In this document: positions 1-64,000 of the stretch, piece by piece
Position numbering within the stretch: the first letter of the stretch is position 1
Layout of the letters: the number at the start of each line of letters is the position of its first letter
Assembly (NCBI GenBank): GCA_041662205.1
Contig: JBAZSZ010000001.1
Coordinates: 226,494-290,493, forward strand
DNA length: 64,000 bases
From: Minisyncoccota bacterium
GTDB taxonomy: Bacteria; Patescibacteriota; Minisyncoccia; Phycocordibacterales; UBA9973
Direction of reading: 5' to 3'
Translations under genes and position numbers: made by a program
The notes under the pieces: model-generated
Databases searched by the model: none
What the model saw: the letters and a program-made list of their open reading frames with translations, nothing else
Told to the model about the DNA's origin: nothing

Positions 1-2
1 CT

Positions 3-689
3 ATGGCAAAAACCAAGATAGCTGTTATAGACGATAGAGTAGATGCACGAGCACTTGTTGCTAGTGTCATTGATGATGCTATAACAAACCTTGAAATAAC
101 CGATAAATGGTCTGTTTTGGAAGCGTCTCCTTTGCCAAAACTCAAAGACTATCTTAATTGGGTTAGCGATAAAAAAGTTGGAATTTTAATCATTGATGAA
201 CGTCTTGGTGAGGTTCCTGATGATGCGGGTAAAGCCGCTAGTTACAAGGGCAGTGATCTGGTTAATTTATTGAGAAAACAATATAAGGATATGCCTATCT
301 ATGGCGTTACATCCTACCCTGATGATGGCTCTTTACAAAAACACTTTGCCTTATTTGATGAAGTTGTAAAAAGAGATGACTTTACTTCTAAAGCAGCCCA
401 ATATGTAGACCGATTCTTGAGAACGTATAAAAACTTTCTTGAAGATAATGAAAAAGAGCTAACCGAGCTTTCTGTCATCTCAAAGAAGATAGCTTTAGGT
501 AAGGCAAGTCGATCAGAAAAGAAAAGAGCCGAAGCCATTCAGAAAAACCTTGAAATTCCTGTTACAACTTTAGCGATTGGTAGTCGGAAAGAATGGATTG
601 ATGACTATGAAAAAGTCATTGCTGATCTCAAAAAAACTCAAAGCGATGTAGGAAAGTTTTTAAAAAAGAGCACTAAGAAAAAGAAATGA
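3..689 (+). CDS. CheY-like receiver (REC)-like domain protein with coiled-coil C-terminus; first gene of 3-gene overlapping cassette
   Basis: ATG at 3. N-terminus KIAVIDD..., acidic residue in GILIIDE, YGVTS and VVKRD resemble REC D/T/K positions. C-terminal half is charged/helical. Stop overlaps next start (ATGA at 686-689). Confidence 0.45.
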   Translation: MAKTKIAVIDDRVDARALVASVIDDAITNLEITDKWSVLEASPLPKLKDYLNWVSDKKVGILIIDERLGEVPDDAGKAASYKGSDLVNLLRKQYKDMPIYGVTSYPDDGSLQKHFALFDEVVKRDDFTSKAAQYVDRFLRTYKNFLEDNEKELTELSVISKKIALGKASRSEKKRAEAIQKNLEIPVTTLAIGSRKEWIDDYEKVIADLKKTQSDVGKFLKKSTKKKK

Positions 690-1333
690 AATGGACTTTA
701 ATTCAAAAAACACCCAACCCTACTATCGAAGCCTATGGATACGAGGACAAGCGAGTCAAAGAATTTTTAAGGCAAGAAGGCGGTCTTAGATGTGTATATT
801 GTGCTGTACATGAAAATGCTCTCGGTGGAGTACAAGGATTTCATGTTGAGCATTACAAACCAAAAAGACGATTCCCAGTATTAATTAATAGTCTCAATAA
901 TCTTTTTTACTCTTGTCCAATCTGTAATCGATTTAAATCTAGTGATTGGCCAGCAGAACCAAATAAGAAGTTTGGAAACAGTTCATATCCTAATCCTTCT
1001 CAAGTTGACTACGCTATTCTTTTTGAAGTTGACCAAAAGAGTGGTTCGGTTAACGGAAAATTTGTAGCTTCAAAGTATATAGTTGAACGTCTATATTTTA
1101 ACCGCCCACAGTTAATATTGGAACGTCGACAGTATTTTCTTGACGAGCAACTTAATTCGCTGAATGAAAAAAATAAAGACCTAATCAAGGAACTAAAAAC
1201 TAGGAGCGATAAGAGATCACTTGCATATTTAGCCAAACTTGCGGATTTTAGCATTAAGTTAAACGAGTTGTTTCTTACCCTAAAGAAAATACCATCTTAT
1301 GAGATTAGTGACGTAACTAAACAAAGATCATGA
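686..1333 (+). CDS. HNH family endonuclease
   Basis: HNH core: CVYCAVHE...GFHVEHYKPK...INSLNNLFYSCPICNRFK (His-Asn-Asn plus Cys ligands). Translationally coupled on both sides (ATGA overlaps). Confidence 0.7.
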   Translation: MKWTLIQKTPNPTIEAYGYEDKRVKEFLRQEGGLRCVYCAVHENALGGVQGFHVEHYKPKRRFPVLINSLNNLFYSCPICNRFKSSDWPAEPNKKFGNSSYPNPSQVDYAILFEVDQKSGSVNGKFVASKYIVERLYFNRPQLILERRQYFLDEQLNSLNEKNKDLIKELKTRSDKRSLAYLAKLADFSIKLNELFLTLKKIPSYEISDVTKQRS

Positions 1334-2958
1334 GAACTCGAAAGGAAAATGGTTCATACTACACCCCAGAAATCATCGCTGATTTTATTATTAAGCGAGT
1401 TTTTGATAATAAACACTACTTTCTGCCCAGAGACATAAGCGTATTAGAATCAAGCGTGGGAGACGGGATCTTCGTTCGCTCTCTGTTGAGTAGCCCCAAA
1501 GTTAAAACTAAGAAACTGACCCTAGAGGTGGTAGAGAGAGAAGGCAAAGAACTAAAGAAAGCCTTAGTCATTGCTGATGGACTAAAGTCAAAACAAACCA
1601 AAATTATTTCTCACCATAGAGATTATCTTGAGTTTGAAAAGACTAATAAAAATAAATACGACCTGATTATCGGTAATCCACCTTATATTAAAAAGAATCA
1701 TCTATCAAAAAAGCAGCTCAGTTTATGTGAAAATATTCATAAGAGAGCCAAACTATCTGATAAAAAAATAAAAAATATTTGGACAGCATTCCTTATAGGA
1801 GCAGTAGAATCACTCAATGAGAACGGTGTTATTTCTTTGGTCTTACCAGCCGAATTATTACAGGTCTCATATACGAAAGAGCTTAGAAATTATTTGCGTA
1901 ATACTCTTAATAAAATCGAGATATTTGCATTTAATGAGCTCGTATTCGAAGGCATTGAACAGGATGTAATAATCATTATTGGAACAAAATCATCAAAGAA
2001 TAAGGGCGTTTCTTTTTTTCAAGCAAATAAATTAGTTGATCTAAAGAAGCCTGATCTTATCCCGGGTAATACAAACATTGATCGAGAAACACTTGATAAA
2101 TGGACTAACTACATTTTATCTGAAAAAGAGCTTTCTTTTCTTGATAGCCTAAAGAAGAAGCTCAAAGAAGTGAGAGATTACTCAAAGGTGCAAGTTGGAA
2201 TTGTGACCGCTGTAAATAACTTTTTTATTATTAATGAAGATATTGTAAAAAACTTCAAGCTCAATTCTAACTGTACGCCAATTTTACAAAAAAGTTCTTT
2301 CGTCCCTGTGGCTTTAACGATAAGAAAAAATGATTTTTTCTCACTCAAGAAAAGAGGTAAGCCAGTTTTTCTGCTATCTCTTCCTGATAAACCAGAAGAT
2401 TTTCTATCTAAAAATGTTAAGAAGTATATAAAAAGTGGAGTGGATGAAGGAATTCATAAAGGTTACAAATGCTCGATCAGAAACCACTGGTATCACGTTC
2501 CAAGTGTTTGGCCTCCAGAAGGTGTCTTTATTAAAAGAAGTAATATCTTTCCAAGAATCATGACGAATGAGGCAAAAGTTAATGTCACTGATGCTTTTTA
2601 TCGTATATCAATGAAAGATGGTTATAATATTAAGAGCTTAGCATTTTCCTTCTGTAATTCTCTCAGCCTTATTTTTGCTGAGCTTGAGGGTAGATTTTAT
2701 GGAGGAGGCGTATTAGAGCTTATCCCAAACGAGTTTAAGAGTATACCAATACCTTACTCAGATGTTAAAGAAAAAGATTTTGAGTACCTGGATCGGATGT
2801 TAAGGAAAAAAGAACCAATTGACACTATCTTAGATTACACCGACAGAGTGATTTTAAAAAAAACACTGAAGTTAGCTAATAAAGATATTAAAAATATTAG
2901 GAAAATTTATTCCAAACTAGTTAATCGAAGAATGAAGGTTTCGCTCAATAAAAATTAA
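1330..2958 (+). CDS. gamma-class N6-adenine DNA methyltransferase (TaqI/Eco57I-like) with C-terminal target-recognition region
   Basis: Motif I VLESSVGDGIF then motif IV DLIIGNPPY, in gamma order. Roughly 350 aa C-terminal extension. ATGA overlap with upstream HNH gene. Confidence 0.8.
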   Translation: MRTRKENGSYYTPEIIADFIIKRVFDNKHYFLPRDISVLESSVGDGIFVRSLLSSPKVKTKKLTLEVVEREGKELKKALVIADGLKSKQTKIISHHRDYLEFEKTNKNKYDLIIGNPPYIKKNHLSKKQLSLCENIHKRAKLSDKKIKNIWTAFLIGAVESLNENGVISLVLPAELLQVSYTKELRNYLRNTLNKIEIFAFNELVFEGIEQDVIIIIGTKSSKNKGVSFFQANKLVDLKKPDLIPGNTNIDRETLDKWTNYILSEKELSFLDSLKKKLKEVRDYSKVQVGIVTAVNNFFIINEDIVKNFKLNSNCTPILQKSSFVPVALTIRKNDFFSLKKRGKPVFLLSLPDKPEDFLSKNVKKYIKSGVDEGIHKGYKCSIRNHWYHVPSVWPPEGVFIKRSNIFPRIMTNEAKVNVTDAFYRISMKDGYNIKSLAFSFCNSLSLIFAELEGRFYGGGVLELIPNEFKSIPIPYSDVKEKDFEYLDRMLRKKEPIDTILDYTDRVILKKTLKLANKDIKNIRKIYSKLVNRRMKVSLNKN

Positions 2959-4355
2959 TTCTTTAAGTAAAGTAGTACTTTCTTTTCTTCGAGTGCAAGC
3001 TTGCTTTTCAGACACCCTAGTAAATCTCTTTTCTCAAATATTGATCCTTCTACAAGAAGGTATTTGGTGTAATTTCTTATATCAGCATCCTTCACGTAGT
3101 ATTCCTCTTGAGCCTTGCCCATAATTCCGGAGTGGAATTTCTTATGCCTTTCAATTTCAACTTCCAATTTTTTCTTTAAACCGGATTTATCCAAATCAAT
3201 TTGATCAAGGATTTCTGTAAGTTGGTTTATTAATACTTTTTCTTCAATGTATCCCTCTTTGCAATTAATATCTCGGGCTCTAGTACAACCGTAATAAATA
3301 TATTTATTAACGGAACCGTCTTTGAGAGTTTTATATTTCTCTTGCCCTGTGATGCCAGAACCGCAACGGCCACATATAAACATTCTAGTAAAAGCAAACT
3401 CCTTATTTCTGCTGTGCGATTTTACTTGCAGGTGCAATTGTTTTTGCACGTCATCAAATAAATCTTTAGAAATTAATGGTATATGTTTACCTTGAAACCA
3501 TCTTCCACTCCCTTTGGGATACTCAAATGTTCCATAATAAAAATGGTTATTAAGAATTATGTAAATATTACTAAGAGTTAGAGGTTTGCCGGATTTTGTT
3601 TTAAATTTTAAATCATCCTTTAACCACCTGAATACTTTTCTTCCGCTCCACGCTTCATGTCCCACTTTCTTAAATACTTCTTTCATAACCTGTGCTCGAT
3701 CCGGGTCAACGAATACTTGGCATTTCTGATCTTTATTTTTAGCATTTAGATATCCAGTTGGTGCAACGCTCGGCCATAATCCCATTTCACATTGTGTTTT
3801 GAGTCCACGCTTTACATTTATACTTTTATTATCATTTTCAAGTTTAGCTTGGGATCCAAGAATCATTAAAAGGAATTTCTCATTTGGATTATTAGAAAAG
3901 TGTTGGCTGTATGTTTTTATTTCAACTAATTTCTTTTGGTCCAGTAAATCTACTATCGCACCAAGGTCTCCAGCATTCCTGCTGAGTCTGTCTGGATGCC
4001 ACACAAGAATTCCATTAAATTTTCCTTCTCGGATATCAATAAGCATTTTGTTAAAGACTGGTCGTTGCCCACAATCTTTTGCTGAATGAGATTCTCTATA
4101 AATATCCACGATCTGAAGATTGTCTCGAGTCGCGATCGTCAACATTTCTTTTATCTGGGAATCTATTGATAATGCCTGCTTTTCTTCGGCTTCGCTTGAT
4201 TTACGGGCATACAAACAGTACTTGATTCGTTCTTGTGTTACCGTAGCTGGAAAACCTATTTGGGCTCCATATTGCGTTGTCTTATCCATACGAACAACAA
4301 CATACTCTGAACAAAAATTAAGTCTAGTCATAAAGTGGATAACTTCACTACACAA
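2955..4355 (-). CDS. large serine recombinase (resolvase/integrase family); true start may be the internal Met (MDKTT..., ~4289)
   Basis: N-terminal catalytic motif LYARKSSEAEEKQALSIDSQ; HPDRLSRN; Cys-rich zinc-ribbon/recombinase domain (CGRCGSG...YYGC). Convergent 4-nt overlap with MTase stop. Confidence 0.85.
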   Translation of the reverse strand: MCSEVIHFMTRLNFCSEYVVVRMDKTTQYGAQIGFPATVTQERIKYCLYARKSSEAEEKQALSIDSQIKEMLTIATRDNLQIVDIYRESHSAKDCGQRPVFNKMLIDIREGKFNGILVWHPDRLSRNAGDLGAIVDLLDQKKLVEIKTYSQHFSNNPNEKFLLMILGSQAKLENDNKSINVKRGLKTQCEMGLWPSVAPTGYLNAKNKDQKCQVFVDPDRAQVMKEVFKKVGHEAWSGRKVFRWLKDDLKFKTKSGKPLTLSNIYIILNNHFYYGTFEYPKGSGRWFQGKHIPLISKDLFDDVQKQLHLQVKSHSRNKEFAFTRMFICGRCGSGITGQEKYKTLKDGSVNKYIYYGCTRARDINCKEGYIEEKVLINQLTEILDQIDLDKSGLKKKLEVEIERHKKFHSGIMGKAQEEYYVKDADIRNYTKYLLVEGSIFEKRDLLGCLKSKLALEEKKVLLYLKN

Positions 4356-4465
4356 TAATTTAAAAGGAAGCTAGGCTACACAAGCCTCCCAAAAGGAGGT
4401 ATAATCTCATTACAAGTTAATAAGCGACCTAACCCCTAAATTTATTTAAGGTATGGTCATAAAGT

Positions 4466-4507
4466 CGTATGAAGCATAAAGAACCCGTCATGGGGTCGCT
4501 TCATACG
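4466..4507. repeat. perfect 10-bp inverted repeat (cgtatgaagc / gcttcatacg) enclosing a 22-nt loop
   Basis: Read directly: 4466-4475 and 4498-4507 are reverse complements. Confidence 0.8.
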
Positions 4508-4508
4508 C

Positions 4509-4544
4509 CGTATAGGGAAACCTATATGAGAGGCTTCGGTCTCT
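4509..4544. other. two adjacent tetraloop hairpins (GAAA-capped 8-bp stem; cUUCGg-capped stem)
   Basis: cgtatagg-gaaa-cctatatg (4509-4528) and agaggc-ttcg-gtctct (4529-4544). Both are classic stable RNA tetraloops. Confidence 0.6.
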
Positions 4545-4558
4545 ACCCGTGATGGGCT

Positions 4559-4599
4559 TTTTGCGTCTTATCACCGGTATTTATCAATAAGACGCAAAA
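4559..4599. repeat. perfect 13-bp inverted repeat (ttttgcgtcttat / ataagacgcaaaa), 15-nt loop, just upstream of ORF 4609
   Basis: Read directly from sequence. Confidence 0.8.
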
Positions 4600-4608
4600 G
4601 AAAAAGTT

Positions 4609-4902
4609 ATGTCGAACTTGATCTATGAAGGAATATTTAAAGCAGTTCTGTTTGGTTTAACTCTATCAATTGCCGTTGCTGTTTTTTCAATAGCTAAACA
4701 AGTTGCGAAAAAAGAATTTATTGGAGTACCAACCTGGGAATTTATTTTAAGATTAATTTATTACTTAGGTGGAATAGCTCTCGCTTCTTTTTTACTCGCT
4801 GGTTTGATAGATAATGGCCACAATCAAATTTTAGCTGTAGCAACTTATTTATTTTTAATAATGTCGGGTGCATGGGTGTATGGCCTTCGCGCATCTAACT
4901 AA
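4609..4902 (+). CDS. small hydrophobic membrane protein, hypothetical
   Basis: 97-aa ORF with three predicted TM-like hydrophobic stretches. Confidence 0.4.
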   Translation: MSNLIYEGIFKAVLFGLTLSIAVAVFSIAKQVAKKEFIGVPTWEFILRLIYYLGGIALASFLLAGLIDNGHNQILAVATYLFLIMSGAWVYGLRASN

Positions 4903-4911
4903 TTTAATTTT

Positions 4912-5181
4912 ATGACCAAAAAACAATTTATTGTGTTGATAGTTGCGATCCTACTTATCCCTATAATGTACCTCTACAATGTTCGTTCTGTAAGTGCCGC
5001 TAGAAAAAGGTGCGCTGAATATGCGATGCCTTTAGTCGGAGCATCTTTCCCAGATGCTTTTGCCGAAAGCGGGTATAATTTTCCGCCGAAGAGAATCAAA
5101 GCAGAATACTCACAAGATTTCAAAGCCAATTATGATATATTCTTTAATTTCTGTATGGATCATTTTGAAGTTAAAGGCTAA
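4912..5181 (+). CDS. small protein with N-terminal TM/signal, hypothetical
   Basis: 89-aa ORF with hydrophobic N-terminus, 10 nt after the previous gene. Confidence 0.35.
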   Translation: MTKKQFIVLIVAILLIPIMYLYNVRSVSAARKRCAEYAMPLVGASFPDAFAESGYNFPPKRIKAEYSQDFKANYDIFFNFCMDHFEVKG

Positions 5182-5532
5182 TTATAGATTTTTCAATACG
5201 CCAGATTTAGCCAAAGCTTTGGTTGGTAATTTTTTGCTATATCTGGGACTTTTTTCACCTGGCTCTCTAGCTTTACCCATGGTAAGATCAAAGTACATCC
5301 TAGCTGATCTGACATCACCCTGAATTGCTTGTTTACGCAAAGAATCTAAAACAATTATCCCAATTTTTTTCTTTACTCTTCGTACCTGACCATGTCTTTG
5401 TTCTTTGACAACAATTTCTTTCAAAAAGAATTCATTCATAAATCTACGCTGTTCCTTGTAGGGTCGTCCAGCACCGGCACGAGCTCCACCATTCTTACGA
5501 CGGCCATCTTTGTTTTTCTTTGGAAAGCGCAT
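5182..5532 (-). CDS. phage terminase small subunit-like / basic DNA-binding protein
   Basis: Very basic N-terminus (KKNKDGRRKNGGARAGAGRP). Motif QAIQGDVRSARMYFDL resembles the TerS (Terminase_2-like) 'GNVxAAIFWLK' region. Confidence 0.4.
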   Translation of the reverse strand: MRFPKKNKDGRRKNGGARAGAGRPYKEQRRFMNEFFLKEIVVKEQRHGQVRRVKKKIGIIVLDSLRKQAIQGDVRSARMYFDLTMGKAREPGEKSPRYSKKLPTKALAKSGVLKNL

Positions 5533-5631
5533 TAAATTTGATTAAATATTTAGGTTAAATAATATCCTTATAATATAACACTTTTTATTTTCAAAAACGA
5601 CATATTCAATCTTTTTTAGACCCTTTTTGAC

Positions 5632-5648
5632 CCGACCTAGACAGGTCA
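5632..5648. repeat. 17-bp direct repeat copy 1 (ccgacctagacaggtca)
   Basis: Matches 6006-6022 with one mismatch. Confidence 0.7.
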
Positions 5649-5681
5649 GAGTCCAAGATTCGAAAGTGATATAATATACTA

Positions 5682-6005
5682 ATGCAAATAAAAGATATAT
5701 TTAACGTAGGTCCAGTGGGCTCAATGGGAAGACGATTGCAGTCATATTTAAATGGTGGCAATTGTCAGATTATTAATAAAACCTTAAATGAAGATCGAGT
5801 AGATTTTCGATTAAGAAGAGAATCTGATGGAATGGAGGGAGACTCATTTATCAAAGTTAGGGATGAATTTAAAGAAAGGAATAAGGAATTGCTAAACTGG
5901 ATTTTTGTAAATAAGGAAATAATGGGACTTACAATAGATCAGTTAGCTCAAATGGAAACAAACCTAAAGATGGAGATTTTTAACGGACATGTTCAAATTA
6001 AATAG
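5682..6005 (+). CDS. hypothetical protein flanked by 17-bp direct repeats
   Basis: 107-aa ORF. An extended -10 (tgatataat) lies ~10 nt upstream. Confidence 0.4.
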   Translation: MQIKDIFNVGPVGSMGRRLQSYLNGGNCQIINKTLNEDRVDFRLRRESDGMEGDSFIKVRDEFKERNKELLNWIFVNKEIMGLTIDQLAQMETNLKMEIFNGHVQIK

Positions 6006-6022
6006 CCGACCTAGACGGGTCA
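6006..6022. repeat. 17-bp direct repeat copy 2 (ccgacctagacgggtca)
   Basis: See copy 1 at 5632-5648. Confidence 0.7.
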
Positions 6023-6461
6023 TCTAGTTAATGTATTTAGTGCTAGAATATCCTTACGACATCTAGTGTGGTACGTACCAGACCAGACATCGCAGCAAAA
6101 ACGAGTGCAGCGATGTTTTTGATGGGAGAAATGAGCAAACTTCTTTGCTCATGGCTAGGAAGCGAAAAGCTTTTCATTATTTACTGAAAGTAAATTGAAA
6201 AGGTATACTGGTCATGTAATGACCGATAAGTGTACTCACGGTCCTAGTCTCCCAGCTTTGCGTGGAAGTTATCGTTTTTAGAAAAATTTTGAGCGACGCA
6301 AAGCGTCGCGTATGGAGTTTCCGCCAGAATTCGCCAAGGGTTTTTGAAATCCAAAAGAAGCGAGCGGGACGCGAGGCGGGGGTTCGAGCCAATCTTTTTA
6401 AGAAAATCTCTTTTAGCTTCACTCGAGATACATTGAGTTATTAGTTAATAAAAAAATATTT

Positions 6462-6869
6462 ATGAATCAAAGTATCTTAATAGCAATAATATCGACAGGC
6501 AGCACACTATTAGGTATTAGTGTTGGGTCTGTGTTAAATCATATTCTTGAAAGAAAAACTGTAAGAGGAAGGTTGTTTTTTGAAGCAAGAAAAATTTCTT
6601 ACGGAAAATTTATAGGTCTTACAAGAAACATAATACTAGAACCAGCAACAGAAAAAGATACATTAGAATTCAATAATATAGCTAGTGAGGCATTATTAAT
6701 TTCTAATTCTATTTTAAGAGAGGAGCTGGTTGATTTATGTAATTCAATAAGTCTTCTAAAGCGAACATCTTTGGGAGCTGGTTCTTCTTTTGATATAAAA
6801 GATCAAAATATTTTAATAGAAAAATTAAAGAAAATTGAACTTTCAATGACAAAAGAATTAAAAATATAA
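6462..6869 (+). CDS. hypothetical protein with N-terminal TM helix
   Basis: 135-aa ORF with hydrophobic N-terminus. Confidence 0.4.
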   Translation: MNQSILIAIISTGSTLLGISVGSVLNHILERKTVRGRLFFEARKISYGKFIGLTRNIILEPATEKDTLEFNNIASEALLISNSILREELVDLCNSISLLKRTSLGAGSSFDIKDQNILIEKLKKIELSMTKELKI

Positions 6870-6909
6870 AAACTAATTATTTTAGTAATCTAACCAACTT
6901 TTAAGTTAA

Positions 6910-7236
6910 ATGGTAAATTTTTTAAATAACCCTTGGACAATTGGAGTAGGCGTCACGGTTTTAGGAGGATTAATTCTATATTACCTTTTTGGCATAGGAA
7001 AACCTAAAAAAGAAAGTGCGGACACACGAAAAGCAGGTGTAATAGATGAAGGTATTAATTCAACTTATATAGATTGTGAAGGAGCTGGACCAGATGCAGG
7101 ATTAATAAGCAAGGGAAAGGGTTTGAAATCAATTAATAGTAAGTGGAGTTCAAGAGATGAGGTTGTGGAAGCTCAAAAACAAAGATTTGAAGAAAATAAG
7201 AAAAACCACTTTGACCCAAGAAATTCAAATAAATAG
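6910..7236 (+). CDS. hypothetical membrane-anchored protein
   Basis: 108-aa ORF with N-terminal TM and charged C-terminus. Confidence 0.4.
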   Translation: MVNFLNNPWTIGVGVTVLGGLILYYLFGIGKPKKESADTRKAGVIDEGINSTYIDCEGAGPDAGLISKGKGLKSINSKWSSRDEVVEAQKQRFEENKKNHFDPRNSNK

Positions 7237-7244
7237 CCCCACAG

Positions 7245-7259
7245 TAAACTGACAGAAAG
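7245..7259. repeat. 15-bp terminal inverted repeat, left copy (taaactgacagaaag)
   Basis: Exact reverse complement of 7611-7625. Confidence 0.8.
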
Positions 7260-7279
7260 TTACTAAAATCTATATTCGA

Positions 7280-7468
7280 TTAATAATTTAACCTATAGAC
7301 TTTAGCTCCAGGCGCAAGTGATTTAACTAAATTGATACCATTCAAAGCAGATTGTTCTGAAGTATAACTCTCAGCGCTATCAGCAATAATTTTGCCGTTT
7401 CCAGCATTTAGATGCCAACGATATTCACCTGACCTATCTTTATAAATTTCAAATTTTGCTTCGTGCAT
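7280..7468 (-). CDS. YegP/DUF1508-like small protein
   Basis: 62 aa; KFEIYKDRSGEYRWHL...NGKIIADS..Y resembles the UPF0339 (YegP) repeat unit. Confidence 0.5.
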   Translation of the reverse strand: MHEAKFEIYKDRSGEYRWHLNAGNGKIIADSAESYTSEQSALNGINLVKSLAPGAKVYRLNY

Positions 7469-7514
7469 ATATTTAAATTCTTTAAAGATTATTCTTCTAA
7501 CGGGGAAATCGACC

Positions 7515-7575
7515 TTAGAGTGGGTTCCCGGACAAAAACCTATTTACATCAAGTTTCTGTCCGGAACCCTCTAAG
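7515..7575. other. long imperfect hairpin (~23-bp stem, 15-nt loop)
   Basis: cttagagtgggttcccggacaaaaa / tttctgtccggaaccctctaag pair with 2-3 mismatches or bulges. Confidence 0.7.
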
Positions 7576-7610
7576 TGATTGATCCACACAAAAAGGGGGT
7601 AGGAGTTTTT

Positions 7611-7625
7611 CTTTCTGTCAGTTTA
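7611..7625. repeat. 15-bp terminal inverted repeat, right copy (ctttctgtcagttta)
   Basis: Reverse complement of 7245-7259. Confidence 0.8.
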
Positions 7626-7785
7626 TTAAGGAGCTATCTTGATATTATATTACTAGATTTAACTATTACAAGATGCTCGAGACGCGTCGTTTTGGTATAA
7701 TAAAATTGTTAGCAATCACCTTATGGGGTAAGGAGCCAATTGGTTCTAACTCGAGTCTCCCAGCAAATTCTAGTAGAATAAATAC

Positions 7786-8304
7786 ATGAGCAGTAGATTC
7801 ATTTGTGAAAATAATAAATATAAAATTGGAGGTGAAAAAGAAGATACAATCTATCTACCAGTATCTTTTAGTAATCTACCAGAAGAAATAAAAGTTCAAG
7901 AACAAACTTTGTATTTATTTAACTCTTTTCATGTCAGTTTAATTTATATTGGAAAAATAATTGAGAAATATAATATCACAATTCCTGATTTTTTAAATAA
8001 AATAGAAAATGATTTTTGTGAATTTATAAAGACAAATAATGTAGAAGTTGTTCGTTATAACAATGAATTCAAGTTTGTTGCAAGAAATGATAAAAAAACT
8101 GTAGTTGTTATGTGTGAAGTCTCAAACTTAAACAAATTCTTCGATTTAATAAACCAAAAGTATGAGCTACCTCTCAAGTATATGCCAACCCATGTTACTT
8201 TGTATGGTAATTTAAAAAACAAACCTGGCATTTGGTTAATGAATGAAGACGATATTAAAAACTTTACTATCCCTATTGAAAACCCGATAGGTCGTTTACT
8301 TTAG
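7786..8304 (+). CDS. hypothetical protein
   Basis: 172-aa ORF, AT-rich, no recognisable motifs. Confidence 0.45.
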   Translation: MSSRFICENNKYKIGGEKEDTIYLPVSFSNLPEEIKVQEQTLYLFNSFHVSLIYIGKIIEKYNITIPDFLNKIENDFCEFIKTNNVEVVRYNNEFKFVARNDKKTVVVMCEVSNLNKFFDLINQKYELPLKYMPTHVTLYGNLKNKPGIWLMNEDDIKNFTIPIENPIGRLL

Positions 8305-8370
8305 TTCCAACTTCGCGTCATTATTTTTGTTTGAATTAAGGTTCTAGGTTTGCAACAAATACCCAAGCTA

Positions 8371-8400
8371 TTGACAAATAGCTATTAGGTAGTGTATAAT
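8371..8400 (+). promoter_or_regulatory. near-consensus sigma70 promoter (TTGACA-N18-tgTATAAT)
   Basis: TTGACA at 8371-8376 and TATAAT at 8395-8400 with TG at -15/-14. Located ~70 nt upstream of ORF 8470. Confidence 0.6.
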
Positions 8401-8469
8401 CCCAATAGAAATTAGCCTTTTCTGGTGGGGCTTAAAATAACATCAGAGGTTTTTTGAAAGGAAAGAATC

Positions 8470-8931
8470 ATGGAAAAGAAGAAGTTCTACGTATGTAGCA
8501 ACAACGGAGTTACAGCTGTTGTTACAGAGCAGACGCATAAGGATTTACAGAAGTATTGTGCTATTGGTTCTTGGTTTGATGAGACTGATGCAGAAAAACT
8601 GTACGAAGAGCGCAGGCTTCGCAGGACAGCAATAAGTTCTGCACTTGGGCATTTGTGTACTCCAACCTTTACGTTCACCCGTCCTGAACGTGCGAGTGTT
8701 TCCCCTTGGTTTACGGGCGACTCTGAGTTGTTTTGGGCACTAACTAAACACGTTGAGAACAACGGTGGAGTTTTATTGGACGGGAGTTGTTATGTCCCGT
8801 TCAGTAATGGAAGCGAGGTTGGGTTACATGGACATGAGGCATTGAAAGATGAACTCAGCTACGTAACCACAGAACAGCAGTTCCAGGAAACTTTCGGAAT
8901 CTCCATCTCGGAATTGATTAACAAAAAGTAG
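8470..8931 (+). CDS. hypothetical protein, visibly more GC-rich than surroundings (likely horizontally acquired)
   Basis: 153-aa ORF with its own consensus promoter and a strong terminator. Codon usage looks G/C-richer than neighbours (GC not computed). Confidence 0.5.
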   Translation: MEKKKFYVCSNNGVTAVVTEQTHKDLQKYCAIGSWFDETDAEKLYEERRLRRTAISSALGHLCTPTFTFTRPERASVSPWFTGDSELFWALTKHVENNGGVLLDGSCYVPFSNGSEVGLHGHEALKDELSYVTTEQQFQETFGISISELINKK

Positions 8932-8943
8932 AGATCCCTATCA

Positions 8944-8991
8944 CCCCGTATTAGACAAAGCCCCGTGCTCGTCTATACGGGGTTTTGTTTT
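8944..8991 (+). terminator. rho-independent terminator
   Basis: ccccgtat(tagac)...(gtcta)tacgggg stem followed by ttttgtttt. Confidence 0.7.
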
Positions 8992-9019
8992 GTAATATTA
9001 TTTTTAGTACCATAGAAGA

Positions 9020-9268
9020 ATGTATTATCTTTATATTCTTGAATGTGCTGACAAAACTCTATATACTGAAATTACCACAGATTTAAAAAGAAGGGCTGTA
9101 GAACATAATAATACAAGGTTGGGAGCAAAATATACTGTTTCTAGAAGACCGGTAAAGATTGTTTATTCTAAGAAATTCAAAAATAGATCTACCGCTTCAA
9201 AAGAAGAAGCTAGAATTAAAAAATTAAGGAAAAATAAAAAATTAGAATTAATAAATAATGGAAAGTAA
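9020..9268 (+). CDS. GIY-YIG nuclease domain protein (YhbQ/UPF0213-like)
   Basis: YYLYILECADKTLYTEIT...RRAVEHNN matches the GIY-YIG core. Confidence 0.7.
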   Translation: MYYLYILECADKTLYTEITTDLKRRAVEHNNTRLGAKYTVSRRPVKIVYSKKFKNRSTASKEEARIKKLRKNKKLELINNGK

Positions 9269-9671
9269 TTTTATGATTGAAGACATTTATCCAGAAGAAT
9301 GGCAAGAAACACGAGGTATTTATTCACCAGCCAAAAAGATTGATCTTGGAAGTACTTTTTTAATATTTGTGTCGGGTCAACAAGTTGAGAAAAATGAAAA
9401 CCACGAAGCTATAACGGACGATATTGAGGAACAAACAGAACTCGTATTTCAGGCTATTGAGAAAATATTAAAAGCTGCTAATGCTTCAATGGATGATGTA
9501 GTAAAAGCCCAGATATTTTTAACTAACATAAGTGACCTTCCAAAGGTTTCAGCCATCCGTGACAAATGGTTTGCGAAAAGTAAGCCAGCAAGCACCTTGG
9601 TTGAGGTTAAGGGAATGACTCGTAAGGGTGCGAAGGTTGAAATTGAAGTAACTGCGATTATTAAGAAATAA
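9258..9671 (+). CDS. RidA/YjgF/L-PSP family protein
   Basis: FVSGQ...VKAQIFL...PASTLVEV...VEIEVTA is the characteristic RidA pattern. Confidence 0.7.
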   Translation: MESNFMIEDIYPEEWQETRGIYSPAKKIDLGSTFLIFVSGQQVEKNENHEAITDDIEEQTELVFQAIEKILKAANASMDDVVKAQIFLTNISDLPKVSAIRDKWFAKSKPASTLVEVKGMTRKGAKVEIEVTAIIKK

Positions 9672-9685
9672 TTATAATAAAAAAA

Positions 9686-10405
9686 ATGCGAAAAGAAATT
9701 CAATTAACAACTAAAGACGGACATATTATTTATGGAACATTCGATTCAGCCCAAAAGAGTAAAACTCTATTGATTTTTGTTCATGGATTTACGGGACATA
9801 GAAATGAACACCATTATTTTAACGCTGCTTCTTTTTTCCCAGAAAAAGGTTTTGATACATTCAGGTTTGATTTTTATGGAGGTAAGTTGAACGCACGTTT
9901 GCTAAGTAAAGTTTCTTTACAGGAACACATTTCTGACTTAAAACTTGTTATTGACACTTTCAAAGAAAAATACGATGACATCATTCTGATTGGACATAGT
10001 CTAGGATGTATAGTTGTATTAAATACTGATTTATCAGATATTTCAAAAATTGTTTTGTGGGATCCTTCAAGTAAATTAAAAAATTTAAAAGAAAAAAATG
10101 CTGAATATAACGCTGATTTAGATAAATATATTTTTAATTCAAGATTAAGTATAATTGTTTCTAAAGAATTAGTTAAGGAGTGGCAAGATGTTAATATAGG
10201 TAATTTAGCTGAAAAAATAAATGTCCCTTGTAAATTTATTTTTGCTGGAAATCATAATAAACTTGAAGTATGGAAACCATTTTTAAGTAAAATAAAGGTG
10301 GCTAATGAATTTGCAATAGTTGAAGGTGCTAGTCATGTATTTATTGAAGAAGGCGTTGAACAAAAACTTTTCGAAGAAACCCTTAATTACATTAAGGTAC
10401 AATAA
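9686..10405 (+). CDS. alpha/beta-fold hydrolase (serine esterase/lipase-like)
   Basis: FVHGFTGH and nucleophile elbow GHSLG. Confidence 0.7.
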   Translation: MRKEIQLTTKDGHIIYGTFDSAQKSKTLLIFVHGFTGHRNEHHYFNAASFFPEKGFDTFRFDFYGGKLNARLLSKVSLQEHISDLKLVIDTFKEKYDDIILIGHSLGCIVVLNTDLSDISKIVLWDPSSKLKNLKEKNAEYNADLDKYIFNSRLSIIVSKELVKEWQDVNIGNLAEKINVPCKFIFAGNHNKLEVWKPFLSKIKVANEFAIVEGASHVFIEEGVEQKLFEETLNYIKVQ

Positions 10406-10409
10406 AACT

Positions 10410-10877
10410 ATGAAACTGATCCTTGGTTCAGATTTTAGTTTTTTATTCAAATACGGTTACGGTCTAACTGGTATTCCTAAAGACCAAATAAAAATTGGAT
10501 ACATCACTACCGCCTCAAATGCTTTTCCTAATAGGGATTATATAAAAATCTTTAAAAAACAAATAGAAGAAAATGGTTATAATATTGAGGAAATTGATAT
10601 TGAAAAATTAAAAGGTACACCGTTTCAAAAAAGAGTTTGGGTAGCGTTAACTAAAATAAAAAAGGGAAGTACTATTACATACAAAGAACTTGCAAAAAAG
10701 ATAGGTAGACCTAACGCTGTGAGGGCAGTAGCAAATGCTGTTAGCTATAATCCTTTACCCGTTTCTATTCCTTGTCATAGAGTAATCCGAAGTGATGGAA
10801 CTCTCGGTGGATATTCGGGTAGGGGTGGCATAAAAATGAAACGTGCCCTACTTGTTAAGGAAGGAGTAAAATTATAG
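10410..10877 (+). CDS. ogt: methylated-DNA--protein-cysteine methyltransferase (Ogt/MGMT)
   Basis: C-terminal IPCHRVI active-site motif and NAVSYNPLP helix. The ATG at 10410 is chosen over the overlapping 10320 start. Confidence 0.8.
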   Translation: MKLILGSDFSFLFKYGYGLTGIPKDQIKIGYITTASNAFPNRDYIKIFKKQIEENGYNIEEIDIEKLKGTPFQKRVWVALTKIKKGSTITYKELAKKIGRPNAVRAVANAVSYNPLPVSIPCHRVIRSDGTLGGYSGRGGIKMKRALLVKEGVKL

Positions 10878-10906
10878 TTGTAAAATAAAAATGCTATACT
10901 TTAAAT

Positions 10907-12115
10907 ATGAAAAATAATTTAAAGATAACCATCATAGTACTTGCTTTTATTATCATTGGTGTTTTTATTTATTATTACAAAACAAAAATTACACCCTTTA
11001 ATGAAGGAACTCCAACGACAACGGAAAGCTCAATAATTAGCTTACCTGGTTTTCAAATACCGGAAGGTTTTTTATTTAGTATTTTTGCTAAGAATGTTCC
11101 TGGAGCTCGAGCGATAGAGCTCGACCCCAAAGGTCGTGTCGTAGTAAGTGAGACAGGCGAAGGCAAGATAGTCATGCTTTCTGACACAAATAATGATTTT
11201 ATTACTGACGAACAGAAAACACTTTTGAGTGGTTTGGAAAAACCACATGGTCTAGCGTTTAATTGTAATAATCTTAATGATGCATGTTTCTTATATGTCG
11301 CTGAGGCTAGCACTTTATCTAGATATTCTTATGATGCCCAAACTTTAATTCTCGGACCCAAAGAAAAACTTATGGAGATAAGCTCTTCTTTAGGAGATAG
11401 ACATTTTACTCGTTCACTCTTATTTTTACCTTCACCAAACGAGAATACGTTACTCGTTTCTGTCGGGTCTTCATGTGATGTCTGTCATGAAAAAGATGCT
11501 GAGCACGCGACGGTATTGTCTTATAATATAAAAACGGGGAAAAAAGAAGTGTATGCGAAGGGGCTTCGTAATTCAGTATTTATGACCCTAAATCCTGTTT
11601 CTGGTAAAGTTTTTGCCACGGAAATGGGTCGCGACAATCTAGGTGATAATCTACCACCAGATGAAATAAATATTATTGAAAAAGGAAATAATTATGGTTG
11701 GCCTATTTGTTATGGTAAAAATATTCATGACACCAAGTTTGATAAAAATACATATATCAGAAACCCATGTATGGAACCGTTCGAGACTTCTTCTTTTATA
11801 GATTTACAAGCACACTCTGCGCCACTTGGTCTTTCTTTTATACCTAAAGTTGGATGGCCAAAAGAATACCAACACAATCTCTTGGTTGCTTATCATGGTT
11901 CTTGGAATCGTAGTATACCCACTGGCTATAAAATAGTTCGCTTAAAAATGGATGCGCAAGGAAAATATCTTGGCGTTGAAGACTTTATTACTGGTTGGAT
12001 GACAAATGAAGGAAAGAAAATTGGTCGTCCCGTAGATATAGAAATTCTACCCAATGGGACTGCCTATATCTCAGACGATAGTTCTGGAGCTATTTATGTT
12101 CTACGTGTTAAATAA
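10907..12115 (+). CDS. PQQ-dependent sugar (glucose/sorbosone) dehydrogenase-like beta-propeller protein, membrane-anchored
   Basis: N-terminal TM; NNYGWP motif; PHGLAF; propeller-like repeats. Confidence 0.6.
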   Translation: MKNNLKITIIVLAFIIIGVFIYYYKTKITPFNEGTPTTTESSIISLPGFQIPEGFLFSIFAKNVPGARAIELDPKGRVVVSETGEGKIVMLSDTNNDFITDEQKTLLSGLEKPHGLAFNCNNLNDACFLYVAEASTLSRYSYDAQTLILGPKEKLMEISSSLGDRHFTRSLLFLPSPNENTLLVSVGSSCDVCHEKDAEHATVLSYNIKTGKKEVYAKGLRNSVFMTLNPVSGKVFATEMGRDNLGDNLPPDEINIIEKGNNYGWPICYGKNIHDTKFDKNTYIRNPCMEPFETSSFIDLQAHSAPLGLSFIPKVGWPKEYQHNLLVAYHGSWNRSIPTGYKIVRLKMDAQGKYLGVEDFITGWMTNEGKKIGRPVDIEILPNGTAYISDDSSGAIYVLRVK

Positions 12116-12152
12116 TTGTTATTTTATAAAACAATTTTAGATAAAAATCTAT

Positions 12153-13301
12153 TTATCTCCACCCTTTTACCACTTGCCACTTTATATTAAGTGCAGCACC
12201 GAGAGTTATGGCTGAGGAAACGCATATTATAATCCAACCTAGGAAAGGTATTAATCCAAGAAGAGAACAAATTATTACACCCAATAAGATAGTTTTCCAA
12301 TTAACAACATAGACAGATTTTTTAAATATCCATTTGTAAATGAGAGCACCTAGGAATATCGGAGTTATTATGCCCGTATAGATAAAAAGCATAATGAAAG
12401 AAAGTAATCCGAGGATACCGAAGGGGATTCCAATGATGCTAATAAGGAGAATAATTGAAAGCACAGGAAGAACGATAATAGTAATAATGCCCCGTCCTAG
12501 TTCTTTGAGAGGGTTTGCGGTAGCTTTTTCTACGAGTTCTTGGCTGTAACGTCGGAAAATAAGTCCGACAATGAGGGCTGTGGCTAATAACATAAGGAAT
12601 TTAGCTATAAGTACAAAGGTAAAGAATCCAAGCATCCATGTAGCTATATTTTTATTCGCTCTATCACTTACCTTTAATTGAGTGAAAATAGTTTCCCCAC
12701 GTACTTTGCCTCTTTCTTCAATAGTGATAGGATTTGCTGCCTCATAATTAAGATTGCCTTTTATGTTAGCATTTGGCCCTAAGGTTAATTTTTTTGTTTT
12801 AATATTCACATTGCCTTCTATAGGAGCATTGATGTAAATTTCTCCACCAGCCATTTTTACACTTCCTTTAACTTCAGAATCCATCCTAATTGTTCCGCCT
12901 GCTACTGTTAGATCTCCACCTATTGATTTACCAGATAATATTATCTGTCCTCCACCTACAACTACGTCACCTAAAACATTTCCACTTATAATGATATTTC
13001 CACCACCTATGCGAACGTCTCCAGAAACTTGATTAGAAACTGTGATATTGCCACCTACGACAAATAGATCTTCTGTAACCAATCCAGATACGAGTACTGT
13101 GCCACCAGCAATTAAAAGATCCTTGTTTGCATTTCCAGCACTAACAGCAGTTCCACCCGCCATATAAAGATTACCCTCTGTTTTTTCTAAAGAGGTGAGA
13201 GATATTTGTTGCCCAGCTCTGAACTCGGCAGCAAACCCTAAAACAGGAAACACTAATAAAATTAATATTAATACTACAAGAACCCTGTTAAAGTTTTTCA
13301 T
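12153..13301 (-). CDS. membrane protein with N-terminal signal, bactofilin-like beta-helical GG-repeat domain and C-terminal multi-TM domain
   Basis: Seven or more tandem ~19-aa repeats of the form G(D/N)hxhxGGxIxhSG, followed by 4-5 TM helices. Confidence 0.5.
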   Translation of the reverse strand: MKNFNRVLVVLILILLVFPVLGFAAEFRAGQQISLTSLEKTEGNLYMAGGTAVSAGNANKDLLIAGGTVLVSGLVTEDLFVVGGNITVSNQVSGDVRIGGGNIIISGNVLGDVVVGGGQIILSGKSIGGDLTVAGGTIRMDSEVKGSVKMAGGEIYINAPIEGNVNIKTKKLTLGPNANIKGNLNYEAANPITIEERGKVRGETIFTQLKVSDRANKNIATWMLGFFTFVLIAKFLMLLATALIVGLIFRRYSQELVEKATANPLKELGRGIITIIVLPVLSIILLISIIGIPFGILGLLSFIMLFIYTGIITPIFLGALIYKWIFKKSVYVVNWKTILLGVIICSLLGLIPFLGWIIICVSSAITLGAALNIKWQVVKGWR

Positions 13302-13387
13302 ATGTATATATTATACAACGCATATTTCTCACTGCAACATTACAATCTCGCATTGATATATTTATATTTTTATATTAGAATTTATCA

Positions 13388-13978
13388 ATGGAACCTAAAA
13401 ACGCATTGCCTCACAAAGGAAAAAGATTAATCATAACTGGAATTCCTACTATTGGTAAAACTAGTTTAGCCAAACGTCTCGCAGAAGCAACTGGAGGAAT
13501 TTTTGTTTCCGCTGATGATGTTCGCCACGAGCTTCGGCCAGACCCAAAATATACAGATGCTACAAATTTTTGGAAAAATAAAAACAAGAGAACCTATTAT
13601 ATAAAAACATCCTATGCTCAACAATGGAAAAATATTGTCTCTCAATCTGAAAAATTATGGGAAGGAATGCTGAATAAAATAAATAGTTATGCAAATGAAG
13701 AAAAACCTGTTATTTTTGAAGGGGTTAGTTTTTTGCCACATTTAGTACATAAGGATTTGAATATTCCTTGTATGGTGATAGCCGGTGCTACCCTTGAAGA
13801 GGTGGTAGAAAAAAATAAAGACAAACCTGTTTGGGAAAATACAGAGTTAGAATTACAATCTGCCGCTTTTTTCCTAGGTGATCAGCCATATTTTAAAGCA
13901 GAAGCTGAAAAATATAATTACCCAGTGTTTACAAACAATGACATAGCTTTTAAAGAAGCTCTTAAGATTCTAGAATAG
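13388..13978 (+). CDS. P-loop NTPase (kinase-like)
   Basis: Walker A GIPTIGKTSLAKRL. Confidence 0.55.
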   Translation: MEPKNALPHKGKRLIITGIPTIGKTSLAKRLAEATGGIFVSADDVRHELRPDPKYTDATNFWKNKNKRTYYIKTSYAQQWKNIVSQSEKLWEGMLNKINSYANEEKPVIFEGVSFLPHLVHKDLNIPCMVIAGATLEEVVEKNKDKPVWENTELELQSAAFFLGDQPYFKAEAEKYNYPVFTNNDIAFKEALKILE

Positions 13979-13980
13979 TT

Positions 13981-14316
13981 ATGGCAACGATAGAAGATTT
14001 TGAAAAATTAGATATACGGGTTGGTAAAATTATTGAGGTTGAGGACCATCCAGAAGCCAGAAAGCCCGGATATAAATTAAAAATAGATTTTGGTCCTGAA
14101 GTTGGAATCAAAAATTCATTTTCTCAAATAGCGATATTTTATGAAAAAGAAGCTTTGATGGGGAAGCTGGTCTTAGGTGTGGTAAATTTTCCAATTAGGA
14201 AAATCGGATCTTTCGAATCTGAAGCCCTGACCCTCGGCGTGCCTGACGCAGAAGGCAAAGTTGTTCTATTGGTACCAGACAAAGACAACGCAGTGATAGG
14301 AGGGAAGTTGTATTAA
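13981..14316 (+). CDS. tRNA-binding domain protein (CsaA/EMAP-like)
   Basis: DIRVGKIIEVEDHPEA..KL.KLKIDFG is typical of the CsaA/MetG C-terminal tRNA-binding OB fold. Confidence 0.7.
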   Translation: MATIEDFEKLDIRVGKIIEVEDHPEARKPGYKLKIDFGPEVGIKNSFSQIAIFYEKEALMGKLVLGVVNFPIRKIGSFESEALTLGVPDAEGKVVLLVPDKDNAVIGGKLY

Positions 14317-14329
14317 TTCTAAATAAAAA

Positions 14330-14367
14330 AGGGGCTGTTGCGATTGTTGCAAAAGCCCCTGATCTTT
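14330..14367. terminator. bidirectional rho-independent terminator between convergent genes
   Basis: aggggct...agcccct stem with an A-run upstream and T-rich run downstream. Confidence 0.65.
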
Positions 14368-14372
14368 TGATA

Positions 14373-14894
14373 CTATTCCTCCTTTCTATTTTTCCCGACA
14401 ATTCTATCTAGTACGCCGACTGTCGTTGAATCATCAAGAACGTTCTTTAGAACCACAGCATTGGCTCCGATTTTTACATTGTTCCCAATGTTAATATTGC
14501 CGAGTATCTTTGCACCGGCTCCAACTTCAACATTGTTACCAAGAGTAGGATGCCTCTTACCTTTTTCCTTACCAGTACCTCCAAGAGTTGCCCCTTGGTA
14601 AATGAGACAATTCTCTCCGATCTCAGCAGTTTCTCCTATGACCACACCCATGCCATGGTCAATCACAAGTCCGTCGCCTATTTGTGCTGCAGGATGTATT
14701 TCTACACCCGTTAGGAATCTAATAAACTGAGAAATTATTCTTGCTATCAGCTTAAAGTTTTTTCCCCATACCCAGTGCGATACTTTATAACCAAGTATCG
14801 CGTGCAAACCTGGGTAGCACAATAATACTTCCAGCACCGTTCGAGCCGCTGGATCCCTCTCAAAAATTGCCTCAATCTCTCTTTTGATGAACAT
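14373..14894 (-). CDS. cysE: serine O-acetyltransferase
   Basis: Hexapeptide repeats [35 protein letters not shown] and the conserved N-terminal SAT region. Confidence 0.8.
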
Positions 14895-15164
14895 ACCCTC
14901 ATCCTCCTTTTTATTTTGTTTTCAATTTGCAATGTTTTTACAAGAAAACACCAGTCTTTTTAAAAGGCTGGTGTTTGGGTTGTAAGTTTTTTAGAGATTA
15001 TATTTACAGTTCAAAAATCAGCCTTTTAAATTTAAAGCTGAGCAACAACAAAAAAGTGTAGTAGTGAAAGAAAAAGTGTTTTGTAATAATTCCCGATCCA
15101 TGATTTATATATAGCATTAATTAGATTATGTGTAAAGAGTTTCTACTAGTGCTATAATTAATTC

Positions 15165-16361
15165 ATGACAAATGATGATTATGGAATTTGGCTCGAAGGG
15201 TTAGAACGCGCAAATTATCCACGGGGTGTTTTGCCTGATGAAACAGAAATTTTAATCATAGGTGGAGGTATCACAGGAGTAACTGGTGCATATTTATTAG
15301 CAAAAGAGGGAAAACAAGTAGTTTTATTAGAAAAGAAAAAATTAGGAGAATGGGTTACTTATTGTACGACTGGTTTTTTGACGCAAGCGTTAGACACCGA
15401 TCCTATTAAATTAATTAAATTGTTTGGGAAAGAAAAAGCTCGTAATATTTTAGCATCACACCTTGAAGCCATTGATAGCATAGAAAATATAATAAAAACC
15501 GAAATGATAGAGTGTGAATTCGAACGTTGTAATAATTATATTTATGCTAACAGTGAAAGGGAAGAAAAAAAACTTATAAAAATAGCTGAGGCTTTTTTGG
15601 AGTTAAATGTAAAATGTGAATATAAAAAAGATAATAATTTAAAATTCTCTAAGTTTGGTTATATTGAAATGCCTAATCAGGCAAAATTTCACGTGATGAA
15701 GTATTTAACCATGCTCGCTAAAAAAGCAAGCAAATATGGTGCTACAATAGCTGAGGACACAGAGGTTTTAAATTTAAATGATAAAAAAGATTTTGTGGAA
15801 ATAGTTGTTAAGGAAAGTGGAACAATTAAAGCTAAAAAAGTTTTTTCTGTTACCCATAATCCCTTTGGAAAACCACCCTATTTATTACGTAAATTCAAAA
15901 TGTATCGCACTTATGTTCTTGAATATAAAATACCTTCAAATTCTCTTATGCAAGGCACCTATCAAGACAATTTAGAGCCATATCATTATTTTAGAATTGA
16001 TCAAAAAAATGGTTTTGATCGAATGATAATAGGTGGAGCTGACCATTTGAATGAAAAGAAAATGGATCGAGAATTAAATTTTATAGAATTAAGAAATTAT
16101 ACAAAAGAAATGTTTGGATATTTATCATACGAAGAAATTCGTCATTGGTCTGGAGTGATACCAGAACCTATTGATGAATTACCTTTTATTGGGGAATTAA
16201 AAAGTAGTAATATTTTTCAGGCTTTCGCTTTTTCTGGAAGTGGTATGACTTACAGCTACATTGCTAGCAAAATATTCTTAGATCAATTAACCTTACAAGA
16301 TAATATTTATTCAAAAATTTATAACATTAAACGCAATGTTTTTCATACACCCAATTCGTAA
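15165..16361 (+). CDS. FAD-dependent oxidoreductase (DadA/glycine oxidase-like)
   Basis: Rossmann dinucleotide motif ILIIGGGITG...LEKK. Confidence 0.65.
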   Translation: MTNDDYGIWLEGLERANYPRGVLPDETEILIIGGGITGVTGAYLLAKEGKQVVLLEKKKLGEWVTYCTTGFLTQALDTDPIKLIKLFGKEKARNILASHLEAIDSIENIIKTEMIECEFERCNNYIYANSEREEKKLIKIAEAFLELNVKCEYKKDNNLKFSKFGYIEMPNQAKFHVMKYLTMLAKKASKYGATIAEDTEVLNLNDKKDFVEIVVKESGTIKAKKVFSVTHNPFGKPPYLLRKFKMYRTYVLEYKIPSNSLMQGTYQDNLEPYHYFRIDQKNGFDRMIIGGADHLNEKKMDRELNFIELRNYTKEMFGYLSYEEIRHWSGVIPEPIDELPFIGELKSSNIFQAFAFSGSGMTYSYIASKIFLDQLTLQDNIYSKIYNIKRNVFHTPNS

Positions 16362-17424
16362 TTTTTATGGCAGATTTGAGCGCCCGATTTCCTCTTTATC
16401 TCTTATTTCGGGTTTCGTATTTGACGCGCTCACGCTCAAGAGGGTAGACACCCTTTGGGAAAATATTTGGATTCTGGGACATCTTCTTATCGTTGGTATT
16501 TTTATTACCTTGATTCATCTTCAAGAAAATGAAGAGGGGGGTGAAAGAAATCCTAAAAAAGCGCATTTTTGGTATGTAAATATTTTACAGTTTTTCTTTG
16601 GGGGAATTCTCTCGACCTATTTAGTCTTTTATTTTCGTAGCGCGGACATCTTTGTCACTTGGCCATTTATTGCTCTGCTGGTTCTAGCTTTTGTTGCTAA
16701 TGAATCATTAAAAAGGCATTACATAAGACTTAGTTTTCAGATTAGCTTATTTTTTCTTTCTATTTATTCTTTTGCTATTTTCCTAGTCCCAGTGATTTTA
16801 CATAAGATCGGTGCTTGGGTATTTCTACTTTCAGGATTTCTTAGTTTAATCTTTATTGTGGTATTTTTACTAATTTTGTTTCATTTTATCAAAGACAAGT
16901 TTTCTGAGAGCAAAAAATTAATTATATCTCTAATTTTAGGGATTTTTATTTTAATTAATTTTCTATATTTTACCAATTTAATTCCACCGATCCCGCTTTC
17001 CTTAAAAGATGCTGTAGTGTATCACTCAATCCAAAAAAATACGAGAGGGAATTATGATGTAACTTATGAAGACCATGGCTGGAGAGGGTATTTTAATTTA
17101 TATCCAGACTTCAACCAAGTTGGGGGAGTTCCCGTATATGCTTTTAGCGCCATTTTTTCTCCAAAGAATTTAAATCTTACCATCATTCACGAATGGCAAC
17201 ACTATGATGAAGTTCGAAAGAAATGGATGACTGAGAGCACAATAAATTTGCCTGTAATAGGTGGTAGAGACGGTGGTTTCCGTACATATTCAATGCGTTA
17301 TGGTCTAGACACTGGCAAATGGCGAGTGAATGTAAAAACAAAGCAAGGTCAAACGATAGGTGTTATAAGATTTAAAATCATTCAATCAGATACAGTGCCT
17401 GCGCTTACTGAGGGGGTAAAATAG
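16336..17424 (+). CDS. multi-pass membrane protein, hypothetical
   Basis: 362-aa ORF with ~7 hydrophobic helices and a soluble C-terminal domain. Confidence 0.45.
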   Translation: MFFIHPIRNFYGRFERPISSLSLISGFVFDALTLKRVDTLWENIWILGHLLIVGIFITLIHLQENEEGGERNPKKAHFWYVNILQFFFGGILSTYLVFYFRSADIFVTWPFIALLVLAFVANESLKRHYIRLSFQISLFFLSIYSFAIFLVPVILHKIGAWVFLLSGFLSLIFIVVFLLILFHFIKDKFSESKKLIISLILGIFILINFLYFTNLIPPIPLSLKDAVVYHSIQKNTRGNYDVTYEDHGWRGYFNLYPDFNQVGGVPVYAFSAIFSPKNLNLTIIHEWQHYDEVRKKWMTESTINLPVIGGRDGGFRTYSMRYGLDTGKWRVNVKTKQGQTIGVIRFKIIQSDTVPALTEGVK

Positions 17425-18010
17425 AAATGAGTTTCTCTAAACCTTGTTCATCATAAAGTATTGTTTGTAAATTTGGATATTTTTTGAAATCTAGGTCTTC
17501 AAAATATTGGACTTTATCATCTATAAATATTACTTTTTCCTCCCTGAATCTCTCGCATATATTTTCTACCGCCGTTTTTTTACTTCCTTGCAATATAATA
17601 ATTTCAGAAAATAGCGGAGTAGCACCAATTCTTTCTATTTTGTCATTTTGGAATTCTGTACCACCATGAGTTATCAAAAAACAATTTTCTTTCCCAATTT
17701 TTTTTATTTTTTCAAGCAATTCTGTATTTATAAAATTTTTATTTTCCTCCATTATTTCTTCATATAATTTTTCTTGAATTTCTTTATCTGAAAGAAAGTG
17801 AGCTAACATACTTTTTAATGAAAGTCCTTCTAGTCGTGCTTTTTTATAATACTTTTCAATTTCAAAAAGGGGTATACCAGCTTTTTGCAGTAAAACAAAC
17901 ATATGTTCCTTGCGATGTTTAGTGGTTTGGAATAAAACATCATCGAAATCAAAAATATATTTCATATATTTAATATAACATAAAAAAAATAAGCCCACTT
18001 GTAACAACAT
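17405..18010 (-). CDS. HAD superfamily hydrolase
   Basis: N-terminal motif I FDFDDVL. Confidence 0.6.
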   Translation of the reverse strand: MLLQVGLFFLCYIKYMKYIFDFDDVLFQTTKHRKEHMFVLLQKAGIPLFEIEKYYKKARLEGLSLKSMLAHFLSDKEIQEKLYEEIMEENKNFINTELLEKIKKIGKENCFLITHGGTEFQNDKIERIGATPLFSEIIILQGSKKTAVENICERFREEKVIFIDDKVQYFEDLDFKKYPNLQTILYDEQGLEKLISILPPQ

Positions 18011-18051
18011 AGTCGTGCAAAGTGGGCTTAAATTGTGTGATGATATTCCAA

Positions 18052-19008
18052 CTATCGGAGTTGGTGCCGTGAGGGACCGTTCCCTCCGCCTGGGATCGTA
18101 ACCTTTTTTCCGGCCACTTTGGCGGCAAATGAAATAATTTCTGAGAATTTTTGTGAGTTAATCACAATAGATGCTGACTCTTTAAGCCTTATCAGCTCAG
18201 AGACTAAGGCGCCTAGGAACCAGTCCCCAGCACCAGTTTCATATATTCCTCCAGGATAAGATACTGCCTTCCATTCTTCCCAATAATGAGACCATAGTAT
18301 CGGGGATAAAGAAAATAATCCTCCTTTATCCGCTGCAGTGACCACTATAATTCGTGGCCCGTACGAGTGGATTTTGCGTAAATCCATACCAGTTTCATCA
18401 AACTCGCGCTTATTCAGCACGAGAATGTCCACCAACGGAAGAATCTTCTTGAACTCTTTGCTTGCGCAAAGAGTATCCTTCGCGTTCAGCAAGCGATACC
18501 CAGGCTGTGCCTGAAAGAGAAGTGCTTCAGCAAACGGCATCTCTACCGCTCTGAGACCCGTGATAACGACGAAGGTATTCGGGCCAATACCTACTTCTGG
18601 TCCAGCAAGATCCTGTAATGTTTCAGACACCACAGAATGAACTAAGTTACCTTTTTTCCCCCAAACCTCGCCGTTGCTTTCACTAATAACTGGAATCACA
18701 GCGTGATTTGTTTCGCTGAGAACTTCAAGTGGGGTGAACGGCACACCACCTTTTTCTATTACGTTACGTAAAAGTATGTCTTCAACCTTTTTTGAAGACT
18801 GAAACTCCGTCCCCACTAAGCCAACAAGGTGAGGACATCCTCCTAAACACTTAATCGCTGTAGCTGTGTTGCCCGAAGATCCACTCAAGCAACAAGTCAT
18901 ACACCTTAGGGTCTTTTTCGGCCCTGCAGTGTTTTCAACTGTCAATTCCATCTCAGGGTTCACAGAAACCCCAACTACTGCATCGTAATACGTTCCTTTT
19001 TTTTTCAT
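18052..19008 (-). CDS. pfkB-family carbohydrate/ribokinase-like kinase
   Basis: N-terminal GGSSGNTATAIKCLG and C-terminal ETGAGDWFLGA (pfkB signature 2-like). Confidence 0.6.
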   Translation of the reverse strand: MKKKGTYYDAVVGVSVNPEMELTVENTAGPKKTLRCMTCCLSGSSGNTATAIKCLGGCPHLVGLVGTEFQSSKKVEDILLRNVIEKGGVPFTPLEVLSETNHAVIPVISESNGEVWGKKGNLVHSVVSETLQDLAGPEVGIGPNTFVVITGLRAVEMPFAEALLFQAQPGYRLLNAKDTLCASKEFKKILPLVDILVLNKREFDETGMDLRKIHSYGPRIIVVTAADKGGLFSLSPILWSHYWEEWKAVSYPGGIYETGAGDWFLGALVSELIRLKESASIVINSQKFSEIISFAAKVAGKKVTIPGGGNGPSRHQLR

Positions 19009-19205
19009 AACTTCCTCCTTATGTATTCTTCAACCACCAAAGTGGCTGTTTTTCTTTTGTTTACGATTTGCTTTTTAATCTAAGCCTAGAATACTAAAAA
19101 GATAAATAAAGTGTCAAATGTGTAGAAAACTTACTTTAGGTTTTTAGTTTAAAACCTAATAAATAAAGGTTAATTATATAATAACAACAAACTGTAGGAG
19201 AAAAA

Positions 19206-19234
19206 TTGACAAATTAGCGATAAAAACATAATAT
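19206..19234 (+). promoter_or_regulatory. sigma70-like promoter (TTGACA-N17-TAATAT) for the TrmB-like gene
   Basis: TTGACA at 19206-19211 and TAATAT at 19229-19234; ATG at 19243. Confidence 0.5.
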
Positions 19235-19242
19235 ATAAAAAT

Positions 19243-20001
19243 ATGCAGATCCAAGTAGTCCTGAAAAACTTTGGTCTTTCAGAAAAAGAAATAGCGGTAT
19301 ATCTGGCTTTGATTGAGCTCGGGGCTTCTTCGGTGCGAACGATATCACTGAAAGCAAAAATAAATCGTGGGACTACTTATGACATTTTGAAATCCTTAAT
19401 TAATCTTGGAATTATTTCCTATTACAATAAAGAATCAAAACAATATTTTATCGCTGAACGACCAGAAACACTACTTGCGGTAATAGATAAAAAACAAGAA
19501 GAACTAAAAGAGGTAAAAGAAAATATTGAAGAAAGTTTACCTTTATTTAAAACTATTTTTGAAAAACAAGGAGGGAAGCCAGTGGTGAAATTATACGAAG
19601 GAGTAATCGGTATTCGACATATTCTCGAAGATGTCCTAAAAAGTATGGATAGAGTCAAAGATAAAACTTACTATGTCTATTCTTCTTCAACAGTTAGAAA
19701 AAATGTGCATCAAGCGATGAAGGATTTTAGTAATAAAAGAATCCACAGAAAAATAAAAGTAAAAACTATTGCTCTAGGCGAAGGGGGAGATACCGTTGGC
19801 CTTGATGAAAGAAAATGGATGCAATTACCAGATACAAAAGGACAGGAAAATCTAAGATCAACATATGAAATAATCTATTGTGGAAAAGTGGCCCATATAA
19901 GTCTAGACAATGCAGAGAATCCAGTCGGAGTAGTGATAGAAAATCAAGAAATTTATCATACTCAAAAATTGATCTTTGAATATAATTGGAAAAAATTATA
20001 A
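19243..20001 (+). CDS. TrmB-family transcriptional regulator
   Basis: N-terminal wHTH LGLSEKEIAVYLALIELGASSVRTIS...RGTTYDILKSL is typical of TrmB. Confidence 0.65.
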   Translation: MQIQVVLKNFGLSEKEIAVYLALIELGASSVRTISLKAKINRGTTYDILKSLINLGIISYYNKESKQYFIAERPETLLAVIDKKQEELKEVKENIEESLPLFKTIFEKQGGKPVVKLYEGVIGIRHILEDVLKSMDRVKDKTYYVYSSSTVRKNVHQAMKDFSNKRIHRKIKVKTIALGEGGDTVGLDERKWMQLPDTKGQENLRSTYEIIYCGKVAHISLDNAENPVGVVIENQEIYHTQKLIFEYNWKKL

Positions 20002-20049
20002 AAAAAATGTTAGGGAAAGCAAGGCTCTCCCTAACGAGTGTGCGCGATA

Positions 20050-20283
20050 TTAAAATATATAACTTTCTTCCTTTCTTTTTTTCGCTCTTTCCCATCGAGA
20101 GAGAGCATTTTCCCCAGCCCTTTCCTTGGACTGGCAAAAAACTCCAGGGGACATTGTCCCCGTGACAGGACTCAAAAAGGCTATTCTTACTCCTTTGGAG
20201 GTCCTGTGTAGTTCTGCTTTTGGTAAACGATCCATGGCTTTTTGAGCGATGGGTCCTAAACCAAAATAATCATTCTTTTTCAT
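20050..20283 (-). CDS. small hypothetical protein with a strong Shine-Dalgarno, GC-richer than neighbours
   Basis: The minus-strand reading has AAGGAGGTG 5 nt upstream of the ATG. 77-aa ORF. Confidence 0.4.
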   Translation of the reverse strand: MKKNDYFGLGPIAQKAMDRLPKAELHRTSKGVRIAFLSPVTGTMSPGVFCQSKERAGENALSRWERAKKRKEESYIF

Positions 20284-20397
20284 AAGAACACCTCCTTAAA
20301 ATTTTTTATACTATACAACAACTCTTGATATAAAACAATAGCCTAAAAAGCTATATTTTTATTTGTCTTTAATTCTTAGATATTATAATATGTATCT

Positions 20398-23319
20398 ATG
20401 ATTTCCCGTATATATGTGGCACCTAAAGGAAAAACTGATTTCATTAATTCTTACTTAATTTCACATAAGTTGGGAGTCGAAAAAATCCTAAAAATAGCTC
20501 AAGCTCTGACGAATCCAATCCTCGAAGAATTTTCTATAAATAAATTTCCCGATGTCGGACATCTGGCATCAAAATTTACTTATGCTATTGAAATAGGTTT
20601 TAAACCCGGGGTCACAGACAATGTAGGTCATACAGTGGAGGAAACTATTCTGGATTTATTGCATCTGAAAGATAAAAATGATTTAGCAGTCTACACTTCT
20701 AAAATTTATTTGGTTTCAAATTCTAAATTGGAAGATGTAGAAAAAATTGCTCTTACACTACACAATCCTTTAATTGAACGTTCTTATATCGCTAGTTTTG
20801 CTGAAATCAAAAAAGAAGGACTACCTTTAAAAGTTCCAAAAGTTATTCTCAAGAAAAATACCCCTGTCATTAATGTTTCTCTAAAAGTGCCTGATGAGGA
20901 ACTTGTAAAAATCGGTAAAGAAGGGATTTTGGGCAAGACAAACAGTAAGATAAAAGAAAGAAGGGGCCCGCTCGCTTTAGACTTGGCTTCAATGAAAGTA
21001 ATCCAAGAACATTTTAAAAAATTAAAAAGAGATCCGACTGATATTGAACTCGAATCTCTAGCGCAAACATGGTCTGAGCATTGCAAGCACACTATTTTTG
21101 CCAATCCTATCGAAGACATCAAGGATGGTTTGTATAAAACATATATAAAAGGCGCGACAAATTTAATACGCAAACAAAAAGGGAAGAAAGATTTTTGTGT
21201 CTCAGTGTTTAGTGATAATTCCGGTGGGATTATTTTTGATAAAGATTATTTAATAACGCATAAAGTTGAAACACACAATAGCCCTTCGGCTCTTGATCCA
21301 TTTGGAGGAGCTATCACGGGAATTGTGGGGGTGAATCGAGATACTATAGGCTTTGGCCTAGGCGCAAAACCAGTAGCCAATGCTTATGGTTTTTGTTTTG
21401 GTAATCCAGAAGACAAAAGGGCTCTTTTCCGCGATAAAAATTTAAGTCAAAAAATGCTTTCACCTAAACGCATAATGGAAGGAGTAGTAAAAGGAATAAA
21501 CGTAGGCGGAAATTGTTCTGGGATACCGACGCTTTCTGGTTTTGTTCATTATGATGAAAGGTATAGAGGCAAACCCTTGGTTTTTGCCGGAACAGTAGGA
21601 TTAATTCCAAGAAATTTACCCGCCTCTGGAGGGAATAATCGACCATCACACGAAAAACAGGCGCAAGTAGGAGATCACATTGTGGTAGTCGGAGGTAGAG
21701 TAGGGCTCGATGGCATCCATGGAGCAACTTTTTCTTCTGTAGTGATGGATTCGAGTTCTCCGGCTACTGCGGTGCAAATCGGTGACCCAATTACTCAAAA
21801 AAAATTAAGCGATGCAATAATCAAAGAAGCGCGAGATCTGAATTTATATAACAGTATCACAGACAATGGCGCAGGGGGGATTTCTTGTTCGGTTGCGGAA
21901 ATGGCAAAAGAATGCGGAGGAGCAAAAGTTTCGTTAGAAAAAGTTCCGTTAAAATACCCCGATCTTCGTCCGTGGGAAATTTGGATTTCAGAATCACAAG
22001 AACGTATGACTTTGTCAGTACCCAAGAAAAAATGGGAAGTATTTAAAAAATTAATGAATAGTCGGGGAGTAGAAGCGACTGTGATAGGTGAATTCACAAG
22101 TTCTGGAAAATGTATTGTGGATTATAGAAGTAAAAAGATAATGGATATCCCTATGGATTTTTTGCACGATGGCTTGCCGGAACAAAATTTAGTTACAGAA
22201 CCATTTATTTACAAAAATAATGAAATTAAACCTGAAACAAAAAAATCTTTTACTGAGATTTTGGAAAATTTACTTAGCAGTAAAAACATTAGTGGATTTT
22301 CCTTTATTTCCGAGCAGTATGATCACGAAGTGCAAGGATCTTCTGTTTTAAAACCTCTTTCCGGACGGGGTCGTATCAATACCGAAGCGCAAGTTTTAAA
22401 GCCAGTTTTAAATTCAAATAAAGGAGCTGTTTTATCTTCTAGCACTTATCCTTCTTATGGAGATATCAGCACTTATCACATGGCTGCTTGTGCGATAGAT
22501 ACTGCTATCAGAAATACTCTTTGCGCTGGTGGAACACTTTCGCATTTAGCTATTCTAGATAATTTCTGCTGGTGTTCATCTAATGATCCAAAACGCTTAG
22601 CTCAACTCATAGACTCAGTAAAGGCTTGCTACGACTACGCTGTAGGATACGGAACACCATTTATTTCTGGTAAAGATAGTATGTTTAATGACTTCAAAGG
22701 TTATGATGAAAAGGGTAATCCTGTGGCCGTCTCTATTCCACCGACACTTCTCATCTCAGCGATTAGCGTCATGTCTGATTTAAATAAAACTATTTCTCCT
22801 GAATTTAAAAATACAGGTGATGTGATTTATCTATTGGGAGAAACGAATGATGAACTAGGCGGAGGAGAGTATTTAAAAATGTTTGGCGTAGTAGGGGAAG
22901 ATGTACCCAAAGTAGATTTAAAGAAAAATATAAAAATATATCGTGCGTTAGAAAAAGTAATTCAAAAAGGATTAATTGCTTCAGCCATATCTCTTAATTC
23001 TGGCGGACTTGCGATTGCTCTCTCCAAAGCCTGTGTCGGAGGAATGGTAGGATGCAAAGTCTCCCTTGATCATATAGGAAATTCCTTTGGGATAGATGTA
23101 AAATTATTTTCTGAAAGCCAGGGAAGAGTTTTAATTTCTGTGTCTCCTCGAAATATCTCAGAATTTGAAAAAATAATAAAAAATATTCCTTATACTAAGT
23201 TAGGCAAAATAACTAAAGATGAGAAATTGATAATCACAAATGGTAAAAGTAAAGTGATAGAAACGAATGTTAAAAAATTACACAATGCTTACCATAAATT
23301 TTCTAATTCACAAAAATGA
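20398..23319 (+). CDS. purL: phosphoribosylformylglycinamidine synthase subunit PurL with ~190-aa N-terminal extension
   Basis: Canonical small-PurL core starts near residue ~190 (LAQTWSEHCKHTIF). The repeated AIRS-like domains are present. Confidence 0.9.
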   Translation: MISRIYVAPKGKTDFINSYLISHKLGVEKILKIAQALTNPILEEFSINKFPDVGHLASKFTYAIEIGFKPGVTDNVGHTVEETILDLLHLKDKNDLAVYTSKIYLVSNSKLEDVEKIALTLHNPLIERSYIASFAEIKKEGLPLKVPKVILKKNTPVINVSLKVPDEELVKIGKEGILGKTNSKIKERRGPLALDLASMKVIQEHFKKLKRDPTDIELESLAQTWSEHCKHTIFANPIEDIKDGLYKTYIKGATNLIRKQKGKKDFCVSVFSDNSGGIIFDKDYLITHKVETHNSPSALDPFGGAITGIVGVNRDTIGFGLGAKPVANAYGFCFGNPEDKRALFRDKNLSQKMLSPKRIMEGVVKGINVGGNCSGIPTLSGFVHYDERYRGKPLVFAGTVGLIPRNLPASGGNNRPSHEKQAQVGDHIVVVGGRVGLDGIHGATFSSVVMDSSSPATAVQIGDPITQKKLSDAIIKEARDLNLYNSITDNGAGGISCSVAEMAKECGGAKVSLEKVPLKYPDLRPWEIWISESQERMTLSVPKKKWEVFKKLMNSRGVEATVIGEFTSSGKCIVDYRSKKIMDIPMDFLHDGLPEQNLVTEPFIYKNNEIKPETKKSFTEILENLLSSKNISGFSFISEQYDHEVQGSSVLKPLSGRGRINTEAQVLKPVLNSNKGAVLSSSTYPSYGDISTYHMAACAIDTAIRNTLCAGGTLSHLAILDNFCWCSSNDPKRLAQLIDSVKACYDYAVGYGTPFISGKDSMFNDFKGYDEKGNPVAVSIPPTLLISAISVMSDLNKTISPEFKNTGDVIYLLGETNDELGGGEYLKMFGVVGEDVPKVDLKKNIKIYRALEKVIQKGLIASAISLNSGGLAIALSKACVGGMVGCKVSLDHIGNSFGIDVKLFSESQGRVLISVSPRNISEFEKIIKNIPYTKLGKITKDEKLIITNGKSKVIETNVKKLHNAYHKFSNSQK

Positions 23320-25073
23320 AAACTGAAACTAAGCAATGCCAAAACTGTAAGGAAAACTTCGTGATAGAGCAGGAAGATTTTAATTTTTACGAAAAAATAA
23401 AAGTCCCAACTCCGACTTTTTGTCCGCTATGTCGCGCGCAAAGAAGATTTGTTTTTAGAAATGAACGTAAACTTTTTAAAATCAAAGATGCTTTTACGGG
23501 TAAAAATATTTTTTCACTTTTTCCAGCAGAAAGTGGCAGAAAAGTCATTACTCAAGAAGAATGGTATGGAGACAGCTGGGATGCTATGGAATATGGGAGA
23601 GATTATGATTTTTCTAAAACATTCTTTGAACAATTTTTTGAACTTGAAAAAAAAGTGCCTATCTATAACCTAAATGTGCAGAGAATGATCAACAGCCCAT
23701 ATTCAGGAAATGCAACAGCCTTAAAGAATTGCTATCTTTGTTTTCATTCTAATTATTCTGAGGACTGTATGTATGGCAGTGCTAATGATTTTTGTAGAGA
23801 CTGTGTGGATACTTCTCATATTCAACATTCAGAACGTTGCTATGAATCTTTTTGGCTTAATAAATGTTATCAATGCTATTTCACCATAAAATCTGAAGAC
23901 TCTCGTAATTTGTATTTTTGCAGAGATTGCGTAGGTTGTAATGATTGTTTTGGTTGCGCAAATCTACGTAAGTCTTCCTATTGCATTTTTAATAAACAAT
24001 ACACGAAAGAAGAATACCAAAAAGAATTAGAAAAGATGAAACTGGAAACTATTTCAGGCACAAAAGAAGCGAGAGAGAAAGTTAGAGTATTTTGGAATAC
24101 TCAACCTATTAAAAATCACCAAGGACTTAAAAATTTAAATTCAACAGGATCTTTTGTGACAAATTGTAAAAATGTTAATGATGGTTATTTAATTCGAGAA
24201 GGTGAAAATATGCGCTACTGTCAATCCATGCAAGTACCTGCAAATAAAGATTGTTACGATACTTTTGCTTGGGGAGAAAATACAGAGCTTTCTTATGAAA
24301 CTGCAATATGTGGTGAAAATTCTTACAATATGAAATTTAGTTTTAATTGCTGGCCCACCTGTAGAGATAGTGAATATTGCATGGATCTTTTTAGTTGTTC
24401 AGATTGTTTTGGTTGTGTGGGTTTGAAAAAAAAGCAATATTGCATTTTTAATAAACAATTTACAAAAGAAGAATATCAAAAAATTGTGGGAAAAATTAAA
24501 GAACAAATGGATGAAGTTCCTTATGTAGATAAACAAGGTGTTATTTATAAATACGGAGAATTTTTTCCAGCTGAATTTTCTCAACTTGGGTATAATAATA
24601 CTGTAGCTCCTCAACATTTTCCACTGACAAAAGTAGAGGCAGAAAAGAAAGGATATTTATGGGTAGAAGCACCGCAAAGTGAGTATAAAATGACCATTAA
24701 GTCTTCCGAACTCCCAACCTCCATTCCAGAAGAAGATGAGATTCTAAAAGAAATCATAGAATGCGAGAACTGTAAAAAAGCTTATCGCATAATGGAAAAT
24801 GAATTGATTTTCTTGCGCAAGGAAAAACTACCTCTACCTAATTTGTGTCATGATTGCAGATATGATAGAAGAATAAAGGATAGGCTGACTATCAAATTAT
24901 ACGAAAGGTCATGTATGTGCGCAGGTGCTAAAGATGAAACTGGGATTTATAAAAATACAGTAAAACATCTTCATGGAGGTGAGCCATGTAGAGAGAAATT
25001 TAAGACTGGATATGCTCCAGAAAATAAAGAGGTAGTATATTGTGAAAAATGTTATCAGCAGGAAGTTTATTAA
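23316..25073 (+). CDS. Cys-rich zinc-ribbon-repeat protein, paralog family member A (unknown function), embedded in the pur operon
   Basis: N-terminus CQNCKENF..FYEKIKVPTPTFCPLCRAQRR. Internal CxxC-rich repeats (CRDCVGCNDCFGC..YCIFNKQYTKEEYQK occurs twice). C-terminus VYCEKCYQQEVY is identical in the paralogs at 54810 and 56041. Confidence 0.6.
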   Translation: MKTETKQCQNCKENFVIEQEDFNFYEKIKVPTPTFCPLCRAQRRFVFRNERKLFKIKDAFTGKNIFSLFPAESGRKVITQEEWYGDSWDAMEYGRDYDFSKTFFEQFFELEKKVPIYNLNVQRMINSPYSGNATALKNCYLCFHSNYSEDCMYGSANDFCRDCVDTSHIQHSERCYESFWLNKCYQCYFTIKSEDSRNLYFCRDCVGCNDCFGCANLRKSSYCIFNKQYTKEEYQKELEKMKLETISGTKEAREKVRVFWNTQPIKNHQGLKNLNSTGSFVTNCKNVNDGYLIREGENMRYCQSMQVPANKDCYDTFAWGENTELSYETAICGENSYNMKFSFNCWPTCRDSEYCMDLFSCSDCFGCVGLKKKQYCIFNKQFTKEEYQKIVGKIKEQMDEVPYVDKQGVIYKYGEFFPAEFSQLGYNNTVAPQHFPLTKVEAEKKGYLWVEAPQSEYKMTIKSSELPTSIPEEDEILKEIIECENCKKAYRIMENELIFLRKEKLPLPNLCHDCRYDRRIKDRLTIKLYERSCMCAGAKDETGIYKNTVKHLHGGEPCREKFKTGYAPENKEVVYCEKCYQQEVY

Positions 25074-25078
25074 AAAAA

Positions 25079-25831
25079 ATGAAAAAACCAAAAATAATAA
25101 TAATGTCGGGGTATGGATTAAATTGTGAAGAAGAAACAAAATTCGCTTTTGAAAAAGCGGGAGGAAATGCCGACATCATACATATTAATGATTTAATAAA
25201 AAAACCTAAAATGCTTTCAGGGTATCAAATTTTAGTTTTTCCTGGAGGATTTTCTTTTGGTGATGATACAGGTAGCGGAAAAGCTTATGCTAATAAATTT
25301 AAAAATCATTTAGCAAAAGAATTAGCAGAATTTTTATCTCGTGATACTTTAGCTTTAGGTATTTGTAATGGATTTCAAATAATAACTAATTTAGGAATAT
25401 TGCCTGGTGGACTTACTTATAATAAAAAAGGAAAATATTTAGACAGATGGGTGGATTTAAAAGCCAAAGGGGATAGTCCTTGGTTGAAAAATATTGGAAA
25501 AATATCATTACCAATAGCGCATGGTGAAGGACGTTATATAATTTCCTCTAAAGAATACAAAAAAATGAAAGAGAATAATGAAATTGCTTTCATATACTCA
25601 AATGGAGAAATTTGCGAGTTTCAAAACCTAGAAAAAAACCCAAATGGATCAGAACATGACATCGCAGGAGTTTTGGCATATAATGGGAGAGTTCTAGGTA
25701 TGATGCCACATCCGGAGAGAGCAATGTTTTCACATCAAAATCCAATGTGGCAAATGAATAAAAAAGTTTCCAAAGAAGGAGTAGGATTACAAATTTTTAA
25801 AAACGGTATTAATTATTTTTTAAATTCATGA
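25079..25831 (+). CDS. purQ: phosphoribosylformylglycinamidine synthase glutamine amidotransferase subunit PurQ
   Basis: Class I GATase: nucleophile LGICNGFQ and catalytic HPE near the C-terminus. ATG at 25079 chosen over the overlapping upstream start. Confidence 0.85.
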   Translation: MKKPKIIIMSGYGLNCEEETKFAFEKAGGNADIIHINDLIKKPKMLSGYQILVFPGGFSFGDDTGSGKAYANKFKNHLAKELAEFLSRDTLALGICNGFQIITNLGILPGGLTYNKKGKYLDRWVDLKAKGDSPWLKNIGKISLPIAHGEGRYIISSKEYKKMKENNEIAFIYSNGEICEFQNLEKNPNGSEHDIAGVLAYNGRVLGMMPHPERAMFSHQNPMWQMNKKVSKEGVGLQIFKNGINYFLNS

Positions 25832-27225
25832 GCGAATTAAAAGAAAAGTGTGGAATCGTAGGAATATACGGTAAGGATTTACCTATTGCTCGGTTAGCAT
25901 TTTTTGCCTTATTTGCATTACAACACAGAGGACAAGAAGCATCAGGAATAACCACAAATGATGGTAAAAAGTTTCGTACCCATAAAGGAGCAGGGCTCGT
26001 ATCTCAAGTATATACAGAAAAAACAATCAAAAAACTGACTGGATATGTAGCCATAGGACACAATAGATATTCTACCTCCAAAGGAGGAGCGCTAAATCAC
26101 GCACAACCAGTTGTAAATAATGATAAGTCTTTTGCTCTAGCGCACAATGGCAATTTGCCAAGCACTAAAGCATTAGAGAATTTTCTCTCTTCAAAAAAAG
26201 TATTGAAAAAAGATCGCAATGATTCAGAGCTCATGGCTGATGCAATTGATTTTTATCTCAAAGAAGGTAACTCAATTTCAAAATCTGTAGAAAAATCCTT
26301 TCCTTTATTTACTGGAGCTTTTTCTTTAGTAATGATGACTAAAGATACCTTGGTCGCCGTGCGAGACGCTTATGGAATGCGTCCGCTAGCTATAGGAAAG
26401 CTCAGCCTTGGTTATGTTGTTGCTTCCGAGACTTGCGCTCTTCAAACTGTCGGCGCAACATTTTTAAGAGAAGTAAAACCTGGAGAAATGATTATTATAA
26501 ATAAAAGTGGTCTTAAAAGTGTCCAACTCGCACCACCCAATCCAAAACACGATATATTTGAATATGTTTATTTCGCTCGACCAGATAGTGTGCTGAACGG
26601 CAAATTAATTTATGATGTTAGAAGAAATTTTGGAAAAGTTTTAGCTAGTGAATTTAAGAAAAAAGTTGATATTATCGTACCGGTACCCGATACGGCAATG
26701 CCGGTGGCCATAGGGTATAGTCAAGCTTCAGGTATTCCAATGGAGATGGCTTTGGTGAAAAATCGTTATGTTCATAGAACTTTTATCGAGCCCGACCAAA
26801 AATCCAGACGAAATAGTGTGGCACTCAAACTCATACCTTTACCACAAATTTTAAAAGGTAAAAAAATTATAGTAATAGATGATTCTATTGTCAGGGGACA
26901 TACCTGTAGAAAATTAGTTAAAACACTTTTTAAATCAGGCGCCAAGGAAGTGCATCTTTTAATTTCTTCCCCACCTGTTCGTTTTCCAGACTTTTATGGC
27001 ATGGATACTCCTAACCAAGATGAATTAATTGCTTCTTATAAAACAACGGAAGAAGTACGCAAATTCATGGGTGCTACATCACTCCATTATCTTTCTCTCG
27101 ATGGATTAATAAAAGCTATTGGACTACCAAAAGATAAATTATCTACTTCGTGCTTTACCGGTATTTATCCAATTGACTTAAAAGAACGCAAAGATGAAGT
27201 GGATTACGATGTTTCAAGGGAATAA
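25828..27225 (+). CDS. purF: amidophosphoribosyltransferase
   Basis: N-terminal nucleophile CGIVGIYG; PRTase motif VIDDSIVRG. Confidence 0.9.
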   Translation: MSELKEKCGIVGIYGKDLPIARLAFFALFALQHRGQEASGITTNDGKKFRTHKGAGLVSQVYTEKTIKKLTGYVAIGHNRYSTSKGGALNHAQPVVNNDKSFALAHNGNLPSTKALENFLSSKKVLKKDRNDSELMADAIDFYLKEGNSISKSVEKSFPLFTGAFSLVMMTKDTLVAVRDAYGMRPLAIGKLSLGYVVASETCALQTVGATFLREVKPGEMIIINKSGLKSVQLAPPNPKHDIFEYVYFARPDSVLNGKLIYDVRRNFGKVLASEFKKKVDIIVPVPDTAMPVAIGYSQASGIPMEMALVKNRYVHRTFIEPDQKSRRNSVALKLIPLPQILKGKKIIVIDDSIVRGHTCRKLVKTLFKSGAKEVHLLISSPPVRFPDFYGMDTPNQDELIASYKTTEEVRKFMGATSLHYLSLDGLIKAIGLPKDKLSTSCFTGIYPIDLKERKDEVDYDVSRE

Positions 27226-27236
27226 AAATAAATATT

Positions 27237-27851
27237 ATGGGCACGAAAATAAAATTGGCAATATTAATTTCTGATGCCGGTACTGGCACTAATTTAAAAG
27301 CTATTATCGATGGAGTTAATTCCGGTACAATCAACGCTGAAATTTGCGCAGTAATTTCAGATACTATAAATGCAAAAGGACTAGAACATGCTAAGGCAAA
27401 TAATTTAAAAATTGAAATTTGTGAAAATAAAAAAGACTTACTGCCACTTTTAAAAAAAATAGAGTCGGATTATGTTTGCTTGGCTGGCTGGAAACAAATT
27501 ATTCTAGATGAAGTGATTCTCGCTTTTCCAAATAAGATTTTAAATTTACACCCTGGACTAATTCCTGACACTGTTGAAGTAAACTATAAAAATCCTGATG
27601 GGACAGATGCTCTTTGGAATAAAGGCATGATGACCAATAAAGCAATCAAGAATTTCTTTGATCAAAAGTCTACTTTTGCCGGTTCGAGTGTCCATTTTTT
27701 AACTTTAAATTTTGATTTTGGGCCAGTCCTAGGAAGAACTTTTGAGAAAATTGAAGAGAGTGACAATATCGAATCCTTATACGAAAGATTAAAGAAAAAA
27801 GAAAACAAGCTATATATAGAAGTTTTAGAAAAATTGTGTCAAAATGAATAA
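27237..27851 (+). CDS. purN: phosphoribosylglycinamide formyltransferase
   Basis: SDAGTGTNLKAIID N-terminus and LNLHPGLIP; sits between purF and purD. Confidence 0.7.
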   Translation: MGTKIKLAILISDAGTGTNLKAIIDGVNSGTINAEICAVISDTINAKGLEHAKANNLKIEICENKKDLLPLLKKIESDYVCLAGWKQIILDEVILAFPNKILNLHPGLIPDTVEVNYKNPDGTDALWNKGMMTNKAIKNFFDQKSTFAGSSVHFLTLNFDFGPVLGRTFEKIEESDNIESLYERLKKKENKLYIEVLEKLCQNE

Positions 27852-29136
27852 TATGCAAAAAATTTTAATTATAGGTTCTGGCGGAAGGGAACACGCTATC
27901 GGGTGGAAAGTAGCGCAATCACCAAAAGCTGGACAGATCTTTTTCGCCCCTGGAAATGGCGGAACTAGCGATATCGGCATCAATGTAGATATAAAAGCGA
28001 CAGATATTTCTGGATTATTAGAATTTGCTCAAAAAGAAAAAATAGATTTGACATTGGCCTTGCCTGATGACCCGCTCGCACTTGGAATTGCAGACGAATT
28101 TAAAAAAAGCAATTTGCGTATTTTTGGTCCGACTCAAAATGCCAGCAAAATAGAATGGTCAAAGGCTTTTTCCAAAGACTTTATGCATCGACACAATCTT
28201 TCAACTGCAAAATTTGAAACATTTGGTGATTTTGAAAAAGCCAAAGATTACGTTAGAAGGCAATCAATGCCGATTGTTATAAAAGCGAGCGGTCTGGCCT
28301 TAGGCAAAGGTGTAATCATTTGCCAGAATCTAGAAGAAGCAAATAAAGCGCTCGAGGATATGTTTGTAAAAAAAGTTTTTGGAGATGCTGGCACTACCAT
28401 AGTGATAGAAGAATTTTTAATCGGACCAGAAATTTCTATTCATGCTTTTACGGACGGTCAGAATTATAAAATGTTTCCTACTTCACAGGATCATAAGAAA
28501 ATAGGTGAAAATGATACTGGGTTGAATACCGGCGGAATGGGTACGATTGCACCACTTCCTTTTGTAACAGATGAACTTTTGGAAAATATTGAGAAAAATA
28601 TCGTCGCTCCAACTGTTGACGCCATGAGCAAAGACGGCAATCCATTTTTAGGTGTGATTTATCCCGGACTCATGCTCACCCAAAATGGTCCTAAAATTCT
28701 TGAATATAATGCGCGTTTTGGTGACCCAGAAACACAAACCTATATGCGACTTTTAGATACGGATATCTTAGACATTTTTAACGCCTGTGTTGATGGGAAG
28801 CTCGATCAAATACAAATAAATTGGAGTAAAAAATTTGCTTGCACGATAGTCCTGGCTTCTGGAGGGTATCCGGAAAATTACGAAAAGGGGAAAGTAATTT
28901 CAGGAATTGAAGAAGCAGAAATGCAACCAGATATTGTAGTCTTCCATGCTGGTACAAAAATACAGAATAATCAGCTTGTTACAAACGGCGGACGAGTGCT
29001 AGGGGTTACTGCTACTGGCGACACCCTAGAAGAAGCGCTTGAAAAAGCTTACAAAGCCATAGAAAAAATTTCTTTTGAAGGTATGCAATACCGAAAAGAT
29101 ATAGGCAAAGGTGCACTAAAAATAAAAAATTTCTAA
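27844..29136 (+). CDS. purD: phosphoribosylamine--glycine ligase
   Basis: ILIIGSGGREHAI start and ATP-grasp core. Confidence 0.9.
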   Translation: MNNMQKILIIGSGGREHAIGWKVAQSPKAGQIFFAPGNGGTSDIGINVDIKATDISGLLEFAQKEKIDLTLALPDDPLALGIADEFKKSNLRIFGPTQNASKIEWSKAFSKDFMHRHNLSTAKFETFGDFEKAKDYVRRQSMPIVIKASGLALGKGVIICQNLEEANKALEDMFVKKVFGDAGTTIVIEEFLIGPEISIHAFTDGQNYKMFPTSQDHKKIGENDTGLNTGGMGTIAPLPFVTDELLENIEKNIVAPTVDAMSKDGNPFLGVIYPGLMLTQNGPKILEYNARFGDPETQTYMRLLDTDILDIFNACVDGKLDQIQINWSKKFACTIVLASGGYPENYEKGKVISGIEEAEMQPDIVVFHAGTKIQNNQLVTNGGRVLGVTATGDTLEEALEKAYKAIEKISFEGMQYRKDIGKGALKIKNF

Positions 29137-30515
29137 TTATCCCAATTGAAAAATTGTTCTCGGTCTGGGCCGGTACCGACGGAGATGATCTTTATATTAA
29201 GGTCGGAGAGTTTATTTTTTATATATTTTAAATAGGAGACGAGTTCTTTGGAAACTTTCTTTTTATTGTTTACGCCGTAATTTTTTTCTCCCCAGCCGTG
29301 GATATCTTCTGTCACCACATTCGTTACTTTACTTAAATAAAGTGGAAACTCTTTTAAAATTTTATTTTTATTTTTCTCTTTTACTTTGTATCCCGTGACC
29401 ACTTTTATTTTATCACTCAAACAAATATCAGCTTTGTTTATAAAAATTCTATTTGCACCCGAAAGCTCTATGGCATGGCGCAAAGCAAATAAATCAAGCC
29501 AACCGCACATCCGCGGACGGCCAGTAGTCGCTCCGAATTCTTGCCCCGCATTCTGAAAAAGCTTTTCCAATGCTTCATCTTTTATTCTAGCAGGGAAGTT
29601 TCCACCGCCTACTTTAGTAGTATAAGCCTTGATCACTCCATAGATATTTCGCAAATAAGTATGAGGCACGCCCAAACCCAAGCAAACGTTGGCTGGTAGG
29701 GTATTACTGCTTGTAACATTAGGATAATCACCAAAATCAACATCCAACATCACCGCTTGTGCGCCTTCGGCTAAAATATTTTTTCCGTCTTTCAGTCTTT
29801 TTTGAATTAAAGATGATACGTCACAAATTTTAAGTTTCTTTATTTCTTTTACTACTTTCAACCATTTTTTCTTTGATTTTTTTATTTTTTTTAGATCAAT
29901 TTCAAAACCATATTTTTCTCGGTACATATTCAAAAGATTCATATGAAATTCAGACAAAATCTTTTCTTTCTTTTCAAAATCCGGTAATAATATATCACCC
30001 ATCAAAAATGCTCTCCTGTTTCGCACATCAGCATAAGCTGGACCAATACCTCTAGATGTCGTACCTATCTTTGTTCCTAGTTTATCGTTTAATTTACTTC
30101 GGCGATGTTCTTCGGCTTGATCTAAAAAAGGATGTAAGTATGAAACTAATTTTGCTCGATTAGAAATAAAAAGACGAGGAACAACATTGAATCCTAAATT
30201 TTTTAATTGAGCAATTTCTGAAATCAAAGACACAGCATCTACCACAACACCATTGCCAATAAATAATTCAATTTTTTTGTGAAGGCAACCAGACGGAACA
30301 ATGTGCCCAATAAAAGTAGTTTTGCCTATTTTGAGAGTGTGTCCAGCATTAGCACCCCCTTGAAAACGAGCTACTCCAGAATAGATACCAGAAGATAAAA
30401 GTTGGTCTATATTTTTACCTTTTCCTTCGTCTCCCCATTGAAGGCCGACAACCACGTCGATAAATCCTTTATTGCCCAACACTGTAGTTAGGAGATTCTT
30501 TAGTAATGACGACAT
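29133..30515 (-). CDS. purA: adenylosuccinate synthetase
   Basis: [12 protein letters not shown]-loop and GIGPAY. Confidence 0.9.
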
Positions 30516-31983
30516 CGTGAGGATGACTTTCTTTTATACCAGAATTAGTGATACGAACAAATCTTACATTATCTTGAAGAGTTTTTATATTTTCGGTTCC
30601 ACAATATCCCATGCCAGCACGGAGGCCTCCAACAAGCTGATAAATTACTTCCGCTAAGACACCCTTGAAAGAAACTCTACCGACTATTCCTTCGGGTACA
30701 AGTTTTTTAATATCTTCTTCCATGTCTTGAAAATATCGGTCTTTAGAGCCGAGCTGCATAGCCTCGATAGAACCCATGCCACGATAAGTTTTATATTTTC
30801 TGGATTCAAAAATAATTATTTCACCAGGGGATTCTTCAACTCCAGCAAAGAGGGAACCAGCCATAACAGAACTTGCTCCAGCCGCGATGGCTTTGGTAAT
30901 GTCGCCTGTATATCTGATACCTCCATCAGCAATAATTGGCACATTTGTACCTTTTAAAGCTTGTGCTACTTCATACACAGCAGAAAATTGAGGATAACCC
31001 ACGCCAGTGATTACTCTAGTAGTGCAAATTGATCCTGGTCCAATGCCGACTTTCACTGCATCTGCTCCAGCTTTGACTAAAGCCAGTGCTGCCTCTCCTG
31101 TAGCAATATTTCCGGCAATAACTTCTAATTGAGGAAATTCTTTTTTTATTTTTTTTAACATTTCGATCACCCCTTTTGAATGACCGTGAGCAGTATCGAT
31201 AGCTACCACATCTACCCCATTTTGCACTAAAGCTCTAACTCTTTCCAAGGTATCATTTGATATCCCGACTGCGGCACCGACACGCAGACGACCCAAATTA
31301 TCTCGAGAAGATTTTGGACGAGATTTTACTTTCATTATATCTTTATAAGTGATGAGACCAATAAGTTTATTTTTACTATCAACCAATGGCAATTTCTCAA
31401 CTTTGTGTTCAGTTAATATTTTTTCAGCTTCTTTCAGATCAGTGCGAATATTTCCGGTTATCAAATTTTCTTTGGTCATGATTTCACCCACTGAAAGTTC
31501 TAGATTTTCCTGAAATCGTAAATCACGATTGGTCAAAATTCCTTTTAATTCCATATTTTTATCTACGATTGGAATCCCGCCAATTTTGTTTTCCTTCATA
31601 ATAGAAAAAGCCTCACTAAGCAAGGATTCCGGTGTTAAAGTTATAGGGTCATGAATCATGCCACTTTCAGAACGTTTCACTTTGCGTACTTCAGCGGCTT
31701 GTTTTTCAATACTCATATTCTTATGAATAATTCCTATGCCTCCTTCTTGAGCCATTGCTATAGCCATCGCTCCTTCAGTAACCATATCCATGGCGGCAGA
31801 AACAATGGGGATGCTGAGTGTTATTTTTTTAGTAAGCTTTGAAGAAATATCTACATCTCGAGGCAAGACTTCTGAATATTGTGGTACCAGTAAAACATCA
31901 TCATAAGCCAAACCTTCTTTAAAGTTTTCTTTATCTTTTTTAACTTTATTTAATACTTTATTTTTTATTACTTTCAAAGCCAT
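30469..31983 (-). CDS. guaB: IMP dehydrogenase
   Basis: CBS pair plus TIM barrel; [11 protein letters not shown] catalytic loop. Confidence 0.9.
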
Positions 31984-32008
31984 AATATATCGTGTATACT
32001 ACCATATT

Positions 32009-33535
32009 ATGAATGATATACAAATACTGATTGTGGACTATGGGTCGCAATATACATTGGTTATTGGTAGAACTCTGCGTGAGCTTGGCATACGAAGCAT
32101 AATATTACCACCGAATAAAGCGGACAACTGGCTAAAAAATAATACTCCTAAAGCAGTTATCCTCTCTGGAAGCAACTGGAGTGTTCACAACCAAGGAGCA
32201 CCAAGTATTCCCCAAATACTTGATACTACAGGTAAAAAATATTTAATTTTAGGAATATGTTACGGTATGCAACTCTTGGCATATAAAAAGGGAGGCAAAG
32301 TAGAACGACCACTCGGACATAGAGAATATGGACCAGCTACAGTAACGCTAAAAACTACACATCCTCTTTTTAATACAGTTTCTAAAAAAACTCAAGTCTG
32401 GGCAAGTCATGGAGACACTGTCACGAAACTTCCAAAAGGTTTTTTTTCTATCGCGACGTCCGGCGGGAATGCAGCAATGAGTGACAAGACTAATCGCGTG
32501 CTCGGAATTCAATTTCATCCAGAAGTCGTAGACACAAAAGAAGGTAAAAAGATATTGCAAAATTTTTTAGATATGGCTAATTGTAAAAAAGACTGGAACC
32601 CCACAAATTTAATCCACGAAATTCAAAAAGAAGTTTTGGAAATTGTGGGCGAGAAAGAAAAAGTTATTTTAGGGGTTTCTGGCGGAGTGGACTCTACTAC
32701 TTTGGCTGCTGTACTCGCTCCAGTTTTGGGCAAAAGATTAATTTGTGTAGCTATTGATACCGGAGGTTTAAGACAAAATGAAGTAGCAGAATTGAAAAAT
32801 AATACTAAAAGTACTGGCATTAAAAATCTAAATATAATTTCAGCCGGAGATGAATTTATAAAAAATATTGGTACAACAATTGACGGAGAGAAAAAAAGAG
32901 CAAAGTTCCGTACTGTTTACAAGAGAATTTTTGAAGAACAAATAAAAAAAGCAGGCGCAAAATTTATTGTTCAAGGAACTTTAGCGACTGACATCATCGA
33001 AAGTGGAAAAGCAGGGGAGTCAGCTATGATCAAAACGCATCACAATGTAGGTCTCAACTGGAAAGTAGAAGACTTACATCCTTTTCGTAATTTATTTAAA
33101 TATGAAGTTCGAGAGCTTGCTCGAGTGCTCAAACTTCCAAAAGCTATTTCAGAACGTAACCCTTTCCCAGGTCCAGGTTTATTTTTGAGAATTGTCGGCA
33201 CGCCAGTTTCTAAAGAAAAACTCGAACTCGTACGGGAAGCAGATAAAACTGTAACAGATATATTAAAAAAACATGATGTCGCCAAAGATATTTCTCAGCT
33301 AATTGTTGCGCTTCTTGGTGTCGATTCTGTTGGAGTAAAAGGAGATGAACGAGTTTACGGTCATTCTATTGCAATTCGTGCTGTGCAAACAGTAGATTTT
33401 ATGACTGCTAAAGGTTACTATTTTCCAGAAGTAGTGATGGAAGAAATTACAAACGCTCTCACTAAACATAAAGGCATAGTCCGGGTATTTTTTGACATGA
33501 CCCCTAAACCTCCGGCTACAACGGAGTTTGAGTAA
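32009..33535 (+). CDS. guaA: GMP synthase (glutamine-hydrolysing)
   Basis: GATase domain (GICYGMQ) plus PP-loop SGGVDS. Confidence 0.9.
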   Translation: MNDIQILIVDYGSQYTLVIGRTLRELGIRSIILPPNKADNWLKNNTPKAVILSGSNWSVHNQGAPSIPQILDTTGKKYLILGICYGMQLLAYKKGGKVERPLGHREYGPATVTLKTTHPLFNTVSKKTQVWASHGDTVTKLPKGFFSIATSGGNAAMSDKTNRVLGIQFHPEVVDTKEGKKILQNFLDMANCKKDWNPTNLIHEIQKEVLEIVGEKEKVILGVSGGVDSTTLAAVLAPVLGKRLICVAIDTGGLRQNEVAELKNNTKSTGIKNLNIISAGDEFIKNIGTTIDGEKKRAKFRTVYKRIFEEQIKKAGAKFIVQGTLATDIIESGKAGESAMIKTHHNVGLNWKVEDLHPFRNLFKYEVRELARVLKLPKAISERNPFPGPGLFLRIVGTPVSKEKLELVREADKTVTDILKKHDVAKDISQLIVALLGVDSVGVKGDERVYGHSIAIRAVQTVDFMTAKGYYFPEVVMEEITNALTKHKGIVRVFFDMTPKPPATTEFE

Positions 33536-33547
33536 AAAAATAAATTT

Positions 33548-35047
33548 ATGAATAAAAAAATAACAAAAAAAATTCAGAGTGCTTTAATTTCAGTTTTTAA
33601 TAAAGATGGACTGGAAGAAATAGTTAAACTACTTGCTAAGCATAATGTGAAAATTATTTCGACTGGCGGTACTGCGGAATTTATCCGCAAGCTCAATGTG
33701 CCGGTAACTGAAGTGGAGAAAATCACAAATTATCCTGCATTATTTGGAGGTAGAGTAAAAACACTGCAACCGCAAATTTTTGGCGGGATTTTAAATCGCC
33801 GGGATAACCAAAATGATCAAAAAGAAAAAACAGAGCATAAAATAGAAGATATCGATCTAGTAATAGTGGACTTATATCCTTTTGAAGAAACTCTCGCTAG
33901 TGGCGCAGATGAAGAAGAAATCATAGAAAAAATAGACATCGGAGGAATATCATTAATTCGCGCAGCCGCAAAAAATTTTAATGATGTAGTTGTAATTTCT
34001 TCAAAGAATCAATATAAAGAACTTTTGCAAATACTAGAAAATGGTAATGAAACTAGTTTAGAAGAAAGAAAAAAATTCGCAGGCAATGCTTTTGAAGTGA
34101 CGAGTCTTTACGATAGTGCTATACGTGGATATTTCCAAGGCAAAAAACTTCGTTACGGGGAAAACCCTCACCAAAAATCAGAATTCATAGGTAGTCTCGA
34201 AGAAAGTTTCATCCAACTTCACGGTAAAGAACTTTCATATAATAATTTAATAGATACTGAGGCGGCCATTATGGCTGTTTATGATTTCAAGGACCCTGCT
34301 TTTGGTATAGTCAAACATATGAATACTTGTGGTTTAGCTGTTAGACCCGAAGGACATTTATTTGAGGCATACGAGGCGGCTTATAATGCCGATCCACTTT
34401 CAGCTTTTGGTGGCATACTTGCAGCCAATAGAATTATCGAGGAAGATATCGCTAGGCTCATAAAAGAACAAAAACTTTTTGTAGAAGTTATCATCGCGCC
34501 AGATTTTTCCAGGGAAGCTTTAAATATATTAATGGAGAAAAAAGATTGTAGAATTTTAAAATGGAAAAATCCAAATCTTTCAGCAAAACAAAACCGAACT
34601 TGTTTTACAGGAATTCTTTCGCAAGATCGAGACACTCATATAGAAACTGAAGGAGATTTTAAAATAGTCACAAAACGTGAACCAACAAATCAAGAAAAAA
34701 AAGATTTACTCATAGCCGCAGTGATAACAAAGCATTTAAAATCAAATGCCATAGCCCTAGTGAAAGATGGCACACTTATTTCTATGGGGTGCGGGCAAAC
34801 ATCACGCATTGATGCATTAAAGCAAGCCATCGATAAAGCTAGGAAATTTAATTTTTCGCTCAAGGGCGCAGTGATGTCATCAGAAGCATTTTTCCCATTT
34901 CCTGACTGCGTAGAGCTAGCGGGAGAAGAAGGTATCACCGCGGTACTTCATCCTGGAGGTTCGAAAAATGACCAAACGTCAATCGACATGGCGGACAAAT
35001 ATAATATAGCAATGGTAACAACTAGTTTCAGACATTTTAAACACTAA
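33548..35047 (+). CDS. purH: bifunctional AICAR transformylase / IMP cyclohydrolase
   Basis: MGS-like N-domain (ISTGGTA) and AICARFT C-domain. Confidence 0.9.
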   Translation: MNKKITKKIQSALISVFNKDGLEEIVKLLAKHNVKIISTGGTAEFIRKLNVPVTEVEKITNYPALFGGRVKTLQPQIFGGILNRRDNQNDQKEKTEHKIEDIDLVIVDLYPFEETLASGADEEEIIEKIDIGGISLIRAAAKNFNDVVVISSKNQYKELLQILENGNETSLEERKKFAGNAFEVTSLYDSAIRGYFQGKKLRYGENPHQKSEFIGSLEESFIQLHGKELSYNNLIDTEAAIMAVYDFKDPAFGIVKHMNTCGLAVRPEGHLFEAYEAAYNADPLSAFGGILAANRIIEEDIARLIKEQKLFVEVIIAPDFSREALNILMEKKDCRILKWKNPNLSAKQNRTCFTGILSQDRDTHIETEGDFKIVTKREPTNQEKKDLLIAAVITKHLKSNAIALVKDGTLISMGCGQTSRIDALKQAIDKARKFNFSLKGAVMSSEAFFPFPDCVELAGEEGITAVLHPGGSKNDQTSIDMADKYNIAMVTTSFRHFKH

Positions 35048-35165
35048 AATAGTAAAGTTGACAAGTCCTTCTCAGAGTGTATCCTTTAAAGGAATCTAAT
35101 AAAAAAATTTGTTTAGGATTTGCTTTGTAAATCCTTTTGAAAAATCAATATTAAAGGAGGCATAT

Positions 35166-35546
35166 ATGCTAAAGTTAGAATTAGAAGTCAAAAATTTGTT
35201 GCGATTTTATTGTAACAAATCTTTTCGAGAAGTATGTAAATTATTAATCAATGACACATGCCCTGTACTTACTGATGATATAGTAGCGGGCATGTATATT
35301 GTAGCATTCTCCAGATACGAATCTAGAACCGAAGTGTTTGAGGACCTGCCCACAGAGGAATGCAGAGAGCATTTTATAAAAATTAGGGGAGGGAGCTTCA
35401 AAAGATTTATCCTCTTCAAAAAAGAAGACGACAATGGTGTTCTCGTAGGACAAGGTGTCGATGAGAATTACTACGTTGTCCTCAGCTGGGACAGAAATGG
35501 TTATGATCTTTGGGAACCGGAAGTGCTGTTTCCAAGTAACAGATGA
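35166..35546 (+). CDS. small hypothetical protein, tandem paralog 1
   Basis: SD AAGGAGG 5 nt upstream of ATG 35166. C-terminus VVLSWDRNGYDLWEP is homologous to the next gene. Confidence 0.5.
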   Translation: MLKLELEVKNLLRFYCNKSFREVCKLLINDTCPVLTDDIVAGMYIVAFSRYESRTEVFEDLPTEECREHFIKIRGGSFKRFILFKKEDDNGVLVGQGVDENYYVVLSWDRNGYDLWEPEVLFPSNR

Positions 35547-35591
35547 ATGCTTGAAAAATAGCAAAAAACATTTAACTTGGGAGGTCAAACG

Positions 35592-35975
35592 ATGAACAAA
35601 GAAGGTTATTCTTTTTTAAAAGTAACTTCGATGCGTGAACTATGTAATGCTCTGGTTGTAAACGAAACACCTTTTCTCGACATAAACTTGTTGAGAATGT
35701 TTTCTGCAGTTTCAACATCAACGTTTGAATCGCAGTATTGGATTTCTGTAAATATTCCAAAGAAATCCAAAAAACATTTCAGGATAATTCAGAAGCTCGG
35801 GGGTATCATAAATCCATTCTTCACAAGATTTACACTTTTTTTAAAATCATCTGATGGAATAATCGTAGGTTTCAGAGACGATAAAACTTATTTTGTTGTC
35901 GCCGCTTGGGACAAAAATGGAATTGATCTTTGGACTCCAAAGATTGATGTTCCTGAAGGAATAAGTAGTAGTTGA
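35592..35975 (+). CDS. small hypothetical protein, tandem paralog 2
   Basis: SD GGGAGG upstream of ATG 35592. C-terminus VVAAWDKNGIDLWTP matches paralog 1. Confidence 0.5.
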   Translation: MNKEGYSFLKVTSMRELCNALVVNETPFLDINLLRMFSAVSTSTFESQYWISVNIPKKSKKHFRIIQKLGGIINPFFTRFTLFLKSSDGIIVGFRDDKTYFVVAAWDKNGIDLWTPKIDVPEGISSS

Positions 35976-35995
35976 TGGATCCGAACCTACTATCA

Positions 35996-36048
35996 AAAGG
36001 CCAACATGCTCCGGGAGGAAAGTGTGTTGGCCTTTAGCATTTGTTTTA
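35996..36048 (+). terminator. rho-independent terminator (11-bp perfect stem aaaggccaaca / tgttggccttt, T-rich tail)
   Basis: Read directly; lies between paralog 2 and purE. Confidence 0.7.
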
Positions 36049-36073
36049 AATTAAAAAAATGATAAGATAAAAT

Positions 36074-36595
36074 ATGGAAAAAAATCCTATTGTTGGTATA
36101 GTCATGGGCTCAGATTCTGATTTAGAAGTGATGGCAGAAGCAGCGAAAGTTTTCGAAGAATTTAATGTGCCTTTTGATCTGACTGTGGCTTCAGCGCATC
36201 GCAGTCCTGACTTAGTGCACAAATATACAACTAGCGCAAAATCCCGCGGATTAAAAATTATTATCGCAGGTGCAGGTGGAGCAGCGCATCTAGCTGGGGT
36301 CATCGCATCACTCACGACTCTTCCAGTCATTGGTGTACCTATTAAAACAAAGAACCTAGACGGTCTCGATTCAATTCTTTCTACTATCAATATGCCCCCA
36401 GGCATACCTGTCGCAACTGTCGGAATTAACTCTGCAAAAAATGCTGGGTTGTTAGCTATTACCATACTTGCCATAAATGATAAAAATTTAGAAAAAAAAT
36501 TAATTGCCTATAAAAATAAAATGAAAGTGGAGGTGAAAATAAAAGGAGAGAAACTTTTAAAAGTTGGATATAAAAAATATTTAAATAATAAATAA
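36074..36595 (+). CDS. purE: PurE-family mutase/carboxylase (N5-CAIR mutase or AIR carboxylase)
   Basis: IVGIVMGSDSD...IAGAGGAAHLAG...PVIGVP is the PurE fold signature. Confidence 0.85.
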   Translation: MEKNPIVGIVMGSDSDLEVMAEAAKVFEEFNVPFDLTVASAHRSPDLVHKYTTSAKSRGLKIIIAGAGGAAHLAGVIASLTTLPVIGVPIKTKNLDGLDSILSTINMPPGIPVATVGINSAKNAGLLAITILAINDKNLEKKLIAYKNKMKVEVKIKGEKLLKVGYKKYLNNK

Positions 36596-36599
36596 AAAA

Positions 36600-37640
36600 A
36601 TGAGCGACTTGTATAAACAAGCTGGTGTAAATATTGAAGCTGGAAACGAAGTTGTAAGGCGGATCAAAGAAAGTGTGGCGAGTACTCACACTAATGCTGT
36701 ACTTACAAATATCGGACACTTTGGAGGACTATATGATTTAGGAGAAATTATTAAAAATTATAAACATCCGATCTTAGTACAAAGCATCGATGGTGTAGGA
36801 ACAAAACTTTTAGTAGCGAAAATGGCAAACAAATACGACTCCGTAGGTGAAGATATGGTCGGACATAGTTGTGGGGATATTCTCGCAATGGGTGCACGGC
36901 CTATTACATTTCTAGACTATGTCGCCAATGAGACACTTATACCAGAAGAAATGGAACAAATGGTTAGAGGTATGGCAAAGGCCTGCAAAGATGCGGGAGT
37001 CGCCATTATTGGCGGCGAAACCGCTGAAATGCCAGGTGTATACATGAAAGGCGAACATGATATCGCTGGATGTATTTCTGGTATAGTAGAAAAAGATAAA
37101 ATAATAACAGGAGAGAAAATTACAGAAGGAGATATTATTTTTGGCCTTGCCTCATCAGGACTACATACAAATGGATTTTCTCTTGCCAGAAAATTAATTT
37201 TTGAAAAAGCCTCACATACGGTAGAAGAAAAAATTCCAGAACTTGGCATGACAGTAGGGGAAGCGCTTTTGCAAGTTCACACTAATTATACAAAGCCAAT
37301 ACTAGAAATACTTGATTCTGAAATTGAAATAAAAGGCATCGCGCATATTACTGGCGGAGGATTTGTAGAAAATATTCCTCGCATACTTCCTAAAAATTTG
37401 AATGCAGAAATAAAAAAGGGTTCTTGGCCCGTCCTTCCAATTTTCTCTTTTATGCAAAAAATTGGTACTATTAGTGAACAGGAAATGTACACTGCATTCA
37501 ATATGGGTATTGGTATGGTTCTGGTTTCCAAAATATCAGAGAAAACAAGAATTGAAGAAATTTTAAAAAAATATCAAAATTATAAAATTTATGAAATTGG
37601 AAAAATTATTAATGGAGAAGGAAAAGTAATTTTTATATAA
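36600..37640 (+). CDS. purM: phosphoribosylformylglycinamidine cyclo-ligase
   Basis: YKQAGVNIEAGNE N-terminus and AIRS domains. Confidence 0.9.
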   Translation: MSDLYKQAGVNIEAGNEVVRRIKESVASTHTNAVLTNIGHFGGLYDLGEIIKNYKHPILVQSIDGVGTKLLVAKMANKYDSVGEDMVGHSCGDILAMGARPITFLDYVANETLIPEEMEQMVRGMAKACKDAGVAIIGGETAEMPGVYMKGEHDIAGCISGIVEKDKIITGEKITEGDIIFGLASSGLHTNGFSLARKLIFEKASHTVEEKIPELGMTVGEALLQVHTNYTKPILEILDSEIEIKGIAHITGGGFVENIPRILPKNLNAEIKKGSWPVLPIFSFMQKIGTISEQEMYTAFNMGIGMVLVSKISEKTRIEEILKKYQNYKIYEIGKIINGEGKVIFI

Positions 37641-37641
37641 A

Positions 37642-38577
37642 ATGAATCTACTAAAAGAAACAAATTTTACAGACTTAGGAGAAAAATATATTGGGAAGGT
37701 ACGAGATGTTTACATACAAAATGATAAAGTTATTATGATTTCTACTGATAGATATTCAGCTTTTGATCGCAATTTAGCTCTCATACCTTGTAAAGGGCAA
37801 GTTTTAACTCAAACAAGTAAATTTTGGTTTGAAAATACAAAAGATATAGTAAAAAATCATGTTCTAGACTTTCCAGACCCAAATGTGGTCGTAGGTAGAA
37901 AATGTAAAGTTTTACCAGTGGAAGTAGTGCCAAGAGGATATATATCTGGAGTTACAGGAACTTCTCTATGGACTTTATACCAAAAAGGAATGAGAGATTT
38001 TGGAGATTTTATTTTGCCTGATGGTATGCATAAAAATCAAAAATTGGATAAGGTTGTATTGACGCCCACCACTAAGCATGAAGAACATGACCGGCCACTT
38101 TCAAGCAAAGATGTAATTGATGGCGGATATATGACAAAAGATCAATGGGAAAAAGTTGCGGATATTTCTTTAAAACTTTTTGCCCGTGGACAAGAGATAG
38201 CTCTAACACATGGACTCATATTAGTAGATACTAAATACGAATTTGGCTTGGATGAAAACAACGAAATAATTTTAATTGATGAAATTCATACTCCAGACTC
38301 TTCTAGATATTGGCAAGCAGATTCTTACCAAACCAAAATAGACCAAGGTCTTGAGCCAGAAAATTTTGATAAGGAATTTTTACGTTTATGGTTTAAGAAA
38401 AATTGTGATCCCTATAAAGACAAGGTATTACCTGAAGCACCGATAGAGATGATAAAAGAGTTATCTAGCCGATACATCCGAATCTGCGAACAAATAACTG
38501 GTATTCCTTTTAAGGTTCAAATAGGGAATATAGCCAAACGAATAGAAAATAATCTTAAAAAATACGAAATAAAATGA
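37642..38577 (+). CDS. purC: SAICAR synthetase
   Basis: GKVRDVY...DRYSAFD (SAICAR_synt motifs). Confidence 0.9.
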   Translation: MNLLKETNFTDLGEKYIGKVRDVYIQNDKVIMISTDRYSAFDRNLALIPCKGQVLTQTSKFWFENTKDIVKNHVLDFPDPNVVVGRKCKVLPVEVVPRGYISGVTGTSLWTLYQKGMRDFGDFILPDGMHKNQKLDKVVLTPTTKHEEHDRPLSSKDVIDGGYMTKDQWEKVADISLKLFARGQEIALTHGLILVDTKYEFGLDENNEIILIDEIHTPDSSRYWQADSYQTKIDQGLEPENFDKEFLRLWFKKNCDPYKDKVLPEAPIEMIKELSSRYIRICEQITGIPFKVQIGNIAKRIENNLKKYEIK

Positions 38578-39947
38578 GCTCTAATATAATTAAAAACGCC
38601 ATAAATCCTTTAGACGGAAGATATTTTGACAAGAATCGGGCTTTAGCGCCTTATTTTTCTGAAGAGGCTTTGATGAAATACAGGGTGATGGTGGAGGTAG
38701 AATATTTAATCGCTTTATCCGAGAATAAAATATTTCGTAAATTAGCGCCAAATGAAATAAAAATAATCAGAAATCTTTATGAAAAATTTGATAATATTTC
38801 ATATCAAAAAATAAAAGAAATAGAAGCCACGACGAATCATGATGTAAAGGCAGTTGAATATTTTATAAAAAAAGAACTTTCAGAAACATCTTTAAAAGAT
38901 ATTACTGAGTGGGTGCATTTTGCCCTTACTTCCGAGGATACAAATAATTTAGCTTACGGATTGATATTAAGCGAAGCTGTGGCAAAAGTTTTAACGCCTA
39001 AATTAAAAGAAATAAATAATGAACTTGAAATTTTAGCTAAACGCTATAAGAATTTACCCATGCTCGCTCGTACTCACGGCCAACCAGCCAGCCCTACAAC
39101 TTTCGGCAAAGAAATTAATGTATTTGCCTGCAGACTTGAACGAGGCTTAAGTCATCTACTCGGACAAAAAATAATGGTTAAAATGAATGGTGCTTCTGGA
39201 AATTACAACGCTCACACAGTAGCTTTTCCAAAAATTGACTGGTTAAGGTTTACTAAAAATTTCATTTTAGATTTAAATAGAAAATTAATTTTTAAACTTG
39301 AGCTAAGTGAAGTAACAACACAAATCGAACCCCATGATTCCTATATCGAACTATTTGACCGTTTTAAAAGAATGAACTATATGCTTGTCGACCTCAACCA
39401 AGACATTTGGAGATATATTTCTGATAATTGGATAACTCAAAAAGCCAAGGAAGGAGAAGTCGGTTCTTCTACTATGCCACATAAAATAAATCCGATTGAT
39501 TTTGAAAATAGCGAAGGAAATCTAGGCCTCGCAAATACACTTTTTGAATTTTTTGCTAGAAAATTACCAATTTCACGTCTTCAGCGTGATCTTTCGGACT
39601 CTACAGTAGAACGCTCTTTTGGAACAGCTTTTGGACATTCGTATTTAGCTTATACTTCACTTCTAAATGGATTAAGTAAAATCAACGTAAACGAAACAAA
39701 AATAAAAGAAGATTTAAATAATCATCCTGAAATAATCACTGAAGCTATCCAAACTATTCTCAGGCGTGAAGGTATAGCTATGCCATATGAGAAATTAAAA
39801 GAATTAACACGTGGCAAACAAGTTACCCTAGAAGATATTCATAATTTTATTAAAGCACTCAAAATTAACGACAAACTTAAAAAAGAACTTTTGGCAATTA
39901 CTCCTGAAAATTATATAGGTCTTGCTTCAAAACTCGCTTCAAAGTAA
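38574..39947 (+). CDS. purB: adenylosuccinate lyase
   Basis: Fumarate-lyase signature GSSTMPHKINP. Confidence 0.9.
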   Translation: MSSNIIKNAINPLDGRYFDKNRALAPYFSEEALMKYRVMVEVEYLIALSENKIFRKLAPNEIKIIRNLYEKFDNISYQKIKEIEATTNHDVKAVEYFIKKELSETSLKDITEWVHFALTSEDTNNLAYGLILSEAVAKVLTPKLKEINNELEILAKRYKNLPMLARTHGQPASPTTFGKEINVFACRLERGLSHLLGQKIMVKMNGASGNYNAHTVAFPKIDWLRFTKNFILDLNRKLIFKLELSEVTTQIEPHDSYIELFDRFKRMNYMLVDLNQDIWRYISDNWITQKAKEGEVGSSTMPHKINPIDFENSEGNLGLANTLFEFFARKLPISRLQRDLSDSTVERSFGTAFGHSYLAYTSLLNGLSKINVNETKIKEDLNNHPEIITEAIQTILRREGIAMPYEKLKELTRGKQVTLEDIHNFIKALKINDKLKKELLAITPENYIGLASKLASK

Positions 39948-39956
39948 GATAGGGGA

Positions 39957-40229
39957 ATGGTATATAGAATTTCAGCTTCCGTTTTACTTTTATTTTCTAT
40001 CCTTTTCTTACCATTTTGGATGTCGATCATTTTAGCGTTAGCTCTAATGATTTATTTTAATGTTTTTTTGGAAGCAATTGTTTTATTTCTTTTATCAGAT
40101 TTTCTTTTTGGAGTAAAAGAAGCAAAATTTCACAATATGATTTTTATTTCTTTTATTATTATAACTATCATTTTAATAATAATAGAAATTACAAAAAAGA
40201 AACTAAAATTCTATCCTAACCACACTTAA
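39957..40229 (+). CDS. small hydrophobic membrane protein
   Basis: 90-aa ORF with three TM-like segments. Confidence 0.35.
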   Translation: MVYRISASVLLLFSILFLPFWMSIILALALMIYFNVFLEAIVLFLLSDFLFGVKEAKFHNMIFISFIIITIILIIIEITKKKLKFYPNHT

Positions 40230-40263
40230 AGGGTGGTTGTGCGGTATGATTTCGTAAAATCAA

Positions 40264-41991
40264 ATGATCACAAGAATGATAAAAAAGAATAAATTAAAAC
40301 ATAAAAATTCCTTTGTCGAACCCGATGAAATTTTTCTTGATTCAAAAAATTTACAAAATTTTGATCGTCAGCAATTTGAGGGACGAATAGAAAGACCGAT
40401 CTTGAAAAAAACTATTATAATGCTAGGTATTTCATTTTTGTTTTTTACTGGAATTTTTGGCACTCGCCTAGTTTATCTTCAAATAGGAAAAGGAGAGGTA
40501 TATTTTAATCGAAGCCAAAACAATATGTTAGAAAAAACCATTATTTTTACTGATAGAGGGATAATTTACGACCGAAATAAAAAAGAATTAGTGTGGAATA
40601 AAAAAGAAGACTTAGGGGCTATTGTTTCTACAGAGGACTCAATTTCTAATCCTCCCACTCGAGCATATTTATCTCCAGGATTTTCACATCTTCTAGGCTA
40701 CGTGAGCTATCCATCACAAGATAAAACGGGAAATTATTGGCAAGGTGAATTTATAGGCAAAGATGGATTAGAAAAACAATATAATGACATACTGAAAGGT
40801 GAAAATGGAGCCAAAATAATAGAAACTGATGCCTTTAAAAAAATATATTCAGAAAATATTGTAGATACTCCAAAACAAGGAACAGACTTAGTGACAACAA
40901 TAGACGCGCGGATACAAGGGGAATTATTCAACCTTATTAAAAATCTATCAGTTGATAGAACTTTTGCCGGTGGAGGAGGAGTAATAATGGATACTACTAA
41001 CGGAGAAATAATAACTACTACGAGTTTCCCTGAATATAATTCGGAAGTTTTATCATTTGGAAAAGATGTATCAACAATAAACAATTATCTTACTGATAAA
41101 AGAAAAGTTTTTGTAGATAAAAATATCTCAGGACTCTATACTCCTGGATCAATCGTAAAACCTTTTTTTGCTTTAGGAGCTCTTGCTGAAGGTGTGATTG
41201 ATCCATATAAAAAAATCCTTTCAACGGGCTCTATTTCTATTCCTAATCCATATTTCAAAGATCAAAAAACTATTTTTAAAGACTGGCAAGTAAACGGCTG
41301 GACAAATATGATGGAGGCAATAGCTGTGTCTTCAGATATTTATTTTTATGAAATTGGAGGAGGATTTGAAAATCAAAAAGGACTTGGTATAACAAATATA
41401 GAAAAATATGCAAAACTTTTTGGCTTTGGGGATAAAACCGGAATAGATCTTCCGGACGAAAAAAAGGGAATAATCCCCAGCCCAGAGTGGAAAGCTTCAA
41501 ACTTCAAAAACGATTCTTGGCGCATTGGAGATACTTATCATACCGCCATCGGACAATATGGTTTTCAAGTAACTCCGATGGAAATGGCTAGAGCAGTGGG
41601 GGCTATTGCAAATAATGGCAAATTATTAACTCCACATTTGATATTAAATGATACTGAAAAAGAAAATCAAAATACTATAATAAATTTAGATAAAGAATAT
41701 TTTGATACTGTCCACCAAGGAATGAGGCTCGCTGTAACTGCTGGAACTGCTATCTCGCTCAATGTACCATATGTTCAGGCCGCTGCTAAAACTGGTACCG
41801 CCCAAGTCGGTCTAGCAAAAAATAAGATAAACTCTTGGATCATAGGTTTTTTCCCTTACGATAATCCTAAATACGCTTTTGCGATTATGATGGAAGCAGG
41901 ACCATCTATTACGGGAAGTGGCGCAGCTGCATCTATCATGCGTCAACTCCTTGACTGGATGTCTTTAAATACTCCTGAATACTTCCAATAA
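40264..41991 (+). CDS. class B penicillin-binding protein (PBP2-type transpeptidase)
   Basis: N-terminal TM, PBP dimerisation domain, transpeptidase motifs (S..K in PGSIVKP, SSD, KTGTA). Confidence 0.8.
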   Translation: MITRMIKKNKLKHKNSFVEPDEIFLDSKNLQNFDRQQFEGRIERPILKKTIIMLGISFLFFTGIFGTRLVYLQIGKGEVYFNRSQNNMLEKTIIFTDRGIIYDRNKKELVWNKKEDLGAIVSTEDSISNPPTRAYLSPGFSHLLGYVSYPSQDKTGNYWQGEFIGKDGLEKQYNDILKGENGAKIIETDAFKKIYSENIVDTPKQGTDLVTTIDARIQGELFNLIKNLSVDRTFAGGGGVIMDTTNGEIITTTSFPEYNSEVLSFGKDVSTINNYLTDKRKVFVDKNISGLYTPGSIVKPFFALGALAEGVIDPYKKILSTGSISIPNPYFKDQKTIFKDWQVNGWTNMMEAIAVSSDIYFYEIGGGFENQKGLGITNIEKYAKLFGFGDKTGIDLPDEKKGIIPSPEWKASNFKNDSWRIGDTYHTAIGQYGFQVTPMEMARAVGAIANNGKLLTPHLILNDTEKENQNTIINLDKEYFDTVHQGMRLAVTAGTAISLNVPYVQAAAKTGTAQVGLAKNKINSWIIGFFPYDNPKYAFAIMMEAGPSITGSGAAASIMRQLLDWMSLNTPEYFQ

Positions 41992-41999
41992 ATGGTTTT

Positions 42000-42995
42000 A
42001 TGTTGTACTATATAAGCATGTTTTCTTGGCTAAAAAAGCATTTTATACCGCATGAGGGGAATGAACATCGTCCCCATATATTACGTAGTGAAAATATCCG
42101 TAAGATTGTTGTTTTAATTATTTTTTTAGAAATAATAACTTTTCTTTTACCGACATTCACTCACGTTAATACGACAGGGAATATGGCGACAGTTTTACCT
42201 GCAGTCTTGGCGGGCCTTACTAATGTTGAACGACAATCACAAAATCTTCCTGTGCTTACTGAAAGTCCAATCTTAAACAAGGCGGCAGAAATGAAAGCAG
42301 AAGATATGGCCACAAAAAGTTATTTTGCCCACACTAGCCCAGAAGGAAAAACTCCTTGGTATTGGCTCACCCAAGTTGAATATAAATATCAATACGCCGG
42401 TGAAAATTTAGCAATCAATTTTAGTGATTCAAGAGATGTCACCAATGCGTGGATGGCAAGTCCTACTCATAAAGCGAATATTGTAAAAGGAAATTATACT
42501 GAAATAGGTACTGGTGTTGCGCGTGGTATCTATGAAGGCAAAGAAACGATATTCGTAGCACAAGTCTATGCCAATCCTTTACCTAAAGAAATAAGTCAAA
42601 TTCAACCTAAGAAAATAATAACTGAACCAAAAACAACACCTAAAATTGTAAGCATAGAAAAACCCACAAATGTTCTTGGAACAGAAACGATCGTAACTAC
42701 CGAAAACATCCCTGATACTCAGAGTATTTCACTAAATCCCATTCAAAATCCTACCTTCTGGCAGAAATTATTGGCTTCTCCTCGTAATACGATAAATATA
42801 ATTCTTTATATTATTTTGGGAACAATCCTTATAGCATTACTCCTCTATGTCATTTTTAAAATAGAAAATTATCATCTCGACCTAATAACAAATGGATTAA
42901 TTGTCTTCGCTATCATCGGAGCAATTTTTACTACAAATTATTATTTAAGTCATCACAATATGGTAATCACTCAAAGTTTAGATTATTCAATTTAA
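42000..42995 (+). CDS. CAP/SCP/PR-1 domain protein with TM anchors
   Basis: YFAHTSPEG and GENLA CAP-domain motifs; N- and C-terminal TM helices. Confidence 0.6.
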   Translation: MLYYISMFSWLKKHFIPHEGNEHRPHILRSENIRKIVVLIIFLEIITFLLPTFTHVNTTGNMATVLPAVLAGLTNVERQSQNLPVLTESPILNKAAEMKAEDMATKSYFAHTSPEGKTPWYWLTQVEYKYQYAGENLAINFSDSRDVTNAWMASPTHKANIVKGNYTEIGTGVARGIYEGKETIFVAQVYANPLPKEISQIQPKKIITEPKTTPKIVSIEKPTNVLGTETIVTTENIPDTQSISLNPIQNPTFWQKLLASPRNTINIILYIILGTILIALLLYVIFKIENYHLDLITNGLIVFAIIGAIFTTNYYLSHHNMVITQSLDYSI

Positions 42996-43026
42996 AACTA
43001 GACCTATTTGTGTTACAATTAGAATA

Positions 43027-43803
43027 ATGAAGAAATATATTTTTACATTACTTTTTCTTTTTGCTTTACTGATATTTTCCTTGGTTTTTTACTATAAATT
43101 TGATCCATCTGTGCTCACCAGACTTTCTTTTTATATGAGTTTGGCGAATCCTTCTATGCGCATCGTTAAGGTAGAAGAAGGTCTACGTAAAGAAGAGGTG
43201 GCGCAAGTAGTTGCAAATAAACTTGGTTGGAATACACAAGAAAAAGAGGATTTTATAAAAAGTGCAAATGTTGAAGGATATTTTTTCCCAAAAACTTATT
43301 TAATTTACAAGGATGATAATCCATCTACGGTTAAAACGACCATGCTTGATGAATTCAATAAACAAGTGAGTAAAGTTAAAAAACCAAAATCAAAACAAAC
43401 AATAAACGAAGATACTGCTATTAAAATCGCTTCTATCATTCAGCGTGAAGCAGCCGGCAAGAAAGATATGAATTTAATCTCAGGAATAATCTGGAATCGT
43501 ATTTTCAACGGTATGAAACTGCAAATAGATGCGACTCTGCAATATGCAAAAGGTAGTGAAGAAAATGGTTGGTGGCAACAAGTTGATTCTAAAGACAAAA
43601 AAATTGATTCTTCTTATAATACTTATCTGCATGCTGGATTACCACCTGGACCCATCGCTAGTCCTGGACTCGCTGCTATTTCTGCCGCTTATAATCCGCA
43701 AAAAACAAAATGTCTATTTTATTTACACGATAAAAACAGAAAAATTCACTGTACATCAACCTACGAAGAGCATAAAAAAAATATCGAAACTTACCTTAAA
43801 TAA
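43027..43803 (+). CDS. mltG: endolytic murein transglycosylase MltG (YceG family)
   Basis: GLPPGPIASPG motif and N-terminal TM. Confidence 0.75.
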   Translation: MKKYIFTLLFLFALLIFSLVFYYKFDPSVLTRLSFYMSLANPSMRIVKVEEGLRKEEVAQVVANKLGWNTQEKEDFIKSANVEGYFFPKTYLIYKDDNPSTVKTTMLDEFNKQVSKVKKPKSKQTINEDTAIKIASIIQREAAGKKDMNLISGIIWNRIFNGMKLQIDATLQYAKGSEENGWWQQVDSKDKKIDSSYNTYLHAGLPPGPIASPGLAAISAAYNPQKTKCLFYLHDKNRKIHCTSTYEEHKKNIETYLK

Positions 43804-43853
43804 AGAAAAGAACTAGCTTGCATATATTAGTCCTTTATTGATACAATATACCT

Positions 43854-44072
43854 ATGCAAAAGGCACGTATATTTTTAATTTTGGGTATTTGGATAACCAT
43901 ATTGCCATATTTAGGTTTCCCATATTCTTGGAAAGATATTCTAACAACTCTTTCTGGACTTGGAATTATTTTTGGAAGTTATTTATTGTATAAGGAATCT
44001 AAAAAAGAAGGGATAGGGAAAGGAAAAACTTTTGATAATTTTAGAGAGAATGAATTTAAAGGTGGAGAATAA
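43854..44072 (+). CDS. small membrane protein
   Basis: 72 aa, two TM segments. Confidence 0.35.
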   Translation: MQKARIFLILGIWITILPYLGFPYSWKDILTTLSGLGIIFGSYLLYKESKKEGIGKGKTFDNFRENEFKGGE

Positions 44073-44092
44073 AAATAATAAATATTAATTTA

Positions 44093-45331
44093 ATGCAAAA
44101 TTTTTTTGATTTTCTAAAAGCAAAACGTGTCACTACTATTATTTTAATAGTTTTTTTATTTATCACTACTTTTTTAGGAGGCGTATATGTTGGTGATTCC
44201 AATCGACCAGAAATAGATAAGGTTTTAGGTATTTCTAATAAAGAAACAGAGATCGCGATAAAAACCGACTTTTCCCCATTTTGGAAGGTCTGGAATACTA
44301 TTAATGAAAAAAATCCATCCGCCAGCAGTGTAACTGACCAGGACAAGATATATGGGGCAATTGGAGGGCTTGTAAGCTCATTAAATGACCCTTACAGTGT
44401 GTTTTTCAACCCAGATGAGACGAAGTCCTTTGAAGAAGAAATCGCTGGTAATTTTGATGGTATTGGCATGGAGGTAGGCATAAAAGACAAAATACTCACC
44501 GTCATCGCACCACTTAAAGATACTCCTGCTTATAAAGCGAACATAAAGTCTGGTGATAAAATTCTTAAAATTAATGAAAAAGTTACTTCCGATTTAAGTA
44601 TAGAAGAAGCAATTAAATTAATACGAGGACCAAAAGGAACAACTGTCACACTTACAATTTTTAGAGAGGGAAGTCAAAAACCAGAAGAAATAAAAATAGT
44701 GCGAGATACCATTAATATACCGACTTTAGATACAGAGCTAAGAAAAGATGGAATTTTTGTAATTAAACTCTATAGTTTTTCAGCCAATTCTGCCAATCTT
44801 TTCAGGAACGCAATGAAACAATTTGCCGAATCTGGAACAGACAAGCTTTTACTTGATTTAAGAGGAAATCCTGGGGGATATTTAGATGCATCAGTAGACA
44901 TGGCGAGCTGGTTCTTACCTGAAAGAAAAACTGTCGTAATCGAAGACTATGGCAATAACAAAACAGCCAAGACATTTCGAAGTAAAGGTTATAATATTTT
45001 CAATGACAAATTAAAATTTATAATTTTAATAGATGACGGTTCAGCTTCAGCTTCTGAGATTCTTGCGGGCGCCTTACAAGACAATGGACGAGCAAAATTA
45101 GTAGGAAGTAGAAGTTTCGGTAAGGGATCAGTACAAGAAGTCGTCAATGTAACTCCTAACACGATTTTAAAAATTACTGTAGCAAAATGGCTCACCCCTA
45201 ATGGAACTTCTATTTCTGAAAAAGGTTTAACCCCTGATTACCCTGTAGAAATTACTCAAAAAGATTTAGATGCAAAAATAGATTCACAATTAAATAAAGC
45301 TGTACAATTATTATTATCGCCCAGCAACTAA
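44093..45331 (+). CDS. C-terminal processing peptidase (S41) with PDZ domain
   Basis: GNPGGY...DDGSASASEILAGALQ...GKGSVQ are S41 catalytic motifs. Confidence 0.8.
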   Translation: MQNFFDFLKAKRVTTIILIVFLFITTFLGGVYVGDSNRPEIDKVLGISNKETEIAIKTDFSPFWKVWNTINEKNPSASSVTDQDKIYGAIGGLVSSLNDPYSVFFNPDETKSFEEEIAGNFDGIGMEVGIKDKILTVIAPLKDTPAYKANIKSGDKILKINEKVTSDLSIEEAIKLIRGPKGTTVTLTIFREGSQKPEEIKIVRDTINIPTLDTELRKDGIFVIKLYSFSANSANLFRNAMKQFAESGTDKLLLDLRGNPGGYLDASVDMASWFLPERKTVVIEDYGNNKTAKTFRSKGYNIFNDKLKFIILIDDGSASASEILAGALQDNGRAKLVGSRSFGKGSVQEVVNVTPNTILKITVAKWLTPNGTSISEKGLTPDYPVEITQKDLDAKIDSQLNKAVQLLLSPSN

Positions 45332-45349
45332 AAGCTTAATATCTAATTT

Positions 45350-45793
45350 ATGAAAGTCATCTTTTTACAAGACGTCCCAAGGGTAGGGAGAAGGCATGAT
45401 ACAAAAGAAGTGAATGACGGTTATGCCTTAAATTTTCTGATTCCTAGAAAGCTAGCTGAAATGGCCACTCCCACTACAATTGCTTTACTCGAGACAAGAA
45501 TGAAAAATATTAAAATAGAAAGAGAGATGCAAGAAGATCTTTTGTTAAAAAATTTAGAAAAAATAAAAGGAAAAGTCATCACCATAAAAGCCAAGGCAGA
45601 TGAGAAAGGGCATTTATTCTCTGGAATAAAAAATAAAGAAATTATAAAAGAAATGAAGGCTCAACATAACGCTGAGCTTAGTGAAGAATCTATCGTTTTA
45701 GAAAAACCAATTAAAGAAATAGGGGAGTTTGAAATCCCTATTTCTATTCAAGGCAAAAAATCTTCTTTTAAGTTAATGATAGAGAAAGCTTAG
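45350..45793 (+). CDS. rplI: 50S ribosomal protein L9
   Basis: MKVIFLQDVPRVGRRHDTKEVNDGYALNFLIP. Confidence 0.85.
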   Translation: MKVIFLQDVPRVGRRHDTKEVNDGYALNFLIPRKLAEMATPTTIALLETRMKNIKIEREMQEDLLLKNLEKIKGKVITIKAKADEKGHLFSGIKNKEIIKEMKAQHNAELSEESIVLEKPIKEIGEFEIPISIQGKKSSFKLMIEKA

Positions 45794-45794
45794 C

Positions 45795-46067
45795 TTACAC
45801 TACATTAACTACTTTTTTAACTGCTGTTTTGCCGTTAAAGGAAGTTTTACGTTTTATACCAAATTTAACTATACCGTCTTTTAGAGCGAAAAGGGTATGA
45901 TCCTTGCCTGCAGAAACGTTTGTACCAGCCATAATAGCTGTACCACGCTGACGAACGATAATAGAGCCAGATTGAGCCTTTTGGCCGTCAGTAAGCTTTA
46001 TTCCAAGGTATTGTGGATTAGAATCTCTTAAGTTTTTCGCGGTTCCGCCCGCTTTTCTATGTGCCAT
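45795..46067 (-). CDS. rpmA: 50S ribosomal protein L27
   Basis: [19 protein letters not shown]...[11 protein letters not shown]...[13 protein letters not shown]. Confidence 0.9.
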
Positions 46068-46167
46068 AAAATACAGTATAATTTATTTTATTAAAAAAAT
46101 CAAGTTATTTCTTTAAAAATACGATACATTGATAATAAATTATCAATCACATATAATGTAAAAATGC

Positions 46168-46581
46168 TTGGAGAAATCGAAAATTTTTATGGAAAAAATT
46201 AAGCAATTTTTTAATGTAACTATTCAAAGTGAAAAAGGAAAAGATATCCTAATAGTTGTCATCGTAATTTTAGTAGGCCTAGGCTCATTTGAACTAGGTA
46301 GACTATCAAAAGAAAACACCTCTAAGGGCATAAAAATTGAATATTCAGACCAAAATACATCGCAGGCGAGTGCTAATGCAATTTCAACAATTTCGGATTT
46401 TCAACGTCCGAATTCTGATAATTTTTCAGGTAAAACTTTTTTTGCCTCTAGAAAGGGAAGTAAATATTATTCTTTAGGATGTTCTGCTGGTAAAACTATA
46501 AAACAAGAAAATAGAGTTTACTTTACGACAGGGGAAGAGGCAGAAGTAGCCGGCTATGCGCTTTCTAGCTCATGTAGATAA
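46168..46581 (+). CDS. membrane-anchored protein with C-terminal Ada-like Cys metal-binding domain
   Basis: FFASRKGSKYYSLGCSAGKTIKQENRVYFTTGEEAEVAGYALSSSC resembles the Ada_Zn_binding fold. Confidence 0.5.
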   Translation: MEKSKIFMEKIKQFFNVTIQSEKGKDILIVVIVILVGLGSFELGRLSKENTSKGIKIEYSDQNTSQASANAISTISDFQRPNSDNFSGKTFFASRKGSKYYSLGCSAGKTIKQENRVYFTTGEEAEVAGYALSSSCR

Positions 46582-46667
46582 TATATACTTGTGTCGCACA
46601 ATATATGTTTGCGGTATGTTGTTTATTATATATAGATAAAAACTATACAGAAGGACTGCCCCGACTT

Positions 46668-46991
46668 TTACTGAATTTTTAGATTATTAACTGCGTTGTC
46701 AAAATCGGTGGGCTTTCCATCACGCATATTTTCCATATTTGAAATAAAATCTTTCCAAATAATATTTACCAAAACATCATTCCAAAAAAAAGATATCGGT
46801 TTTGCAAAATAAGTGCTCCATACTCTTTTTGCCTCTCCCCTAACATAGTTTACATTTTCTTGTCCTGCGGGACTTTCTACGACAGACTTGATGCTAATAT
46901 GAAAATAGCTAAGAATCAAAATAAGAATAAATCCAAAAACAAGAACTCCTAGGATGCTTATTCCATCTTGTTTGTTGTTTTTGTTTTTCAT
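46668..46991 (-). CDS. hypothetical membrane protein
   Basis: 107-aa ORF with N-terminal TM. Confidence 0.35.
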   Translation of the reverse strand: MKNKNNKQDGISILGVLVFGFILILILSYFHISIKSVVESPAGQENVNYVRGEAKRVWSTYFAKPISFFWNDVLVNIIWKDFISNMENMRDGKPTDFDNAVNNLKIQ

Positions 46992-47224
46992 AAAATGATT
47001 TATTTTAAAACACTTCTAAAAATTGAGATGAACCAATCGAAAACCCCAGAAACAGTTATTCCAAAATATTTCATTATAAGCAAAGCCAAAACAATAAGAA
47101 TTATTATCTGCAAAAAACCACTTTGCTTTCCACCACGACGGGTAAAATTTTTTATTTCATTTTTCATACTTATATTTTACCATACTAAATTTAGTTAAGG
47201 CAATAAATATTTGCATATCAAGGG

Positions 47225-48526
47225 TCACTTAAACATGCTTGAATTAGTTGAGGGTAAATAATACATTGGATCAAGATAAGCGTTTGTAGGCGCGATAGGT
47301 TGAGTCAAGGATTTTCCAGGACAAGACTTACTTGGAAGATTCTTTACCTCAGCTGCGTTAGGGGCATAAACAGAGACATGTAAATGCGGACCTGTAGAAT
47401 AACCTGTATTACCACTATAAGCCACCACCGTACCTCTCGCTACTCTTTCCCCCACGTTTGCTTTGATTAAGGATAGATGCCCAAAAGCACTAGATAAGCC
47501 ATTATCATATTTAATAAAAACAAATTTACCGAAAGAAGCACCTGGGCACTGTACATCCGTATCTCCAATACCTGCTACCACGCCAGCAGCCATGGCTTTG
47601 ACTGGTGTGCCTACGGAAGCACGAAAGTCTACTCCACCATGAGAACCAGACACATAAAGTCTTTTTGAATCAACTGTTTTCCCAAAAAGCTGAGTGATAA
47701 ATACATAATCAAGAGGCCAAGAAAATACCCCAGCATTCGGTAGTTTTGAGGGATCTAAAATATATTTTAATTGGGATTCATAATCTCGCAATTCTTTTTC
47801 AATTGCATTTTTTTGAGCAAGCTTATCTTTTAAAATTTTCTGATAATTAGCCTCGCTATTTTTTGTTTGCGCTAAAAGCTTACTCTTTTCTTTTGTATTT
47901 TGCGCCACTATCTTTTGCTGATCTGAAAGTTTAGATTTAAGTTTTGAAAGTTCATTTTTTGCGTCAATTGTAACCTTTCTTGTATCTTCCAAAATCCCTT
48001 TCGTTTGTTTGAGTACTATTATATCCGCTCTGAGTCTTTCACGAATAGTGACTATATTATCTATATCATTCCAAATCACACTCATATCATTACTAGATAA
48101 CATATTTTCTACTAAACTAGTCTGTTCAAATTCTTCTATATTTTTAATTTCAAATTTAATAGAATTTATATTATTTTCAATAGAATCTTCTTTATTACTT
48201 ATGTCTGAACTTAAATTTTGTATGGTAAAATTTGTTTTATCAATTTTTTTCTGAGTAATAGTGATATCTGCATTTAATTTTTTTTTATTTAAATCAAGGG
48301 CTTTTAAGGAACTATTTAGAGAACTCTTTTGTTGCCCTAAGTTATCGAGCTGTGATTGATAAATAGCTATTTCTTGTTCTATTTTTTTTATATCAGCATC
48401 CTTTTGATTGATCTGGCTTTGAATTTCAGCAGCCGTTTGAGCATAAGAAAAAGCAATGGGGATTACCAGTAAAATTATTAACAATAATATCTTAAATTGC
48501 TTTTTGTAGTCGTAATAAAGTTTCAT
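47225..48526 (-). CDS. M23 family metallopeptidase with N-terminal coiled coil (EnvC-like)
   Basis: HGGVDFRASVGTPVKA and GNTGYSTGPHLH; long coiled-coil N-terminal half. Confidence 0.8.
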   Translation of the reverse strand: MKLYYDYKKQFKILLLIILLVIPIAFSYAQTAAEIQSQINQKDADIKKIEQEIAIYQSQLDNLGQQKSSLNSSLKALDLNKKKLNADITITQKKIDKTNFTIQNLSSDISNKEDSIENNINSIKFEIKNIEEFEQTSLVENMLSSNDMSVIWNDIDNIVTIRERLRADIIVLKQTKGILEDTRKVTIDAKNELSKLKSKLSDQQKIVAQNTKEKSKLLAQTKNSEANYQKILKDKLAQKNAIEKELRDYESQLKYILDPSKLPNAGVFSWPLDYVFITQLFGKTVDSKRLYVSGSHGGVDFRASVGTPVKAMAAGVVAGIGDTDVQCPGASFGKFVFIKYDNGLSSAFGHLSLIKANVGERVARGTVVAYSGNTGYSTGPHLHVSVYAPNAAEVKNLPSKSCPGKSLTQPIAPTNAYLDPMYYLPSTNSSMFK

Positions 48527-49937
48527 TTTTACCTATTATAGAAGCTATAGTAAAAGGATCAGGTGATTTATCTAATCCAGACAAAGCAAAACGTATTGGA
48601 TGTAGGAGCTCTCCCCTACTGTCCAATTTATCTGCTATCGTCATCAATACATTTTTAATATTTTCGACAGTAAAATTTTCTTCTTCTATCCCCCCTAATG
48701 CTTTTATTGCCTGATTTAAATTTTCAGATATTTTTTCGGGTAAAGTATTTTTAAAAATTAATTTTTCTTTAGAATAACTTGGTTGCTTGAAGAAAAAATC
48801 CAATTCCCCTTTTTCTACCATTTCTTTTACATCCCCCCACTTAGAAATTCTCTCTAAGACTACATGAACAAGTTTTGGATTACGCATTTTCTCAGGCAAC
48901 CATTCTAAAATATTTTTTTCTATTTCAGCTTGGGAAAGTAATTTTATATGTTCTTTATTGAGCCAATTTAATTTATCATCACTCCATTTTGCTCCAGAAT
49001 GTTGAATTTTAGTCAGATCAAAAACGTTTATCAATTCGTCACGTGTGTATACTTCTTTTTCTCCCCCCGGATTAAAACCAAGAAACGCTAAGTAGTTTAT
49101 CATTGCGTCTGGTAAATATCCTTCTTTTTCATATTCTAAAATGTCTTTTGCTCCATCTCTTTTGCTTAACTTTTTTTTTCCTTCTATCCCCATTATCGGT
49201 GGAGTAGTCACAAAATACGGAGGCATAACACCCAATGCTTTGTAGACAGCCAAAAATTTAGGAGTCGAAGAAATAAATTCCTGTCCTCGCACGACATGAG
49301 TCACCCCCATCTCTATATCGTCCACAATATGCGCAAAATTATATGTAGGATATCCATCACTTTTAATTAAAATAAAATCATCCAAAGCTTCAGGCCCCGC
49401 AGAAAGTTCTCCCCAAACAAGATCATTCCAAACTGCTTGTTTTAATTCTGACACTTTAAATCTTAGTGGCATAGTTCCATCCCAGACAGGTGGATTTTCA
49501 GGCCGATGTTCGCGATACAAAAAAGGTTTTTTCTCTATTTCTGCTTTTTTTTTAAATTCTTCAATCTCTTTTTCAGCATAAGGGTCAGCATATGCCGAGC
49601 CTTTTTTTATTAAAATCTCTGCATATTTTTTATATAATTCCAATCTCTCTGATTGAATATACGGTGCAAAAGGTCCACCGATGTCCGGCCCTTGATCCCA
49701 ATTCAAACCAAGCCATTTTAGTGATTTTTGAATATGCTCTATAGAACCTGCCACTTCCCTTTCCTTGTCAGTATCTTCTATGCGCAGAATAAATTGCCCG
49801 TTATTTTTTCTAGCAAAAAGCCACGCATAAAGCGCCGTGCGAACTCCTCCCACATGCATAAAACCAGTAGGCGATGGCGCAAACCGAGTTACAACTTTTT
49901 TTGTAGCTTTTTCTAACATACTATTATATTTTAGCAT
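48492..49937 (-). CDS. gltX: glutamyl-tRNA synthetase
   Basis: RFAPSPTGFMHVGG (HIGH region) and KLSKR. Confidence 0.9.
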   Translation of the reverse strand: MLKYNSMLEKATKKVVTRFAPSPTGFMHVGGVRTALYAWLFARKNNGQFILRIEDTDKEREVAGSIEHIQKSLKWLGLNWDQGPDIGGPFAPYIQSERLELYKKYAEILIKKGSAYADPYAEKEIEEFKKKAEIEKKPFLYREHRPENPPVWDGTMPLRFKVSELKQAVWNDLVWGELSAGPEALDDFILIKSDGYPTYNFAHIVDDIEMGVTHVVRGQEFISSTPKFLAVYKALGVMPPYFVTTPPIMGIEGKKKLSKRDGAKDILEYEKEGYLPDAMINYLAFLGFNPGGEKEVYTRDELINVFDLTKIQHSGAKWSDDKLNWLNKEHIKLLSQAEIEKNILEWLPEKMRNPKLVHVVLERISKWGDVKEMVEKGELDFFFKQPSYSKEKLIFKNTLPEKISENLNQAIKALGGIEEENFTVENIKNVLMTIADKLDSRGELLHPIRFALSGLDKSPDPFTIASIIGKNETLLRLQKAI

Positions 49938-49943
49938 ATTTTT

Positions 49944-51074
49944 TTATCTTTCGTGGTTCAAAGCTATATCTACTAATTCTTGAGCTATTTTTTCGGCAGC
50001 ACCTTCTTTACCAAAAGCTTTTGCATTTTGTGTCATTTTTTCATAGCTTATCTTGTCTTTTATTATTCTTTCAATTTCTAAACTTAAAATATTAGCTGTC
50101 ATATTATCCTCTTCGATAACACTACAAGCTCCAGCTCGGGCATAACAAAAAGCGTTTTTTCTTGAGTGATCAGCATTTGAATTCTTAAAAGGAACTAAAA
50201 TTGACGGCACACCCCAAGAGGATATCTCAAATAGAGTAGATCCAGCCCGAGAAACAATTATAGTCGCTGCGCCAGCAACCATTTTTATTTGTAGAGTATT
50301 TAAAAAAGGAAAAGGTAAATACCTTGCTTTGTTATTATTATTTGCCAATATAACTTCAGCTTCTCCGGAAACTGTTTTAAATTTCTGAACTCCAGTTTGG
50401 TGAATAATATAATAATTTTTTATCAATACTGGCAACGCGTCCAAGATAACATTATTTATGAGTTCTGCCCCTTGAGAGCCACCGAGGATAACGATAATGG
50501 GTATTTTTTCTTCTAATTTAAAATATTTTAATGCTTCATTTGGTGACGCCTTGTGTTCTATTTCTGTTCTAATAGGCTGTCCCACCCAAGCAACGTTTTC
50601 TTTTGGAAAAAAACCAGCGGCCTCAGCAAAAGAAACGGCGACTTTTTTAGCAAAATGTCCTGCCCAAAGATTCACTCTTCCTGGAGCAGAATCTGATTCA
50701 TGGATTAAAACAGGGATGCGTAAAATTCTAGCTGCAAAAATAGTCGGAAATGATGCGTAACCTCCCTTGCCAAAAACAACATCAGGATAAATTGAAAACA
50801 ATTTATAAATTGCATTAATAGTACCAAAAAAAATTTTAAAAACATCAATAAAATTTAAAAAAGAAAAATAAGTACGCATTTTTCCGGAGCCCACTTCTTC
50901 ATACAAGAGTCCATTTTCAACAAGCATTTTTTTATCATAGGGACTATCAGAAAAATAATAAAGTTTCGCTCCTACGAGATGTTCTTTATCTATTATTTGA
51001 TTAACTTTTTGAGCGACAGCAATGAGTGGATAAAAATGTCCACCTGTTCCCCCACCCGTAAAAACTATTTTCAT
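49944..51074 (-). CDS. murG: undecaprenyldiphospho-muramoylpentapeptide beta-N-acetylglucosaminyltransferase
   Basis: FTGGGTGGHFYP N-terminus; GT28 fold. Confidence 0.85.
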   Translation of the reverse strand: MKIVFTGGGTGGHFYPLIAVAQKVNQIIDKEHLVGAKLYYFSDSPYDKKMLVENGLLYEEVGSGKMRTYFSFLNFIDVFKIFFGTINAIYKLFSIYPDVVFGKGGYASFPTIFAARILRIPVLIHESDSAPGRVNLWAGHFAKKVAVSFAEAAGFFPKENVAWVGQPIRTEIEHKASPNEALKYFKLEEKIPIIVILGGSQGAELINNVILDALPVLIKNYYIIHQTGVQKFKTVSGEAEVILANNNNKARYLPFPFLNTLQIKMVAGAATIIVSRAGSTLFEISSWGVPSILVPFKNSNADHSRKNAFCYARAGACSVIEEDNMTANILSLEIERIIKDKISYEKMTQNAKAFGKEGAAEKIAQELVDIALNHER

Positions 51075-51083
51075 ATATTTATT

Positions 51084-52187
51084 TTAATTATTTTTACGCT
51101 GAAATCTGGATATATTAAGCACAATACCCATTGTTATCATATAAACCATAAGTGAAGTACCTCCTTGACTCATAAAAACCAATGGAACTCCTGTCAGAGG
51201 AAAAACACCAATTACAGAAGCAATATGCATAAACGACTGCGCTGTAATTAGTATAACAATTCCATAAACTAAAAGTCCACTAAACGCATCTGGGGAACGA
51301 TTGGCAATACGAAAACCACGTAAAATAAAAAATAAATAAAGAAAAATAGTAATAGTTGATCCAATAAAGCCAAATTCCTCCCCCAAAACAGCAAAAATAG
51401 AATCCCCTTGTGGTTCTGGGAGATAACTAAACTTTTGAATACTTTGACCAAATCCTCGTCCAAAAATACCTCCGGATCCCAAAGCAATAAGCGATTGTTG
51501 AATTTGATAAGAAGATCCCTGCGCATCTGCTGATGGATTAATAAAAGTTTTCACTCGTTCTTGCAAATAAGGCGTAAAATAAACGAGAGTTCCGAGCAGT
51601 AACACAGCTCCAAGAATTGTACCTAAAATGTATTTTATAGGAACGCTGGCGATAAAAAGCATTGAGATTCCAGTAATAGTAATCAAAATAAAACTTTTTG
51701 TATCTGGTTGCTTTAATAAAACAAAAGCAATAACTGCGATCATTATTAAAAAGGGTAAAATTCCAAATTTAAAATCCTGTACTTTGTTTTTTATCCAAGA
51801 CAACCATGCTGCAAGATAAATCACAAAAGCAAATTTTAAAAATTCTACTGGTTGAAAATTAAATCCACCTATTTGTATCCACCTTTGCGCTCCACCATGA
51901 CTCCAACCGATAGAAGGAATAAAAACCGCTGCAGTTAATAATATAGATCCTAAAAAAATTATAAAAGAAAATTTACGCCAAAATTTATAATTTATTTTGG
52001 AACAAATATACATACCCACCAAGCCGAGACCCAGACCGAGAACTAGCTGACTAAAAAGAACTGAATAAAATATTTTTTCATTTTTTGCTAAAACTCCAAG
52101 AGATGCAGAAATAAACATAGCAACTCCAAGTGCTAGTAAAATAAATATAATTATAAGAAAAAATTTATCAACCTTTTTTTCTTTCAT
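51084..52187 (-). CDS. ftsW: SEDS family peptidoglycan glycosyltransferase (FtsW/RodA)
   Basis: 10-TM SEDS topology, conserved C-terminal motifs; located between mraY and murG. Confidence 0.8.
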   Translation of the reverse strand: MKEKKVDKFFLIIIFILLALGVAMFISASLGVLAKNEKIFYSVLFSQLVLGLGLGLVGMYICSKINYKFWRKFSFIIFLGSILLTAAVFIPSIGWSHGGAQRWIQIGGFNFQPVEFLKFAFVIYLAAWLSWIKNKVQDFKFGILPFLIMIAVIAFVLLKQPDTKSFILITITGISMLFIASVPIKYILGTILGAVLLLGTLVYFTPYLQERVKTFINPSADAQGSSYQIQQSLIALGSGGIFGRGFGQSIQKFSYLPEPQGDSIFAVLGEEFGFIGSTITIFLYLFFILRGFRIANRSPDAFSGLLVYGIVILITAQSFMHIASVIGVFPLTGVPLVFMSQGGTSLMVYMITMGIVLNISRFQRKNN

Positions 52188-52189
52188 AT

Positions 52190-53245
52190 TTACCGACTAA
52201 TAATTGCTAAGATCACACCTACGATGGCAAACATAATTGAAAGAACCCAAAAGCGCATTGTCACTTTATAAGATGGCCAACCAAGCGCTTGAAAATGATG
52301 ATGAATCGGTGCAAGCCTAAATATCCTTTTACCTCCTCTAAATTTTTTTGAAATAAATTGTAAAATAACTGATCCAGATGTGATGACAAGCATTAGAGCT
52401 ACTATAGGAAGGATTAAGACCGAATCAGTCAGAAATGCTAAAGTAGCCAAAGTAATAGTAAGCCCCATGATACCTGTTTCTCCCATATAAAATCTTGCAG
52501 GTGGAATATTAAACCAAAGAAACGCGAGTATCGCTCCAGTAGCAACTCCAGAGAAAACAGCTAGATCTATTTGATTATTGGCAAAAGCAACCGCTGAATA
52601 CGCAGCAAAAATAGAAGCCATTACTCCCCCCGAAAGTCCATCTATGCCATCTATGACCCCGCCAGAGAAAGTGGCTAGTGCCACTATTATGAAAAATGGA
52701 ATGATTAAAATACCTAAATAAATCTCCCCACCAAACGGTATATGGATGGAATTCATTCCTAATTTATAAAAAAACCAGTATCCAATTAAAAAAGATATTA
52801 GAATCACAAAAAAAGCTTTCCATTTACGCCAAGACGCATCATCTCTAGCCGCCTTACTATTTCCATAGATCTGAAGTAAGTCATCCCAAAGCCCAATCAG
52901 TGAACCTAAAAGTAAAGTAAAAAATGGTATTAATGTCTGATTACGAGAAAGAAAATTCATTTTTTCTGTATTAATAGAAGGAAATATAATTGATGTCAGA
53001 AAAAAAATAAGGGTGGTAAGTAAAACAGAAAACCAAATTATTATTCCTCCGACACGGGGGGTATTTATTTCTTCTTTTTCATTGTGAATTTTATGAAAAT
53101 CTGATGCAGAAGTATCTATATTCCTAGAATATTTTTTCCACATTTTATATTTATAGAAAAAATGTGTAGCAAAAGGAGTAATTAAAAGGCCTAAAAAAAA
53201 TGCAAATACTGTCGGAACAAAAATTTTAACTAAATTAAAAAGCAT
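52190..53245 (-). CDS. mraY: phospho-N-acetylmuramoyl-pentapeptide transferase
   Basis: MraY motifs (DDxxD region, HHHF). Confidence 0.9.
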   Translation of the reverse strand: MLFNLVKIFVPTVFAFFLGLLITPFATHFFYKYKMWKKYSRNIDTSASDFHKIHNEKEEINTPRVGGIIIWFSVLLTTLIFFLTSIIFPSINTEKMNFLSRNQTLIPFFTLLLGSLIGLWDDLLQIYGNSKAARDDASWRKWKAFFVILISFLIGYWFFYKLGMNSIHIPFGGEIYLGILIIPFFIIVALATFSGGVIDGIDGLSGGVMASIFAAYSAVAFANNQIDLAVFSGVATGAILAFLWFNIPPARFYMGETGIMGLTITLATLAFLTDSVLILPIVALMLVITSGSVILQFISKKFRGGKRIFRLAPIHHHFQALGWPSYKVTMRFWVLSIMFAIVGVILAIISR

Positions 53246-53305
53246 ATAGTTAGTATAACATTAATTTTTTTTGATTAAAACGTATGCCTGTGTTATTGTT
53301 TTCAG

Positions 53306-54133
53306 GTGAATAAAATTAATTTTAAATTAATATTTTCCTTAATTTTTCTAATTTTTGTATCTTTCCCGATATTTACTTTTTCTCTCTTGAATTTTAGAGA
53401 AGGAAAAATAAATGAAATAAATTACCAAAAATTTTTACAAAAAGAAAGAGAAGCTCAAGAAAAAATAGAAAAGAAAAATTATTTAATGGGTAAATTTAAC
53501 CCTAGCACCAGAGAAGATTTTGTTTTAATACCAACAGAATACACGACAGATAAAAGTACGATGTATTTAAGAAAAGAAACCTTAGATGCCTTTTTAAAAA
53601 TGCATGATGCAGCCGCTAAGGATAAAATAGATTTAAAAATAGCTTCTGCGACAAGAAATTTTAATTATCAAAAAGATTTTTGGAATAAAATATGGACTGG
53701 AGCTTCGTTATTAAATAAAGAAAATTTAGCAAAAAGCATACTTGATAATCAAAAAAGATTTAAAAAAATATTAGAGTATGTCGCTGTTCCTGGAACATCT
53801 CGCCACCACTTCGGTACAGATATAGATCTAAATGGTGGTAATGCTTCTTATTTTAATTCGGAAGTAGGCAAAAAAGAATATGCTTGGCTTGTAAAAAATG
53901 CCTTCTTGTTTGGTTTTTGCCAACCATACAATTTAAAAGGAGAAGATAGAACGACTGGTTATAATGAAGAAAAATGGCATTGGTCCTATTTCCCTCTGGC
54001 AAAAAATTTTACGCAAGAATATAAAAATCTAGTGAAGGACGAAGATATAAAAGGATTCCTAGGAGACGAAAATGTAGCTGGAAAAGATTTGATAAATAAT
54101 TATGTGCTTGATATTAATCCAGATTGTTTTTAA
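53306..54133 (+). CDS. M15-family D-alanyl-D-alanine carboxypeptidase (VanY-like)
   Basis: PGTSRHHFGTDIDLN metal-binding motif. Confidence 0.7.
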   Translation: MNKINFKLIFSLIFLIFVSFPIFTFSLLNFREGKINEINYQKFLQKEREAQEKIEKKNYLMGKFNPSTREDFVLIPTEYTTDKSTMYLRKETLDAFLKMHDAAAKDKIDLKIASATRNFNYQKDFWNKIWTGASLLNKENLAKSILDNQKRFKKILEYVAVPGTSRHHFGTDIDLNGGNASYFNSEVGKKEYAWLVKNAFLFGFCQPYNLKGEDRTTGYNEEKWHWSYFPLAKNFTQEYKNLVKDEDIKGFLGDENVAGKDLINNYVLDINPDCF

Positions 54134-54746
54134 TTTTAAAATATCTTTTATAAAGACCAAATTCTGATAATATTTCCCGTAAGGTTAGTGTTACCGCTAT
54201 GGAAACAATTATAGCCAAATTGATATTTAAAAACATTAAAAAATAAAAAGTTGTAGCACCAGCAAAAACAGCCATTATATAACCAGATTTTTTTTGAAAA
54301 GCAAAAGGTGCATCCCCCATCACTGCATCACGAAGAATTCCTCCGCCAAAACCAGTAATCATACCCATAAAAATACAAGCGAGTGCAGTCATAATTCCAT
54401 TACCAACGTTATGAAACAAAAAATTATAAGTTATAGAAGTTCCAATAATTGCAAAAGCAGCTAATCCGACAGAATCTAGAAAACGAAAAAAGGTGAACCA
54501 TTTCTTAAAAACATGTGGCACTAAATATGTAGCAATGCCACCAACGATAGCAAGTAAAAGATAGTTTGGATCTTTTAGATAAAAAAGTGGCGTCCGCCCA
54601 ATAACCAAATCACGAAAAGTTCCCCCTCCCACCGCTGTAATCACACCCAAAAGCACCACCCCAAAAACATTTAGCTCGCGTCCTCTTGCCTTAAATGCCC
54701 CCGCGACCGCAAAAGCTAACGTTCCAATGAGATCTAGAATGTACAT
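54114..54746 (-). CDS. UPF0126/TRIC-like membrane protein
   Basis: Duplicated GGxxRD glycine-rich motifs (GGGTFRDLV; GGGILRDAV). Confidence 0.6.
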   Translation of the reverse strand: MYILDLIGTLAFAVAGAFKARGRELNVFGVVLLGVITAVGGGTFRDLVIGRTPLFYLKDPNYLLLAIVGGIATYLVPHVFKKWFTFFRFLDSVGLAAFAIIGTSITYNFLFHNVGNGIMTALACIFMGMITGFGGGILRDAVMGDAPFAFQKKSGYIMAVFAGATTFYFLMFLNINLAIIVSIAVTLTLREILSEFGLYKRYFKIKNNLD

Positions 54747-54809
54747 AAATTTATTTTATCATAATCCTACCTCACCCCCAACCCCCTCTCCTTAATAAAG
54801 TAGAGGGAG

Positions 54810-55988
54810 CTAATAAACCTCCTGCTGATAACATTTCTCACAATAAACTATCTCAGGCCTATTTGGCGCATAGCTGGTTTCGAATTCATTCTGGCACCCA
54901 ATATTCATGCATTTTCTATGCCAAAGTTTAAGTGAATTCTCTAATTTTAAACGATCACTATTTCTGCAGAAAAAACATTTACGTGGTATTGGAATAGAAT
55001 ATTTTTTGTAAAAGGTAAATTCATTTTGGATAATTTTATAATTTCTACCACATTCTACACAAGTAAGTACTTCATTTAAAATATTTTCCGAAATATCTAA
55101 AATAGAATCCGGTATATGTTCTGACTTTAATGTCTCTTTATTAATAGTTTTTTGAATTTTGTCCCACCATTTATAGCCCCCTTTTTTAGCTTCTTCTTTT
55201 GATAGTGGAAAATATTCCATCGCCATAGTTTCATTATAACCAAAATTAGACATTGAAGCTGGAAAAAATTCTCCATATTCCCCAGTTTTCTTCATATGCT
55301 CAATCAATTTATCTCGCAATTTAAAATATTCTTCCTTAGAATATTCTTTGTTCAAAATACAATATTGGCCATGCTTTATAGCACAACAACCAAAAAGATG
55401 TTTTGAAGAATGACAATATGAAGTAGCACAACGAATGCACTCATACAAGAACTCATTTTTTGATCGAAGATTCATGCAATCCACAATGTCTTTACCCGCT
55501 AAACTAAAAAAACAATACATTGCATTTTCAGCATGCCAGCCAGAAAAACACATATAACAGTTTTTTGAAAACCACCAATCGTGTGTATATTCGCAGTTTA
55601 AACTAGCAATACCATCGTCGTTTACTACTGACATATGAGGAACTTTTCTTATAAGTTCTCTGAATTGAGAAAAAAATGTTTTTGAAAAATCATAATCAGA
55701 ACCATAGCTTTTTGCATCCCATTTATCACTCCACCAACATTTATTGCAGTAAATAGTAAGACCCGAATCTGGAGCATAAATAGACACTACTCCTTTTCCA
55801 CATAAATCACATTTTCTGTTAAAAAGAGACATTTTATTTCTCCACGCCCAGCGTCTTTGTCTACGACAATCTGTACAAAAAGTTGGAAGAGGAACTTTTA
55901 TTTTTTCATAAAATCCAAAATCGTCCGGCTCTATTACGAAATCTTTTTCACAATTCTGACATATTTTGTTTTCACTTTTATCTTTCAT
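54810..55988 (-). CDS. Cys-rich zinc-ribbon-repeat protein, paralog family member B
   Basis: CQNCEKDFVIEPDDFGFYEKIKVPLPTFCTDCRRQRR N-terminus; C-terminus ...PEIVYCEKCYQQEVY is identical to members A and C. Confidence 0.6.
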   Translation of the reverse strand: MKDKSENKICQNCEKDFVIEPDDFGFYEKIKVPLPTFCTDCRRQRRWAWRNKMSLFNRKCDLCGKGVVSIYAPDSGLTIYCNKCWWSDKWDAKSYGSDYDFSKTFFSQFRELIRKVPHMSVVNDDGIASLNCEYTHDWWFSKNCYMCFSGWHAENAMYCFFSLAGKDIVDCMNLRSKNEFLYECIRCATSYCHSSKHLFGCCAIKHGQYCILNKEYSKEEYFKLRDKLIEHMKKTGEYGEFFPASMSNFGYNETMAMEYFPLSKEEAKKGGYKWWDKIQKTINKETLKSEHIPDSILDISENILNEVLTCVECGRNYKIIQNEFTFYKKYSIPIPRKCFFCRNSDRLKLENSLKLWHRKCMNIGCQNEFETSYAPNRPEIVYCEKCYQQEVY

Positions 55989-55997
55989 ATTTTTAAT

Positions 55998-56017
55998 CTA
56001 CTTTAGTTAAGTAAAGT
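55998..56017. promoter_or_regulatory. palindromic motif TACTTTA-N6-TAAAGTA between the two tandem Cys-rich genes
   Basis: The same 7-N6-7 palindrome recurs at 61405-61424 and 62389-62407. Confidence 0.5.
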
Positions 56018-56040
56018 AATTAAAATACACTAGCCACAGG

Positions 56041-57744
56041 CTAATAAACCTCTTGCTGGTAACATTTCTCACAATAAACTATCTCTGGCCTATCTGGTGC
56101 ATAACTTGTCTCAAATTCTACTTCACATTTTTTATCTACGTGAAAATGCCCAGCTTTGTTGCACATACACTGTCTGCGCCAAAGCTTGTTTGGTCCTCTA
56201 TTTTTATAACGTTTAATGTGACGGCATTCAGGGCAATTGCGCGGTATTGGTATTTCCATTCTTTTATAAAAAGCCAGCTCATCTTCTATAATTCGATAAT
56301 TTTTATTGCACTCTGTACACAAAAAGACTTCTTTGTTTACATCAAAATCTTTTAATAAATTCATTATAGAATCTGGGAAACTTTTCCAATCTATTGTTTC
56401 TTTGCCATACGTCCCCCGAGGAGTATCTTCCCATTTAAAACCTTGAGCTAGCGCTTCTTCTTTGGTGAGTGGGAGTTCGTCCATAACAGAAGATTCATTG
56501 TAACCGAATGGTGAAATATCCTTTGGAAAAAAGTCACCATAAATACCACCTTCTTTCATTTTTGAAATAATTTCTGCGCGCAATTTTTTATAATCTTCTT
56601 TGCTATATTGTTTATTTAAAATACAATAAGAACCCTTTATTAAAGAAACGCATCCAAAACAATTATTAGAATTTGGGCAATTTAAACAATATTCCATAAA
56701 TTGTGAGCCCCAGCAATATTGAGAACAAATAATATTTGACGCTTCGAGACCAGTATTAAGGGTATTATAAATTAATTCTGATGTGCGTCCTGCAGTGTTG
56801 CAATCCATGCAATCTTTCGCTCCACGCCAAACATGCATAGAATAAGCATTATCTTCCGCATCATAAGAATGGAAACATTGACGATTATTTTTTACATTTG
56901 TCATATAGTTTCCAGTAGAATTTACGGCATTGAAAATCTCAGCGAACTTTCTAGGTTTGTCTTTTATAAAATTTTGAAATTCTTTTTTAAAAGATTCCAC
57001 TCCGGAATGCGTATCTAATCTAAAAGATTTTAATTTCTTTTCATATTCCTCTTTTGTGTATGATTCATTAAAAATACAATTTTTTTGTCCACGCAGATTT
57101 ATACATCCTAAACAACTTGTACAATTTCGGCAATCAAGAAGAAAAGAACTATCAAGACAACTATGGCACCCTTTAGAAAATCGTAGATTATTGCAGTCAT
57201 AACAATCATCAACTTCATATGACAATTCTACTTTGTTTGTAAAAGAACAATCAACTAAATCTTTTGAAAGCTGGATCCAATAGCAATTAATACAATTCTC
57301 ATTATTTGAACTTTCTATGATCACATAGCAGTTTTTATTATCAGCTGTAAAATTTAAATAATGACAATTAACATTCCTTAAACCAGTTAAGGCTGGTTTT
57401 GGAGTTTTTTCCCAAAGCTTCCTAAATTGTTCAAAGAATGATTTTTTAGAGTCATAATCTTCCGCATATTTTTTAGCTTCTAAATCGTCGCCATACCAAC
57501 AATTAGAACACCAACTTGGATAAGTTTTGTTTGGGCTAAAAACTGAAATGGTATCTTTTTTACAATTATCACAAATGCGTTTATAAAAACATCTTTCATT
57601 TTTATAACAAAGTCGAAGTTGCATTCGACACTCTGGACAAATTTTGGGAGAAAGCACACCAATCTTTTCATAAAATCCAAAATCATCCGGCTCTATTAGG
57701 AAATCTTTTTCACAATTCTGACATTGCTTAGTTTGTGCTTCCAT
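56041..57744 (-). CDS. Cys-rich zinc-ribbon-repeat protein, paralog family member C
   Basis: TKQCQNCEKDFLIEPDDFGFYEKI N-terminus; two internal C..C.GC..L....YCI.N..Y.KE.Y modules; C-terminus PEIVYCEKCYQQEVY. Confidence 0.6.
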   Translation of the reverse strand: MEAQTKQCQNCEKDFLIEPDDFGFYEKIGVLSPKICPECRMQLRLCYKNERCFYKRICDNCKKDTISVFSPNKTYPSWCSNCWYGDDLEAKKYAEDYDSKKSFFEQFRKLWEKTPKPALTGLRNVNCHYLNFTADNKNCYVIIESSNNENCINCYWIQLSKDLVDCSFTNKVELSYEVDDCYDCNNLRFSKGCHSCLDSSFLLDCRNCTSCLGCINLRGQKNCIFNESYTKEEYEKKLKSFRLDTHSGVESFKKEFQNFIKDKPRKFAEIFNAVNSTGNYMTNVKNNRQCFHSYDAEDNAYSMHVWRGAKDCMDCNTAGRTSELIYNTLNTGLEASNIICSQYCWGSQFMEYCLNCPNSNNCFGCVSLIKGSYCILNKQYSKEDYKKLRAEIISKMKEGGIYGDFFPKDISPFGYNESSVMDELPLTKEEALAQGFKWEDTPRGTYGKETIDWKSFPDSIMNLLKDFDVNKEVFLCTECNKNYRIIEDELAFYKRMEIPIPRNCPECRHIKRYKNRGPNKLWRRQCMCNKAGHFHVDKKCEVEFETSYAPDRPEIVYCEKCYQQEVY

Positions 57745-58309
57745 TTTCTTCTTTTAAATCCCCCGCTTCGACGGATAAATCTTCTAAATTCTTTGATGCG
57801 ACATTTATAGAATTACTAACTTCCGCATAATCTGGTAATTCTTCTACAGATTTTACTCCCATAAAAGACAATAACTCAAAACTAGGTTTGTAAATATATT
57901 TTCTACTATCTTTCATATCTGTAGTTTTCTCTATGAGTCCACGAATAGATAATGCACGTAAAGTAAAACTGGAGTTTACTCCTCTGATATAGTCAATCTC
58001 TGCGCGAGAAACTCCATTTTTATAAAGAATAATAGAAAGGGTTTCTAGGCTTGCTTTTGAAAGATCTTTATTCAATTCTTCTTTTTGTAAGTCTTCGATG
58101 AGCTTACTGCATTCCGAAGCTGTGCCAAGCATAATTTCTTCATCATTTTCAATAAGTACTATTCCTCTATTTTCTAAACTTGTTTTTAAATTTATAATTG
58201 CTGATTGAATTTCTTCTCCTGAAACTTTCAAAATTTCAGAAAGTTTTTTTCGTGACATCGGCTCTCCTTTCCAAAACAATATTGCTTCTATTTTTTGTTC
58301 TAAATTCAT
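57728..58309 (-). CDS. scpB: segregation and condensation protein B
   Basis: Tandem winged-helix EAILF..GEP...L.EIL pattern; directly downstream of and overlapping scpA. Confidence 0.8.
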   Translation of the reverse strand: MNLEQKIEAILFWKGEPMSRKKLSEILKVSGEEIQSAIINLKTSLENRGIVLIENDEEIMLGTASECSKLIEDLQKEELNKDLSKASLETLSIILYKNGVSRAEIDYIRGVNSSFTLRALSIRGLIEKTTDMKDSRKYIYKPSFELLSFMGVKSVEELPDYAEVSNSINVASKNLEDLSVEAGDLKEENGSTN

Positions 58310-59022
58310 ATTTTTTCAATTATAATATCCTGAAAATTCTCATTTTGTGTCGCATCCATTATACCATTTCTAACAAGCTCTAACATGGCCAAAAAACCAA
58401 CTATCACAACAATTTTCTCTTCTTTAGATTCGGCTTTTCCTGCAAAATCTTTAAAATTCATTTTCAGAGAATTTTGAATCCTCTCCGTCAATTTATCTAT
58501 CATTTCTTCCAAACTGATTACTTTTCGTACTTCTACTTTTGGTAAAAATACTTTTTGAGGCATGGCGCCTATTGCGTTTCGAGCGAAAGTCATCATAGAA
58601 TCTCGAGTGATTTGAGCATCTGGCAAAAATACTAGCACATCACTCTTTCTTTCAAGTGGCGCGAAAATTATTTTCTGACCAAAATTATTTTTTACATGAA
58701 CGCCAAGTTTGGTAAAAAGTTCATAAAGTCGAAGTCTTTCTTCCAAATTCTTTATATCTCCTTCCTCCTCATTTGTCAGATCTAAATTCGGTAACAATGA
58801 TTTTGATTTGATTAAAAGCAAAGTAGATGCCACAGAAACAAAACTAGAAACTTCAGAATAATGCAGACCTCCTAATCTATTCATATAATTCAAATAATCC
58901 TCAGTCACCACAGAAAGAGAAACATCATTGATATGAAGCTTCCTTTTTTCAATCAAAGTCAAAAGCAGTCCAAACGGTCCCTCAAAACCAGCTGTTTTTA
59001 TTGTGTAATTTTCTGTTTCCAC
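58306..59022 (-). CDS. scpA: segregation and condensation protein A
   Basis: ScpA kleisin N-terminus (FEGPFGLLLTLIEKRKL). Confidence 0.8.
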   Translation of the reverse strand: METENYTIKTAGFEGPFGLLLTLIEKRKLHINDVSLSVVTEDYLNYMNRLGGLHYSEVSSFVSVASTLLLIKSKSLLPNLDLTNEEEGDIKNLEERLRLYELFTKLGVHVKNNFGQKIIFAPLERKSDVLVFLPDAQITRDSMMTFARNAIGAMPQKVFLPKVEVRKVISLEEMIDKLTERIQNSLKMNFKDFAGKAESKEEKIVVIVGFLAMLELVRNGIMDATQNENFQDIIIEKI

Positions 59023-59067
59023 CTTTATATTATATAACTATTTTAAAATTTTAACTAATTAAATAAT

Positions 59068-59901
59068 TTAAATCATTAAAAATATTAAACCAACAACAAT
59101 AAAAATAAATGAAATAATTTTAATTAATACATGTTTTTCATGAAAATATTTATTCCCTGAAATGATTGACCATAAAATAGAAAAGGCTCTTTTGCCACTT
59201 GTGATTATTGAAGCAGGAGCATAGACATACGCAACACCTACGATAGCACCACCGATACCATTTGAGAAAGATTGAATGAAAAAATTTTTCTTAAAAATAA
59301 ATCCAAAAGGATTTTCTTTAAATTTCCAAACAGACATTATAAATAAAAAAGATAATAAAAAAATATGAGTAATGATCTGCTGAGCTTCAACAGAATTATA
59401 ATAAGTAATGCAATATTTATAAATAGAAATAGTCGCTACTGCATTGATTGTGGAAAATACAACGTAACCAATCCCTTTTTTATTAATACCATGATTAATG
59501 AGTAAAATAATAAGACCTAAAACTATTATAAAAATCCCAAATAAACTTAAAATATTTATACTATACCCTAGGATTATATCCACCACGAGTAAAAGAGGTA
59601 TCGTGCCAATCATTAAAAACCCAAAGGTACTGCGGTCAGCCTCAACTATCGCATGAAGAGTAGAATAAATTTGAGCCATTTCCAAAATTATTAATAAAGA
59701 AAAAATTGGTATTGATGCAGGATTAAATATAAAATTATTTTTCAAAAGAGCAAAAACAATAAATATTATTAAACTCCAAAAAATATTCAAAAAACCAAAA
59801 GTATAAATATTTTCTTTTTTATTTAAAACTTCCCACTTTCCAAAAGATGAAGATATTTCACTAAAAAAAGTTCCTATCGCGGTTAAGATTAAGCCAATCA
59901 T
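59068..59901 (-). CDS. multi-TM membrane protein (DMT/EamA-like), hypothetical
   Basis: ~10 TM helices. Start placed at the internal Met to avoid a 50-nt overlap with pepA. Confidence 0.4.
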   Translation of the reverse strand: MIGLILTAIGTFFSEISSSFGKWEVLNKKENIYTFGFLNIFWSLIIFIVFALLKNNFIFNPASIPIFSLLIILEMAQIYSTLHAIVEADRSTFGFLMIGTIPLLLVVDIILGYSINILSLFGIFIIVLGLIILLINHGINKKGIGYVVFSTINAVATISIYKYCITYYNSVEAQQIITHIFLLSFLFIMSVWKFKENPFGFIFKKNFFIQSFSNGIGGAIVGVAYVYAPASIITSGKRAFSILWSIISGNKYFHEKHVLIKIISFIFIVVGLIFLMI

Positions 59902-59902
59902 G

Positions 59903-61315
59903 TTAGGAATTATATTCCTCAATAAATTTATACAAAAGCCGTACTGGAGTACCAAGAGCGCCGATAGCTAGATTTTCCCCTGACATAGGTGTCATCCTAG
60001 AAGCAATGTCTACATGTGCCCATTTGGGAGTTTTTTTATTTTCATCTTTATTTTTTATAAATTGATATAAGAAGATTGCGCCATAGATAGCTCCACCATA
60101 ACGAGAATCTTTATTATGAACATTTGTAAAGTCACCTATGGATCCTTTTATTTCATTTTCATATTCTTCCCACATGGGTAAACGCCAAACATAGTCTCCA
60201 GTTTTTTCTCCTGTTTCTTCAAGTTTTTTTGCCAATTCATCATCATTACTAAAAATTGCCGAAGCTCTCTCTCCGAGGGCTACCGCTGCAGCACCAGTCA
60301 AAGTTGCAACATCTATCACCACATCTGCATTATATTTTCCTGCATAAGTTAACGCATCTGCGAGAATCACCCTTCCCTCTGCGTCAGTATTCAAAACTTC
60401 AATTGTTTGCCCCGACATTGAACGAATCACATCTCCAGGACGATAACTTTTTCCCGAAGTCATATTTTCTACAGCAGGAATAAGTGCAATTACATTCTTT
60501 TTTAATTTCATTTTCGCAGCTAAAGCAATAGTATGTATTACTGCCGCGCCACCAGACATGTCCATATTCATTCCAAGAAGCGAAGACGATGGTTTCAAAT
60601 TTATACCACCCGCATCAAAAGTCACCCCTTTGCCTACGAGAACAATTGGCTTTTCATTTTTACTACTACCCCAGTATTCCATAATAATAAATTTTGATTC
60701 TTCATCTGAACCTCGCCCCACTGAAAGAATAGCTTGCATTTTTTGTTTCTCCATTTCTTTCTCACCCAGCACTGTGACTTTTACCGGTAAATTTTTTACT
60801 GTATACTTTGCTTTTTTTGCTAAAATTTGTGGAGTCATGTCTCCTCCGGGAATATTTGATAGTGTTCGAGTTTTGTTTACCTCTTCTGCTATTGTGTGAC
60901 CTTTCAAAATAGCTTTTTCTATTTCAGTATTTGTTCCAGAAATTATTATTTCTTTGATTAAGTTAAATCCTTCTTTGGGTGGAGTTTTATATTCATTAAA
61001 TTCATAATTAGCAAAATCCAGTTGAGAACCTATTACTTCTGCCAATTCTGCTTCAGAAAGTTTTATATTTTTAAATACAAAATCATTAAAATCAAAAGCT
61101 AACTTTTCTGCTTTTATGTTTTTTGCATTTACAATCATCTTACGCACAAGCAAAAAAAGCTTTCGCAAGTTCATTTTTTCTGCTTCATCGCATTTTAAAT
61201 AGAGTGACTTTATTCCACTCTCCTTCATAATTTCGTCTTTATTTTTTGAGCCAACAGAGACAAAAAGTGCCTCCTCTTTTACATCTTTTGCATTATCCTT
61301 AAAAGTTATTTTCAT
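59903..61315 (-). CDS. pepA: leucyl aminopeptidase (M17)
   Basis: NTDAEGRVILADAL signature; M17 catalytic domain. Confidence 0.85.
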   Translation of the reverse strand: MKITFKDNAKDVKEEALFVSVGSKNKDEIMKESGIKSLYLKCDEAEKMNLRKLFLLVRKMIVNAKNIKAEKLAFDFNDFVFKNIKLSEAELAEVIGSQLDFANYEFNEYKTPPKEGFNLIKEIIISGTNTEIEKAILKGHTIAEEVNKTRTLSNIPGGDMTPQILAKKAKYTVKNLPVKVTVLGEKEMEKQKMQAILSVGRGSDEESKFIIMEYWGSSKNEKPIVLVGKGVTFDAGGINLKPSSSLLGMNMDMSGGAAVIHTIALAAKMKLKKNVIALIPAVENMTSGKSYRPGDVIRSMSGQTIEVLNTDAEGRVILADALTYAGKYNADVVIDVATLTGAAAVALGERASAIFSNDDELAKKLEETGEKTGDYVWRLPMWEEYENEIKGSIGDFTNVHNKDSRYGGAIYGAIFLYQFIKNKDENKKTPKWAHVDIASRMTPMSGENLAIGALGTPVRLLYKFIEEYNS

Positions 61316-61404
61316 GCTTAGATTATATACCTTTTTAGAAAAAATTCAAAAAATAGCATTTTATTAAAAATATCAATAAAAAAGTTTTCCACACCTCTAT
61401 TAAC

Positions 61405-61443
61405 TACTTTACTTGACTAAAGTACTTTAGTTTGATAAAGTAG
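61405..61443. promoter_or_regulatory. nested palindromes (TACTTTA-N6-TAAAGTA plus perfect 14-bp CTAAAGTACTTTAG) overlapping a TTGACT -35-like hexamer upstream of the TrpR-like gene
   Basis: Read directly; ATG of the downstream gene at 61448. Confidence 0.55.
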
Positions 61444-61447
61444 CTGT

Positions 61448-61843
61448 ATGAGTAAAGGAATGAATAAAAATACATCAATCGAAACAGTTAAGCTAATTCA
61501 GGGAATTGGTTCAGGAATGAACTGGAACGATAAGAAAAATAAACAATTTATTGAAGCTATTTTGGTCTTAAAGAATGAAAATGAAGCTAAACTCTTTTTA
61601 CGTGATTTAATGACTGAGAGCGAAATAAAAGAATTTGCTAATCGTCTAGAAGCTGCTCGCCTGCTCTCAAGAGATGTGCAATATAATGCCATTATCGAAA
61701 GCACCGGTCTTTCTTCTGCAACCATCGCACGAATAGCAAAATGGCTGAAAGGGTCGCTTGGTGGATATCGTTTAATTCTATTTCGCCTATCAAACAACCA
61801 TCACAACTCTTCCAAACTTGGGAAAGGGTTACTTTTGAGCTGA
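61448..61843 (+). CDS. YerC/YecD (TrpR-like) family DNA-binding protein
   Basis: LFLRDLMTESEIKEFANRLEAARLL...ATIARIAKWLK is typical of TrpR-like YerC proteins. Confidence 0.6.
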   Translation: MSKGMNKNTSIETVKLIQGIGSGMNWNDKKNKQFIEAILVLKNENEAKLFLRDLMTESEIKEFANRLEAARLLSRDVQYNAIIESTGLSSATIARIAKWLKGSLGGYRLILFRLSNNHHNSSKLGKGLLLS

Positions 61844-61974
61844 TAATTATATTTTAAATTTTTTTTTGAAATTAACCCCTTCCTAAGTTTACTAGGAAGG
61901 GGTTTTGCGTTGTCCACTGAAACGCTATGGTTTCCCTCCATCAGGGATAAATTTGTTCTTTGAAAGGAGAAAAA

Positions 61975-62154
61975 ATGAAGAAATTAAATCCTCACACATG
62001 TATTTTGTCCCAGAGAGAAATTGAGAAATTGCTCGAACCTATTGAGGATCATGGTCATTGTTATAGTGCAATAGCTCAATCAATGATCAGAGCTGAAAAG
62101 GAGAGAAGAAAATTTAGCTGTAAGCAGTGTATAAAAGGAGAAAATTATGGATGA
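61975..62154 (+). CDS. small Cys/His-containing protein
   Basis: SD AAAGGAG 5 nt upstream of ATG 61975; 59 aa with C..H.C...C.QC. Confidence 0.35.
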   Translation: MKKLNPHTCILSQREIEKLLEPIEDHGHCYSAIAQSMIRAEKERRKFSCKQCIKGENYG

Positions 62155-62305
62155 TCGTATTTGGTGTCCCAATTGCAACAAGTGGAATTTTGTAAAAATT
62201 TTAAAAATCATAACCACGAAAGAAAATGACGGGACTTGGATTTTCAAAACAAAATGCAAATGCACTGCTTGTAAACACAAATGGACTGACATTGAAAAAT
62301 TTTAA
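62147..62305 (+). CDS. small zinc-ribbon protein (CPNC...CTAC)
   Basis: SD AAGGAG upstream of ATG 62147; 52 aa; two CxxC pairs; terminator follows. Confidence 0.35.
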   Translation: MDDRIWCPNCNKWNFVKILKIITTKENDGTWIFKTKCKCTACKHKWTDIEKF

Positions 62306-62330
62306 CATCGCGTTCATTAACGCAACAAAT

Positions 62331-62366
62331 GGGCTACTCGTAAACGAGTAGCCCATTACTATTTTT
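62331..62366 (+). terminator. rho-independent terminator (gggctactcg-taaa-cgagtagccc plus T-run)
   Basis: Perfect 10-bp stem with tetraloop followed by attactattttta. Confidence 0.75.
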
Positions 62367-62388
62367 ATCCAATTATTTATTTCTATCT

Positions 62389-62407
62389 ACTTTACTAAAC
62401 TAAAGTA
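62389..62407. promoter_or_regulatory. palindromic motif TACTTTA-N5/6-TAAAGTA
   Basis: Third copy of the recurring palindrome. Confidence 0.45.
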
Positions 62408-62425
62408 ACCAGTATTTACAAAAAA

Positions 62426-63349
62426 TTAAATTATGTTTTCCTGACTCTCACGCAACCTGGCAATTTGATAAATACTAAAGACGAGAATGATAGCGGCGAG
62501 CCATTGGGTAAATGAAAGCACCGTGTGATTGACGATAAAATCCAATAAAATAGCTACAAACGGAAAAGTTAATTCTAGGATCGTCGAAATGTGAACTGGG
62601 GTTTTTGCTAATCCTTTGTAGTAAATAAGCAAAGCAACCATGCCGGTAGAAACAGCGATCAGCGCCAGCAGACCAAATTGGGAAACATTTGGCAAAGCAA
62701 AACTTCCTTCATTAGTCCTTCCATACAAAAGCACTAATGGTAAAGCAACAACTATGGTAAAAAGAAATCGATAAAACGTACTGACTTCAGCGCGAACTTT
62801 TCCTAAAAGCATTTTAGAAAATGTCGTAGACGAACCCCAAGCAAAAGCAGCACCGAGTGCATAAAGTGCTGCTATTATTGTCCCCTCTCCAGTTTGAAAA
62901 TTCACAACGCCATTTGAAAAAGTAACAAAGTATGCAGAAACTAATGCAAGTAATGCCCATTTGATATACCTGTTATCAAATTTCTCTTTTAGAAAAATGG
63001 TAGCGGTAGTAATAGCAAATAATGGCTGAAGTTTTTGCAAAAGAAATACCACTGAGATGGTAATAAAGTGAACTTTCCCTAAAGCCGTCGTAAACCAAAG
63101 CGTACCTAAAAGTCCGCTCAAAATTGCTATCAAAATAACCAGCCACCATTCACGTTTACTAAGCCTAGTTTCTAAAACGTATTTAAGGACAAAGGGAGAT
63201 AAAATAATTAAACCAATCAAATGCTCAAAGAATATTATAGTGATCGGTGGTAGCAAATATAAATGCTGGCGAATGAGTCCGTCAAAAGCCCAAAGCAAAG
63301 CCGCAATGATAATAAAAACTGGACCTGTGTATCGAAAGTTTTTTAGCAT
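62426..63349 (-). CDS. EamA/DMT-family transporter
   Basis: 10 TM helices with duplicated EamA-like halves. Confidence 0.6.
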   Translation of the reverse strand: MLKNFRYTGPVFIIIAALLWAFDGLIRQHLYLLPPITIIFFEHLIGLIILSPFVLKYVLETRLSKREWWLVILIAILSGLLGTLWFTTALGKVHFITISVVFLLQKLQPLFAITTATIFLKEKFDNRYIKWALLALVSAYFVTFSNGVVNFQTGEGTIIAALYALGAAFAWGSSTTFSKMLLGKVRAEVSTFYRFLFTIVVALPLVLLYGRTNEGSFALPNVSQFGLLALIAVSTGMVALLIYYKGLAKTPVHISTILELTFPFVAILLDFIVNHTVLSFTQWLAAIILVFSIYQIARLRESQENII

Positions 63350-63672
63350 AAATTTATATCTTTTTTTATTTGATTAATTAATTCTTCTTCAGTATTAAAA
63401 TTTTTATATTCTCTCAAAAATTTATTTAATGTAAGTTTTACCTCTTTCCCATAAGCATCCCCATGATACCCTATCAAATGCGCATCTATCTTATTATTAG
63501 AGTCTATTGCGATACCAGCTCGATAAACAACATTATCTAAAAATACTTCACCGGCATACACCCCCGCAGGTGGTAATTCTTTTGCCTGCGTTTCCAAGTT
63601 TACCGTTGGGAAACCAATCTTTCTACCATATTGATCCCCTTTTATAACTTTGCCGAAAATTTCGTATTGCAT
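63343..63672 (-). CDS. riboflavin kinase domain protein (monofunctional RFK-like)
   Basis: GDQYGRKIGFPTVNL matches the RFK flavokinase motif. Confidence 0.6.
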   Translation of the reverse strand: MQYEIFGKVIKGDQYGRKIGFPTVNLETQAKELPPAGVYAGEVFLDNVVYRAGIAIDSNNKIDAHLIGYHGDAYGKEVKLTLNKFLREYKNFNTEEELINQIKKDINLC

Positions 63673-63681
63673 TTTTAAATT

Positions 63682-64000
63682 TTAAAACCCTTCTTCACTC
63701 AACCTCTCATCAATACGATTCATATCTCTCGGAAACATACAAGCCTCACGAATATTTTTAAGTCCCAAAAGTTGCATCGTTATACGCTCGGCACCAAAAG
63801 AAAATCCTCCTTCTGGTGGAACTCCATATTTAAAGGCTTCCAAAAACATTTTAATTTTATTTGGATCCATTTCCCAAAGCTTTACATGTTCATTCAGCTG
63901 TTCGTAATTATTTATTCTACGTCCGCCAGAGAGCCATTCAACTCCACGACAGATAAGGTCCATCCCTTCATTGTATTCAGGCTCTTCTGGATTGGGATAA
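63682..64000 (-). CDS. class IIb aminoacyl-tRNA synthetase (Asp/Asn-type) C-terminal part, continues beyond window
   Basis: Motif 3 region GVPPEGGFSFGAERITMQLLG...FPRD; ORF open to the window edge. Confidence 0.55.
   Translation of the reverse strand, partial: YPNPEEPEYNEGMDLICRGVEWLSGGRRINNYEQLNEHVKLWEMDPNKIKMFLEAFKYGVPPEGGFSFGAERITMQLLGLKNIREACMFPRDMNRIDERLSEEGF

What the first reader, a model, noticed from the sequence alone, without database searches (positions are those of the whole stretch)
54810..57744. Two further tandem paralogs of the Cys-rich family with an invariant C-terminus, separated by the recurring palindrome
Seen in sequence:
- The minus-strand genes 56041..57744 (567 aa) and 54810..55988 (392 aa) share the N-terminal KQCQNCEKDF(L/V)IEPDDFGFYEKI module with 23316..25073.
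- They share the YDFSKTFF(E/S)QFR block and the C..C.GC..L....YCI.NK.Y.KE.Y module.
- They share an identical C-terminal ...PEIVYCEKCYQQEVY.
- The short member appears to be a single-module version of the long ones.
- A TACTTTA-N6-TAAAGTA palindrome sits in the 52-bp spacer between them.

Three diverged paralogs in a small genome imply real function and diversification (for example, different partner or substrate specificities). I cannot assign the family to any named domain.
Basis: seen in the sequence. Interest (0 to 1): 0.7.

Follow-up and report, generated by a model that had tools for sequence, protein, structure and literature searches.

The report
Paceibacterial zinc-finger paralogs behind a HisR box
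The two neighbouring genes belong to a large, unstudied family of cysteine-rich zinc-finger proteins that tiny-genome Paceibacteria keep in 3 to 12 or more ancient copies, and the palindrome between them is the binding site of a histidine-repressor-type regulator encoded 5 kb away.

Summary
Genes 56041..57744(-) (567 aa), 54810..55988(-) (392 aa) and 23316..25073(+) (585 aa) are intact paralogs, 40-49% identical.

- **Family.** It is very large (over 3,400 clusters at 50% identity), was found only in Patescibacteria/Paceibacteria, and is everywhere called "hypothetical". It has no solved-structure or Pfam match beyond sub-threshold zinc-finger hits. It usually sits in same-strand tandem arrays of up to 7-8 genes per locus.
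- **Paralogs.** They are ancient. No within-genome pair exceeds 57% identity, and orthogroups are mostly single-copy per genome.
- **The 392-aa gene.** It is a one-off internal deletion of about 175 aa in a normally ~575-aa orthogroup. Its ORF and zinc ligands are intact, but the remaining central module is predicted poorly.
- **The palindrome.** TACTTTA-N6-TAAAGTA matches the published HisR (YerC) operator consensus. A double copy precedes the YerC/YecD gene at 61448..61843. In metagenomes, 80 of 127 double sites precede that gene and 12-13 precede family genes.

Biochemical function remains unknown. My working guess is zinc-stabilised binding adaptors linked to nucleotide or DNA metabolism.

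The parts
56041..57744 (-). CR567: 567-aa family member with full Z-S-S-L-Z architecture. It belongs to conserved orthogroup 'B'. Its start overlaps the scpB stop by 17 nt.
   Evidence: ORF. Orthologues at 54-88% identity, 30 sequences from 30 genomes. AF2 model pLDDT 82.6, pTM 0.83.
57391..57744 (-). CR567 N-terminal double zinc-finger module (aa 1-118): CxxC-x24-CxxC (C8, C11, C36, C39), then CxxC-x17-CxxC (C58, C61, C79, C82), plus the W..D...Y..DYD..FF.QF extension.
   Evidence: Homologous to the C-terminal module by hhalign, probability 99.3%. Weak zf_Tbcl_2 / TIGR04272 hits. zf_Tbcl in 41 of 62 relatives. pLDDT about 90.
56545..57390 (-). CR567 central region: two homologous Cys-rich modules (aa 119-262 and 263-400). 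Each is predicted as short strands ending in FGC..L....YCI.N..Y.KEEY plus a capping helix. This is the most variable part of the family.
   Evidence: hhalign probability 99.5%. AF2 secondary structure, pLDDT 55-80. Conservation profile. No Pfam, PDB or BFVD match.
56350..56544 (-). CR567 acidic linker domain (aa 401-465) carrying the family signature YG.FFP...S.FGYNE...PL.KEEA..GF.W.
   Evidence: Among the best-conserved stretches family-wide. Median net charge -6. pLDDT above 90.
56044..56349 (-). CR567 C-terminal double zinc-finger module (aa 466-567). The first finger is strongly basic. It ends in the invariant YCEKCYQQEVY.
   Evidence: Median net charge +6, pI 9.5 for aa 469-520.
54810..55988 (-). 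CR392: 392-aa member of orthogroup 'C' with an internal deletion of about 175 aa. It also lacks a 9-aa segment (also absent from CR567) and a ~12-aa insert in the C-terminal module. Architecture is Z-(hybrid S)-L-Z.
   Evidence: ORF. 63-69% identical to ~575-aa orthologues. Only an exact copy of this short form exists in the 5.8-billion-sequence protein collection; all other close hits are 557-615 aa. AF2 pLDDT 71.7, with the remnant central module below 50.
55422..55436 (-). Approximate deletion junction in CR392 (aa about 185-189, ...LYECI|RCA|TSYCH...). It joins the first half of module 1 to the end of module 2.
   Evidence: Alignment A3.
55999..56018 (.). HisR-type operator (TACTTTA-N6-TAAAGTA), single copy, 10 nt upstream of the CR392 ATG.
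   Evidence: Matches the published consensus cacTTTAnnnnnnTAAAgtg (PMC9413887). The same element sits just upstream of family genes in L032, L052, L080, L196 and 12-13 metagenome loci.
56028..56046 (-). Terminator-like hairpin overlapping the CR567 stop codon, followed by UAUUUUAAUU.
   Evidence: -7.8 kcal/mol, z = -2.1. Weak evidence: the consensus scan found 3 such sites against 1.5 expected in shuffles.
23316..25073 (+). CR585: third paralog (orthogroup 'E'), translationally coupled between purL and purQ. All four Cys of N-terminal finger 2 are lost.
   Evidence: The purL-CR(1-3)-purQFND slot is also occupied in L041, L078, L079, L117 and L185/L187.
61448..61843 (+). YerC/YecD (HisR)-family TrpR-like regulator, the predicted binder of the palindrome.
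   Evidence: PF01371 E=1.8e-17. TIGR02531 64.8 bits against a cut-off of 42.2.
61405..61442 (.). Two overlapping HisR-type boxes ending 6 nt before the regulator's ATG. A -35-like TTGACT lies in the distal spacer and a -10-like TAAAGT is the proximal right arm, which reads as a leaderless, autoregulated promoter.
   Evidence: Conserved in L001. 80 of 127 metagenomic double boxes precede this gene, typically 5-7 nt upstream. The promoter reading is my inference from the sequence.

Best explanation
Shown:
- The two genes are members of a very large, Paceibacteria-restricted family of cytoplasmic, cysteine-rich proteins (median 36 Cys). The family has no signal peptide.
- The architecture is Z-S-S-L-Z. 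There is a double treble-clef zinc-finger module at each end (CxxC-x24-CxxC plus CxxC-x17-CxxC, which implies four structural zinc sites). Between them lie two repeated Cys-rich central modules and a conserved acidic linker.
- Genomes keep 3 to 12 or more ancient, mostly single-copy orthogroups, usually as same-strand arrays.
- CR567 is the best-conserved orthogroup (B). CR392 is a lineage-specific internal-deletion derivative of orthogroup C.
- The inter-gene palindrome matches the HisR/YerC operator consensus. The same box precedes the YerC/YecD gene at 61448..61843 and, across relatives, a subset of family genes and sometimes the purQFND genes.

Inferred:
- The spacer between the two genes is a weak terminator followed by an operator/promoter for CR392. 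CR392 is therefore switched independently of CR567, which is co-transcribed with scpAB.
- By analogy with characterised HisR, repression would depend on histidine or a related metabolite.
- Biochemical role (about 35% likely): zinc-stabilised binding adaptors. The conserved end modules, including a strongly basic finger, and the linker would contact a common nucleic-acid or protein partner. The variable central modules would give each paralog its own specificity. The work would be connected to nucleotide or DNA handling.
For: - **Family size and range:**
- **Architecture and internal duplications:**
- **Zinc-finger identity:**. The CxxC-x17-CxxC domain binds zinc experimentally in Methanosarcina small proteins (PMC12704099).
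- **Structure:** confident AF2 model, pTM 0.83, with no PDB or BFVD analogue.
- **Arrays and copy numbers:**
- **Ancient paralogy:** within-genome identity is at most 57%; orthogroup B has 30 sequences from 30 genomes and C has 16 from 15.
- **CR392 deletion and uniqueness:**
- **CR392 retained constraint:** all end-module Cys are present, and 12.6% of otherwise invariant sites are changed, against 3.7-10.8% in its orthologues.
- **Operator:** 5 window sites against 0.04 expected. The regulator is in the YerC/YecD family. The motif matches the published HisR consensus, and HisR binds such a box with histidine in vitro (PMC9413887). The double box is conserved upstream of the regulator in L001 and in 80 of 127 metagenomic sites; 12-13 sites precede family genes and 1 precedes purQ. 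L196 repeats the window's scpB-CR(B)-box-CR(C) layout.
- **Hints of a nucleotide/DNA link:** the purL-CR-purQ slot is filled in every locus where both pur genes were seen. A T4CP-like ATPase carrying the same zf_Tbcl_2 finger lies beside arrays in 16 of 80 loci. The C-terminal first finger is basic.
Against: - No experiment or characterised homologue bears on the biochemical role.
- Zinc binding is inferred from motifs only.
- Pfam zinc-finger hits for the three window proteins are below the curated cut-offs.
- AF2 confidence for the central modules is only 55-80 in CR567, and below 50 for the remnant in CR392. Their fold is therefore uncertain, and CR392 may be impaired.
- The box before CR392 is single and 10 nt from the ATG, not the double box at 6 nt seen at the regulator gene.
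- No histidine genes were seen among the targets, so the effector in this lineage is unknown.
- Gene neighbourhoods (scpAB, the pur operon, T4CP) vary between lineages. The loci sampled are phylogenetically non-independent.
- The T4CP-like ATPase is absent from the window.
Confidence: 0.6

Rival explanations
1. The family proteins are cargo (effectors) of the Patescibacterial type IV coupling-protein-like ATPase. The invariant C-terminus (...YCEKCYQQEVY) would be the recognition signal, and the proteins would be delivered to host cells, with paralogs aimed at different host targets.
For: - A T4CP-like ATPase (TrwB_AAD_bind, TraG-D_C) with a zf_Tbcl_2 finger is the commonest non-family neighbour. 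It occurs in 16 of 80 loci and is directly adjacent on the same strand in at least 7.
- Patescibacteria carry about 2 T4CP homologues per genome, mostly away from virB4 and of unknown role (PMC12102498).
- The C-terminus is strictly conserved.
- T4CP substrates generally carry C-terminal signals (established knowledge).
Against: - The orthogroups are ancient, single-copy and conserved at housekeeping-like rates, unlike fast-evolving effector repertoires.
- The conserved C-terminus is part of a zinc knuckle, not a disordered tail.
- There is no T4CP in this 64-kb window.
- Family genes sit inside the pur and scpAB operons.
- The T4CP was not essential for epibiotic growth in the one Patescibacterium tested.
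Confidence: 0.12
2. They are enzymes. The invariant linker motif (YG.FFP...S.FGYNE) and the conserved Asp, Glu and Tyr residues of the central modules would form an active site, and each paralog would act on a different substrate (for example a nucleic-acid or protein modification).
For: - Conservation is at housekeeping level; the CR567 orthologue is 63% identical where PurL is 63%.
- Length is tightly conserved at 544-623 aa.
- Orthogroups are single-copy, as expected for a set of substrate-specific enzymes.
- Invariant polar residues are present.
- Family genes are placed inside a biosynthetic operon.
Against: - No nucleotide- or cofactor-binding motif was found, and there is no Pfam, NCBIfam or PDB similarity to any enzyme.
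- The most conserved parts are the zinc fingers, which are typically binding modules.
Confidence: 0.18
3. They are zinc (or other metal) storage or buffering proteins. Paralog number and HisR-type control would tune metal capacity.
For: - Median 36 Cys per protein, about 6%.
- There are at least four CxxC...CxxC sites.
- Histidine is itself a metal ligand, and a histidine-type repressor controls some copies.
Against: - Many central-module Cys are not conserved between paralogs, and one finger has lost all four Cys in CR585 while the fold elements remain.
- Storage proteins do not need 40%-diverged orthogroups that are each conserved across orders.
- No Zur- or Fur-type site was seen.
Confidence: 0.07
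4. The 392-aa gene is a non-functional relic, a decaying copy whose ORF merely has not yet been broken. Only the long paralogs would matter.
For: - The short form is unique among 5.8 billion clustered proteins.
- The closest relative's syntenic locus lacks the gene altogether.
- The remnant central module has AF2 pLDDT below 50.
- It has the highest rate of changes at otherwise invariant sites, 12.6%.
Against: - The 1,179-nt ORF is intact in a 33% G+C genome.
- All end-module zinc ligands are retained.
- The substitution excess is small; two orthologues show 9.5-10.8%.
- It has its own conserved-type operator.
- Independent single-module forms exist elsewhere (P0205, P0214, P0252).
Confidence: 0.3
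5. The palindrome is an RNA hairpin terminator or a dispersed repeat (REP-like) rather than a protein-binding operator.
For: - It lies in a spacer after a stop codon.
- One copy (62388..62407) sits between convergent genes and one (29325..29344) lies inside purA.
Against: - The hairpin is weak (-4 kcal/mol, z = -1.7) and has no U-tract.
- The arms are conserved while the 6-nt spacer varies.
- The distance to the start codon is fixed at 5-7 nt in more than 60 loci.
- The sequence matches the experimentally supported HisR box.
Confidence: 0.05

Closest known systems
Pfam zf_Tbcl (PF13451) and zf_Tbcl_2 (PF23477) / TIGR04272 CxxC-x17-CxxC 'probable treble-clef' zinc fingers, for example the Methanosarcina mazei small proteins shown to bind zinc (PMC12704099)
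   Same: The end modules have the same Cys spacing, including an exact CxxC-x17-CxxC. Relatives hit both models (41 of 62 and 25 of 62; best E 3.5e-7 and 5e-6).
   Different: Those are single small domains or small proteins of unknown function. Here four fingers bracket about 350 aa of central and linker domains that match nothing. The window copies score below the Pfam and NCBIfam cut-offs.
HisR (YerC) histidine repressor regulon of Firmicutes, Actinobacteria and Synergistetes (Ashniev et al. 2022, PMC9413887)
   Same: The regulator is in the YerC/YecD family (TIGR02531 above cut-off). The operator is a 20-bp palindrome matching cacTTTAnnnnnnTAAAgtg. Boxes precede the regulator's own gene, implying autoregulation.
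   Different: The known regulons are his biosynthesis and histidine transport genes. Here the targets seen are the regulator itself (with a divergent M17 aminopeptidase), Cys-rich family genes and sometimes purQFND. Patescibacteria are not among the phyla the paper lists as carrying HisR. The effector in this lineage is untested.
LIM-domain proteins (two contiguous treble-clef zinc fingers used as protein-binding modules)
   Same: Each end module is a pair of adjacent four-ligand zinc fingers. Weak LIM hits appear (E=0.0086 for CR392; 3 relatives; avian CRP E=0.23).
   Different: All hits are below threshold. The ligand pattern is all-Cys with different spacing. LIM domains are eukaryotic adaptors, so the resemblance is of kind, not membership.
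Substrates and partners of type IV coupling proteins (VirD4/TrwB family)
   Same: A T4CP-like ATPase is the commonest neighbour of the arrays and shares the zf_Tbcl_2 finger.
   Different: No secretion signal, relaxase or T4SS channel genes were seen alongside. The association is absent from the window, and the ATPases may have been exapted for other roles (PMC12102498).

Membership tests
zf_Tbcl / zf_Tbcl_2 / TIGR04272 zinc fingers | HMM score at or above the curated cut-off | tested here: not met
   Window proteins score 15.4 and 19.8 bits against a cut-off of 27 (PF23477), and 15.3 against 36 (TIGR04272). Relatives do hit: PF13451 in 41 of 62 (best E 3.5e-7) and PF23477 in 25 of 62 (best 5.2e-6). 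Homology of the module is therefore likely, but formal membership of these copies is not shown.
zf_Tbcl / zf_Tbcl_2 / TIGR04272 zinc fingers | CxxC-x17-CxxC ligand spacing | tested here: met
   CR567 has C58-x2-C61-x17-C79-x2-C82, and C540-x17-C558-x2-C561. CR392 has C60/C63-x17-C81/C84, and C365-x17-C383/C386. CR585 has lost all four Cys of N-terminal finger 2.
zf_Tbcl / zf_Tbcl_2 / TIGR04272 zinc fingers | Zinc actually bound | not testable with these tools
   Shown only for Methanosarcina small proteins with the same motif (PMC12704099).
HisR (YerC/YecD) regulon | Regulator belongs to the YerC/YecD TrpR-related family | tested here: met
   TIGR02531 64.8 bits against a cut-off of 42.2. PF01371 E=1.8e-17.
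HisR (YerC/YecD) regulon | 20-bp palindromic operator cacTTTAnnnnnnTAAAgtg close to the target gene's start | tested here: met
   TACTTTA-N6-TAAAGTA lies 10 nt before the CR392 ATG, and a double box ends 6 nt before the regulator's ATG. Consensus from PMC9413887. The association is conserved in 80 (regulator) and 12-13 (family genes) of 127 metagenomic double sites.
HisR (YerC/YecD) regulon | Regulon made of histidine biosynthesis or transport genes | tested here: not met
   No his or histidine-transport genes were found next to boxes in the window or in the 120 metagenomic loci. Targets were the regulator, M17 peptidase, family genes and purQ. Only flanking genes of double boxes were examined.
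HisR (YerC/YecD) regulon | Histidine-dependent DNA binding | not testable with these tools
   Demonstrated in vitro only for Ruminococcus gnavus HisR.
LIM domain | Pfam LIM model above cut-off, with the C2HC-C4-type ligand pattern | tested here: not met
   16.7 bits against a cut-off of 22.9. The ligands here are all Cys.
Type IV secretion substrates / T4CP partners | Genetic linkage to a coupling protein and a T4SS channel | tested here: inconclusive
   A T4CP-like ATPase is present in 16 of 80 related loci but not in the window. virB4 and channel genes were not searched.
Anti-phage defence systems | Match to a PADLOC model, or presence on phage or viral contigs | tested here: not met
   PADLOC gave nothing except a weak Csx20 hit (E=0.0022) on CR585. 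There were no phage or IMG/VR relatives.
Pseudogene (for the 392-aa copy) | Frameshift, premature stop or loss of essential residues | tested here: not met
   The ORF is intact and the end-module Cys are all retained. However, the in-frame ~175-aa deletion is unique to this genome and the remnant is modelled at low confidence.
Ferredoxin-type 4Fe-4S proteins | CxxCxxCxxxCP motif or a Fer4 Pfam hit | tested here: not met
   Module 1 has C-x2-C-x2-C-x2-C (C205, C208, C211, C214), not the ferredoxin spacing. This run of Cys is not conserved in module 2 or in CR392. There were no Fer4 hits.

The most novel reading that the evidence does not exclude
The 3 to 12 or more ancient paralogs are subunits or interchangeable specificity factors of a Paceibacteria-specific cytoplasmic machine. 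This would be a zinc-stapled scaffold that works with the exapted T4CP-like ATPase (which carries the same zinc finger) in DNA or nucleotide acquisition or handling. Its composition would be reset by a HisR-type metabolite sensor together with de novo purine synthesis. That would be a previously unrecognised cellular system, occupying an estimated 1-4% of these minimal genomes.
Probability: 0.1. Interest if true: 0.85.

Novelty: new variant of a known kind. Interest (0 to 1): 0.55.

Why it matters
Paceibacteria have genomes of well under 1 Mb, according to the literature. Even so, they maintain up to a dozen 1.7-kb paralogs of this family, each conserved at housekeeping rates. Such investment implies an important lineage-specific function that nobody has studied.

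This work supplies concrete handles for that study:
- a domain map (Z-S-S-L-Z);
- an orthogroup framework;
- three recurrent genomic contexts: the purL-purQ slot, scpAB, and a T4CP-like ATPase sharing the zinc finger;
- a regulator and operator pair.

It also extends the HisR/YerC box to Patescibacteria with a rewired regulon. That makes both the regulator and its targets directly testable in vitro, without cultivating the organism.

Tried and rejected
- **Sequence libraries.** Pfam, NCBIfam, PADLOC and PHROGs on the three proteins gave only sub-threshold zinc-finger hits, one weak Csx20 hit and one weak hit to a PHROG of unknown function.
- **Solved structures by sequence.** A single-protein search and two profile searches found nothing significant.
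- **Phage or viral origin.** Rejected: no relatives in 50,697 phage records or in IMG/VR.
- **Recent duplication or arms-race expansion.** Rejected: no within-genome pair exceeds 57% identity.
- **Fixed array order (operon of subunits).** Not supported: orthogroup order varies between genomes.
- **A specific orthogroup tied to the pur slot or to the T4CP.** Rejected: different orthogroups occupy these positions.
- **Palindrome as terminator.** Rejected.
- **dN/dS between paralogs.** Not attempted. At 40-49% amino-acid identity, synonymous sites are saturated.
- **Literature.** Searches for the family found nothing.

Full report
**Observation**

The three ORFs are present and intact at the stated coordinates. 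A three-way alignment gives 49% (392-aa protein) and 40% (585-aa protein) identity to the 567-aa protein. It shows the shared N-terminal CxxC block, the FGC..L....YCI.NK.Y.KEEY block (twice in the long proteins, once in the short) and the identical C-terminus. Two details need correcting. YDFSKTFF is exact only in the 392- and 585-aa proteins. The tandem pair shares 16 identical terminal residues, whereas all three share 12.

The spacer is 52 bp and holds TACTTTAGTTAAGTAAAGTA. The palindrome occurs 5 times in the window at up to 1 mismatch, against 0.04 expected.

**Architecture**

I sliced an alignment of 62 family members and compared the pieces as profiles.
- The N-terminal 118 residues are homologous to the C-terminal 102 (probability 99.3%, E=3e-20).
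- Residues 119-262 are homologous to residues 263-400 (probability 99.5%, E=3e-22).
- An N-module versus central-module control gives 0.4%.

The layout is therefore Z-S-S-L-Z. Each Z module is two four-Cys fingers (CxxC-x24-CxxC, then CxxC-x17-CxxC).

The window proteins hit Pfam zf_Tbcl_2 and TIGR04272 only below cut-off. However, 41 of 62 relatives hit zf_Tbcl and 25 of 62 hit zf_Tbcl_2. The CxxC-x17-CxxC domain has been shown to bind zinc in Methanosarcina small proteins (PMC12704099). The central modules and the acidic linker match nothing in Pfam, NCBIfam, PADLOC or PDB sequences.

Family-wide, the termini and residues 361-420 are the most conserved, and the central modules are the most variable. 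The first C-terminal finger is strongly basic (median net charge +6) and the linker is acidic (-6). The median Cys count is 36 per protein.

**The family**

- A word-indexed search returned more than 6,900 hits, all named "hypothetical protein" from Paceibacterota, Nomurabacteria or Patescibacteria.
- An exhaustive HMMER scan of 50%-identity representatives found 3,482 proteins at E<=1e-3 and 1,265 at E<=1e-30. Almost all are 540-600 aa.
- No relatives occur in phage genomes or IMG/VR.
- Literature searches found no description of the family.

**Arrays and paralogy**

Mapping the window proteins onto 80 fetched loci showed that family genes usually lie in same-strand tandem arrays. There are up to 7-8 genes per 13-kb locus and 12 copies on one 25-kb stretch of a single contig.

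Lengths are tightly conserved at 544-623 aa. Among 164 full-length proteins from 70 genomes, within-genome pairs are 28-57% identical (median 42%). Average-linkage clusters behave as single-copy orthogroups:
- the group containing the 567-aa protein has 30 members from 30 genomes;
- the group containing the 392-aa protein has 16 members from 15 genomes.

The paralogs are therefore ancient and individually maintained, not recent duplicates. Orthogroup order within arrays is not conserved.

**The short gene**

The 392-aa protein is 63-69% identical to ~575-aa orthologues. Compared with them, it lacks:
- about 175 residues, running from the middle of central module 1 to near the end of module 2;
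- a 9-residue segment, which is also absent from the 567-aa protein;
- a ~12-residue Cys/His insert in the C-terminal module.

In the 5.8-billion-sequence collection, the only other 392-aa sequence is an exact copy from an NCBI Paceibacterota MAG (locus WC694_01495, 377,753-bp contig). All other close hits are 557-615 aa. The closest relative's syntenic locus runs scpA-scpB-CR-GlyT-VanY and has no second copy.

The evidence on whether it still works is mixed.
- For function: the ORF is intact and all end-module Cys are kept. Changes at otherwise invariant sites are only slightly raised, at 12.6% against 3.7-10.8% in orthologues. Independent single-module forms exist elsewhere in the family.
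- Against function: its AF2 model is weaker (pLDDT 71.7, pTM 0.53), and the remnant central module scores below 50.

I rate functional variant versus decaying relic at roughly 70:30.

**The palindrome**

Two overlapping copies end 6 nt before the ATG of 61448..61843. That gene is a Trp_repressor-fold protein that passes the NCBIfam YerC/YecD model (64.8 bits, cut-off 42.2).

YerC of Bacillus subtilis is HisR. Its operators in Firmicutes, Actinobacteria and Synergistetes share the consensus cacTTTAnnnnnnTAAAgtg. Ruminococcus gnavus HisR binds such a site in vitro only when histidine is present. Autoregulation is common in that family (PMC9413887). The window motif fits this consensus.

The double box is conserved upstream of the regulator in the closest relative. 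Of these:
- 80 lie about 5-7 nt upstream of a YerC/YecD homologue;
- 12-13 lie 4-24 nt upstream of a family gene;
- 10 share the intergenic region with a divergent M17 peptidase gene;
- 1 directly precedes purQ.

Single boxes also sit in inter-paralog spacers in L032, L052 and L080. L196 reproduces the window's scpB-CR(B)-box-CR(C) layout.

As RNA the palindrome is a weak hairpin (-4 kcal/mol) with no U-tract, so it is not a terminator. A separate terminator-like hairpin overlaps the stop codon of the 567-aa gene.

At the regulator gene I read the following from the sequence. A -35-like TTGACT lies in the distal box's spacer. After 17 nt comes a -10-like TAAAGT, which is the proximal right arm. 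The ATG follows 6 nt later. This looks like a leaderless promoter occluded by the repressor. That reading is my inference and is untested.

**Context clues to function**

- The 567-aa gene overlaps scpB by 17 nt, and the same overlap occurs in the closest relative.
- The 585-aa gene is translationally coupled between purL and purQ, inside a 20-kb purine supercluster. In every fetched locus where both purL and purQ were seen (L041, L078, L079, L117, L185), 1-3 family genes lie between them, and L187 shows the same block with purL beyond the end of the locus. In L117 and L185/L187 a HisR box sits inside the block. The orthogroup occupying that slot differs between genomes.
- The commonest non-family neighbour is a T4CP-like ATPase (TrwB_AAD_bind, TraG-D_C) that itself carries a strong zf_Tbcl_2 finger (E=3.4e-15). 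It occurs in 16 of 80 loci and is often directly adjacent.
- Patescibacteria average about two such T4CP genes per genome. Most lie far from virB4, and their role is open (PMC12102498).
- These links are suggestive, but they vary by lineage and are not independent samples. The ATPase is absent from the window.

**Interpretation**

The descriptive conclusions are well supported: family identity, architecture, ancient paralogy, the deletion origin of the short gene, and the HisR-type operator.

The biochemical role is not established. My preferred reading, at about 35%, is a set of zinc-stabilised binding adaptors. Their conserved ends and linker would engage a common nucleic-acid or protein partner. 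Their variable central modules would confer specificity. The work would be tied to nucleotide or DNA handling.

Alternatives are substrate-specific enzymes (about 18%), T4CP-dependent exported effectors (about 12%) and metal buffering (about 7%).

**Side observation**

The tandem pair shares two short tracts of 91-96% nucleotide identity, at codons 7-28 and 547-567 of the 567-aa gene. Overall nucleotide identity is 60%, and neither gene shares such tracts with the 585-aa gene. This suggests short-tract gene conversion. It partly explains why their termini look so alike.

Noticed in passing
window 62388..62407: A perfect HisR-type box lies between the 3' ends of convergent genes: small zinc-ribbon ORFs followed by a strong terminator hairpin at about 62333..62358, and the EamA transporter gene 62426..63349(-). 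No gene start is nearby, so its target, if any, is unexplained. The closest relative (L001) has no box at the equivalent position.
   Followed up: partly
window 29325..29344: A HisR-type box with one mismatch (TACTTTACTTAAATAAAGTG) lies inside the 3' end of purA (29133..30515, minus strand), just past the end of purD. The ...TAAAGTG variant is also the form seen upstream of family genes in L052 and L080. It could be an internal site or chance.
   Followed up: no
window 20398..29136; loci L041, L078, L079, L117, L185, L187: A conserved 'slot' between purL and purQ holds 1-3 Cys-rich family genes in every locus where both pur genes were seen. Different orthogroups occupy it in different genomes. 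The flanking Pur proteins are 63-81% identical, whereas the embedded protein is only about 40% identical to the window's copy.
   Followed up: partly
loci L024, L029, L030, L040, L069, L070, L074 and others (16 of 80): A soluble T4CP-like ATPase (TrwB_AAD_bind plus TraG-D_C) with a C-terminal zf_Tbcl_2 finger and a long low-complexity tail sits next to family arrays. It is sometimes accompanied by a Trp-rich membrane protein with no Pfam match (cluster c68) or lies near dnaK/dnaJ.
   Followed up: partly
window 57661..57726 vs 55899..55964, and 56044..56106 vs 54813..54875: Short tracts of 91-96% nucleotide identity between the two tandem paralogs at their 5' and 3' ends, against 60% overall. 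Such tracts are absent from comparisons with the third paralog. This suggests short-tract gene conversion.
   Followed up: partly
window 23316..25073 (aa about 58-85): In the pur-embedded paralog all four Cys of the second N-terminal finger are replaced (IKDAFTGKNIFSLFPAESGRKVITQEEW), while the surrounding fold motifs remain. This is a zinc-less version of the finger. It is also seen in at least one other family member (L040:4209-5969).
   Followed up: partly
window 59903..61315(-) and 61448..61843(+): The M17 leucyl aminopeptidase gene is transcribed divergently from the HisR-like gene across the boxed intergenic region. The same pairing occurs in 10 metagenome loci. It may be a HisR-controlled route to amino acids from peptides.
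   Followed up: partly
window 1330..4355: An Eco57I-type DNA methyltransferase (1330..2958) sits next to a large serine recombinase (2955..4355, minus strand). This may be a mobile restriction-modification island at the window's edge.
   Followed up: no
window 20398..23319: PurL is 973 aa, about 230 aa longer than the typical small PurL (as I recall it). No separate purS was noticed, so the N-terminal extension may be a fused PurS-like domain.
   Followed up: no
locus L074 5789..7530: One array member appears split across two reading frames: a 391-aa ORF followed by a C-terminal match in another frame. It is either a candidate frameshifted pseudogene or an assembly error.
   Followed up: no

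Follow-up and report, generated by a model that had tools for sequence, protein, structure and literature searches.

A predicted HisR/YerC operator and a candidate histidine attenuator at a Paceibacteria yerC locus

Known systems and how this locus compares

HisR, a member of the TrpR family, is a helix-turn-helix dimer whose histidine-loaded form binds DNA in other bacteria. Its regulon has been described in Firmicutes, Actinobacteria and Synergistetes (Ashniev et al. 2022, PMC9413887). According to that work, HisR is the YerC of B. subtilis and recognizes the operator consensus cacTTTAnnnnnnTAAAgtg; operator binding has been validated in vitro for one HisR, autoregulation is common across the family, and His-codon leader peptides have been noted in some Firmicutes, while Patescibacteria/Paceibacterota fall outside the scope of the study (PMC9413887). 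The locus examined here, in a 64-kb stretch of DNA (the window), encodes a regulator of the same TIGR02531/PF01371 family and carries a recurrent 20-mer palindrome that shares the CTTTA-N6-TAAAG core of the HisR consensus. As in the HisR regulon, operators lie before hisR itself and his genes share the hisR operon, here in relatives. Unlike in that regulon, two overlapping operators contain the whole promoter of a predicted leaderless mRNA, a Cys-rich protein and micro-proteins are the predicted targets, and YerC carries terminal extensions.

Two further systems invite comparison. With E. coli TrpR, which acts at the trp, aroH and trpR operators, the locus has in common the fold family, a 20-bp palindrome, a tandem arrangement for dimer binding and autoregulation at the promoter, whereas the outer half-site is TGTACT for TrpR and TACTTTA here, and the effector here is presumably histidine, not tryptophan. 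An ideal copy of the palindrome, TACTTTAGTTAACTAAAGTA, shares its central TAGTTAACTA with the trp operator. Ribosome-mediated attenuators, such as the his and trp leaders of Proteobacteria, resemble the 3' end of yerC in having a terminator, a mutually exclusive antiterminator, regulating codons upstream and a stop codon so placed that a terminating ribosome would block the antiterminator; in contrast to the classical cases, the sensor here would be the tail of a 131-aa repressor, with only 2-4 His codons and with three RNA segments in place of four. It is very probable, in our estimation, that YerC/HisR operators with autorepression and a Cys-rich target, together with a histidine attenuator in the yerC transcript, jointly account for what is described below.

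The palindrome and its match to the HisR operator

The sequence-only reading had reported a palindrome, TACTTTA-N6-TAAAGTA, at three intergenic sites. Its recurrence is real, and the window holds four exact copies (55999-56018, 61405-61424, 61423-61442 and 62388-62407), as against 0.00 in 100 dinucleotide-preserving shuffles; the coordinates first given were right for 61405-61424 and one base off at 55999-56018 and 62388-62407. What had been taken for a separate nested 14-bp palindrome, CTAAAGTACTTTAG (61417-61430), is the junction of two 20-mers 18 bp apart, and the outer TAAAGTAG, listed as an element of its own, is the right half of a further complete copy, displaced by 18 bp. The gene contexts assigned to the sites agree with the open reading frames and profile matches. 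The half-site TACTTTA is not enriched by itself (24 against 19 expected); the signal resides in the paired arrangement, for which a GTTAAC-like spacer centre is preferred. One near-copy (19/20 bases, with the 12-base core exact) lies within the purA coding sequence at 29325-29344, bringing the total to five copies per 64 kb, four of them no more than 6.4 kb from yerC. Five copies in 64 kb, of a sequence that is the same across dozens of species, do not fit REP/MITE-like repeats, which are numerous in a genome and specific to a species. Of 166 exact core sites, 154 are intergenic, and intergenic DNA makes up 10.7% of bases.

The protein expected to bind these sites is encoded on the forward strand at 61448-61843 (yerC/hisR), a 131-aa YerC/YecD regulator of the TrpR family that matches TIGR02531 at E=7e-18 (64.8 bits against a cut-off of 42.2) and PF01371 at E=1.8e-17 (63.6 against 27). 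Alignment with the HisR structures 3FRW, 3KOR and 3G1C is confined to residues 32-116, and in it the recognition helix, SSATIARI, has its counterpart in all three; relative to HisR proteins of about 100 aa, this YerC is extended at both termini. The HisR consensus core and the TIGR02531 match together bear out the proposal that the palindrome serves the YerC-like protein, and TACTTTA-N6-TAAAGTA is thereby supported as the predicted operator of the repressor encoded at 61448-61843.

Assigning a site to a protein is beyond the reach of sequence alone, and relatives do encode a shorter TrpR-family paralogue of 94-97 aa adjoining a TrpS/TyrS-type gene, so that the motif might be bound by another such protein with YerC merely among its targets. 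We regard this as very unlikely: the motif fits the HisR consensus and not that of TrpR, the paralogue has in its own upstream region a different, TrpR-like GTACTAGTCCCGTACTA (GTACTAGT...), and the palindrome accompanies yerC over many lineages, including 60 further site-gene pairs in a metagenome scan. With YerC as the predicted binder, the operator is of a known kind; the lineage and the regulatory variants are new.

Histidine as the signal we infer by carrying it over from relatives and from other phyla. In relatives, the genes directly after yerC and in the same direction include hisG, hisI, hisD, hisB, a hisC-type aminotransferase and a HisS/HisZ-like gene. In the window, no histidine gene adjoins any operator site, and the predicted targets are the Cys-rich gene and the micro-proteins rather than his genes or known histidine transporters.

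The yerC promoter and its predicted autoregulation

Upstream of yerC, two exact copies of the 20-mer, 18 bp apart, take in the entire promoter. In operator A (61405-61424) the 6-bp spacer plus one base form the -35 hexamer, the TTGACT (61413-61418) already remarked upon in the sequence-only reading, 30 nt ahead of the ATG at 61448. In operator B (61423-61442) the spacer holds the TG of an extended -10 (61433-61434), and TAAAGT (61436-61441), which is its right half, provides the -10 hexamer; within 55900-62500 no other promoter-like match was flagged as having a TG upstream. The ATG follows 6 nt past TAAAGT, and a leaderless yerC mRNA is therefore predicted, in which transcription should start at the ATG.

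The arrangement is strongly conserved. An overlapping operator pair 18 bp apart over a TTGACT-N17-TGnTAAAGT promoter is found in 73 of 81 sources (80 species-representative loci and the window), most of them with the ATG 6-9 nt after TAAAGT, and five further relatives have the tandem pair as well. Conservation of the motif upstream of orthologous genes had been named as a check on the autoregulation proposal, and this double operator at a fixed position makes autoregulation of yerC well supported, as a prediction from comparative sequence. Two YerC dimers on the overlapping 20-bp operators would cover the -35, the extended -10 and the -10, shutting the promoter, and such shut-off would constitute autorepression of a leaderless mRNA.

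The coincidence of operator and promoter elements also suggests a simpler view, namely that the repeats are promoter parts and nothing else, a -10 (TAAAGT) and a -35 (TTGAC) whose symmetry is due to chance, with no repressor; the right half-site is plausible as a -10, and the spacer of operator A does supply the -35 hexamer. Promoter function, however, has no need of the inverted left half-sites, which are invariant, and the same palindrome occurs where a promoter is implausible, at 62388 and at 16 convergent junctions. In other lineages, moreover, it overlaps a separate canonical -10, and a TTGACA-N17-TATACT promoter overlaps the left half-site. We consider the promoter-only view highly unlikely, and return to the predicted repressor operator.

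Two neighbouring features deserve mention. A DnaA-box-like 9-mer, TTTTCCACA (61385-61393, forward strand), stands upstream of operator A at a constant spacing, and among 75 yerC promoters of relatives 60 contain TTATCCACA or a one-mismatch variant, in most cases beginning 20-21 nt ahead of operator A; an origin of replication at the locus was rejected, the window having only scattered single DnaA-like boxes. The divergent pepA is probably not an operator target, since its own TTGAAT-N16-TATAAT promoter (61349-61322) is clear of the operators, about 55 bp away.

The predicted operator of a Cys-rich gene

The operator at 55999-56018 (TACTTTAGTTAAGTAAAGTA) overlaps a -10-like hexamer, TAGATT, and stops 11 nt short of the ATG of a reverse-strand gene (54810-55988) for a 392-aa Cys-rich, zinc-ribbon-rich protein, the predicted target and a shortened representative of a very large family specific to Paceibacteria. 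By occupying the -10 region, the repressor would act here in the same way as at yerC. The upstream paralogue of 567 aa, also on the reverse strand (56041-57744), has no operator of its own, and a terminator-like hairpin (56028-56046) separates it from the site. In the closely related genome L082 an operator with the same spacer precedes the orthologous gene at the same 11-nt distance, and the metagenome scan places the motif 7-34 nt ahead of genes of this family in 13 contigs; in the 80 species-representative loci no operator was found before the Cys-rich genes. The recurrence in L082 and in the metagenome contigs lends weight to the idea that a small predicted regulon includes Cys-rich genes.

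As to what these proteins do, no curated Pfam or NCBIfam family matches them, the names among the matches listed for more than 7000 homologous clusters are all 'hypothetical', and an AlphaFold model (mean pLDDT 64) is too weak for a structure search. The idea of a histidine-sparing paralogue was discarded, since His and Cys contents are equal in 13 regulated and 25 unregulated copies.

A candidate histidine attenuator in the 3' end of yerC

The last part of yerC looks like a histidine attenuator in which the C-terminal tail of the repressor is the leader peptide. All elements are on the forward strand. Two consecutive His codons, CAT CAC (H118-H119, 61799-61804), stand four codons ahead of the point where pairing begins in a predicted antiterminator, whose 5' strand (61817-61838) is made of the last eight yerC codons, L-G-K-G-L-L-L-S, just ahead of the stop at 61841-61843. 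Its 3' strand (61866-61887) overlaps the 5' arm of a terminator hairpin (61874-61906; AACCCCTTCCTA / TAGGAAGGGGTT then UUUUGCGUU; -19.6 kcal/mol, z = -4.3), and the attenuator folds have energies of -22.9, -19.6 and -33.8 kcal/mol. The U-tract UUUUGCGUU is short and fails the T-run rule of a simple scan; the hairpin is kept after yerC in about 72 loci.

Both helices covary. Over the 19 pairs of the antiterminator, 92.8% of cells are paired and 13 pairs have changed on both sides, a level that none of 500 shuffles attains, with slid controls 35-62% paired. Over the 12 pairs of the terminator, 96.5% are paired and eight are compensatory, again with 0/500 shuffles reaching the observed value; slid controls for the two helices together are 35-78% paired. 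At least one His codon is present at the yerC tail in 66 of 67 aligned loci and a run of two or more in 56/67, with 2-4 such codons in 59/67 and the last of them 4-5 codons before the helix in 56/67. Three loci with a tail-less YerC are also without the hairpin, and two of these have an operator before the next gene instead. It is because the last eight yerC codons covary with the 5' arm of the terminator, with His codons upstream, that we propose a candidate attenuator.

A ribosome running to the yerC stop would cover the last eight codons, allowing the terminator at 61874-61906 to form and leaving downstream genes off. When charged tRNA-His is short, the ribosome would presumably stall at 61799-61804, the last eight codons would be left free for pairing with the terminator's 5' arm, and RNA synthesis would continue into the downstream genes. 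Several features depart from the textbook: there is no dedicated short leader peptide, the His codons being residues 118-119 of a 131-aa regulator; the window has two of them, fewer than classical his leaders; and Rfam covariance models, applied to the window and four relatives, gave only sub-threshold miRNA-/sRNA-like hairpin matches. The His run could also serve the YerC protein instead of the ribosome.

A variable slot and its putative terminal operator

Beyond the terminator, a conserved forward-strand leader (61907-61974; GCGTT..AACGC, CCCT..AGGG, TTGTTCTTTGAAAGGAG) precedes whichever gene follows yerC; it has no Rfam match, and its fold is no better than that of shuffles. In the window's genome the variable cargo is a pair of overlapping micro-protein genes (61975-62305, forward strand) encoding 59 aa (61975-62154) and a zinc-ribbon-like 52 aa (62147-62305), the first of them absent in L001, followed by a strong hairpin terminator (62328-62357, forward strand).

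The slot ends at an orphan operator, TACTTTACTAAACTAAAGTA (62388-62407), an exact 20-mer between two convergent 3' ends. It is not at any promoter; for this site and the other terminal sites, neither strand showed a promoter-like context, and no small ORF was found following them. A site at the corresponding position is present in about 16 species representatives, and the site with its left flank AATTATTTATTTCTA is kept in L084, L086 and L081 after differing cargo genes; the closest species representative, L001, lacks it.

Such a layout can be envisioned as a cassette, yerC and cargo bracketed by recombination or mobile-element sites with 7-bp arms and a 6-bp spacer resembling a tyrosine-recombinase core. 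Slot genes differ among close relatives while leader, trailer and site are conserved, the 62388 site corresponds to a 57-bp indel in comparison with L001, and in L042, L068 and L138 the next gene after the site is XerC-like. Against this, the sequence is that of a known repressor operator and overlaps core promoters at constant spacings; neither duplicated target sites nor alternative arrangements came to light, a recombinase is lacking near most loci, and the directional bias of the spacer is weak and explained by its GTTAAC-like centre and promoter needs; recombination is accordingly a very improbable account. A further alternative is that the palindromes act as RNA hairpins (weak terminators or stability elements) in place of DNA sites, and the terminal copy in L006, L039 and L042 is lengthened to AGCTACTTTA...TAAAGTAGCT, with a T-run behind it. 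Yet an A/U stem of 7 bp is weak, the copies at promoters precede the predicted start, and the 62388 copy comes after a strong terminator and is without a T-run, making this reading extremely unlikely.

Taken as an operator, the 62388 site is at best guess an auxiliary one, which might raise the local repressor concentration or loop to the promoter pair about 1 kb away. The lac O2/O3 and gal OI operators are similar, as an analogy only, in being extra operators off the promoter, whereas the site here, about 1 kb downstream, lies beyond the end of the transcription unit; we know of no evidence for DNA looping by a TrpR-family protein.

Implications for regulation in the Candidate Phyla Radiation

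To our knowledge, almost nothing is known of gene regulation in the Candidate Phyla Radiation (CPR), as these bacteria are mostly uncultured, and a search of the papers available found nothing on the subject. The present locus offers together a transcription factor, a predicted operator, a defined promoter architecture and a candidate attenuator backed by covariation, and the conservation of these elements in dozens of species puts them within reach of tests in vitro or in a heterologous host. The operators also provide a first functional handle on the large 'hypothetical' Cys-rich family, and they mark a hot spot where genes are swapped between conserved untranslated regions.

If the attenuator is true, its design would be unusual, the C-terminal tail of a functional regulator doubling as leader peptide, and free amino acid and charged tRNA would both be sensed by one gene. 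We put at somewhat better than even the larger picture in which, in Paceibacteria, the gene of a histidine repressor would be its own attenuator leader (free histidine being read at the operators and tRNA-His charging at the tail), an orphan operator would close a slot for swappable genes, and the circuit would have been redirected to the CPR Cys-rich family as histidine synthesis was lost.

A predicted HisR-type operator in the Candidate Phyla Radiation

The palindrome TACTTTA-N6-TAAAGTA occurs in four exact copies in the window (55999-56018, 61405-61424, 61423-61442, and 62388-62407), compared with none in 100 dinucleotide-preserving shuffles. The 7-mer half-site by itself shows no enrichment in the window, so the paired arrangement is the signal. 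The sequence-only reading had listed three sites, two of them off by one base; the repeat it recognized is real, the count is four, and the supposed 14-bp palindrome with its outer TAAAGTAG belongs to another complete copy, offset by 18 bp, and is no separate element. Its gene contexts are borne out by open reading frames and domain matches: the YerC/YecD TrpR-family gene yerC (61448-61843), the M17 peptidase gene pepA in the opposite direction, two tandem Cys-rich genes, two micro-protein genes, and an EamA transporter gene whose end adjoins the last operator copy.

The 12-base core ACTTTA-N6-TAAAGT has a fifth copy (29326-29343) within purA; the probability of an exact core by chance in the window is about 0.03 on a rough base-composition estimate. 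As a 20-mer (29325-29344), the purA copy matches at 19 of 20 positions and encodes LYLSKV in the coding sequence. One metagenome contig (L119, 11252-11287) carries a tandem operator pair 13 nt past the purA stop codon.

Bacillus subtilis yerC is now named hisR and encodes a TrpR-family histidine repressor (PMC9413887). The consensus of predicted HisR operators in Firmicutes, Actinobacteria, and Synergistetes is cacTTTAnnnnnnTAAAgtg, a site precedes about half of the hisR genes in that study, and one HisR bound its own site in vitro with histidine present; Patescibacteria were outside the scope of that study (PMC9413887). The window motif shares its core with the published operator, and residues 32-116 of the window YerC align with the HisR-type structures 3FRW, 3KOR, and 3G1C, recognition helix included. 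Together with the conserved position at yerC, these likenesses support the proposal that the palindrome is the YerC operator. By itself, the palindrome is a predicted operator of a known kind in a new lineage. The source organism belongs to Candidatus Paceibacterota, within the Candidate Phyla Radiation (CPR).

Two predicted operators over the promoter of yerC

Eighty loci around yerC homologues in species-representative genomes were compared with the window (81 sources in all). Tandem overlapping operators, with at most three mismatches in 24 core bases, are found in 73 of these 81, so that the motif is conserved upstream of orthologous yerC genes. Intergenic sequence makes up 10.7% of bases over all loci and contains 154 of the 166 exact core sites. 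The arrangement at yerC is ACTTTA[C/G]TTGACTAAAGT-ACTTTA[C/G]TTTG[C/A]TAAAGT, followed in most loci by the ATG 6-9 nt on. The spacer of the first operator (61405-61424) plus the next base forms the -35 hexamer TTGACT; 17 bases past it, the spacer of the second (61423-61442) supplies the TG of an extended -10, whose hexamer is the right half-site TAAAGT. In a promoter scan of 55900-62500, this was the only match flagged with an upstream TG.

The straightforward reading is a predicted repressor operator covering the core promoter, and the autoregulation proposed for yerC gains support from two predicted operators over its conserved promoter. A start 7 nt past the -10 would fall on the A of the yerC ATG, which predicts a leaderless mRNA. 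The divergent pepA has its own leaderless-type promoter, TTGAAT-N16-TATAAT (61322-61349, minus strand), clear of the operators; its -10 stops 6 nt short of the ATG at 61315, so a leaderless mRNA is predicted for pepA too, and this organism may use such starts widely. The shorter YerC genes of other CPR lineages carry a canonical TTGACA-N17-TATACT promoter with the -10 overlapping the left half-site. Four loci (L006 at 5926, L020, L023, and L028) have a leader of about 75 nt between the second operator and the yerC ATG in place of the leaderless layout; it is very similar to the region upstream of a second TrpR-family gene in L082, where GTACTAGTCCCGTACTAAATTTTTGATTACGGG is found. This second protein, of 94-97 aa, is encoded beside a tRNA-synt_1b (TrpS/TyrS-type) gene in L081 (7964-8257), L082 (18833-19126), and L086 (16716-17000).

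A DnaA-box 9-mer, TTATCCACA (TTTTCCACA in the window, 61385-61393), precedes the first operator at a fixed distance in 60 of 75 yerC promoters, starting mostly 20-21 nt ahead of it and 10-11 nt ahead in one sub-clade. It may reflect DnaA-dependent control of yerC or be the site of another factor. A few loci have an inverted DnaA box abutting the operator. A replication origin at yerC was considered and rejected because the boxes are not clustered in the window.

A candidate attenuator inside yerC

The YerC proteins here differ from HisR proteins of about 100 aa by an extra C-terminal tail, ..SN(H)HHNSSKL(R/G)KGLSLS*, absent from the latter. A hairpin, AACCCCTTCCTAAG...CTTAGGAAGGGGTTTTGCGTT, lies 3' of the yerC stop codon in almost every locus (terminator at 61874-61906 in the window), followed by a conserved leader and Shine-Dalgarno region and then by whichever gene is next. 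The codons for L(R/G)KGLSLS are able to pair with the 5' arm of this hairpin and the bases before it (61817-61838 with 61866-61887). In an alignment of 67 loci, this antiterminator comprises 19 pairs, with 92.8% of cells paired and 13 pairs changed on both sides; none of 500 shuffles scored as high, and pairing fell to 35-62% when the partner was slid. The terminator comprises 12 pairs in the same loci, 96.5% paired and 8 compensatory. Where the amino acids of the tail differ (IQ, LE, or FE in place of LR, or the entirely different tail of L030), the hairpin arm differs to match. In three loci with tail-less YerC the hairpin is also absent, and in two of the three an operator immediately precedes the next gene instead.

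Folding energies in the window are -22.9 kcal/mol for the antiterminator and -19.6 kcal/mol for the terminator; the entire region, when untranslated, adopts the antiterminator form (-33.8 kcal/mol). At least one His codon lies ahead of the helix in 66 of 67 loci and a run of two or more in 56, and in 56 of 67 the last is 4-5 codons ahead of the first paired codon. Ribosome footprint sizes in the stall model are textbook values. A ribosome stalled at the His codons would leave the helix just clear, and one at the yerC stop codon would cover it. We consider it reasonably probable, from covariation and codon placement, that the yerC tail and terminator region is a histidine attenuator. Its weak points in the window are a short U-tract and only two His codons. 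Rfam returned no family match. The shorter YerC proteins of other CPR lineages (for example, L099, L100, L103, and L156) also have tails with His runs (..NHHTLSKAGKGLR, ..HHHHNHTNPSS..), so a tail attenuator may be wider than the clade analyzed.

Cys-rich genes and other predicted targets

The operator at 55999-56018 ends 11 nt upstream of the ATG of a 392-aa Cys-rich gene, overlaps a -10-like TAGATT, and comes after a terminator-like hairpin belonging to the paralogue upstream. L082, whose YerC is 86% identical, has an operator with the same spacer at the same place before a Cys-rich gene; among the 80 species-representative loci, no Cys-rich gene has such an operator. A separate metagenome scan sought operator copies of a spacer class that excludes the yerC promoter sites (TACTTTASTWAASTAAAGTA) and returned 120 contigs, with gene starts at most 200 nt downstream of a site counted as site-gene pairs. 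Sixty pairs are YerC genes, 18 (in 13 contigs) are Cys-rich family genes at 7-34 nt from site to ATG, frequently preceded by a pair of sites at an 18-bp offset, and four are SLOG cluster-4 genes. The suggestion of a small regulon that may include the Cys-rich genes is supported by predicted sites in the window, L082, and 13 metagenome contigs.

The Cys-rich family (more than 7000 clusters) is specific to this group and unannotated, with no curated Pfam or NCBIfam domain; its AlphaFold model is of low confidence, too weak to use. Members are roughly 570 aa long and bear zinc-ribbon-like CxxC modules at each end; the window has family genes at 23316-25073, 54810-55988, and 56041-57744. They form arrays of two to four paralogues with an operator before one (L091, L162, L190, and L202), and His/Cys content does not differ between paralogues predicted to be regulated and the others. 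SLOG cluster-4 genes (PF18306) with an unannotated 230-290 aa partner recur as cargo downstream of yerC, and some genomes place a separate operator 6-19 nt from their ATG; the loci concerned are L022 6373, L049 6345, L139 6183-6318, and L184 504-639.

A variable slot closed by a predicted orphan operator

In relatives, same-strand genes 3' of yerC often encode HisG, HisI or HisIE, HisS/HisZ-like proteins, HisD, bifunctional HisB, or a class I/II aminotransferase (likely HisC), and PRPP synthetase is a frequent neighbor. The gene directly 3' of yerC is hisG in a 91%-identical relative and hisI in an 82%-identical one; two micro-protein genes hold this place in the window. A solitary hisG or hisI immediately follows yerC in L081 (2107-2994), L086 (8205-8540), L004, L014, L018, and L029, and the surrounding 6-10 kb contains no further histidine gene; these genes could be what is left of a decaying pathway, or encode individual enzymes retained for other use.

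The last operator (62388-62407) is flanked by a strong terminator (62328-62357) and by the 3' end of the EamA gene, with neither promoter-like context nor a following ORF on either strand. The site recurs, again with the left flank AATTATTTATTTCTA, at the end of the region 3' of yerC in L084, L086, and L081, where the intervening genes encode, respectively, an 82-aa protein, HisI, and HisG, and the right-hand neighbor also differs. About 16 species representatives have a site, at times a tandem pair, at the equivalent position, and 16 of the 40 metagenome sites with no gene start close by are located at junctions of convergent genes. In L001, the closest species representative, the site is absent through a 57-bp difference. 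Our best guess is an auxiliary operator; a more adventurous reading makes the site a boundary or exchange site of the variable slot.

Cargo varies among close relatives, from micro-proteins to HisG, HisI, the 82-aa protein, and SLOG4 pairs. A 5' leader, GCGTT..AACGC..TTGTTCTTTGAAAGGAG (61907-61974), and a 3' trailer (62306-62387 and on into the operator), made up of ATCGCGT..AACGCAA, terminator, AATTATTTATTTCTA, and operator, are kept in L081, L084, L086, L027, and L038. The slot looks like ORFs swapped between conserved untranslated regions.

Significance

The original observation is real and its interpretation is supported by sequence comparison. The locus is worth testing as a new variant in which two predicted operators contain an entire predicted leaderless promoter. 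It is also new in the shift of predicted targets to a CPR-specific Cys-rich family and in a conserved, predicted orphan operator ending a swappable gene slot. The foremost novelty is the proposed attenuator, in which the repressor's own tail would act as the leader peptide.
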